From an uncultured Actinomycetota bacterium (GTDB lineage: Bacteria > Actinomycetota > Actinomycetes > Frankiales > Frankiaceae), in NCBI GenBank assembly GCA_963737695.1, contig CAVTTQ010000008.1, forward strand, positions 23,941-47,940: a DNA stretch of 24,000 bases, written 5' to 3'. Of the stretch, positions 1 to 24,000 are shown in pieces. How positions within the stretch are numbered: position 1 is the first letter of the stretch; each line of letters begins with the position of its first letter. Under the pieces are notes generated by a model. It was not told where the DNA came from. It worked only from the letters and a program-made list of their open reading frames with translations, and ran no database searches. The position numbers were made by a program, and so were the translations under genes.

Positions 1-260
1 TCGACCTCGATCTCGCTGACCATCTGGATGACCTCGCCCGCGAGCACGACCGCCCGCCCGTCAGCGTCTTCGAGTTGCAGCCGCAGCGGGAGCTTTTCGT
101 TGGCTCGGTCCCACGGGATCTTCATCAGGATGGCGACCGCGGCAGGTGCGGTGGGCGTGCCGGTGACTGACCATCCCGCGCCGAGCATGTGCAGCTTGCC
201 GGACACGTCCGACGCTGCGGCATCGCAGAGGATCAGGGTTGCGTGGACGGGGGAAGCCAC
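1..260 (-). CDS. conserved hypothetical protein, N-terminal 86 codons only (gene runs off left edge of window)
   Basis: Absent from the ORF track (no stop in window). GTG at 260-258 with GAGG 7 nt upstream. It reads VASPVHATLILCDAAASDVSGKLHMLGAGWSVTGTPTAPAAVAILMKIPWDRANEKLPLRLQLEDADGRAVVLAGEVIQMVSEIEV: balanced composition with G/C-rich third positions. It starts 37 nt after the LuxR-gene stop on the same strand, so co-transcription is likely. I cannot name the family with confidence. Confidence 0.55.
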   Translation of the reverse strand, partial: MASPVHATLILCDAAASDVSGKLHMLGAGWSVTGTPTAPAAVAILMKIPWDRANEKLPLRLQLEDADGRAVVLAGEVIQMVSEIEV

Positions 261-297
261 GAAAAAACCTCACGTTGGGGCTCGAGCGGAAGGGCCG

Positions 298-3120
298 TCA
301 ATCGACCCGTTCGTCCAGTATGAGCATCCGGGCCAGCTCTACCCGCGATCGAATCCCCAGCTTCTGGAAGCTCTTTCCGAGATGGAATTCGACCGTCTTC
401 TCGCTGACGAACAGAGTTTCAGCCACTTCGCGGTTCGAAGACCCGGCCGCCACTGCGCTGGCCACCTGCAATTCGCGGGCGGTGAGGCTGGTCAGGGAGG
501 GTCGGTCGGCGGAGTCGGCGAGTTGCCCACCCGCTGCCCGGATCTCACGTTCGGTCTGCGCGATCCAACCTGACGCGCCCAGGCTGCTGAAAGCGCTCAG
601 GGCCGCGCGCAGCTGGCGAACTGATTCAGTCCGCCGCCGGGTCCGGCGCAGCCTTTCTCCGTAAGCGAGTTGTGTGCGGGCGCGCTCGAAAGGCCAATCC
701 CGGCCGATGGCGAGTGATGCTTCGAAGAGGTCGTCGGCGTCGCCCCCATCACCGTGGGCCGCTGCTAGCGCGAGGCAGCGTTTCAGCCGGATCTGATGGT
801 CGCTCGCAGAAATCAGATCATCGAGTGCGGCGCTCTCGAGAACCTCCTGCGCTTCATCGGAGTGCCCGCACCGGATAAGCGTCTCGGCGAACTCGAGGCT
901 CCAGATCGGCAGGCTCGTGTGCTGGGCCGCCTTTACGTCGTCATCGCGAGCCCGAAAGTGGGTCAGCGCCTGGCGGGGTTGGCCGCGCCCGAGCTCCAGC
1001 AAGCCAAGGGCCCAGCGGGCGTACTCACGCAGGGCTCGGTTGCCGGTGGCCACGCCGATGGCGATCGCTTCAGAGCCATGCGCGATGCAGTCGTCGCTCC
1101 TGCCCTGGGCCGCCTCAATGATGGCGAGATTGGCGAGACAGAAGTTGCGGGCTCCGCCGGTCTCGTCAGCGATGCGCAGCGCCTCGCTGGTCGTCGCGTA
1201 AGAACGCCACCAGCGGTCAGTCCGGAAATCGACCTCGCCGATGCTCGCCAAGGCCACCGGCAGTGCGCTGAGCGCGCCGGCGCTGCGGGCGACCGCGATG
1301 ACCGACTCGTACAGAGTTGTCGCCTCGGGCCAGCAGTCGTAAACGACCAGTCCGCGACCGTAAATCTCGGGGATCCAAGGGTTTTCGAGTGGATTGAGGG
1401 CTGAGAGAACGGGCAGCAGGTCGAGCAGTGACGATCGGATCGCCGCCTTGTGGTTGCCGAATATCTCGGTCGCCGACAGCACGACGCTGCGCACGGGCTC
1501 CGGCGCATGCGCGAAGAGCGGCCCGGATACGAGCTCTCGCCCGATCCGCAGGTCCTCCATGCTGCCCATGAGGACCGCTTCGGCCAGGGCAGCTCCACCT
1601 TGCACGGGGTCGGTGTCACCGATCAGATGAGCCGCTCGCACCGTCGTCTCCAACGCTCCGGGTGCGCCGGTCCAGAACGAAAGCCGACCCTCGATCTGCA
1701 TCGCTCGTGCGACGACCATCGGATCGTCGGCGCCTGACTGCGCCTGCCTTGCCAACGTGATGGCGTCTATGGCGCGGCCCGATTGCTGGGCGTCCAGAGC
1801 CGCCTCGAGGAACCTGACCGCGGCGCGCGCCGGCTCGGGGCTGAGTAGTGCAGCTGCCTCGAAGGCCTTGGCGGCCACGGCGGGCGCCTGCCGCGACCGA
1901 GCGGCATAAGCGAGCTCCTCGACCTCGGCGGCGACCGCTTCGACTGGGCCCGTAGAGGCGGCAACCAGGTGCCAGGCGCGGGCGTCATGTCGGTGGGCCT
2001 GGGTGGAGACGTCAGCCAGGATCTGATGGGCGGCGCGGCGGTCTGCGGCTGAGGCCTCGTGGTAGGCGGACGAGCGGACCAGCGGATGAATGAAGTGGCA
2101 TCGCCCCTCGCTGATCCTGATCAGATCCGCGTCCTCTGCAGGTTCGACGGCCGCAAGCGTGAGTCCGGCGGCGCCAAGGGCCGCTGAAAGGACAGCAACG
2201 TCGCTCGAGTCGCAGGCCGAGGCGATCACCAGGGCACGTCGCGTTGGCTCGGGGAGCGAGAGCAGCCTCCGGCCGTACGCTCCGGCGACTTGTCGACCAA
2301 CCGGAATGGGATCCGGGAGTGCGCGTAAGCCACTGCGTTGGTCGCCATCGAGCAGGCGGGCGGCCTCGATCAGGGCGAGGGGATTGCCCGCCGTTCTGGT
2401 GTGCAGCTCCAACGTGACCGCAGGAGACAGGGTTACGCCGGCGACATGCCCAAGCAGCGTGTCGACCTCGTCCAGCTCGATGCCTTCCAGGTCGAGGCGC
2501 TCGAGCCCATGCAGGTGCTCGAGCTTTTCGTCTCTGCTGGCGAGCACCATCAACACCCGCTCCGCCTCCAGCCGCCGGGCGAGGAAAAGCAATGCCTCGG
2601 CTGAGGCTGGATCGAGCCAGTGCACGTCGTCGATCAGGATCAGTAAGGGCCGGTATTCAGCCTCTGCCGAAATCAGGCTCAGGACGCCGACGTAGACCGA
2701 GAAGCGTTCCACAGCGGTGCCTTCGGTGAGGGCCAGCGCCGAGCGCAGCGAATCCTGCTGCGCCGTCGGCAGCTCGTCGATCCGGTGAATCAGCGGACGC
2801 AGCAGACCGACGAGCCCGGCGAAGGGCAGCCCCTGCTCGAATTCGGAGCCCGAGGTCCGAAGGACGCTGAAGCCGGAACTTCGCGCGCCGATCTCGGCCA
2901 GCAGCGAGGTCTTTCCCGACCCCGGCTCGCCCACCAAGGCCAGCACGCAGCTCCTGCCCTGCAGCGCTCGTTCGGCCAGCTCATCCAGCTGATCCAGCTC
3001 GTCGGATCGCCCGACTAGGCCCGCGCCGGCGGAAGCTCCCGTCGGGACAGGTGGCACCCGCCTTGCACCCACCCGTGCTCCGATCGGCCGACGCTGGAGC
3101 TGTCGATCATAGGCGTACAT
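298..3120 (-). CDS. LAL-family transcriptional regulator (N-terminal AAA/STAND-like ATPase, central helical/TPR-like region, C-terminal LuxR-type HTH)
   Basis: 940-aa ORF. Walker A is GEPGSGKT and Walker B-like is LLILIDDVHWLD. A long Ala/Leu-rich helical repeat region follows. The C-terminus LTARELQVASAVAAGSSNREVAETLFVSEKTVEFHLGKSFQKLGIRSRVELARM is a classic LuxR/GerE HTH. Start is uncertain: ATG 3120 has no SD, whereas GTG 3072 has GGAG 6 nt upstream. Confidence 0.9.
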   Translation of the reverse strand: MYAYDRQLQRRPIGARVGARRVPPVPTGASAGAGLVGRSDELDQLDELAERALQGRSCVLALVGEPGSGKTSLLAEIGARSSGFSVLRTSGSEFEQGLPFAGLVGLLRPLIHRIDELPTAQQDSLRSALALTEGTAVERFSVYVGVLSLISAEAEYRPLLILIDDVHWLDPASAEALLFLARRLEAERVLMVLASRDEKLEHLHGLERLDLEGIELDEVDTLLGHVAGVTLSPAVTLELHTRTAGNPLALIEAARLLDGDQRSGLRALPDPIPVGRQVAGAYGRRLLSLPEPTRRALVIASACDSSDVAVLSAALGAAGLTLAAVEPAEDADLIRISEGRCHFIHPLVRSSAYHEASAADRRAAHQILADVSTQAHRHDARAWHLVAASTGPVEAVAAEVEELAYAARSRQAPAVAAKAFEAAALLSPEPARAAVRFLEAALDAQQSGRAIDAITLARQAQSGADDPMVVARAMQIEGRLSFWTGAPGALETTVRAAHLIGDTDPVQGGAALAEAVLMGSMEDLRIGRELVSGPLFAHAPEPVRSVVLSATEIFGNHKAAIRSSLLDLLPVLSALNPLENPWIPEIYGRGLVVYDCWPEATTLYESVIAVARSAGALSALPVALASIGEVDFRTDRWWRSYATTSEALRIADETGGARNFCLANLAIIEAAQGRSDDCIAHGSEAIAIGVATGNRALREYARWALGLLELGRGQPRQALTHFRARDDDVKAAQHTSLPIWSLEFAETLIRCGHSDEAQEVLESAALDDLISASDHQIRLKRCLALAAAHGDGGDADDLFEASLAIGRDWPFERARTQLAYGERLRRTRRRTESVRQLRAALSAFSSLGASGWIAQTEREIRAAGGQLADSADRPSLTSLTARELQVASAVAAGSSNREVAETLFVSEKTVEFHLGKSFQKLGIRSRVELARMLILDERVD

Positions 3121-3272
3121 GAAGGAGAGATGTGAGCTGGCTGAATGTCGAAGCTAGGGATTCCCCTGATGCGGTCGACCTCGCCCAACTCCTAGCGTCC
3201 AAGTGCTGGGAGTGGCCGCTGCGCCGCTTCGCGGCCGTGCGCAGCTAGCGCGCCATCGTGCCTGGGGGAGCA
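3121..3272. promoter_or_regulatory. divergent intergenic region between the LAL regulator and the secreted-protein operon (presumed promoters/operator)
   Basis: 152-bp gap between oppositely oriented start codons. It contains a 6-bp inverted repeat, GGCCGC (3214-3219) and GCGGCC (3231-3236). No -10/-35 element could be assigned confidently by eye. Confidence 0.3.
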
Positions 3273-3917
3273 ATGAGGATCCACGTCGCTCGCAAAGAAT
3301 CAAAGTCCGTGTCTGGGCATGACCGTCGACCCCGTTCCGCCCTGCTGCTCCTGGCTGCCGCCGCGGCCATAGCTCCGATCGTCGCGGTGCCCGCGGCGAA
3401 CGCGGCCGACTCCGGGTCGAACACCTCGACCGTCGAGATCACCCCGGCTCTGGTCAGGTCGATCACCGTCAGCCCCGGCAACAGTTCCTTTGGCCGGTGT
3501 ATCGACACCGCCACACTGCAGAGTCTGACCACGCTCAATGTGCCCGGGGGTAGCTGTCGTTTGGGTACTCCGGCCGCAGAGGACTACGTCACTGTCACGA
3601 ACGGACCCGTCCCGGCTCGCGTTCTTGTGAACGGTGCTGAGGCGCGGCCGGCAACTGGTACAGGAGCGGGCTGGGTCTTGGGTCAGTCTCGCGACACCGA
3701 CCAGTTCACGGAAGAGAGCTACAACCGCGCAGCCTCTCCGGGCGGCGTGTTTGTCCTTCCGAACCCGGGGTGCGACGTCGCGTTCAACAATGCCCTCGAT
3801 TGCCAGGCCGACGCGAACGCCACGAGTGACGAGGGGCTGGAGGTGAGTGCCCCGACAAGCTCAACCGCGACAGCTTCGACGTTCACCATCACGACGACCT
3901 GGACGGCGGCTCCGTAG
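3273..3917 (+). CDS. secreted paralog 1 of an unnamed four-Cys, TTTWTAAP-terminated protein family
   Basis: ATG 3273 is preceded by GGGGGAG. The same RBS/start context (MRI..V) is seen in paralog 3; the track start GTG 3258 is 5 codons upstream. The signal peptide ends AANAA. The protein aligns over its full length with the next two ORFs and ends APTSSTATASTFTITTTWTAAP. Confidence 0.85.
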   Translation: MRIHVARKESKSVSGHDRRPRSALLLLAAAAAIAPIVAVPAANAADSGSNTSTVEITPALVRSITVSPGNSSFGRCIDTATLQSLTTLNVPGGSCRLGTPAAEDYVTVTNGPVPARVLVNGAEARPATGTGAGWVLGQSRDTDQFTEESYNRAASPGGVFVLPNPGCDVAFNNALDCQADANATSDEGLEVSAPTSSTATASTFTITTTWTAAP

Positions 3918-3920
3918 CCA

Positions 3921-4526
3921 GTGAAGATCGAATTGCGCCGACACCCTGTCGTTTTGCTCGTGGCTGCTATGGGGACCGTGTCGTTGCTCGCCATGCCTGC
4001 GGCCAACGCCGCTAGCAGTGGCACCAACACCTCGACGGTTGAGGTCACCCCCACCGAGGTTCGTTCGGTCACGGTGTCACCCGGCACGGGGACCTTCGCG
4101 ACGTGCCGGGATCCTGATGACCAGGTGACGATCGGCACGCTTACGATCCCCGGCGGTCATTGCTTCCTGGGTAGTCCGACTCAAGAGGAATTCGTGACCG
4201 TCACCAATGGTCCTGTCGCCGGCCGGATCTTGATCAACGGTGAGGCGGCGCGGCCTTCTGACGGCGGGACGCCCTGGGCGCTCGGCGCGTCGCCCGCGGC
4301 TGATGTTTTCACCGAGACGAGCCACAACACGGTGGACGGCGGCGACGACCAGTCACTGACCACGACACCTGTCTGCGACGTGACTTACTCACCCGATGTG
4401 GACGGCCTTTGCACCGCCAGCCCCAACGAGCCCAACGACGAATTCCTGCGGATCGATGCGCCGACAAGTTCCACGGATTCGTCGTCGACCTTCACCGTCA
4501 CGACCACGTGGACGGCCGCGCCGTGA
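3921..4526 (+). CDS. secreted paralog 2 of the same family
   Basis: GTG start lies 3 nt after the paralog 1 stop. The signal peptide is MKIELRRHPVVLLVAAMGTVSLLAMPAANAA. It has the same conserved motifs and four Cys, and ends APTSSTDSSSTFTVTTTWTAAP. Confidence 0.85.
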   Translation: MKIELRRHPVVLLVAAMGTVSLLAMPAANAASSGTNTSTVEVTPTEVRSVTVSPGTGTFATCRDPDDQVTIGTLTIPGGHCFLGSPTQEEFVTVTNGPVAGRILINGEAARPSDGGTPWALGASPAADVFTETSHNTVDGGDDQSLTTTPVCDVTYSPDVDGLCTASPNEPNDEFLRIDAPTSSTDSSSTFTVTTTWTAAP

Positions 4527-4539
4527 GGTCGGGGGAGTT

Positions 4540-5208
4540 ATGAGGATCAGCGTTGTTCACGATGAGGCGGTGCACGTCAGCGGTCATGCACGCAGAACTC
4601 GTCGACTGCTGCTGGCCGCAGCCGCCGCGGCGCTGGCCTCGTTGGCCATCGCGACAAGCGCCAGCGCGGCGGACAGCGGTGCCAACACATCGACCGTCAA
4701 CATCTCGCCGCCTCTGATTCGCTCGATCACGCTGGCGCTCAGCGTCGACGTGCCGGGGGGCTCGTTCGGTCTCTGTGTCGACCCGGAGACTCACCTTGCT
4801 GACTTGACCACACTCACCATTCCCGATGGCATCTGCACCCTCAGCCGTGGGGGTGGTGGCCAGGATTACGTCCGCATCACGAACGGGCCGGTTCCAGGTC
4901 ACATCAATGTCAACGGCGGGGAGGCGGTGCCCACGTCAGGCGAAGGAAGCGGTTGGGCGCTTGGCACCAGCGCGGGACCGGACGTCTATACGGAAAAGTC
5001 CGCGGACCACGACGGCGAGGCGCTCCTGCCCTTCTCCCTTACCGCTTCACCCTCGTGTGATGGCTCCATCCACCCCGCGGTTGCCGACCTGTGCGCGGTC
5101 GCCGCCGATGAGGAGAACGATGAGCTCGTCCAAATCGGAGCGCCCACCAGTTCAACCGCGACGGCCTCGAACCTCACCGTCACCACGACCTGGACCGCCG
5201 TCCCGTAA
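4540..5208 (+). CDS. secreted paralog 3 of the same family
   Basis: The track ORF 4396-5208 overlaps paralog 2. The real start is ATG 4540 (GGGGGAG-tt-ATG), 13 nt after the paralog 2 stop, giving MRISVVHDEAVHVSGHARRTRRLLLAAAAAALASLAIATSASA. It ends APTSSTATASNLTVTTTWTAVP. Confidence 0.85.
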   Translation: MRISVVHDEAVHVSGHARRTRRLLLAAAAAALASLAIATSASAADSGANTSTVNISPPLIRSITLALSVDVPGGSFGLCVDPETHLADLTTLTIPDGICTLSRGGGGQDYVRITNGPVPGHINVNGGEAVPTSGEGSGWALGTSAGPDVYTEKSADHDGEALLPFSLTASPSCDGSIHPAVADLCAVAADEENDELVQIGAPTSSTATASNLTVTTTWTAVP

Positions 5209-5837
5209 TGGCAGCCCGCTCTTCACTCCGCTCGGTCGCAGTAGTCCTTGGCCTGACCCTCCTGGCGGCGATCGTGACGCCGGCGGCGGCCGCTCACGCC
5301 GCTGCCGGCGTCGGGGTCGGGGCGGCGCCGATTGAGGCGAAAGGCGAGCTGACCGCGGCCTCTTCGGTGGTGTTGCCGTCCCTGTACGTGGTGAACACCG
5401 GCACCGAGCCATCCACGTACGGAATTCGGGTTCAGCGGATCGGGAAAACCAGCGGGACGCCCGTGCCGACATCGTGGGTGACCGTCACTCCCGCCACCCT
5501 CGCGCTCAAGCCGAAGGCCGGCAGGTGGGTGAAAGTGTCCTTGCAGATCCCGGCTGGAGCTGCCAGCGGTTCCTACACGAGCAATCTCGTCGCCGGCACC
5601 GTCGCCGGCGGACAGGCCACCGGGACCAAGGCCCAGTTCGGCGCCCAGGCTGCGACCCAGCTGTCCTTCAAGGTCGGCGCTCCAGGGTCGGCAGCCGCGG
5701 TTGAATCCAAGCCCGATACGTCATCGAACGGTGGGGATCTCGGACCCTGGTGGGCCTGGGTGGGTGGCTTGGCTCTAGTCGTCGCTGTGATCGCGATCTG
5801 GAAGAGCGGGATCAGGGTGAAGGTCACGCGAAGCTGA
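5208..5837 (+). CDS. signal-peptide protein with one Ig-like/beta-sandwich-type domain and a C-terminal TM anchor (DUF916/chaperone-like by architecture only)
   Basis: TAATG overlap with the paralog 3 stop indicates translational coupling. The signal peptide ends AAAHAAA. The beta-rich core is LPSLYVVNTGTEPSTYGIRVQRI...VTVTPATLALKPKAGRWVKVSLQIPAGAASGSYTSNLVAG. The C-terminal anchor is PWWAWVGGLALVVAVIAIW followed by KSGIRVKVTRS. Confidence 0.8.
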   Translation: MAARSSLRSVAVVLGLTLLAAIVTPAAAAHAAAGVGVGAAPIEAKGELTAASSVVLPSLYVVNTGTEPSTYGIRVQRIGKTSGTPVPTSWVTVTPATLALKPKAGRWVKVSLQIPAGAASGSYTSNLVAGTVAGGQATGTKAQFGAQAATQLSFKVGAPGSAAAVESKPDTSSNGGDLGPWWAWVGGLALVVAVIAIWKSGIRVKVTRS

Positions 5838-5840
5838 ACG

Positions 5841-6872
5841 TCACAGGCGGCTCGCGAGTCTGGTGAGTACGTCCCGTGCGGGTCCGGCGGTCGCCGTTCG
5901 GTATCCGGTGCCGGCCCAAAGATTGATGCGCTGCGAGTCGTTTGCTGCCGCCGCGGCTTGTCGTAGTGGCCGGGTCAGGTGGTGCAGCGCGGGGTAACCG
6001 GCAGGCGCCAGTTGGTCGTACCGCTCGGTGAACAGGTTCGGAACTGCCCGTGCCGGCCTGCCCGTAAAGGCTCTGGTGACGACGGTGTCGCGGTCCGCTG
6101 GGTCGGTGAGCGCGGACTTGTACGCCGCTGATGCGCCGGACTCCTCGGTGCGAAGCAGTGCGGTCCCCACCATGACGGCATCGGCCCCTGCCCGGAGCGT
6201 GGCTGCGACCTGGTCAGCGGTGGACAGTCCGCCAGCCGCGATGAGCGGTAATGAAACGGTCTGGCGAACGCCTCGGACGAGATCGGGGAGGGCGGTCGTG
6301 CTTCGAGGCTGGTCCGGTGTGAGCGTGCCGGAATGACCGCCGGCGCTTGAAGCCTGGACCGCCAGCAGATCCACCCCGGCATCCGCGGCATGTATTGCTT
6401 CTTGGGGTGAGGTGACCGTTTGTACGACAAGGGTCCCGACGCGCTGGAGCGCACGGATGATCCGCGGTTCGGGTATCGCGAACGTGAAGCTGACAACCGG
6501 CACCGGATCGTCAAGGAGCAGAGCTACTTTGTTGTCCCAGTCGTCGTCATCTTCTACCGGCTGATCACCGGCCAGAGTGATCTCGTAGACGTCGGCTTCG
6601 GGTTGGATCTCGCGGGCGTAGCGGCGAAAAGCATCCCGGTCGACCGGCTGCGGGCTGGGCGCAAAAAGGTTGACCCCGAAGTGGGGAGTCAGAGCTCTTG
6701 CTGCGGCGATCTGCGCCGCGAGAGCATCCACGCTGCGATAACCGCCCGGCAGGAAGCCGAGTCCGCCGGCCTCGCCCGCGGCCGCGATCAATCCCGGGGT
6801 AGTAGGGCCGCCGGCCATCGGTGCGGCGAACACCGGCATAGTCACTCCGAGGCCGGTAAGCCAGCCGGTCAT
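5841..6872 (-). CDS. nitronate monooxygenase (NMO / 2-nitropropane dioxygenase family, FMN-dependent)
   Basis: MTGWLTGLGVTMPVFAAPMAGGPTTPGLIAAAGEAGGLGFLPGGY plus GGHSG and AAGG motifs are typical of NMO. The track ORF extends to 7154, but that extension is Arg/Ser-rich and overlaps the divergent gene. ATG 6872 gives a canonical 343-aa NMO. Confidence 0.85.
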   Translation of the reverse strand: MTGWLTGLGVTMPVFAAPMAGGPTTPGLIAAAGEAGGLGFLPGGYRSVDALAAQIAAARALTPHFGVNLFAPSPQPVDRDAFRRYAREIQPEADVYEITLAGDQPVEDDDDWDNKVALLLDDPVPVVSFTFAIPEPRIIRALQRVGTLVVQTVTSPQEAIHAADAGVDLLAVQASSAGGHSGTLTPDQPRSTTALPDLVRGVRQTVSLPLIAAGGLSTADQVAATLRAGADAVMVGTALLRTEESGASAAYKSALTDPADRDTVVTRAFTGRPARAVPNLFTERYDQLAPAGYPALHHLTRPLRQAAAAANDSQRINLWAGTGYRTATAGPARDVLTRLASRL

Positions 6873-6978
6873 GATGCTGCTGGGAGTTGCCCCGGCAATG
6901 CCAGCACCCGCCACATAGAAATCAAGGGTAGTCGGCGCTTTGCAAAGTCCGGGAGTGACTTGGAGTGGGGGAGATGGG

Positions 6979-7206
6979 ATGCCCGTCAAACAACGTTGGA
7001 ACGATCTGAGCCCGCGCGTCCGGCGGCTGATCGCTATCGCAGCCGCTCTCGAGGGCGCCCTCAAACTTGCTGCGCTCATTGACATCAGACGTCGACCCGC
7101 TGCAGCGATCAGAGGCCGGAAAGCGGTGTGGGCGCTGACGGTGAGCGCCGTCAACAGCTTCGGTCTTGCGCCGCTGGCCTACTTCCGTTTCGGTCGGCGG
7201 CGGTAG
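6979..7206 (+). CDS. small membrane protein, PLDc_N (phospholipase-D-nuclease N-terminal)-like
   Basis: ATG 6979 is preceded by GGGGAG. The 75-aa product has two hydrophobic helices and the C-terminal pattern W.L....N.FG.APLAYF.FGRRR typical of PLDc_N small proteins. It is divergent from NMO across a 106-bp gap. Confidence 0.6.
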   Translation: MPVKQRWNDLSPRVRRLIAIAAALEGALKLAALIDIRRRPAAAIRGRKAVWALTVSAVNSFGLAPLAYFRFGRRR

Positions 7207-7214
7207 GGCGCGAC

Positions 7215-7817
7215 TCAGACTTTGCCGTGCAATTCCTCGGCGATCTGCTTGCCTTGGGCGGGGGTTACGTAGGTGAAGCCGCCGATCTTGACGTAGGTGT
7301 CACCGAACAATGCGCCGTAGCTGGCGAATGCGCTCGCTCCGACTGAGCCTGCGTTTCCCTTGGGGTCAGGGGTCGAGAACGCTTCATCGCCCACGCCGGA
7401 CACCGAGTCGGGCGCGTGACTGACCGTCTTCAGCGCCTCGACGTCGGCGTCGTAGCCAATCTTTCCGCCATGGGTGGTCACGGAGATCTGGAGGAGGGTC
7501 CCGAGAGCACCGGTGTAATCGCAGCTGAAAATGACGCCCTCTACGTCGCCCGGCTTAACCGCGGTAAAGGTGGTGCCGGTGATCTGCGAGGCTGCTGCTG
7601 CCGGAAGCGCGGTGCACACGTCGAATGCCTTCTTATTGCCAGTAGAAGTTCCAGTGCTCGAGCCACCGCCCGGCACGGCAGAAAGCACCGCCTCTGGTTT
7701 TGTCGTACCACTGCTCGATCCGCCCGAGGCCGTCTTGGATCCACTCGAACACGCAGCAGTGGTGATGGCGACAAGCGCTAGTGAGACAACTACGGCCGAC
7801 GCCGTGGGAATTCGCAT
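7215..7817 (-). CDS. secreted lipoprotein (DUF3558-like by composition), function unknown
   Basis: ATG 7817 is preceded by AAGGAG. MRIPTASAVVVSLALVAITTAAC carries a lipobox, followed by a Ser/Gly/Thr linker and a two-Cys globular domain. The track start 7916 is an upstream extension. Confidence 0.75.
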   Translation of the reverse strand: MRIPTASAVVVSLALVAITTAACSSGSKTASGGSSSGTTKPEAVLSAVPGGGSSTGTSTGNKKAFDVCTALPAAAASQITGTTFTAVKPGDVEGVIFSCDYTGALGTLLQISVTTHGGKIGYDADVEALKTVSHAPDSVSGVGDEAFSTPDPKGNAGSVGASAFASYGALFGDTYVKIGGFTYVTPAQGKQIAEELHGKV

Positions 7818-8083
7818 TAATGCTCCTTGAGATTGAGAAGCGGCCCGTACCTGCCGCTTTGCCGATAATGCGCGGAGTCGATCTGAAAGTGAGAGCAAGT
7901 GTCGATGAGCCGACAATTACCTGTCACCCGCCTGTCTTCGGCGCCAGTTGTTTTGCCATTGCGCACATTTCATGTGCATCACATATAAGACGAACACCTT
8001 GTACGAACGATCGTCCGGTCTCAAAGATCCGCCGCCGGGATCGAAGATTCAGCGCCACATCCCGTCAGCTGGCTCCTGAATCC

Positions 8084-8117
8084 CCTCGCCGCGGTTATCT
8101 GTCAAATCGCGGCGAGG
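8084..8117. other. perfect 10-bp stem / 14-nt loop hairpin in a relatively AT-rich intergenic region
   Basis: CCTCGCCGCG (8084-8093) pairs with CGCGGCGAGG (8108-8117). It lies about 60 nt downstream of the stop of the 8176-8478 minus-strand gene, so it may be a U-tract-less terminator. Confidence 0.35.
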
Positions 8118-8175
8118 CGTAGGCCGCCTGCCGATGAAATCGGCATAGGTGCGGCTGGGCTACGGGCAACGGGTA

Positions 8176-8478
8176 TCAGCGGGGACCGCGTACGACGTCA
8201 TGGAGGTCAACGACAGTCGTTTCGGGCTCACCGGAATGCGTTACGGAATGACCAGAGACCTTCGCCATCGCAGGTCCCAGGCGGTCACGGCCGAACCGTT
8301 CGTAGGCCTCCAGCGACTCCCAGACGTCGACGATATGTACTCGGCCACTGTCCGCGTAGGCGACGTGGACGATCAGCCCGGCTGGCGGGTCGGCCTTCGC
8401 GTTCGCCTCCACCGTGGCGGCATCGACCATTTCCATCGTCACGGAATCCGGCAAGGTTTCGGTTAACAGGACCGCCAT
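8176..8478 (-). CDS. small ABM-like (dimeric alpha/beta-barrel) protein, function unknown
   Basis: 100-aa ORF with a strong RBS (GAGGAGG-cac-ATG). The pattern GLIVHVAYADSGRVHIVDVWESLEAYERFGRDRLGPAM resembles antibiotic-biosynthesis-monooxygenase-like small proteins. Confidence 0.6.
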   Translation of the reverse strand: MAVLLTETLPDSVTMEMVDAATVEANAKADPPAGLIVHVAYADSGRVHIVDVWESLEAYERFGRDRLGPAMAKVSGHSVTHSGEPETTVVDLHDVVRGPR

Positions 8479-8567
8479 GGTGCCTCCTCAGATGCAAGGG
8501 GCTACCAGACTGACGCTCGCTCAAGCGGACGGCAAGCGCACCTACCAGTCGACCAACCATCACTGCC

Positions 8568-8585
8568 CACCGCCGCCAGGCGGTG
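8568..8585 (-). terminator. hairpin likely to be the original terminator downstream of tRNA-Pro, now separated from it by the IS
   Basis: CACCGCC (8568-8574) and GGCGGTG (8579-8585) form a perfect 7-bp stem with a 4-nt loop. It lies 25 nt beyond the left copy of the duplicated tRNA 3' end. There is no U tract. Confidence 0.35.
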
Positions 8586-8610
8586 CCGCAAGCCTCTGAC
8601 CTGCCGTTCT

Positions 8611-8626
8611 TTTGTCGGGATGACAG
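8611..8626. repeat. left copy of the 16-bp target-site duplication TTTGTCGGGATGACAG
   Basis: Identical to 9957-9972. It contains the last 12 nt of tRNA-Pro plus 4 downstream nt. Confidence 0.85.
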
Positions 8627-8639
8627 TGTTCTGGTTCAG

Positions 8640-8703
8640 GACATCGGAATGGGGTGTCTCACGACATCGGAATAGCGTGTCGCAGGTCTTCGGAATGGCT
8701 GCC
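8640..8703 (+). repeat. subterminal direct repeats inside the left IS end (about 23-nt period, CGGAAT core)
   Basis: GACATCGGAATGGGGTGTC (8640-8658), GACATCGGAATAGCGTGTC (8663-8681) and a degenerate third copy GGTCTTCGGAATGGCTGCC (8685-8703). The right end carries TTGGAAT once. These are plausible transposase-binding sites. Confidence 0.5.
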
Positions 8704-8720
8704 GGTCGGCAGGCTGGCGG

Positions 8721-9903
8721 ATGTCGAAGCGTCGCCTGGTCATCACTGCCGTACTGGCCGGCCAGTCCCAATCCGAGGTGGCCCGTACCTACGGCGTCTC
8801 GCAGGGCTGGATCAGCAAGCTCATGGCCCGTCATCGGGCCGAGGGTGAGGCCGCGTTCGAGCCGCGCTCACGTGCTCCTGCGTCCAGCCCGGCAGCGACC
8901 CCGGCTCAGACCGTCGACCTGGTGCTGCGGCTGCGTAAGCAGCTGCGTGAGTCCGGTCTGGATGCCGGCGCCGACACCATCGGCTGGCACCTGGCCCACC
9001 ACCACGCCACCGTCCTGTCGCGGGCCACGATCAACCGGATCCTCGTCCGGGCCGGTGCCGTCACACCCGCCCCGTCAAAACGTCCCAAGTCCTCCTACAT
9101 CCGGTTCGAAGCCGACCAGCCCAACGAGACCTGGCAGTCCGACTTCACCCACTACCCGCTCACAGGCGGCACCGACTGCGAGATCCTGAGCTGGCTGGAC
9201 GACTGCTCCCGTTACGCGCTTTCGGTCACCGCCCACGCCCGGGTCACCGGCCCGGTCGTACTCGCCACCTTCCGCAAAACCATTGCCACCTATGGCGTTC
9301 CAGCCTCCACGCTGACCGACAACGGGATGGTGTTCACCACCCGCTTCGCCGGCGGCCGCGGCGGCCGCAACCACCTCGAACACGAACTACACAAGCTCAA
9401 CATCACCCAGAAAAACGGCCACCCCAACCATCCACAAACCCAAGGCAAGGTCGAACGGTTCCAGCAGACGCTGAAAAAATGGCTGCGCGCCCAACCCGAA
9501 CAGCCCACCACCATCACCCAGCTGCAAACCCTCCTCGACCGGTTCGCCGGCGACTACAACCAGCGCCGCCCCCACCGATCCCTGCCGCACCACGCACCCG
9601 GCCACCATCTACCAGTCACTGCCCAAAGCCACCCCCAGCAGCAACCGCAGCGCCGACACCCACGACCGCACCCGCCGCGACAAGATCGACAAAGCCGGCA
9701 GCGTCACCCTCCGGGTCGCCGGCCAACTCCGCCACATCGGCGTCGGCCGAACCTACGCCCGAACCGACGTCATCCTGCTCGTCCAAGACCTCCACGTCAC
9801 CGTCATCAACGCCGCCACCGGCGAGATCCTGCGCGACCTCACCATCGACCCACGACGCGACTACCAACCCACCGGCCGACCACCCGGACCCACCAAAAAA
9901 TAG
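8721..9903 (+). pseudogene. IS481-family transposase, interrupted by one +1 frame change near 9597
   Basis: The N-terminal HTH (LAGQSQSEVARTYGVSQGWISKLMARH) and the integrase core (WQSDFTHY...DNGMVFT...HPQTQGKVERFQQTLKKWL...YNQRRPHRSL) lie in the frame of 8721. The canonical C-terminus, TIYQSLPKATPSSNRSADTHDRTRRDKIDKAGSVTLRVAGQLRHIGVGRTYARTDVILLVQDLHVTVINAATGEILRDLTIDPRRDYQPTGRPPGPTKK-stop (TAG 9901-9903), lies in the next frame. Deleting one C from CCC 9597-9599 restores ...PHHAPATIYQ.... The 424-aa track ORF (to 9995) is the out-of-frame Pro/Arg-rich read-through. Confidence 0.85.
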
Positions 9904-9931
9904 GCCGAACCTGCAGATCGCAGGTCCGGCC
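9903..9931 (+). terminator. stem-loop overlapping the transposase stop codon, inside the right IS end
   Basis: GGCCGAACCTGC (9903-9914) pairs with GCAGGTCCGGCC (9920-9931): 12 bp with one mismatch and a 5-nt loop. There is no U tract. Confidence 0.3.
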
Positions 9932-9956
9932 TATTCCAATGTCCCGAGACATCACA

Positions 9957-9972
9957 TTTGTCGGGATGACAG
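9957..9972. repeat. right copy of the 16-bp target-site duplication TTTGTCGGGATGACAG (overlaps the tRNA 3' end)
   Basis: Identical to 8611-8626 and contiguous with the tRNA body. Confidence 0.85.
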
Positions 9973-10034
9973 GATTTGAACCTGCGACCCCCTGACCCCC
10001 AGTCAGGTGCGCTACCAAGCTGCGCCACATCCCG
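9961..10034 (-). tRNA. tRNA-Pro (anticodon GGG), 74 nt, no encoded CCA
   Basis: The reverse complement is CGGGATG TG GCGC AGCTTGGTA GCGC A CCTGA CTGGGGG TCAGG GGGTC GCAGG TTCAAAT CCTGT CATCCCG A. It has a perfect 7-bp acceptor stem, a 4-bp D stem, a 5-bp anticodon stem with loop C-U-GGG-G-G, and a T arm with TTCAAAT. Confidence 0.92.
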
Positions 10035-10093
10035 CTCGGGTGAGATTAGCAGTCGTGGGGCTGCCCCCGAGTTGTCGCGCGGCCCCATGACTG

Positions 10094-12145
10094 TTAGCCG
10101 GCACGACCTCCGGTAGCTCCGGTCCGGGCAAATCCGCCGCCCCCGGTCCGTCCGGTGCCGCCGGTGAGTCCGCCGCCCAGCCCGCCTCCGAGACCGCCGC
10201 CGCGGCCGGTCAGAGAGGTCGACCCGCTGGTCGGTAGTGGGGTGCTGAGGTTCGCCAGCGCTACGTGATCGCCGGCTTTGAGCCCCGACGTGACTTGCGT
10301 GAGCGTGGCGTCGGAAGCTCCTACGACGACGATCTTCCGCTGGGCTTTGCCTCCGGACAGCACGGTGACGGTGTGCAGGGCTCCGAAGGTCGTGACGGCT
10401 GACGTCGGCACCGTCACGACTCCCGAGACGCTCTTGACGAGGATTGAGACGTTGGCGCCCGATCCCGAGTAGAGACCGCTGCTATCGAGGCTGATCGTGA
10501 CGGGGTAGGTGGCGGAGTTGGTTGCCGAACTCGCGGTCGACGAGCTGCTCGAGCTTGCGGTCGACGCAGCGCTGGAGGAGGCACCGGAGCGTCCCGACCC
10601 AGTGGTGCCCGTCGACCCGGTGGTCGTGGTCGATACGGGCAGGAGCCCGATTGCGGTGACCGTCCCGTGAAGGGGTTTTGTGGTGCCGTCAGGGGTGACG
10701 ATCGCGGTGGCTCCGACGTGGACCTTCTCCAGATCCAGATCTCCCACAGTGGTCGTCACCTCATCGACGCCGGGACCGATCACAGTTACCGCGGTCGACT
10801 GGGCACTTGCCGAAGACCCCGGCGTGATGCTGACCTGAGCAACGGTGCCTGCCAGCGGGCTGACGAGCGTTGTCTGGTTGACCGACTCTGCGGCGACGAA
10901 CACCGCTGCGGTGTCGGCGTCGACCGTTGCCTGATCAAGAGCGAGCATGTCGGCAGTAACCAGCGTCCCGCCGCCGGATCCTCCACCCGAGCCGCTGCTG
11001 GTACGAGAAGATCCGCTGGAACTAAAGGACGATGAGCCGCTGGAACCGGTTGTTGAGGCTCCGCCGCGTGAATGGTCGCTGGATCCACCGGTGCTGGGGC
11101 TCGCGGAGGGTGTGGGGGTCGGCGTGGGAGTAGGCGTGGAGGACGATGACTCTGCTGCCGCAGTAAGTTGCGCAACAGCGTTCGTCAGCGTGGTCTCGTC
11201 GGCGCTCACCGCCTTCTGAGCGGTGGATACGGACTGTTGATCGGCCAGGATCTTGGTCAGCAACGCCGTGCATGCGCTGGGATCGGGGGCGGGCGTTCCG
11301 CCTCCAGCGCCAGGTGTCGCAGGTGTGGCGGTCGCTCCCGCCGCAGGCGTGGTCGGCGTGGCCGCCGGCTTGAAATTCTGGAGTGAGGAAATAAGCGAAC
11401 CGCACGTGCTGGTGCCGCTGTTCAGGTCGGCAGTCACGGTGGCGAGCAGGTTGTCGACCGTTTGCTGATCGGTGAGCAGCTTTGCCTGCGCGGCCGTGAC
11501 GGCAGCCTTCGCCGCGGCGATGGCGCCGGAATCACCGGACCCGCCTGCCGCGCCGCCGCCGCCCCCGGAGCGGCCTCCGGTGAGCGGCACCGCCGCCCCG
11601 ACGTCGGCCGGCCCGAGGGAGCTGGACGACGAACCACTACCACTGGAATTGCTGGAAACGGTGGTGCCGTCGGCCTGCGCCTGGGTGTCAGAAGCCAGCT
11701 TCGCCTGCGCAGTAGCAAGCGTCGATTGCGCGGAATCCAGCTGGGACTGCAGGCTGGTCTTGTCGATGGTGGCAAGGGTCTGACCGACCTTGACCTTTTC
11801 GCCGACCGTCACCGGCACCGTCGCGACCGTCCCGCTCACCGGGAAGGCCACCGCCGCCTGATTGATCGGCTGGACCGTGCCGTAGGAGTTGAGCGTTTGG
11901 TCGACGTCACCCATCTTGACCGTCGCCGAACGGTAGCTCGCCGCGCTCGAGCCGCTGGCCGCCCAGATCCCGCCGGCGGCAACCAGGATGAGGACTGCGA
12001 CCACGACGATCACGGTCAGTCTTCGCGGTCGCCGGCCGAGTCGTTTCGGCTTCCCGGCCACCGGTTCAGCAGCCGCGGATGCCGCCGGCTCGGGCTCCTC
12101 GGAGGGCTCTCGGAGCAGGAAGGTCAGCTCCGTCTGGTCTGTCAT
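10094..12145 (-). CDS. HlyD/MFP-type periplasmic adaptor subunit no. 2, with giant low-complexity insertions and a Gly-rich C-terminal tail
   Basis: 683 aa, with an N-terminal TM (LTVIVVVAVLILVAAGGIWAA). Lipoyl-like motifs are VAFPVSGTVATVPVTVGEKVKVGQTLATID and LVSPLAGTVAQVSI, and there are coiled-coil segments. The start ATG overlaps the upstream stop (ATGA at 12142-12145). Confidence 0.85.
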   Translation of the reverse strand: MTDQTELTFLLREPSEEPEPAASAAAEPVAGKPKRLGRRPRRLTVIVVVAVLILVAAGGIWAASGSSAASYRSATVKMGDVDQTLNSYGTVQPINQAAVAFPVSGTVATVPVTVGEKVKVGQTLATIDKTSLQSQLDSAQSTLATAQAKLASDTQAQADGTTVSSNSSGSGSSSSSLGPADVGAAVPLTGGRSGGGGGAAGGSGDSGAIAAAKAAVTAAQAKLLTDQQTVDNLLATVTADLNSGTSTCGSLISSLQNFKPAATPTTPAAGATATPATPGAGGGTPAPDPSACTALLTKILADQQSVSTAQKAVSADETTLTNAVAQLTAAAESSSSTPTPTPTPTPSASPSTGGSSDHSRGGASTTGSSGSSSFSSSGSSRTSSGSGGGSGGGTLVTADMLALDQATVDADTAAVFVAAESVNQTTLVSPLAGTVAQVSITPGSSASAQSTAVTVIGPGVDEVTTTVGDLDLEKVHVGATAIVTPDGTTKPLHGTVTAIGLLPVSTTTTGSTGTTGSGRSGASSSAASTASSSSSSTASSATNSATYPVTISLDSSGLYSGSGANVSILVKSVSGVVTVPTSAVTTFGALHTVTVLSGGKAQRKIVVVGASDATLTQVTSGLKAGDHVALANLSTPLPTSGSTSLTGRGGGLGGGLGGGLTGGTGRTGGGGFARTGATGGRAG

Positions 12146-13140
12146 CCGGCGCCGCCCGAAGCACCCGCGCCCTGACGGAATCTGCCGAAGCCCCCGCCGA
12201 AGCCGAGTTGCGTGCAGCCACTCGAGGTCGGTGTGCTCAACGCGATCGTGCGAGCCGTGACCGCCCCGGTGTCATCTGTGGTTCCGATGGCCGTCGCGCA
12301 GAGGCCGACCTTCAGGTCAGCCTTGGTCGCGGTGGCTTCCTCGCGGAATGTGGTGCTGGGCGTCGTGGTGACGGTGACCGTCGAGGTCTTACCGGCTCGA
12401 GTGCTCTTCACCTCGAACGTTCCGCTGCCAACCGAGGCCACCGTGCCGAATGCCGCACGTCCAAAGCCCGCGCCGCCGCGTCCGGCGCCGAAGCTCGGCG
12501 ATCCACTCGGGCGGACCCGCCCGGACGGACGGCCGGAGGGGAACGCGCCGCCCGGCCCGCGTCCGGTGGTGGCGACAGTGCACGTACCAGAGGTCTTCGT
12601 GATGATCACCGAAGTTGCGGTGAGGGCGGTGACCGGCGACGGGGAGGCGGATGGCGTGGTGCTCGGAGTGGTGGACGCTGCCGCGGTGGCAGTGACGCAG
12701 TCGCCCGGCTTCAGCGCTGCCGCAGTCGTGGTCAGTGTCTGGCTGAACGTCGTCGTGCCGGTGTAGTTGACGGTGGTTTGGCTGGAGGTCCCTTGCACGA
12801 AGATGTTGCTGGGATTGACCTGCGAGATCTTTCCGGTCGTGCCCGGCCTGGCCCCGCCACCGGCGGCGCCTCCTGCCGAGCCACCCGCTGAGCCACCGGC
12901 GCTGGCGCCGCCGTTCTGCGGTGTCGCAGCGGAGGATTTCGTCGAAGAGCTGCTGCTGCCGCAGGCGGCAGCCAGCACGACGACACCAAGGGCGACGGCG
13001 GGCACTTGCAGCCAGCGGCGGCGGGCATGCAAGTCGACTGACCGGGACGTCGGGATGTTCACCGTCGAACTCGCTTTCGTGACATGAGCAGATGAATCGC
13101 ACACGGATGTGGGCGGACGAAACACGGCGGGCAACCTCAT
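12142..13140 (-). CDS. lipoprotein with two DUF5666-like beta domains and a Gly-rich tail
   Basis: The lipobox is VVLAAACGSSSS. The repeated module is GKISQVNPSNIFVQG...TTFSQT...LKPGDCVTATA and GTVASVGSGTFEVKS...TTFREE...LKVGLCATAIG. Start is uncertain. ATG 13140 overlaps the permease stop (ATGA), but the first ~35 codons show weak coding periodicity. GTG 13062 or TTG 13032 would give a normal-length signal peptide. Confidence 0.75.
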   Translation of the reverse strand: MRLPAVFRPPTSVCDSSAHVTKASSTVNIPTSRSVDLHARRRWLQVPAVALGVVVLAAACGSSSSSTKSSAATPQNGGASAGGSAGGSAGGAAGGGARPGTTGKISQVNPSNIFVQGTSSQTTVNYTGTTTFSQTLTTTAAALKPGDCVTATAAASTTPSTTPSASPSPVTALTATSVIITKTSGTCTVATTGRGPGGAFPSGRPSGRVRPSGSPSFGAGRGGAGFGRAAFGTVASVGSGTFEVKSTRAGKTSTVTVTTTPSTTFREEATATKADLKVGLCATAIGTTDDTGAVTARTIALSTPTSSGCTQLGFGGGFGRFRQGAGASGGAG

Positions 13141-14369
13141 TCGGAGCGCAGGGCGTCGATGGGGGCGAGCCGGGCCGCGCGGCTTGCGGGATATACGCCG
13201 AAGATGACGCCGATAGCGACGGCGACGGCGATGGCGCCGACCGCGGCCAATCCGGAAATCGTGATCGGCTGGTTGACAACGGAGGGCAGTACGGCGGCGC
13301 CGATAACGCCGAGCACGACACCAAGTAGGCCACCGGCAAGTCCTAGTACCGATGACTCCACCAGGAACTGACGACGGATCACGCGCGGAGGAGCGCCGAG
13401 AGCCTTGCGCAGGCCGATCTCCTTGATGCGCTCGGTCACCGAGACCAACATGATGTTCATGACGCCGATCCCGCCCACCAGCAGCGAGATCCCGGCGATT
13501 CCGCCGAGCAGGATGGTCAGCGTCTTGTCGACCGAAGTAGCGGTCGTGAGGATCGACTGCTGGCTGGAGATGGAGAAGTCGGCGGCCGTCGCGGTCGTGA
13601 TGGCGTGCGTCGCGAGCAGCTCGGAGTTCGCCTCCTGGTAGGCCGCGGAGAGGGTGTGACGGGAGGCCGCTTCGATGTAGATCGTCGAAACCGACGAGCG
13701 TGAGGTGCCGCCGATGAGCCGGGTCTGCGCCGTCGTGATCGGAACGATCGCGGTGTCGTCCTCATCGGTCGCACTCGAGGAGCCCACGGTGGTCAGCTCA
13801 CCGATGACCTGCATCGGGATGTTGTTGATGGTGACCGTTTGACCGACCGGGTTTGCGCGGCCGAAGAGTTCGGTGGCCGTCTCCGAGCCGAGCACGACCA
13901 CGGAGGCAAGGCTGTCGACATCGTGGCTGTTGATGAACCGGCCCGACGACAGTTGCCGGGCGCGGACCGAGAGCCAATCCGGCTGCGTGCCGACGACGGA
14001 GGTCGTCCAGTTCGAGGTTCCGGCAGTCAGTGACTGAGACGTGGAGACGGTGGGAGCGACCGCCTTGATGTCCGGGGCGACAGTCTTGTTCGACAACGCG
14101 TCCGCATCGCGAACGGTCAGCGTCGAGGCCGATCCGAAGCCGCCCCGAACTCCTGTGCTGCTGGTGGAGCTGCCCGGAGAGACGATGAGCAGGTTGCTGC
14201 CCAGGGCTGCGATCTCACCGCGCACCTTGTTCTGCGCACCTTCGCCGAGCCCCACCGTCAGGATCACGGCGGCGATCCCGATCAGGATCCCGAGCATCGT
14301 CAGGCCGGACCGCAGCCGGTGCGTGCGCACTGCCTCCAGGCCCGTTCGAAGGGTCTCCCACCAGCTCAC
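13137..14369 (-). CDS. ABC transporter permease, MacB/FtsX type (periplasmic MacB_PCD domain plus C-terminal FtsX 3-TM bundle)
   Basis: 410 aa. N-terminal TM is LRSGLTMLGILIGIAAVILTV, followed by a large extracytoplasmic domain and a C-terminal ERIKEIGLRKALGA motif with three TM helices. The GTG start overlaps the ATPase stop (GTGA). Confidence 0.9.
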   Translation of the reverse strand: MSWWETLRTGLEAVRTHRLRSGLTMLGILIGIAAVILTVGLGEGAQNKVRGEIAALGSNLLIVSPGSSTSSTGVRGGFGSASTLTVRDADALSNKTVAPDIKAVAPTVSTSQSLTAGTSNWTTSVVGTQPDWLSVRARQLSSGRFINSHDVDSLASVVVLGSETATELFGRANPVGQTVTINNIPMQVIGELTTVGSSSATDEDDTAIVPITTAQTRLIGGTSRSSVSTIYIEAASRHTLSAAYQEANSELLATHAITTATAADFSISSQQSILTTATSVDKTLTILLGGIAGISLLVGGIGVMNIMLVSVTERIKEIGLRKALGAPPRVIRRQFLVESSVLGLAGGLLGVVLGVIGAAVLPSVVNQPITISGLAAVGAIAVAVAIGVIFGVYPASRAARLAPIDALRSE

Positions 14370-15127
14370 TGAGCGGCTCCGAGGGCGCCTGGCGCATCCG
14401 CAGAGTTGTTGGCGTCCGGAACCAAGCCACCGTCATGGATTCGCGCGATCCGCCCAGCGCGGCGGGCGACGTCGCCCTCGTGCGTGATCAGGACGATGGT
14501 GCGTCCCGCTTCGTGCAACTCGTCGAGCAACCCGAGCACGTCGTCCGTCGAAACCGAGTCCAGGTTGCCGGTGGGCTCGTCGGCGAGAATCAACGCGGGG
14601 TCGGTCACCAAGGCCCTGGCGACAGCGACTCGCTGCTGCTGGCCGCCGGACAGCTCCGCCGGACGGTGTTCGACGCGGTCCGAGAGCCCGACGCGTTCCA
14701 GCGCCGCCATGGCCCGCGCCTTACGCTCGGGGCGGGAGACTCCGGCGTAGCAAAGCGGCAGTTCGACATTGCGCCACGCGTTAAGCGAAGGCAGCAAGTT
14801 GAACTGCTGGAAGACAAAGCCGATTCGCCGGTTACGGATGTCGGCCAACTCGTCTTCGGACAGCCGGCTCACGTCCTCGCCCGCCAGCAGGTACCGGCCC
14901 TCAGTCGGTACATCGAGACAACCCAAGATGTGCATCAGGGTTGATTTGCCGGAGCCGGACGGACCCATGACCGCCACGTAGTCACCGGTGGAGATCGAAA
15001 GGTCAATTCCTCGCAAGGCTTCGACCGACAGCGTGCCGTTGGTATAGGTCTTGCGAACACCCTCGAGAGCGATGACAGGCAACGGGCCCTCGTGAGTCTG
15101 CGGTGTCTCCGGCGAAAGCGTGGTCAT
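14366..15127 (-). CDS. ABC transporter ATP-binding protein (MacB/LolD-like)
   Basis: Walker [11 protein letters not shown]-loop, signature [15 protein letters not shown], Walker [12 protein letters not shown], and H-loop ITHE. The ATG overlaps the adaptor 1 stop (ATGA). Confidence 0.95.
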
Positions 15128-16461
15128 CCGGCAAGTCCTGTGCGAGCGCCCCCGAAGCCGCCCCCGCCAGTGAAGCCGCTCCCGCCAGTGAAGCCACCCC
15201 CGCCGGTGAAGCCACCCCCACCCGTGAAGCCACCTCCACCGAAGCCGCCCGTGCCGGTTCGCGTCCGGCCGCCGGTTCCGCCGACGCGAGTCACCGGGAC
15301 GATGATCTTGTCGCCGGCCGTGAGCCCTTTGGTGATCTGGGTTTCAAGTCCGGACGCGGTTCCCACCGTCACCGTCGTCTCGGTCTTGCGGCTCCCGTCG
15401 ACAACCGTGACTTTCGGGGTGGAGCCGGAGTAGTGGATCGCGGCTGTCGGCACAGCGAGCACATCTGTCAGCTGCTTGACGATGATCGAGACGTTGGCGC
15501 TCGCGCCGGGGTGGAGCGTCGGCTGCGCGCCGGTGACGGCGATGGTGACGGGGTAGGTCGTCACGCCTGAAGTCGAGGAAGCGATCAGCCCGACTGAGCT
15601 GACGGTGCCGAAGACGGGGGTGGTGCTGCCGTTGGCGGTGATCGTCGCCTGCAGACCGGTCTTCACCGAACCGATCGCGGTGTCATCGACGGTGGCTGCG
15701 ACGGTGAAGTGCACCGGGTCGATCAGCACAACCTGCGCGGTGGATGCGCCGGATGATGTGGTCGAGCTGGCAGCCGACAGCGCACTTGAGGACCCGCCCC
15801 CGCCAAAGCTCCCCGAGCCCCCGGATCCGCCGCCCGACCCGCCGCTGGATGAGCTGGACGAGGAGCTACTTGAGCCCGAGACCTGCTCGCCGACGGTCAG
15901 ATCGACCGACGCGATGGTTCCCGAGAACGGCGCCGTCATCGTCGCTCCGGCGAGCGCCTGCTGGGCATCGGTCACCGAGTTCTGCGCGACCGTAAGCGAT
16001 TGCTGGTCGGCGGTGAGCTGGGCGGCAGAAGCGCCGGCGGTGGTGTCAGTGCTCAACCGGTTTTGCGCGCTCGCCAGGGTCACCTGTGCGTTGGCGACGT
16101 TCGCGGAGAGCGTGGCGCTGGTGATGCTGGCGAGCGACTGGCCTTTGGTCACCTTCTGGCCGGCCGTGACATCGACGGCGGTCACCTGTCCGGCGGAGGC
16201 GAAGCTCATGTCGGCCTCGTTCGCCGACGCGAGAGTGCCGGTCGCCGGGACCGTCTGGGTGATCGTTGTGGTGGCGACGGTTTCGGTCTCGCTGGTTGCT
16301 GTAGCCGCGGACGAGGAACTGCCCGTCAAACCCCAGATGCCCAAGGCGATTGCGGCCACGACGACCACCGAGCCGACGGCGAACCAGGCCTTGTGCCTGA
16401 CCCAGATGCGGTCCTTACTCGGTGTGTCTTCCGGCGAATCGCCGCGCTTGAACAAGCGCAC
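15124..16461 (-). CDS. HlyD/MFP-type periplasmic adaptor subunit no. 1 with a (GGGGFT)n C-terminal tail
   Basis: TM helix is AWFAVGSVVVVAAIALGIWGL. Lipoyl-like motifs are MSFASAGQVTAVDVTAGQKVTKGQSLASI and MTAPFSGTIASVDLTVGEQV, with a coiled-coil hairpin. Start is uncertain: in-frame GTG/TTG at 16479, 16476, 16467, 16461 and 16455. Coding periodicity seems to reach about 16555, where an AGGAGGG-preceded ATG (16558) is out of frame by 1 (see findings). The track start TTG 16644 is unlikely. Confidence 0.85.
   Translation of the reverse strand: MRLFKRGDSPEDTPSKDRIWVRHKAWFAVGSVVVVAAIALGIWGLTGSSSSAATATSETETVATTTITQTVPATGTLASANEADMSFASAGQVTAVDVTAGQKVTKGQSLASITSATLSANVANAQVTLASAQNRLSTDTTAGASAAQLTADQQSLTVAQNSVTDAQQALAGATMTAPFSGTIASVDLTVGEQVSGSSSSSSSSSSGGSGGGSGGSGSFGGGGSSSALSAASSTTSSGASTAQVVLIDPVHFTVAATVDDTAIGSVKTGLQATITANGSTTPVFGTVSSVGLIASSTSGVTTYPVTIAVTGAQPTLHPGASANVSIIVKQLTDVLAVPTAAIHYSGSTPKVTVVDGSRKTETTVTVGTASGLETQITKGLTAGDKIIVPVTRVGGTGGRTRTGTGGFGGGGFTGGGGFTGGGGFTGGSGFTGGGGFGGARTGLAG
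15154..15258 (-). repeat. 18-bp tandem repeat (about 5.5 copies) encoding the FTGGGG repeats of the adaptor 1 tail
   Basis: Plus-strand units are GAAGCCGCCCCCGCCAGT (15154), GAAGCCGCTCCCGCCAGT (15172), GAAGCCACCCCCGCCGGT (15190) and GAAGCCACCCCCACCCGT (15208). Truncated copies follow at 15226 and 15241. Confidence 0.85.
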
Positions 16462-16708
16462 TCCCACGTCTCCCAACACCGCCCGGCCGCGCAGGCGCTC
16501 GGCGTGACTTGACCCGCTTCCGACGATCGCGGCTGACTTGAAGATCGAGTCCTGACATGCGGGTTCCCTCCTAGCACGCTGGGAGTCAGCTGTGAGGTTG
16601 TGTTTCGAGAAGCAATCAATCTTTTTCACATGTTCTGGCGGCAAAACCGCAGCTCGGCCCTACAACAAGAGACGGCCTGAGGTGCGTTGCAACACGCTCG
16701 AAAGCGGA

Positions 16709-18979
16709 TCAGCTGGCCGCTTTGTCGAGCCTCGACAGCATGTCCGGCAACGGACCCGGATGCACAATCAGGGCCCGGGTGGTCGCGCGGGTCAGCGCCA
16801 CATAGAGGTCGTTGGCGCCGCGCGCCGAGGCATCAAGAATGCCCTGCGGATCGACCACAATCACTACGTCGAACTCCAGGCCCTTGGCGGCGCGAACCTC
16901 AAGCAGCATGAGCTTGTTCGCGGTATCCGGACCGGCAAGTGCCAGCTCTCGAAGCAGGGGATCGGTCGACTGGGCCAGCAAGGCCCGCATGCCTTCAGGG
17001 ACTAGCACCGCCGTCGTGCCGTCAGCAGGCTCGGCGTCGCGTATGACTCGGGCGAAGGCCGCCGGCTCCGCGAGCGGGTCCAGCGCCACTGCCCGCGGGT
17101 ATTCGCCGACATCGCGAACCGAACTCGGCGGCTGCATCCCCGGGGCGAAAGAGGCCAGCACATCGGCAGCGACCTCCATGATCTCGCTCGGGGTGCGGTA
17201 ATTGACGGTGAGTTCTGCCTCTTGCCAGCGGCCTTCGGCGAAGGTGTCCAGTACCTGCGCCCAGCTGTCGCTACCGGCGACCGAACCGGTCTGCGCAACA
17301 TCTCCGACAATGGTCATCGAACGGCTCGGGCAGCGGCGGGCCAGCAGGCGCCACATCATCACCGAATGCTCCTGGGCCTCATCGACGATGAGGTGGCCGA
17401 AAGCCCAGCTCCGGTCGGCCGCAGCCCGCTCGGCGACGGTGCCGTAGGTGCCGACAGTGTTGAAACGGTCGGCCAGCATGTCTGCACTGACTTCGTCCGA
17501 CATGCCGATGATGGTCAGGACGCCCTCGGCGTACTCCTTCTCGCTGGCCCGACGTCGGCGCTCCTCGGCGGCGCGGGCCAGCTCGGCGGGGTCTCCGAGC
17601 AGCTCGGCGAGCTCGTCGAGCAGCGGGATGTCTGGCGTGGTCCATCCGCTGCCGGGATCGCGCCGCAGGTTCCAGCGCTCCATCTCGCTCAGCTCGGGCG
17701 CGGCGGCAGCGAGCAACTCCGGATCTGCGTAGAGCTGCTCCAGCAGTTCGTCGGCCGTGCGCACCGGCCACATCGCGTCGAGCGCCTCACGAAACTCGTC
17801 GGTCGTCAGCAACTCGCGCTGCATGTAGCGCGACTCCTCCGCATCAACCCCTTCCATCTGGTGGGAAAGGGTGCGCAGCACCGCGCGGGCGAAACGCGGT
17901 CGGGCCAGGTTGTGCGGCTGCCGGGTGGCGATCGCGCTGCGGCGGGCCGCCAGCGCCTGGGCCCGGGTCAGCTTCAGCTCGTAGCGGTCGAACGGGATGA
18001 TCGCAAATGTGGTGGGGACCTTTTTGAGGTTGTAGACCGCCCTGGCCATGACGTCCGCCATGCGCCGGTCTCCCTTGAGGACGACCGAGTTCGATGGCTC
18101 CTGCGCCGTGACGGTGATGCCGGGCAGCAGCTCCTCCGGCGTCGAGAGCAGCACACCGGTTTCGCCGAGGGAGGGCAGCACCTGCTCGATGTAGCGCAGG
18201 AAGGTCACGTTAGGCCCGACGACCAGGACTCCGGACCCGCGAAGGCGCTCGCGTTGGACGTAGAGCAGATACGCGGCGCGGTGCAGTGCGACCGCCGTCT
18301 TGCCCGTGCCGGGCCCGCCTTGCACGACCAGGACGCCACGGGCATCGGCGCGGATGATGCGGTCCTGCTCGGCCTGGATCGTCGCGACGATGTCGGACAT
18401 GCGGCCGGTGCGACTCGTAGCGAGCGCGGCCATCAGGGTCGCCTCGGCCGACAGGGTGCTGCGATCCGTCTCGGCCAGTTCCACCAGCTCGTTCGCATCC
18501 AGCACGTCATCACCGACACCGACCACGCGGCGTCCGCTGAGCTGCAGATGGCGCCGGCGGCGTACCCCCAGCGGCTCGGCCGAGGTCGCCCGGTAGAACG
18601 CCTGCGCTGCAGGGGCGCGCCAGTCCACCAGCAGCCGTTCGCCGTTGGGAGCCGACAGACCCAGCCGTCCCACGTAATAGCGCTGGCCGTCTGCCAGGTC
18701 CAGCCGTCCGAAGCAGAGCCCGTTCTCCACGCCGCGCAACTGGATGAGGCGGCGCTCGTATTCGGTCGCGAAGGCGTCGCGTTCAGATCTGGCGGCCGGC
18801 GTGCCGCTCGCTCCCATCGCTCGGGTCTCGGCCAGCTGTCGCTCGGTGAGGGCGCGCAGCGCGTCCAGCCGGGCGTACATGCGGTCGACGTGGTCTTGCT
18901 CGTCGGCAAGAACCGCCTCGCGCGCTCCGGGAAGGGGGAGCTCGGGTTGCGCGGCCACAGGCTGGCCGCTCGACACCAT
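16709..18979 (-). CDS. helD: HelD-like RNA polymerase-associated UvrD/Rep-family helicase/ATPase
   Basis: The N-terminal HelD signature is LCFGRLDLADGQRYYVGRLGLSAPNGERLLVDWRAPAAQAFYRAT...RRRRHL. Walker A is GGPGTGKTAVALHRAAYLLY, with DEAQE and a C-terminal KGLEFDVVIVVD...LYVALTRAT. The probable start is ATG 18979 (MVSSGQPVAAQ...); the track start 19078 adds 33 implausible residues. Confidence 0.85.
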   Translation of the reverse strand: MVSSGQPVAAQPELPLPGAREAVLADEQDHVDRMYARLDALRALTERQLAETRAMGASGTPAARSERDAFATEYERRLIQLRGVENGLCFGRLDLADGQRYYVGRLGLSAPNGERLLVDWRAPAAQAFYRATSAEPLGVRRRRHLQLSGRRVVGVGDDVLDANELVELAETDRSTLSAEATLMAALATSRTGRMSDIVATIQAEQDRIIRADARGVLVVQGGPGTGKTAVALHRAAYLLYVQRERLRGSGVLVVGPNVTFLRYIEQVLPSLGETGVLLSTPEELLPGITVTAQEPSNSVVLKGDRRMADVMARAVYNLKKVPTTFAIIPFDRYELKLTRAQALAARRSAIATRQPHNLARPRFARAVLRTLSHQMEGVDAEESRYMQRELLTTDEFREALDAMWPVRTADELLEQLYADPELLAAAAPELSEMERWNLRRDPGSGWTTPDIPLLDELAELLGDPAELARAAEERRRRASEKEYAEGVLTIIGMSDEVSADMLADRFNTVGTYGTVAERAAADRSWAFGHLIVDEAQEHSVMMWRLLARRCPSRSMTIVGDVAQTGSVAGSDSWAQVLDTFAEGRWQEAELTVNYRTPSEIMEVAADVLASFAPGMQPPSSVRDVGEYPRAVALDPLAEPAAFARVIRDAEPADGTTAVLVPEGMRALLAQSTDPLLRELALAGPDTANKLMLLEVRAAKGLEFDVVIVVDPQGILDASARGANDLYVALTRATTRALIVHPGPLPDMLSRLDKAAS

Positions 18980-19063
18980 CAGCAGAAGGCTCCGATGCAG
19001 CAGGAGAAAAAGCGGACGTGTCAGGCTATCCGGGTGAGCCGGCATGAGCACGAATGAGCTCTC

Positions 19064-20720
19064 GTGACACCGGCACAAACCGCCTGGGATGTCGCGATCG
19101 TCGGTCTCGGTCCGGTGGGCCTCACCTTGGCAAGCCTGCTTGGTCAGGGCGGCCTTCGCGTCATCGCGCTTGACCAGAGGCTGGAGCCAACCCCTTATCC
19201 GCGGGCCATTGCGGCTGACGACGAGATGCTGCGTACCGTCCTGAACCTTCCCGGGCTCGGCAGCGCCGGGCGACCTGTTCCAGCCGGGCCGGCGGATCGA
19301 CGTGCGCGATGGCCGTGGACGGCGGCTGACGAGCGTTTCCTTCCCGGCCAGCCCGTTCGGCGTACCCGGCCTGTCGTTCTTTCACCAGCCGTCGCTGGAA
19401 CGCGAGTTGCAGGCGGCGCTCCTCGGGGTGCCCGGAGTGCGGCTCGAATGGGGAGCTCGGGTCACCGGGCTTCGTGACGAGCCCGGCGGGGTAGGCGTGC
19501 AGTGGCAGGCCGGCGGCGTGGTGCAGTCGGCGCGTGCCTCGTGGGTCGTCGGCTGCGATGGAGCCGCCAGCCTGGTGCGCCAGGCGCGGGGGATCGCCTA
19601 CGAAGGGCGCACGTTCGGCGAGCCCTGGATCGTGATCGATATCGATGCGCCCGCCCCACTCGCGCATTTGCCCGGATTCACCTACCTGCTGGACCGCCGC
19701 CGGCCCAGCGTGAACATGCCCCGTCCTGGTGGCCACCGGTTCGAATTCATGGTCCGGAAGGGTGAGGATCCGGCAGTCCTGGCCGATCCCGCGCAGATCG
19801 ATCGCTGGTTGGAGCCCTATCTGGCGCCCTTGGACTCAGCGTTTCGAGGGCAGCTGCGGGTTGTCCGGGCGGCGGCCTACAGCTACCACGCCCGCATCGC
19901 AGGGCGTTGGAGGGATGGGCGGGTATTGCTGGCCGGTGACGCCGCACATTGCATGCCTCCGTTCGGGGGTCAGGGACTCGGCGCCGGCATCGGCGACGCG
20001 CTCGCGCTGGCCTGGCGCCTGGAGGAAGTGCAGCGCGGGCTCGCTCCGCCGCGATCGCTGGACGGTTACGAGCGCGAGCGCAGGCCTCGCGTCGCACAGA
20101 TGACCCGTACCGCGCTCATCGCCGGTCGGGCGCTGACCGCAAGGACCGTGCCTGGCGCCAGTTCAGCCCGATTGGCTCTGCGGGCGATTGACGCGGCCCC
20201 CATCCTCGGCCGCCGGTTTCGGGCCGGATCGCTGCGTGTGCGTCCGCGGCTGACGCCTCCGGCGGGGGAGCGTCGCCTGCGGGCGGGCGAGCCTCTTGCC
20301 AACCCGCGAGTACGAACCCCCGATGGCCGCACCCAGCGCCTGGACGCTGTCTTACCGGCTGGTTGGGTGCTGCTCGGCTGCGCGGCAGACCCTTGGAGCG
20401 GGCTGCCACCCGACCTGGTGGCCCCGCTGCGTCAACGCAGATGCCATGGCCTGTCGATCCATCCCCCGGAGGCCTCACCACGGTCGACGCGGGACGGCTG
20501 CCCAGCGGTCGAGGATCTGGACGGCTCCGTCCTGGAGCTGTGGCGGGGTGAGCAGGCTGGCCCGGTCCCTGCCGTCGTCCTCGTTCGGCCCGACCGATTT
20601 CTGGTCGGGGTCGGGAAAGGATCGCTTCTCGTCGGCCCTTTCCGCCGCGTCACTGACATTGCTTCCTGGTTGGAGCCGGCTGGCAATTCGCCACGTGAAC
20701 CTGCGGTGCTCAGGGACTGA
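19064..20720 (+). pseudogene. MhpA/PheA-like FAD-dependent aromatic-ring monooxygenase, N-terminal FAD-binding segment out of frame (one +1 change near 19268)
   Basis: GTG 19064 gives MTPAQTAWDVAIVGLGPVGLTLASLLGQGGLRVIALDQRLEPTPYPRAIAADDEMLRTVLNLPGLGSA (GxGxxG Rossmann fold) in one frame. The rest lies in the next frame: GDLFQPGRRIDVRDGRGRRL...CDGAASLVR...LLAGDAAHCMPPFGGQGLGAGIGDALALAWRL...VLVRPDRFLVG. Removing one G from GGG 19268-19270 joins them seamlessly. The track splits this into 19064-19477 and 19302-20720. Confidence 0.8.
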
Positions 20721-20736
20721 AAGGTAACGTCGTGGA

Positions 20737-21126
20737 GTGCGCAAGCTGCTCACCATCCGGTGGATGGGCTTCCACCTTTTGACGATTGGCTGCGTCGTCC
20801 TGTTCGCGATCCTCGGACACTGGCAATGGGATGTCGGCGGTCTCAAGCGTGGATCCATCCGTAACTACGCCTATGGCGTGGAGTGGTGGGTGTTCGCGGT
20901 CATCCTGCTCGTCCTGTGGTGGCGGTTGGTTCGTCAGGAGCTCAAAGGCGAGCCGGCGCTCACCGGTAAGGCGAGCGAGCCGGATCGGCCGAAATTGCCT
21001 CGGTTCCGGGTGCCGGCGCCCCAGGTCACTGCAGTAGTCGACGACGCGGAGGACCCGGAAATGGCGGCTTACAACCGTTACCTCAATTCGTTGCACAAGC
21101 AGGACATCGCCGGCGGCCAGGGGTGA
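20737..21126 (+). CDS. small two-TM membrane protein, function unknown
   Basis: 129 aa. TM helices are HLLTIGCVVLFAILGHWQW and VEWWVFAVILLVLWWRLV, followed by a charged C-terminal tail. Start choice (GTG 20737) is uncertain. Confidence 0.6.
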   Translation: MRKLLTIRWMGFHLLTIGCVVLFAILGHWQWDVGGLKRGSIRNYAYGVEWWVFAVILLVLWWRLVRQELKGEPALTGKASEPDRPKLPRFRVPAPQVTAVVDDAEDPEMAAYNRYLNSLHKQDIAGGQG

Positions 21127-21178
21127 GCGCCGCTGAGGCGAGCCTGTCGCCGGCGCCCCGGTCGCCGTTCCCAAGTCG

Positions 21179-21550
21179 GTGCTGGCGGCACTGCGGCGCT
21201 ACCAGATCATCGCGTACGTCGTCGGCGTCGGGCTGATCATCCTGGTGCTGGTCGGGGTGCCGCTGCAGATCTGGGCGAACAACGAGTCGGTCGTGAAGGT
21301 CGTCGGCCCGCTGCACGGAGCGCTCTACGTGGTCTACCTGCTTCTGACGCTGGATCTTGCGCGCCGCGTGCGGATGAATCCCGTCGTCGCCGTGCTGGTC
21401 ATGGTGGCCGGCACGATTCCGTTCCTGTCCTTCGTGGCCGAGCGCAAGGTCACGGCGATGGTGAAGGCGCCTCAGACCCGAGAGCCCAAGGGACTCAAGC
21501 CTGAGCACGAGCGGTCGACCAATCCTCACGTCGCAGACACCCGTTCGTAA
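21179..21550 (+). CDS. DUF3817-like integral membrane protein
   Basis: ALRRYQIIAYVVGVGLIILVLVGVPLQ...VGPLHGALYVVYLLLTLDLA...VAGTIPFLSFVAERKV matches the 3-4 TM DUF3817 pattern as I recall it. GTG 21179 is the first in-frame start after a stop. Confidence 0.65.
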   Translation: MLAALRRYQIIAYVVGVGLIILVLVGVPLQIWANNESVVKVVGPLHGALYVVYLLLTLDLARRVRMNPVVAVLVMVAGTIPFLSFVAERKVTAMVKAPQTREPKGLKPEHERSTNPHVADTRS

Positions 21551-21826
21551 CCGCTGGCTGTGAGCATGAGCACATACGGAGACGCCCGGACAGGCGAGGT
21601 GATCCAGCGATGAGTGTGGCGAGCCGCGTGCTGCTGTGGATGCAGACCCGACGGCTGGCAGACCAGGTCGCGTCGTAACGCGTGGGCCGCGATGGTCGCC
21701 GACCGTCAGCGTCGCGCCGAGCGGGCAGCAGTCGAACAGGATTTGCGCACGGTCATCCCGACGCCAAGGCTGCGCGTACTCACGCGCTGAGGCACAGCTT
21801 GCGGGCGGCTAGGCATAGTTGCCCGG

Positions 21827-23028
21827 ATGGCTGCCCCGGACGCTCTCGCTGCTGCTGCTCGGCTCGCCCGCTGCTTTCGACGAACTGGACCTCGACGCAG
21901 CTACGGCGACGTAAGAGCTACAAGTGGTCGGCCTATCCGGCTGACGTGTTACCGGCGTTCGTCGCCGAAATGGACCTTCCGCTGGCGCCGGCGGTCACGG
22001 GCCGTGCTGGAGGAGGCAGTCGCGGCCGGCGACTGCGGCTATGCCAATGACCTCGACCTGCCGCCGGCGTTCGCGGCATTTGCCGAGCCATCGGTGGTCG
22101 TGGGAGGCCGATCCGGCCCGGATGGTCGTCGTGCCGGATGTGATGGCCGGAGTCGCACGATCGATCGAGATCCTGACCGCGCCGGGCGATGGCGTGGTGA
22201 TCACGCCGCCGGTTTACGGGCCGTTCAGCCGGACTATCGAGCGGCTCGGGAGGCGGCCGGTGGAGGCGCCGGTAGTGCTGGATTCGGGCGGCTGGCGGCT
22301 GGATCTGGAAGCGGTCGAAGCCGCTTTCACCGCCGGCGCCCGGGCGATCGTGCTGTGCAATCCGCACAATCCGACCGGGGCGCTGCCGTCCGCGGCCGAG
22401 TTGCTGGAGCTTCGCGAGCTGGCGGCGCGCTTCGGCGCGGGGATCATCAGCGACGAGGTCCACGGGCCGCTGACGCTTGCCGGGCCGCCGCTTCACCCCG
22501 CTGCTCTCGCTGGGCGATCGTCGGGCGATCTGACCGTGACCTCAGCGTCGAAGGCCTGGAATGTTGCCGGGATTGAAGTGCGCGCTCGTCATCGCGGGCG
22601 ACGCGCGAGCGGCGGAGGAGCTCGACCGGGCTTCCGGTCGAGCTGCGCCATCCCGGCCACCTCGGGCGCGCTGGCCGCGACGGCGGCCTTCGCGTCGGCG
22701 GCGGCCGGCGACGGCTGGCTGGATGCAGGTCAACGGGCCATCTGCAACGCCAGCACGATCGGGCGGCGGCTCTGCTCGCTTCGGCGCTACCGAAGATCGA
22801 GGTCCCGCGCGTCGACGCCGGCTATCTGCTGTGGTTGGACTGTCGCGCCCTTGGGACTCGGTGATGATCCGGCGGCGGATATTCCTGGACCGGGGCAAGC
22901 GTCGCGCTGTCGCCCGGGCTCGAATTCGGCAGTCAGGGCGGCGGATTTGCGCGGCTGAACGTCGCCACCAGTGGCGCGCTGCTGCTGAAGCGGTACGTCG
23001 GATGCGCGCTGCAGTCGACATCCGCTGA
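21827..23028 (+). pseudogene. PatB/MalY-type PLP-dependent aminotransferase / C-S lyase, fragmented by about 13 frame changes
   Basis: Recognisable segments appear in successive frames. In order they are:
- MAAPDALAAAARLA
- AAFDELDLD
- QLRRRKSYKWSAYPADVLPAFVAEMDLPLAPAVT
- AVLEEAVAAGDCGYANDLDLPPAFAAFAE
- HRWSWEADPARMVVVPDVMAGVARSIEILTAPGDGVVITPPVYGPF...VLCNPHNPTGA...SDEVHGPL...TSASKAWNVAG
- LKCALVIAGDARAAEELDR
- LPVELRHPGHLG
- ALAATAAFASAAAGDGWLDA
- VNG
- HLQRQHDRAAALLASALPKIEVPRVDAGYLLWLDCRALG
- LGDDPAA
- IFLDRGK
- VALSPGLEFGSQGGGFARLNVATSGALL
- EAVRRMRAAVDIR-stop (TGA 23026-23028)
The track shows the pieces as 21682-22050, 21827-22576, 22041-22958 and 22561-23028. Confidence 0.8.
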
Positions 23029-23710
23029 GCGCAGCGACCTCAACCAGCTCAGGGCAGAGCGTGGCTCCGCCTCGAGCGAGCCGGTCACCAGGTAGACCAC
23101 CCGGCGTGCCACCGACAACGGCATGGTCGGCGATCCGCTCGTAGAAGCGGCTGCACAGGGTGATGTCGACGGCCTCTTCGACGCTGCCTTCCCACTCGTC
23201 TTCCAGCAGCACATGGAAGAGCTGGCGGTGAAGCCGGTCGACCACGTCATCGTCCTGCTCGATCTGCTCGGCGAGCTGAATGTCGGAGGTGGCGATGATG
23301 CTGCCGGCCTTGGTCATGATCCGCTCACCGATCTGGCCCATCTCCAGCAGCGTGCTGCGCAGCGCCGGCGGGACGGCGGACGAGGGGTAACGCCGCCGGG
23401 CGACCTCGGCGATGTGTACGGAAAGATCGCCGCCGCGCTCGAGGTCGGAGACCATCCGCAGGCTGGCGACGATCCGGCGCAGATCGCCGGCGACCGGAGC
23501 CTGCCGAGCGAGCAGGTCAAAGGCCCGATCTTCGGCGTCGCGGTACTGCGCGTCGACCGCGGCGTCGCCGCTGATGACCTTCTCGGCGAGTTCGAGGTCG
23601 GCGTCGAGCAACGCGGTGGTCGCGCGGGCAACGGCGCTGGAGACAAGCCGGGTCATTTCGACCATCGACTGGGTGAGGGCATTCAAATCATCGTGGTACG
23701 CGTCGCGCAA
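22787..23710 (-). CDS. phoU: phosphate-signalling regulator PhoU, with a frameshift before the last conserved helix (possibly a pseudogene or sequence error)
   Basis: TTG 23710 is preceded by AGGAGG 8 nt upstream. MRDAYHDDLNALTQSMVEMTRL... contains two PhoU repeats (DxxxD / RFYERIADHA motifs). After ...RFYERIADHAV the annotated frame turns into about 95 aa of Gly/Arg/Pro-rich read-through to 22787. The expected SVARRVVYLVTG helix is in the adjacent frame (track ORF 22933-23250). The homology-supported part is roughly 23060-23710. Confidence 0.8.
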   Translation of the reverse strand: MRDAYHDDLNALTQSMVEMTRLVSSAVARATTALLDADLELAEKVISGDAAVDAQYRDAEDRAFDLLARQAPVAGDLRRIVASLRMVSDLERGGDLSVHIAEVARRRYPSSAVPPALRSTLLEMGQIGERIMTKAGSIIATSDIQLAEQIEQDDDVVDRLHRQLFHVLLEDEWEGSVEEAVDITLCSRFYERIADHAVVGGTPGGLPGDRLARGGATLCPELVEVAALSGCRLQRASDVPLQQQRATGGDVQPRKSAALTAEFEPGRQRDACPGPGISAAGSSPSPKGATVQPQQIAGVDARDLDLR

Positions 23711-24000
23711 GACTCAACCCTCCTGGATTGGAGCAGGACCGCAGGCTATCCATACCCTGCCCGTTGACCGCCGTTTCAACGGCAAAGAACCGATGGACGA
23801 GAAGTGAACGTCCGGTGCCGCGCGGCGTCGGCGGCGCGGATGCCGGGCTGCCGCCCATACGATCAAGAGCGTGGCATGGCTGCTGGGCGGTTTGCTCGGG
23901 CTGGCCTTGGGCTCTGCTCGGGGGGCTTGCCATTTCCCGGATCCGTCGGCGTCCTGAGCGCAGCCGGCGGCAGGTCGCAGGGCGATAAGCACCCGGCCGG

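Follow-up and report, generated by a model that had tools for sequence, protein, structure and literature searches.

We find an operon in which three genes for paralogous secreted proteins (S1 to S3) are followed by one for a membrane-anchored, Ig-like protein (the anchor). S and anchor are two protein families that lie outside every curated library, and the set is conserved across Actinomycetota-type soil genomes and genomes of Dormibacterota. On balance, we favor the reading that it is a conserved cell-surface module that would work like the WxL cluster of Bacillota, serving non-covalent display or assembly. Sortase-free surface attachment is poorly known in high-GC soil bacteria and in candidate phyla such as Dormibacterota.

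Organization of the operon and its probable regulator

The following features were located in the window, which is the whole 24,000-nucleotide stretch of DNA that was analyzed.

298..3120, minus strand: LuxR-family regulator, 940 aa, with AAA_16 ATPase, TPR and GerE HTH domains (Pfam)
3121..3272, no strand: divergent intergenic region of 152 nt that separates the regulator gene from S1, as read from the sequence
3273..3917, plus strand: S1, secreted S-family paralog, 214 aa (ORF calls; S-family HMM, E 1.4e-52)
3921..4526, plus strand: S2, secreted S-family paralog, 201 aa, GTG start (HMM, E 1.3e-56)
4540..5208, plus strand: S3, secreted S-family paralog, 222 aa, ATG start (HMM, E 1.7e-47); this is representative P0029
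5208..5837, plus strand: anchor, 209 aa, with signal peptide, Ig-like ectodomain, C-terminal TM helix and basic tail (anchor HMM, E 1.4e-65)

All four operon ORFs are on the plus strand in our ORF reading of the window. The first-pass annotation had described them as tightly packed, and every junction was recovered on re-reading: the S1 stop codon (TAG, 3915-3917) is followed after 3 nt by the S2 GTG, the S2 stop codon (TGA, 4524-4526) is followed after 13 nt by the S3 ATG, and the TAA of S3 (5206-5208) overlaps the ATG of the anchor gene (5208-5210). The anchor is translationally coupled to S3 through this TAATG. The same annotation had covered the stretch from 3121 onward; of this, 3121-3272 is noncoding and forms the intergenic region shared with the divergent LuxR-type regulator gene. 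The S1 ATG at 3273 has an upstream Shine-Dalgarno sequence, GGGGGAG (3262-3268, inside the intergenic region), and its product is the database protein P0004 (214 aa); a GTG at 3258 is an alternative start. Starting S2 at the GTG yields a complete signal peptide. A further GGGGGAG lies in the S2-S3 gap, 5 nt upstream of the S3 ATG.

Both promoters, that of the regulator and that of S1, presumably lie within 3121..3272. We found no sigma-70 consensus promoter there, as is expected in a high-GC organism, and the only inverted repeats in this region are short and unconvincing. The regulator itself has clear Pfam matches (AAA_16, 3.8e-22; GerE, 1.6e-18; and TPR_12). In a related locus (L001), a 61% identical ortholog occupies the same divergent position beside three S genes and an anchor gene, and LuxR/GerE regulators also adjoin S/anchor genes in L005, L006, L007 and the P0018 locus. 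The large divergent LuxR protein is thus a probable transcriptional regulator of the operon, which it would switch on; we infer this regulatory link. The genomic signature is clean and testable: an S gene beside an anchor gene, often with a LuxR protein that carries an AAA ATPase domain.

The S and anchor families and their co-occurrence

S1 to S3 are 47 to 54% identical to one another and have in common four invariant cysteines and the C-terminal end TTTWTA(A/V)P. With S-family HMM E values of 1e-47 to 1e-56, their paralogy is far beyond chance; together with their signal peptides, this bears out the earlier description of three paralogous secreted subunits. The signal peptide of S1 ends in ...PAANA, directly before ADSGSNTSTVEITP, and its C terminus is TTTWTAAP. 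S2 is 67% identical to P0002 of L001. We obtained no Pfam or NCBIfam match for S1 to S3, and no PDB sequence match for the S family. An exhaustive HMM search gave 369 cluster representatives of the family at the 50% identity level. Nearly all members listed end in ...F-T-T-x-V-T-W-T-A-V-P, and of the 150 representatives listed, nearly all have an S match that runs to the final residues. The domain is also C-terminal in longer proteins, behind N-terminal functional domains: P0083 combines it with a YNCE/SGL beta-propeller, and P0088 with a Vgb_lyase beta-propeller. A W-x-L motif (W119, L121) is nearly invariant across the family. In a second motif, W197 is invariant or near-invariant, and most members have T-W-T-A. 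Ahead of the first tryptophan (W1), the consensus reads A-x-P-x-D-G-G-T-x-W; its Asp is at W-5, and no Arg is conserved there.

The architecture that had been proposed for the anchor (signal peptide, one Ig-like domain, C-terminal TM helix and basic tail) stands, as judged from its sequence. The N-terminal signal peptide ends in ...AAAHA, before AAGVGVG, and the mature N terminus reads G-V-G-V-G-A-x-P-I-x-L. The conserved domain carries LPSLYVVNTGT...VP.SW...L.VP..A..G.Y, and the hydrophobic stretch WWAWVGGLALVVAVIAIW is followed by KSGIRVKVTRS; across the family, the tail is conserved as RRSGxRxxVERR. Invariant in the family alignment are G34, G36, P41, LPSLYVVNTG, P87, W90, G121 and Y123. 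A length of ~190 to 210 aa leaves space for a single Ig-like domain only. Two Ig-like Pfam families, FixG_C and NPCBM_assoc, match the anchor weakly; for NPCBM_assoc, the matches cover the 'L.VP..A..G.Y' hairpin in 14 of 20 members of the family (best 4.7e-4), and all hits stay under the Pfam gathering scores.

The first-pass annotation had read the paralog set and the anchored protein as one system. Among related genomes, S genes do adjoin the anchor gene in nine of nine independent loci with readable flanking context:

Window locus: three S genes and anchor
L001: three S genes and anchor
L002: two S genes and anchor
L003/L004: anchor and S gene
L005: S gene and anchor
L006: two S genes and anchor, with one S gene and the anchor gene frameshifted
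L007: S gene and anchor
L011/L012: anchor and S gene
L013: anchor and S gene

This adjacency spans distant lineages and both gene orders, with translational coupling or overlap. Relatives occur not only in Actinomycetota-type genomes but also in an Acidimicrobiaceae MAG and a Dormibacterota MAG, so that 'actinobacterial' would describe the family too narrowly. Anchor-S fusions are represented by three 50%-identity cluster representatives (P0135, P0136 and P0162). Each is one called ORF with the order anchor, TM, tail, second hydrophobic segment and S domain, a topology that places both the anchor and S domains outside the cell.

These patterns bear on whether the four proteins might be co-regulated but independent, which we regard as very improbable. 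The S proteins would then be secreted and free (carbohydrate-binding lectins or inhibitors, for example), and the membrane protein would act apart from them as a sensor, receptor or immunity-like partner, without retaining them at the surface. Such independence would fit S proteins that have no recognizable cell-wall-binding domain, an anchor whose conserved cytoplasmic tail could signal, and a set of faint lectin or carbohydrate matches (PPL3 lectin at E 0.44; Beta-prism lectin in 1 of 130 members; and, in Foldseek searches with S2, the N-terminal domains of GH123 and Nga glycosidases). However, the lectin-type matches are all non-significant, and any ligand of the S proteins is presumptive. 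Independence is also difficult to square with strict S-anchor adjacency over distant lineages, with the fusions, and with the recurrence of S as a C-terminal module in proteins whose N-terminal domains are unrelated. Neither the HMM searches nor the structure searches placed the four proteins in unrelated families.

Predicted fold of the S domain and the fiber alternative

The AF2 model of S2, built from a 130-sequence alignment, is all-beta (pLDDT 88.1, pTM 0.75). Its best Foldseek match in the PDB is CsuA/B (6fq0_B; E 2.4e-3, prob 1.00, target-normalized TM 0.48), and other matches include FimG, CfaB, Caf1, PapE, SafA and the TasA fiber 8aur_A (E 0.026, TM 0.36). None reaches E 1e-3, and query-normalized TM is 0.27 to 0.36.

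A pilus-like or TasA-like extracellular filament built from the S paralogs, a fiber being an option that the first-pass annotation had also raised, would fit the fact that the best matches of this confident model are donor-strand-complemented subunits, but we consider it unlikely. The conserved N-terminal strand SGxNTSTVxVTP would insert into the neighboring subunit, and the membrane-tethered Ig protein would be a base, primer or chaperone. Where S follows an N-terminal propeller, the large protein would act as a tip adhesin, comparable to FimH with its lectin domain and pilin domain. A fiber would agree with the presence of several paralogous subunits in one operon and with the first ~20 mature S residues being among the best conserved in the family. 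Nonetheless, the structural matches fall short as described, the N-terminal segment is not free but confidently placed in the monomer model (pLDDT 87-95), in many loci the anchor gene is accompanied by just one S gene, and the fusions are easier to reconcile with 1:1 docking than with a polymer. If S did form fibers, they would be a new filament class independent of sortase and usher.

The gene content also counts against a fiber. Among the neighboring window ORFs scanned, there was no sortase, LPXTG protein, usher (PF00577), PapD-like chaperone (PF00345) or SipW-type peptidase, just as the first-pass annotation had stated for most of these, and no usher or PapD-like chaperone is recorded for the genes called beside S/anchor in related loci. 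The S proteins have no Pfam match to the Peptidase_M73/TasA profile, and no signal peptidase gene lies nearby. Sortase-dependent pili and LPXTG surface proteins do not fit either: S ends in TWTA(A/V)P without a hydrophobic tail, and the anchor has no LPXTG before its TM helix.

Comparison with WxL/Csc clusters and other known systems

WxL/Csc clusters of Bacillota comprise small and large WxL proteins together with a WxL-interacting protein, WxLIP (DUF916-DUF3324-TM) (Siezen 2006, PMC1534035; Hassan & Williamson, PMC9772566, PMC10599100). The analogy with them, first drawn in the earlier annotation, is supported at the level of 'works like' by gene order, the anchor's best sequence match in the PDB, the C-terminal position of S and the colinearity of motifs. 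Given this organization, which is like that of the WxL clusters in lactic-acid bacteria, the operon probably holds proteins on the cell surface. The tight translational coupling of its genes, the S-anchor adjacency, the fusions and the orthologous regulator in L001 also speak for such a module. In the mechanism we propose, S1 to S3 would be exported by means of N-terminal signal peptides that have an A-x-A cleavage site, and each would fold into a ~170-aa beta-rich domain, probably disulfide-stabilized, whose final strand ends the protein (...TWTAAP). The anchor would be a type-I membrane protein with the Ig-like ectodomain outside, one TM helix and the short conserved basic tail inside. It would retain or organize the S proteins at the surface by non-covalent protein-protein contact, most plausibly by beta-strand augmentation, as in WxLIP-WxL, where a WxLIP strand enters a gap in the WxL sandwich; we infer both this contact and the surface location. 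In other genomes, S would dock larger secreted proteins (beta-propellers) from its C-terminal position, and the small S-only paralogs may be scaffold or filler subunits of the display complex.

A distinct question, concerning membership rather than mechanism, is whether these are true but very divergent WxL/WxLIP homologs. In that case, S would count as a WxL domain and the anchor as a DUF916 relative with one domain, and the system would be an ancient sister to the clusters of Bacillota, not a product of convergence. We see this as a real possibility but lean slightly against it. Among 177,635 PDB sequences, the best match of the anchor profile is the Enterococcus faecium WxL-interacting protein EfmWxLIP1 (9i25_C, 9i1y_A; E 0.001), with 21.8 bits summed over both its Ig domains; the solved structure 9i25 has this chain bound to a WxL protein. 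The S profile, however, did not detect the solved WxL chain 9i25_A, and 9i25 is absent from the 50 Foldseek PDB matches listed for S2. WxL domains have two W-x-L motifs 68 to 106 residues apart (PMC9772566). The two S motifs align with these, although the Leu of motif 2 is replaced, and the W1-W2 spacing in S2 (78 residues) is inside that range. The S HMM aligns with a Bacillus cereus WxL protein colinearly over nearly its full length, at a non-significant score, pairing the N-terminal strand (ATVEITP with STVEVTP), motif 1 (GDGWTL with GtpWtL) and the terminal motif (ELTWTLS with tvTWtAv). In WxL domains, the strands that carry the two Trp motifs lie side by side, antiparallel, as a buried platform beneath the N-terminal strand.

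Profile comparisons gave weak reciprocal similarity that is specific to matched pairs. Of 1505 background ORFs, the S HMM ranks WxL ORFs 1st, 2nd, 4th and 7th, with no enrichment of DUF916 ORFs, and the anchor HMM ranks DUF916 ORFs 7th, 8th and 13th, with similar results in reverse searches; P values from these rank tests are inflated by the non-independence of ORFs that belong to the same family. Alignment of the anchor with six DUF916 proteins by hhalign (P 0.011, 71 columns) was no better than cross-family controls. Although hhalign local scores beat 60 of 60 column shuffles, the similarities of P 0.008 and P 0.011 compare with P 0.011 (anchor-WxL) and P 0.0035 (S-anchor) for controls. With controls as good as matched pairs, the common 'strand-P-loop-aromatic-strand' hairpin may be generic to beta-sandwiches. 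Every sequence statistic is below significance or level with controls, so the likeness amounts to 'works like', with 'member of' unproven.

There is no Pfam match to WxL (PF13731), DUF916 (PF06030) or DUF3324 (PF11797) in 130 S members or 20 anchor members, and NCBIfam likewise gave no match to these families; for PF13731, none appears at E<=1 in the 130 S members or at E<=10 in nine members. HMMs built in this analysis gave E 2.5 to 9 for S ORFs (WxL) and E 2.9 for the window anchor (DUF916). Conserved in WxL domains are an Asp at W1-8 and an Arg at W1-6, and motif 1 is preceded by a GTxAG turn (PMC9772566). The region reads D-x-R-G...G-W in the Bacillota alignment, and the S consensus lacks the Asp/Arg pair. 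The anchor family alignment likewise lacks the N-terminal NQIDKxxxYFDLK (YFDL) motif conserved in WxLIP (PMC10599100), and the DUF3324 domain is missing. A WxL cluster contains a minimum of one WxLIP gene plus two WxL genes within four genes (PMC10599100). Analogs match this composition in the window and L001 (three S genes and one anchor) and in L002 and L006 (two S genes and one anchor), but the components fail the WxL/WxLIP family profiles and several loci hold a single S gene.

More tentatively, and with greater doubt, we suggest that S and the single-Ig anchor form an unnamed, phylum-spanning system of non-covalent display that is an ancient sister of WxL/WxLIP, based on a strand-completed sandwich that acts as a portable C-terminal 'address tag'. 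A ~170-aa, disulfide-bonded S sandwich ending in T-W-T-A-V-P may be completed by a strand of the anchor, and the tag may serve to dock enzymes, beta-propellers for instance, at the cell surface. If the sister relationship is true, WxL-type display would be a general device of single-membrane bacteria and not a speciality of Lactobacillales/Bacillales. If S is a docking tag, surface display could be assigned to a set of secreted proteins now called 'hypothetical', the beta-propeller fusions among them, actinobacterial biotechnology would gain a small non-covalent display tag, and the WxL paradigm and its strand-complementation mechanism would reach well past Bacillota.

Chaperone-usher pilins and TasA are the nearest structural neighbors of the S2 model, if weak ones. 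Like S, they are small secreted beta-sandwiches in paralog sets with a conserved N-terminal segment, and the large form of S resembles tip adhesins in joining an N-terminal functional domain to a C-terminal subunit domain. In contrast to pilins and TasA, there is no usher, periplasmic chaperone, SipW or TapA here, S has no Pfam Fimbrial or Peptidase_M73 match, structural similarity is low (query-normalized TM at most 0.36, E at least 2e-3), and the partner of S is a single membrane-anchored Ig domain, often beside just one S gene. CARDB, NEW3 (NPCBM_assoc) and FixG_C domains resemble the anchor at the 'L.VP..A..G.Y' hairpin, below threshold; these are enzyme or oxidoreductase modules, whereas the anchor is a stand-alone, TM-anchored partner of secreted paralogs.

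Differences from WxL systems are found in each component. The second S motif is W-T-A rather than W-x-L, and S has four conserved cysteines and no D/R pair before W1 or proline-rich linker after the N-terminal strand. Unlike WxLIP, the anchor has one Ig-like domain, not two, and the conserved RRSGxRxxVERR tail. There is no LPXTG partner gene, a large LuxR protein carrying an AAA ATPase domain takes the place of an HTH/LytTR regulator, and the hosts are high-GC soil lineages (the Acidimicrobiaceae and Dormibacterota MAGs) rather than Lactobacillales/Bacillales. The likenesses concern overall design. As in the WxL loci of E. raffinosus and B. cereus, where three small WxL genes precede a DUF916 anchor gene, several small, domain-only secreted paralogs are followed by one membrane-anchor gene in identical order. 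The anchor shares the layout of Bacillota DUF916 proteins (signal peptide, C-terminal TM helix and basic tail). S, like WxL, is beta-rich, with one W-x-L motif and a Trp-bearing final strand at the extreme C terminus, and it follows N-terminal functional domains as in 'large WxL' proteins (PMC9772566). As with WxL proteins, anchoring here would be non-covalent, with no sortase required.

Operon layout and its surroundings

Four co-directional ORFs were read from the window, encoding three paralogous secreted proteins (S1, S2 and S3) and an anchor with a signal peptide, one Ig-like domain, a C-terminal transmembrane (TM) helix and a basic tail. The first-pass annotation had placed the operon at 3121-5837; the four genes themselves fill 3273-5837, whereas 3121-3272 is a divergent intergenic stretch in which neither a promoter consensus nor a convincing regulator-binding repeat was found. 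Its account of tight packing proved exact: TAG-3 nt-GTG, then TGA-13 nt-ATG (the gap containing GGGGGAG), then TAATG at 5206-5210. The three subunits are indeed paralogous, with 47-54% identity, four invariant cysteines and an identical C-terminal TTTWTA(A/V)P. The window ORFs that were scanned include, as it had also reported, no sortase, LPXTG protein, usher or SipW-type peptidase; they include no chaperone either.

Genes of the operon and its flanks
298-3120, minus strand: LuxR-type regulator, AAA_16-TPR-GerE, 940 aa
3121-3272: divergent intergenic region between the regulator and S1
3273-3917, plus strand: S1; ATG 3273 preceded by GGGGGAG, in agreement with database protein P0004; alternative upstream GTG at 3258
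3921-4526, plus strand: S2; GTG start
4540-5208, plus strand: S3; ATG start
5208-5837, plus strand: anchor gene; ATG within TAATG
5841-7154, minus strand: nitronate-monooxygenase-like ORF, 437 aa from the first TTG; Pfam NMO match
7215-7916, minus strand: DUF3558-like lipoprotein; sub-threshold match, E 7e-5; lipobox TTAAC/S

The database call for S2 (P0001) has a later start, which would truncate the signal peptide. The nitronate-monooxygenase-like gene converges on the anchor gene, leaving no room for a terminator because the stops lie 3 nt apart; its real start is probably well downstream, since the Pfam NMO match begins at residue 103. Downstream lipoproteins were considered as operon partners and rejected: the DUF3558-like protein of the window is not related to the lipoprotein encoded after the anchor in L001, a related locus.

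Further elements in the window
8636-8699: 23-nt tandem repeat, 2.8 copies, just upstream of the IS481-like ORF
8721-9995, plus strand: IS481-like transposase ORF (HTH_28/HTH_32 + rve) with a long Pro/Arg/His-rich tail beyond the integrase core
9960-10034, minus strand: tRNA-Pro(GGG), into which the tail of the IS481-like ORF runs from the opposite strand
10094-16644, minus strand: MacB-type ABC exporter region, with HlyD-like adaptor genes (10094-12145 and 15124-16644) on either side, a 332-aa ORF without a family match (12142-13140), a MacB_PCD/FtsX permease (13137-14369) and an ABC ATPase (14366-15127)

The stretch 8636-10034 looks like a mobile element inserted beside a tRNA gene, and the Pro/Arg/His-rich tail is probably non-coding. 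Strand asymmetry is strong at 9001-10000 (GC skew -0.32, AT skew +0.30). Two adaptor genes around one exporter are unusual for a single-membrane high-GC organism.

Two protein families

No curated family in Pfam or NCBIfam matched S1-S3, and individual scans of 9 and of 130 S family members gave nothing beyond noise (PsbQ, and choice_anch_T on the signal peptide). In the PDB, S profiles built from 9 and from 130 sequences matched just the PPL3 lectin (E 0.44) and Tri1, an alanine-run artefact. A word-indexed homologue search found only 8 relatives, and the same kind of search with the 130-sequence alignment at least 11 proteins; an exhaustive profile search, run on 1.84 billion cluster representatives, gave 369 matches at E<=1e-3, 305 of them at E<=1e-10. 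Median length is about 220 aa. Nearly all members end in ...(D)xSxxF-T-T-x-(V/I)-T-W-T-A-V-P, at or a few residues from the C terminus, and the nearly invariant positions are S49, T51, L74, P77, G79, C81, N96, W119, L121, G126, C152, D153, C164, E174, P181, T196 and W197 (S2 numbering). Disulfides C62-C81 and C152-C164 are predicted in the same numbering. The S domain is used as a C-terminal module: it always holds that position in longer proteins, following a YNCE/SGL-type beta-propeller in P0083 and a Vgb_lyase-type beta-propeller in P0088, and P0033 is a tandem S-S call. In six members a lipobox-like motif precedes the S domain.

In the signal peptides of S1-S3 (window 3273-3400, 3921-4010 and 4540-4670), an invariant Arg-Arg pair lies in the N-region, which in S1 and S3 extends about 20 residues ahead of the hydrophobic core. 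Tat export was considered and not adopted: the residues after the pair misfit S/T-R-R-x-F-L-K, and the family member P0006 has no such pair. From the sequences, the route may be either Sec or Tat.

The anchor has a type-I topology, and all 20 relatives found share one layout. A signal peptide is followed by G-V-G-V-G-A-x-P-I-x-L, LPSLYVVNTGT...Y.V.V and VP.SW, then by L.VP..A..G.Y.S..VAG, G.AAT.L.F.V, a TM helix starting P-W-W and the tail RRSGxRxxVERR. Pfam gave sub-threshold Ig-like matches only (NPCBM_assoc in 14 of the 20 members; also FixG_C and Ig_VWA7). The TM helix and basic tail described by the first-pass annotation are present, but the cytoplasmic tail goes beyond a stop-transfer signal. 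It holds a motif conserved family-wide, (R/K)-(R/K)-S-G-x-R-x-x-(V/I)-E-R-(R/K) at window 5760-5837, with G201 and R208 nearly invariant (alignment A3), which suggests that the tail makes an intracellular or interfacial contact. The P-W-W preceding the helix is likewise conserved.

Gene linkage and candidate mechanisms

We ran S and anchor profile HMMs on six-frame ORFs of every fetched locus, together with gene tables and translations.

S and anchor genes in the window and related loci
Window: 3 S + anchor
L001: two LuxR regulators, 3 S + anchor
L002: 2 S + anchor
L003/L004: anchor + S, overlapping
L005: LuxR, S + anchor
L006 (Acidimicrobiaceae MAG): GerE regulator, 2 S + anchor; one S and the anchor frameshifted, adjoining an IS21 element
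L007 (Candidatus Dormiibacterota MAG): LuxR, 597-aa secreted protein, S + anchor
L011/L012: anchor + S
L013: anchor + S

The first-pass annotation had asked whether the paralogue set accompanies the anchor in related genomes. Co-occurrence is clear across the loci, contrary to the absence that it had named as refuting its reading; the sole locus without an anchor, L010 (a small S, a 168-aa Ig-like secreted protein and a large propeller-S protein), lies on a contig that stops after its last gene. A profile search of genome contigs with alignment A2 found 2 loci, and in a further locus, seen in its gene table alone, the S gene shares 8 nt with a 202-aa gene, a pattern as in L011. The window regulator and its counterpart at the same place in L001 are 61% identical. 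In three independent cluster representatives (P0135, P0136 and P0162; 423-436 aa) a single ORF encodes both anchor and S, either as a real fusion or as a read-through gene call of overlapping genes. They have a second hydrophobic segment between the two, with a lipobox-like LAAC in P0135, and this segment would bring the chain back outside.

Among individual loci, the Ig-like protein of L010 (1752-2258) has no TM helix and is encoded between the small S and the large propeller-S gene. The secreted protein of L007 (4147-5940), between the LuxR regulator and S, has no known domain. At 5250-7156 of L006, beside an IS21-type transposase pair, the anchor gene and one of the two S genes are both broken across two reading frames, reflecting either long-read indel errors or a decaying module copy.

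S and anchor both carry export signals, share a coupled operon and are linked and fused family-wide. The four genes behave as one module, in which both gene orders occur, and independent action of the S proteins and the anchor is unlikely because their genes are linked. We infer that the Ig-like ectodomain of the anchor, at about residues 33-165, would use beta-strand augmentation to hold the S domain where membrane and wall meet. Paralogues made of S alone may be the basal or filler subunits of a complex for display that, in other genomes, would also dock propeller enzymes, and the LuxR regulator with its AAA ATPase domain may control operon expression.

The chief alternative is a donor-strand fibre, in which S subunits would be polymerised on the anchor. 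AlphaFold2 of S2 with 9 sequences was unusable (pLDDT 44) and was superseded by a run with the 130-sequence alignment, which gave a confident all-beta model (pLDDT 88, pTM 0.75) of ten strands, with W119-L121 and 195-200 both within strands. Foldseek of this model against the PDB found no match at E<=1e-3. Its top match was CsuA/B (6fq0_B; E 2.4e-3; TM 0.34 query-normalised, 0.48 target-normalised), followed by the likewise donor-strand-complemented FimG, CfaB, Caf1, PapE and SafA; N-terminal sandwich domains of GH123/Nga glycosidases and the TasA fibre (E 0.026) also appeared. These pilin and TasA neighbours and the conserved N-terminal segment of S favour a fibre, but the fold scores are weak, and single-S loci and anchor-S fusions argue against it.

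Comparison with WxL clusters

WxL proteins, more than 91% of which are in Firmicutes, end in a domain whose two W-x-L motifs lie on neighbouring strands, separated by 68-106 residues; small WxL proteins consist of this domain alone, and a hairpin strand of WxLIP (DUF916 + DUF3324 + TM helix) completes the WxL sandwich (PMC9772566, PMC10599100). We found no description of a WxL-like system outside Bacillota in the literature searched. Our comparison set was six Bacillota WxL loci from plasmid records. Those of E. raffinosus and B. cereus read [adhesin]-[LPXTG]-WxL-WxL-WxL-[DUF916 anchor], and the window has the same order of three small paralogues, then the anchor. Like WxL, the S domain is C-terminal, occurs in small and large forms, and has a nearly invariant W-x-L, with a terminal T-W motif 78 residues on. 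Unlike WxL/WxLIP, S and anchor lack the D/R pair before the Trp of motif 1, the Leu in motif 2, the DUF3324 domain and the NQIDK...YFDLK motif.

Searched against the whole PDB, the anchor profile had as its top match EfmWxLIP1 (9i25_C, 9i1y_A; E 0.001), a DUF916/DUF3324 WxL-interacting protein of Enterococcus faecium; entry 9i25 also contains a chain labelled 'WxL domain surface protein'. With hhalign, S and 11 WxL proteins aligned over just the last 28 columns (P 0.008), and the anchor and 6 DUF916 proteins over 71 columns of the first Ig domain (P 0.011). Both scores exceeded 60 of 60 column shuffles, too lenient a control; we do not take these local matches as proof because cross-family controls score equally (anchor against WxL, P 0.011; S against anchor, P 0.0035). 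Over 1,505 ORFs, the S HMM ranked WxL ORFs 1, 2, 4, 7, 12 and 14 without enriching DUF916 ORFs, the anchor HMM ranked DUF916 ORFs 7, 8, 13 and 22, and matched pairs stood out similarly in reverse searches; as family members are not independent, these ranks restate one weak family-to-family similarity. The strongest single hint comes from a colinear alignment that pairs nearly the whole S HMM with a B. cereus WxL protein; its score is not significant. It pairs ATVEITP with STVEVTP in the post-signal N-terminal strand, GDGWTL with GtpWtL at motif 1 and ELTWTLS with tvTWtAv at the terminal motif.

That the window operon is a WxL cluster is a somewhat doubtful possibility; that it works like one is the best-supported mechanism. 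We rank mechanism above membership because the WxL sequence statistics are weak and defining details are missing. The S and anchor families are new to Pfam and NCBIfam, and they follow the logic of an already known type of system. Together they provide a clean two-family signature across phyla and a testable docking-tag hypothesis, with deep homology to WxL a possibility.

Follow-up and report, generated by a model that had tools for sequence, protein, structure and literature searches.

Tandem secreted paralogs and a membrane-anchored Ig-like partner in an uncultured actinobacterium: a locus resembling WxL clusters and chaperone-assisted pili

Three tandem genes for small secreted paralogs (P1-P3) and an adjoining gene for a membrane-anchored Ig-like partner (P4) were found in the 24,000-nucleotide stretch of DNA analysed here (the window). 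Together they look like an undescribed surface system, belonging to uncultured actinobacteria of soil and distantly akin to the WxL clusters and to chaperone-assisted pili. We propose, at a probability that we place about midway between doubt and belief, that P1-P4 form a non-covalent cell-surface assembly, an actinobacterial counterpart of both the Firmicute WxL/WxLIP clusters and the usher-less Pam pili. If this is confirmed, subunit and partner would be two new protein families.

Chaperone-assisted donor-strand pili have long been regarded as peculiar to Gram-negative bacteria. An usher-less counterpart whose chaperone is anchored in the membrane was first described only in 2026, from the CPR (bioRxiv 10.64898/2026.03.03.709456), and the strand-insertion contact between WxL and WxLIP proteins of Firmicutes is a prediction only (PMC10599100). 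If the proposal is right, the locus would add a third, sequence-unrelated-looking case of the two-component logic, in soil actinobacteria, which would suggest that this logic is old and widely distributed among bacteria that lack an outer membrane. With four genes and one regulator the system would be compact as well, and it might carry a new extended-signal-peptide motif.

Organization of the locus

In the list of open reading frames the subunit genes lie on the forward strand at 3273-3917 (P1, a 214-aa precursor), 3921-4526 (P2, 201 aa from a GTG start) and 4540-5208 (P3, 222 aa); for P2, the shorter version of the gene caller begins at ATG 3969 instead of GTG 3921. P4 follows on the same strand (5208-5837, 209 aa), and its ATG overlaps the stop codon of P3 (TAATG), so that the four genes are spaced by gaps of 3 nt and 13 nt and then by a 1-nt overlap. 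A GGGGGAG Shine-Dalgarno sequence stands immediately 5' of the P1 ATG at 3273. Transcribed in the opposite direction (298-3120, reverse strand) is a gene for a 940-aa LAL-type regulator composed of an AAA_16 ATPase domain (Pfam, 3.8e-22), TPR repeats and a LuxR/GerE helix-turn-helix (GerE, 1.6e-18). The 152-nt divergent intergenic region (3121-3272, no strand assigned) is the presumed promoter/operator; a search of it for a sigma-70 consensus was negative, and it holds weak repeats only, none of them a convincing operator repeat. A GerE-domain regulator adjoins the subunit genes also in loci L002, L003 and L006 and on the P0009 contig, accompanied by AAA_16 in L002 and L003. We propose that P1-P4 (3273-5837) constitute a four-gene operon under the divergent LAL/LuxR regulator; this is judged jointly with the non-covalent surface assembly and at the same even level. 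The original prediction had dealt with three stand-alone proteins, a framing that is incomplete, as the coupled P4, the LAL regulator and the N-terminal precursor motif had been overlooked. The locus contains no gene for an LPXTG protein, the window no signal peptidase gene (the SipW type included), and neither the window nor the related loci an usher-like ORF.

The subunit family

P1-P3 each consist of a single domain, about 170 aa long, behind a signal peptide, and they align over their full length at 45-51% pairwise amino-acid identity, as expected of the tandem secreted paralogs first described. Their signal peptides end A-N-A or A-S-A before an Ala; that of P1 occupies residues 1-44 (3273-3404, forward strand) and leaves a mature protein of 170 aa with a pI of 4.1 and zero Lys. 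None of the three carries an LPXTG motif, a lipobox or a TM helix, again as foreseen, and the motifs listed at the outset recur with trivial deviations only (INGEAARP in P2; L-D-C instead of L-C in P1). Four Cys (C76, C95, C167 and C177 in P1 numbering), correctly picked out from the three copies, do not vary among 13 homologues, and across 98 their conservation is 90% or more. The proximal W134-x-L136 is likewise at least 90% conserved among 98 members, and the distal W210 is conserved near the C-terminal end, where it is followed by T-A, with Ala at the Leu position. The predicted invariant ending is present in all three proteins, which terminate exactly at TTTWTA(A/V)P-stop; in P1 the aligned C-terminal strand is TITTTWTAAP (3885-3914, forward strand), and in every family member aligned this strand is the exact end of the protein. 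At the other end of mature P1, the alignment, the AF2 model and direct coupling analysis (DCA) delimit a conserved N-terminal strand, SGSNTSTVEITP (3411-3446, forward strand), which has no equivalent in the large fusion members. Conservation within the subunits is highest in these two terminal strands.

The paralogs are 55-58% identical at the nucleotide level, with pS about 0.65 (saturated), dS about 1.5 and dN/dS of 0.28-0.32, which agrees with the old duplication under selection that had been suspected. Their GC3 of 0.75-0.77 exceeds GC1 and GC2, and a family HMM scores each of them at E 1e-48 to 1e-57. The resemblance among P1-P3 is therefore not due to chance, given the dN/dS near 0.3, the saturated pS, the GC3 excess and the family-HMM scores.

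The size of the family depends on the search. A word-indexed homologue search found 13 proteins, and again 13 with a 98-sequence profile, none of them Pfam-annotated; pattern-based scans of genome and metagenome contigs found only 1 and 2 loci, respectively. Only an exhaustive HMMER search made the true extent visible, at least 380 clusters at 50% identity, with an Acidimicrobiaceae MAG among the sources; the absence of homologues elsewhere, which together with a lack of expression had been named at first as grounds for doubting function, is contradicted by this number. P2 is the ortholog of the protein encoded at 8620-9210 of L002 (66% identity), and sequence comparison indicates that the paralogs persist as separate orthologous lineages. 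The initial statement that the proteins fall in no nameable family stands: no Pfam or NCBIfam model matched P1-P3 or 13 family members at E ≤ 10. The families proposed for comparison from the beginning, WxL (PF13731), SCPU (PF05229) and camelysin/TasA (PF12389), gave no match to P1-P3, nor did Fimbrial (PF00419), PapD_N, DUF916 or DUF3324. A Pfam/NCBIfam scan of 98 members yielded nothing usable, and the subunit profile searched against PDB sequences returned noise only (Tex101, Tri1).

Could the ORFs be chance products or decaying duplicates in a high-GC genome? That all sources are metagenome assemblies would fit, but the dN/dS near 0.3 at saturated dS, the GC3 above GC1 and GC2, the at least 380 clusters with conserved synteny and the confident AF2 models speak against it. 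Selection and family membership leave this explanation as good as refuted.

Variants of the architecture occur within the family. In large members (P0043, P0054 and P0106) the subunit domain is C-terminal, behind propellers or other domains, and the passengers include YncE-like or Vgb-lyase β-propellers. Another branch (L015; P0132 and P0209-P0216) combines one subunit anchored N-terminally by a TM helix or a lipid with one P4.

The partner protein P4

P4 consists, in order, of a Sec signal peptide, a PapD-like Ig domain (residues 35-156 in the AF2 model; 5310-5675), a flexible linker, a TM helix (residues 181-200; 5748-5807) and a basic tail, GIRVKVTRS (5808-5834), all on the forward strand. 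The pI of its ectodomain is 9.8, against about 4.1 for the subunits. A P4-family gene adjoins the subunit genes, in either order, in all nine loci with enough flank (9/9), and four independent 50%-cluster representatives (P0088, P0103, P0121 and P0133) join P4 and subunit domains in one chain. The linkage of subunit genes to P4 is obligatory.

With the AF2 model of P4 (pLDDT 83.8), Foldseek found 133 matches at E ≤ 1e-3, chiefly chaperone-usher chaperones. The top 50 (E 2.5e-6 to 1.7e-4) are nearly all Caf1M, DraB, FaeE, FimC, PapD, SfaE, CfaA and CsuC together with ASH/PapD-like domains, and the matches fall on domain 1 of the chaperones. At the sequence level, Pfam returned weak matches to the generic Ig models NPCBM_assoc and FixG_C only, and none to PF06030, PF11797 or PapD_N; PapD-type chaperones anchor the carboxylate of the subunit through a conserved Arg/Lys pair, of which the P4 alignment gives no evident sign. 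When the P4 profile was searched against 177,635 PDB sequences, EfmWxLIP1, a partner of Firmicute WxL proteins, came first (E 0.0064) with both of its Ig domains matched, by way of 'vP..A..G.Y', a pattern generic to the E-F strands of NEW3/CARDB-like Ig domains. An hhalign comparison with seven WxLIPs gave P 0.0065 over the DUF916 part, at an hhalign probability of only about 6%.

Predicted structure of the subunits

The AF2 model of P1 is all-beta, with an overall pLDDT of 78 that rises to 84-94 in most of the mature domain, and leaves the N-terminal strand unpaired in the monomer. Its Foldseek matches are led by FimG, CfaB, CsuA/B, Caf1, FimA and PapA, at E 2.6e-3 or worse and TM 0.4-0.5; the TasA fibre 8aur, an archaeal thread, GH123 N-terminal domains and CBM86 are also among the weak matches, and the solved WxL chain 9i25_A is absent from the top 50. 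The modelling that the original prediction had suggested accordingly puts pilin-type folds in front, only weakly and with the WxL chain missing, and the suspected kinship with pilins gains from this lead (FimG, CfaB, CsuA/B and Caf1 at E about 3e-3) and, more strongly, from the PapD-like P4, as a likeness of fold that stops short of established homology.

Mean-field DCA on 169 sequences gave plausible strand pairings, with V106-W210 the strongest coupling. The N-terminal strand co-varies with strands 73-78 and 90-97 (E55 with V90 and L97; S52 with F73), a signal in which intra- and inter-subunit contacts of that strand are inseparable and which fits cis and trans pairing alike. A hand-joined P1-P2 read-through (3405-4523), meant as a donor-strand-complemented construct, would have been uninformative, the homologues all having aligned to the second copy.

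The GH123 and CBM86 matches raise a different explanation, in which the paralogs are independent secreted ligand- or carbohydrate-binding modules, small enzymes or inhibitors, and P4 is a co-regulated but unrelated surface Ig protein. LAL regulators often control catabolic or secondary-metabolite loci, and the fusion of the domain to Vgb-lyase-like and YncE-like propellers would also agree with such a role. We nevertheless hold this explanation to be improbable: P4 is adjacent in 9/9 loci and joined to subunits in gene fusions, the charges of subunits and P4 are complementary, conservation peaks at the terminal strands rather than at a pocket, and neither a catalytic motif nor a known CBM family was matched.

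Comparison with WxL/WxLIP clusters

In a WxL cluster, two or more WxL genes are accompanied by one for a WxLIP, the product of which combines DUF916/DUF3324 with a TM helix (PMC10599100). The WxL domain itself is expected to bind peptidoglycan non-covalently. Like P1-P3, the small WxL proteins are encoded in tandem, secreted and acidic, with a signal peptide and one all-β domain of about 170 aa, and in both families large relatives carry the domain C-terminally behind passengers. The adjacent gene in both specifies a basic protein whose Ig-like domain comes after a signal peptide and whose C-terminal TM helix is followed by a basic tail; the acidity of small WxL proteins and the basicity of the WxLIPs of L. 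plantarum and Listeria have been noted before (PMC9772566, PMC10599100). The layout of P1-P4 recurs in locus L007 on a B. cereus plasmid, where a WxLIP gene comes after three small WxL genes in tandem. Both families show a proximal W-x-L that follows a D/G-T-rich turn and, right at the C-terminal end, a distal (F/Y)-x-T-x-T-W-x-...P.

An hhalign comparison of the subunit family with ten WxL proteins scored 25.8 (P 0.0057, hhalign probability 6%) over 28 C-terminal columns, above a column-permutation null (n=150; mean 10.6, max 17.3) and above block permutations (n=150; max 22.8). The C-terminal strand of the subunits is aligned with the distal WxL motif, and greedy extension (mact 0.05) brings both Trp motifs into register. 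The differences are also considerable. The distal motif of the subunits is W-T-A and not W-x-L, and the two Trp are 76 residues apart, against about 106 in small and about 68 in large WxL proteins (PMC9772566); the subunits have four conserved Cys, whereas the ten aligned Firmicute WxL proteins have none; and P4 has a single Ig domain in place of DUF916 plus DUF3324. Neither a Pfam match nor an LPXTG gene is found here, the host is a high-GC actinobacterium, the regulator is of the LAL type, and the precursors bear an extended N-terminal motif. The early suspicion of a WxL relationship, raised from the two Trp motifs, is indirectly strengthened by locus layout, Trp register and the P4-EfmWxLIP1 match and weakened by the W-T-A ending, the silence of Pfam and the position of 9i25_A outside the top 50; a distant homology is at most suggested by this.

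Comparison with pili and other fibres

The Pam systems of the CPR have PapD/FimC-like chaperones with a C-terminal TM helix and no usher, and a donor-strand logic has been proposed for them; homologues were reported in CPR only (bioRxiv 10.64898/2026.03.03.709456). P4 fits this type of chaperone at the fold level. Both systems are usher-less in a monoderm-type envelope, and in both a chaperone gene accompanies several Ig-like subunits that have paired Cys. According to their published description, the Pam pilins PamA/B have two domains, a 9-strand NTD being joined through a linker donor strand to a truncated Ig CTD, and PamC/D have two β-domains; P1-P3 and P4 are single-domain. With the chaperone-usher pilins the subunits share an N-terminal strand rich in Thr/Ser and a C-terminal strand, strictly conserved, with which the protein ends, and there are fold matches of P4 to chaperone domain 1 and, weakly, of P1 to pilins. 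Here, by contrast, neither an usher nor an outer membrane is involved, P4 is membrane-anchored with one domain and without an evident cleft Arg/Lys pair, and PapD_N, Fimbrial and SCPU have no Pfam match. Actinobacteria are not known to have an outer membrane. TasA/TapA and tafi offer monoderm donor-strand filaments made of small secreted β-sandwich subunits, but they lack the PapD-like TM partner that this locus has, the SipW/TafD-type signal peptidase is not encoded in the locus, and Peptidase_M73 (PF12389), the TasA family, has no match. Tafi has three subunits with RR signal peptides (PMC11821415).

These precedents (Pam, TasA and tafi) make it worth weighing a genuine donor-strand-exchange pilus that, like Pam, does without an usher. 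P4 would then be a transient membrane-anchored chaperone, P1-P3 would polymerise head to tail through their SGxNTSTVxV strands, the propeller fusions would be tip adhesins and the N-terminally tethered relatives base subunits. The top matches of the P1 model are indeed pilins and donor-strand filament subunits and those of P4 pilus chaperones, the monomer model leaves the conserved N-terminal strand without a pairing partner, and every family member ends at the C-terminal strand. P0043 and P0054 start at VRSVTVSP, without the N-terminal strand, just as tip adhesins of the FimH type have no N-terminal extension, and the paralogs have stayed apart as orthologous lineages in the manner of major and minor pilins. 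The N-terminal strand of P1 presumably resembles the donor strand of Caf1 followed by its A strand. On the other hand, the fold match of P1 is weak (E about 3e-3, TM 0.44-0.52), the branch with one N-terminally anchored subunit and one P4 fits a static dimer better, the fused P4-subunit proteins point to a stable 1:1 pair, and the DCA couplings of the N-terminal strand suit cis and trans pairing equally. On balance such a pilus seems to us rather unlikely. Somewhat more doubtful still is the boldest form of the idea, an usher-independent chaperone-assisted donor-strand fibre of Actinobacteria in which P4 would be the evolutionary link between WxL/WxLIP, Pam and chaperone-usher systems and the R-phi-x-phi-x-R motif of the precursors a new targeting signal coupling subunit export to capture by P4.

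Proposed assembly and export of the subunits

In the non-covalent surface assembly that we favour, P1-P3 would be exported by means of their long RR-containing signal peptides, cleaved after AxA, and would fold into small acidic, Lys-poor β-sandwiches with two disulfides. P4, a basic PapD-like/WxLIP-like Ig domain on a C-terminal TM helix, would capture them at the outer face of the membrane, most likely by β-strand complementation, in which the neighbouring sandwich may be completed by P4, through its conserved F-G loop and G strand, or by the conserved N-terminal strand of a subunit. A comparable contact, a WxLIP strand completing the WxL sandwich, was predicted by AF2 (PMC10599100). Such capture would yield a surface platform of the WxL/WxLIP type, perhaps in the form of a short heteromeric stalk, and in other family members the same C-terminal domain would bear β-propeller 'heads'.

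The precursor of P1 begins with a cytoplasmic motif, MRIHVAR (R-phi-x-phi-x-R; 3273-3293), that precedes the RR and the hydrophobic core; in the alignment its equivalents are VKIELRR in P2 (3921-3941) and MRISVVH in P3 (4540-4560), all on the forward strand. Among family n-regions of at least 12 aa, 35 of 66 contain R-phi-x-phi-x-R, against 6.1 expected from shuffles. The RR is invariant in the signal peptides of P1-P3 (TRRLLL in P3; STRRRALILL in the homologue P0005), which lends some support to Tat export, as judged from the precursor sequences; Tat-signal models did not match the subunit precursors. R-phi-x-phi-x-R occurs both at the N-terminus of the subunit precursors and in the cytoplasmic tail of P4.

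The subunit paralogs and their family

The window (GC about 67%) carries three tandem ORFs for secreted subunits on its forward strand, P1 (3273-3917, 214 aa), P2 (3921-4526, 201 aa counted from GTG) and P3 (4540-5208, 222 aa), whose products align end to end with 45-51% mutual amino-acid identity. The ORFs, their alignment, motifs and selection pattern confirm the three paralogs of the original prediction, and every motif it had listed is present, among them four Cys, all invariant, and the TTTWTA(A/V)P that ends each protein just before the stop codon. An old duplication under selection had also been proposed, and this is borne out: the copies share 55-58% nucleotide identity, with saturation at synonymous sites (pS about 0.65, dS about 1.5), a dN/dS of 0.28-0.32 and a GC3 above both GC1 and GC2. 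On these sequence grounds P1-P3 are old duplicates with purifying selection acting on them. P2 shares 66% identity with the first paralog at the related locus L002, and P1 shares 69% with the homologue P0004, values above any within the window, indicating that the duplication is older than the split of these organisms.

None of the Pfam and NCBIfam models, WxL, SCPU and camelysin included, matched P1-P3 even at E<=10, which bears out their original description as belonging to no nameable family. A word-indexed search of 5.8 billion proteins returned only 13 relatives; when 1.84 billion representatives were searched exhaustively with a profile, 380 clusters scored E<=1e-3 and 314 scored E<=1e-10, showing that the family is real, moderate in size and unannotated. 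Its members all come from metagenome assemblies, among which a single record, an uncultured Acidimicrobiaceae MAG, is named, and the GC content of all related loci is 63-67%. In the locus from that MAG (L006, 5316-7222) one of the subunit genes and the gene for P4 seem to be split by frameshifts, possibly through decay or assembly error; next to the locus come a large ORF and then an ATPase-like one, a putative IS21-type IstA/IstB pair.

The partner P4 and the operon

A fourth gene, P4 (5208-5837, forward strand), escaped the original prediction, as did the divergently transcribed regulator, a 940-aa LAL-type protein with AAA_16, TPR and GerE domains. The ATG of P4 overlaps the stop codon of P3 and the gaps between P1 and P2 and between P2 and P3 are 3 nt and 13 nt, respectively, indicating that P1-P4 form one operon. 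GerE-domain regulators also flank homologous loci, those of L002 and L003 with AAA_16 as well.

When subunit and P4 HMMs were applied, a P4-family gene adjoined the subunit genes in 9/9 loci with enough flank, with one to three subunit copies per locus and the two gene types in either order. In four separate cluster representatives (P0088, P0103, P0121 and P0133) P4 is fused to a subunit: a P4-like part with signal peptide, Ig domain, TM helix and basic motif is followed by a second hydrophobic segment bearing a lipobox-like LAAC/LAGC and then by the subunit domain. This obligatory adjacency, together with the gene fusions, provides strong evidence for a physical partnership of P4 and the subunits. 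Two new protein families form a conserved module larger than the one originally described.

The mature subunits are about 17 kDa with a pI of about 4.1, Ser and Thr make up 22-29% of their residues, and Lys occurs 0, 0 and 1 times per about 170 residues in P1, P2 and P3, respectively (3405-5205). The P4 ectodomain (5301-5741) contains 8 Lys in 147 residues and has a pI of 9.8, so acidic, nearly Lys-free subunits stand strikingly opposed to a basic partner.

The subunit precursors share a conserved (F/W)(P/S)(Y/F)-R-phi-x-phi-x-R motif in their cytoplasmic n-regions. Among the 66 n-regions with 12 aa or more, 35 contain it (6.1 expected), and on the forward strand it is represented by MRIHVAR in P1 (3273-3293), VKIELRR in P2 (3921-3941) and MRISVVH in P3 (4540-4560). 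Proteins of the P4 family have the same motif as their cytoplasmic tail, in the form RRSG(F/I)R(L/I)x(V/I)ERR, strictly matched in 31/42 members and reading GIRVKVTRS in P4 (5808-5834, forward strand), while the fused proteins have it once, in the loop between their two hydrophobic segments. The motif may act in topology or targeting, bringing a precursor to its partner. At about 44 aa the signal peptides (3273-3404 and 4540-4671) are of unusual length, and an invariant RR precedes the hydrophobic core in P1-P3 (TRRLLL in P3), which may point to Tat export; yet two disulfides are predicted in the mature subunits. No Tat-signal model matched.

Predicted structures of P1 and P4

The AF2 model of P1, built on 13 aligned sequences, is all-β with eight strands and a mean pLDDT of 78 (84-94 across most of the mature domain); the conserved N-terminal SGSNTSTVEITP lies outside any sheet in this monomer. 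Foldseek matches of P1 in the PDB are weak (best E 2.6e-3, target-normalised TM 0.44-0.52) and are mostly donor-strand filament subunits (FimG, CfaB, CsuA/B, Caf1, FimA, PapA/H, the TasA fibre and the Sulfolobus thread). These matches lend weak support to the pilin likeness noted originally, and the SCPU model is silent. The P4 model (pLDDT 83.8, 42 aligned sequences) comprises a signal-peptide helix, an Ig domain of nine strands (residues 35-156, F-G loop of low confidence), a disordered linker, a TM helix (181-200) and a short basic tail. P4 gave significant Foldseek matches, 133 of them at E<=1e-3, the top 50 being nearly all periplasmic chaperones of chaperone-usher systems (Caf1M, DraB, FaeE, FimC, PapD, SfaE, CupB2, CfaA and CsuC) together with PapD-like/ASH domains of eukaryotes. 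The products of neighbouring genes thus recall, each independently, one of the two partner classes of chaperone-assisted pili, P1 weakly and P4 clearly.

Comparison with WxL and WxLIP proteins

Genuine genes for WxL proteins and WxLIP, their Ig-domain partner in Firmicutes (DUF916/DUF3324), were taken from Firmicute plasmids, matches to the bait peptide being kept on the strength of their records' annotation as WxL domain proteins and not of the bait itself. In a Bacillus cereus plasmid locus a WxLIP gene comes after three small WxL genes in tandem, a layout identical to P1-P4. The consensus of ten small WxL proteins (...VQVxDxRGTGAGWxL... and ...YxxTLTWxLxDAP-end) can be set beside that of the subunit family (...AVPSDxGTxWTL... 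and ...FTxTxTWTAVP-end). Comparison of the 98-member subunit family with the WxL set by hhalign scored 25.8 (P 0.0057, probability only 6%) over the last 28 columns, exceeding 150/150 column permutations (mean 10.6, maximum 17.3) and 150/150 block permutations (maximum 22.8), and greedy extension made both Trp motifs colinear. The P4 profile aligned weakly with seven WxLIPs, in their DUF916 part (P 0.0065), and its best match among 177,635 PDB sequences was EfmWxLIP1 (9i25_C and 9i1y_A, E 0.0064-0.0071), via the E-F strand pattern and reaching both WxLIP Ig domains. Between them, PDB entries 9i25 and 9i1y give solved structures of EfmWxLIP1 both on its own and with a protein recorded as 'WxL domain surface protein'.

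The WxL domain is C-terminal in large WxL proteins (PMC9772566, PMC10599100); likewise, in the homologues P0043 and P0054 β-propellers of YncE-like and Vgb-lyase type precede the subunit domain. A further parallel to the subunits and P4 is that small WxL proteins tend to be acidic and that WxLIPs are basic in L. plantarum and Listeria, though acidic in Enterococcus (PMC9772566, PMC10599100). However, the Pfam WxL models are silent on this family, its distal motif is W-T-A, it has four Cys, P4 has a single Ig domain, and the solved WxL chain 9i25_A is absent from the top 50 Foldseek matches of P1. The WxL likeness first proposed draws indirect support from the colinear Trp motifs, the gene layout and the EfmWxLIP1 match, and homology to WxL is plausible.

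Proposed mechanism

In the AF2 prediction of Hassan et al. a WxLIP strand fills a gap in the WxL sandwich, parallel to a long WxL strand (PMC10599100); as modelled, this would be donor-strand complementation in all but name. The Pam pili of CPR bacteria, described in a 2026 preprint, combine pilins that are Ig-like and contain paired Cys with chaperones of the PapD/FimC type bearing a C-terminal TM helix, without an usher (bioRxiv 10.64898/2026.03.03.709456), and TasA and tafi form donor-strand fibres in other monoderms (tafi PMC11821415). The P1-P4 operon fits the two-component logic of WxL/WxLIP and Pam. The best-conserved regions are the first and last strands of the subunits and, in P4, the G strand (AAT.L.F.V) and the N-terminal GVGVGA.P, a pattern consistent with strand-mediated contacts. 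Plausible strand couplings from mfDCA (169 sequences) were V106-W210, Y150-E190, R62-L97, E55-V90/L97 and S52-F73, in which cis and trans pairing are indistinguishable.

Taking the predicted folds together with synteny, the fused genes and the weak similarities between profiles, we infer that P4 would capture the subunits by β-strand complementation to yield a WxL-like surface platform, the favoured proposal, whose chances we judge to be even. The main alternative, that the subunits polymerise into a Pam-like fibre, would account for the pilin-like fold matches of P1, the propeller fusions without the N-terminal strand and the maintenance of paralog lineages, but we consider it rather unlikely. 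In the L015 branch a single subunit, N-terminally anchored by a TM helix or a lipid, accompanies P4, and this arrangement and the fused proteins point to a stable P4-subunit pair. The module is best classed with surface assemblies of the WxL/WxLIP and membrane-anchored-chaperone type, as a variant of these, with membership of WxL, chaperone-usher or Pam not established.

Other features of the window

A predicted 233-aa lipoprotein (7215-7916, reverse strand; lipobox ...TTAAC) has no Pfam match and looks unrelated to the 237-aa lipoprotein directly after the partner gene in L002 (11382-12095). An IS481-like integrase ORF (8721-9995; rve, rve_3 and HTH), just downstream of a 23-bp tandem repeat (2.8 copies, 8636-8699), runs into a Pro/Arg/His-rich low-complexity tail where the strands are strongly skewed (GC skew -0.32, AT skew +0.30 over 9001-10000) and is overlapped on the opposite strand by a tRNA-Pro(GGG) gene (9960-10034). 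A MacB-type ABC exporter module occupies 10094-16644 on the reverse strand, with two genes for HlyD-like adaptors (10094-12145, 15124-16644), an ORF of 332 aa that no Pfam model matches (12142-13140), a MacB_PCD/FtsX permease (13137-14369) and an ABC ATPase (14366-15127); an 18-bp tandem repeat (4.5-5 copies, 15150-15240) lies within the 3' part of the 15124-16644 ORF.
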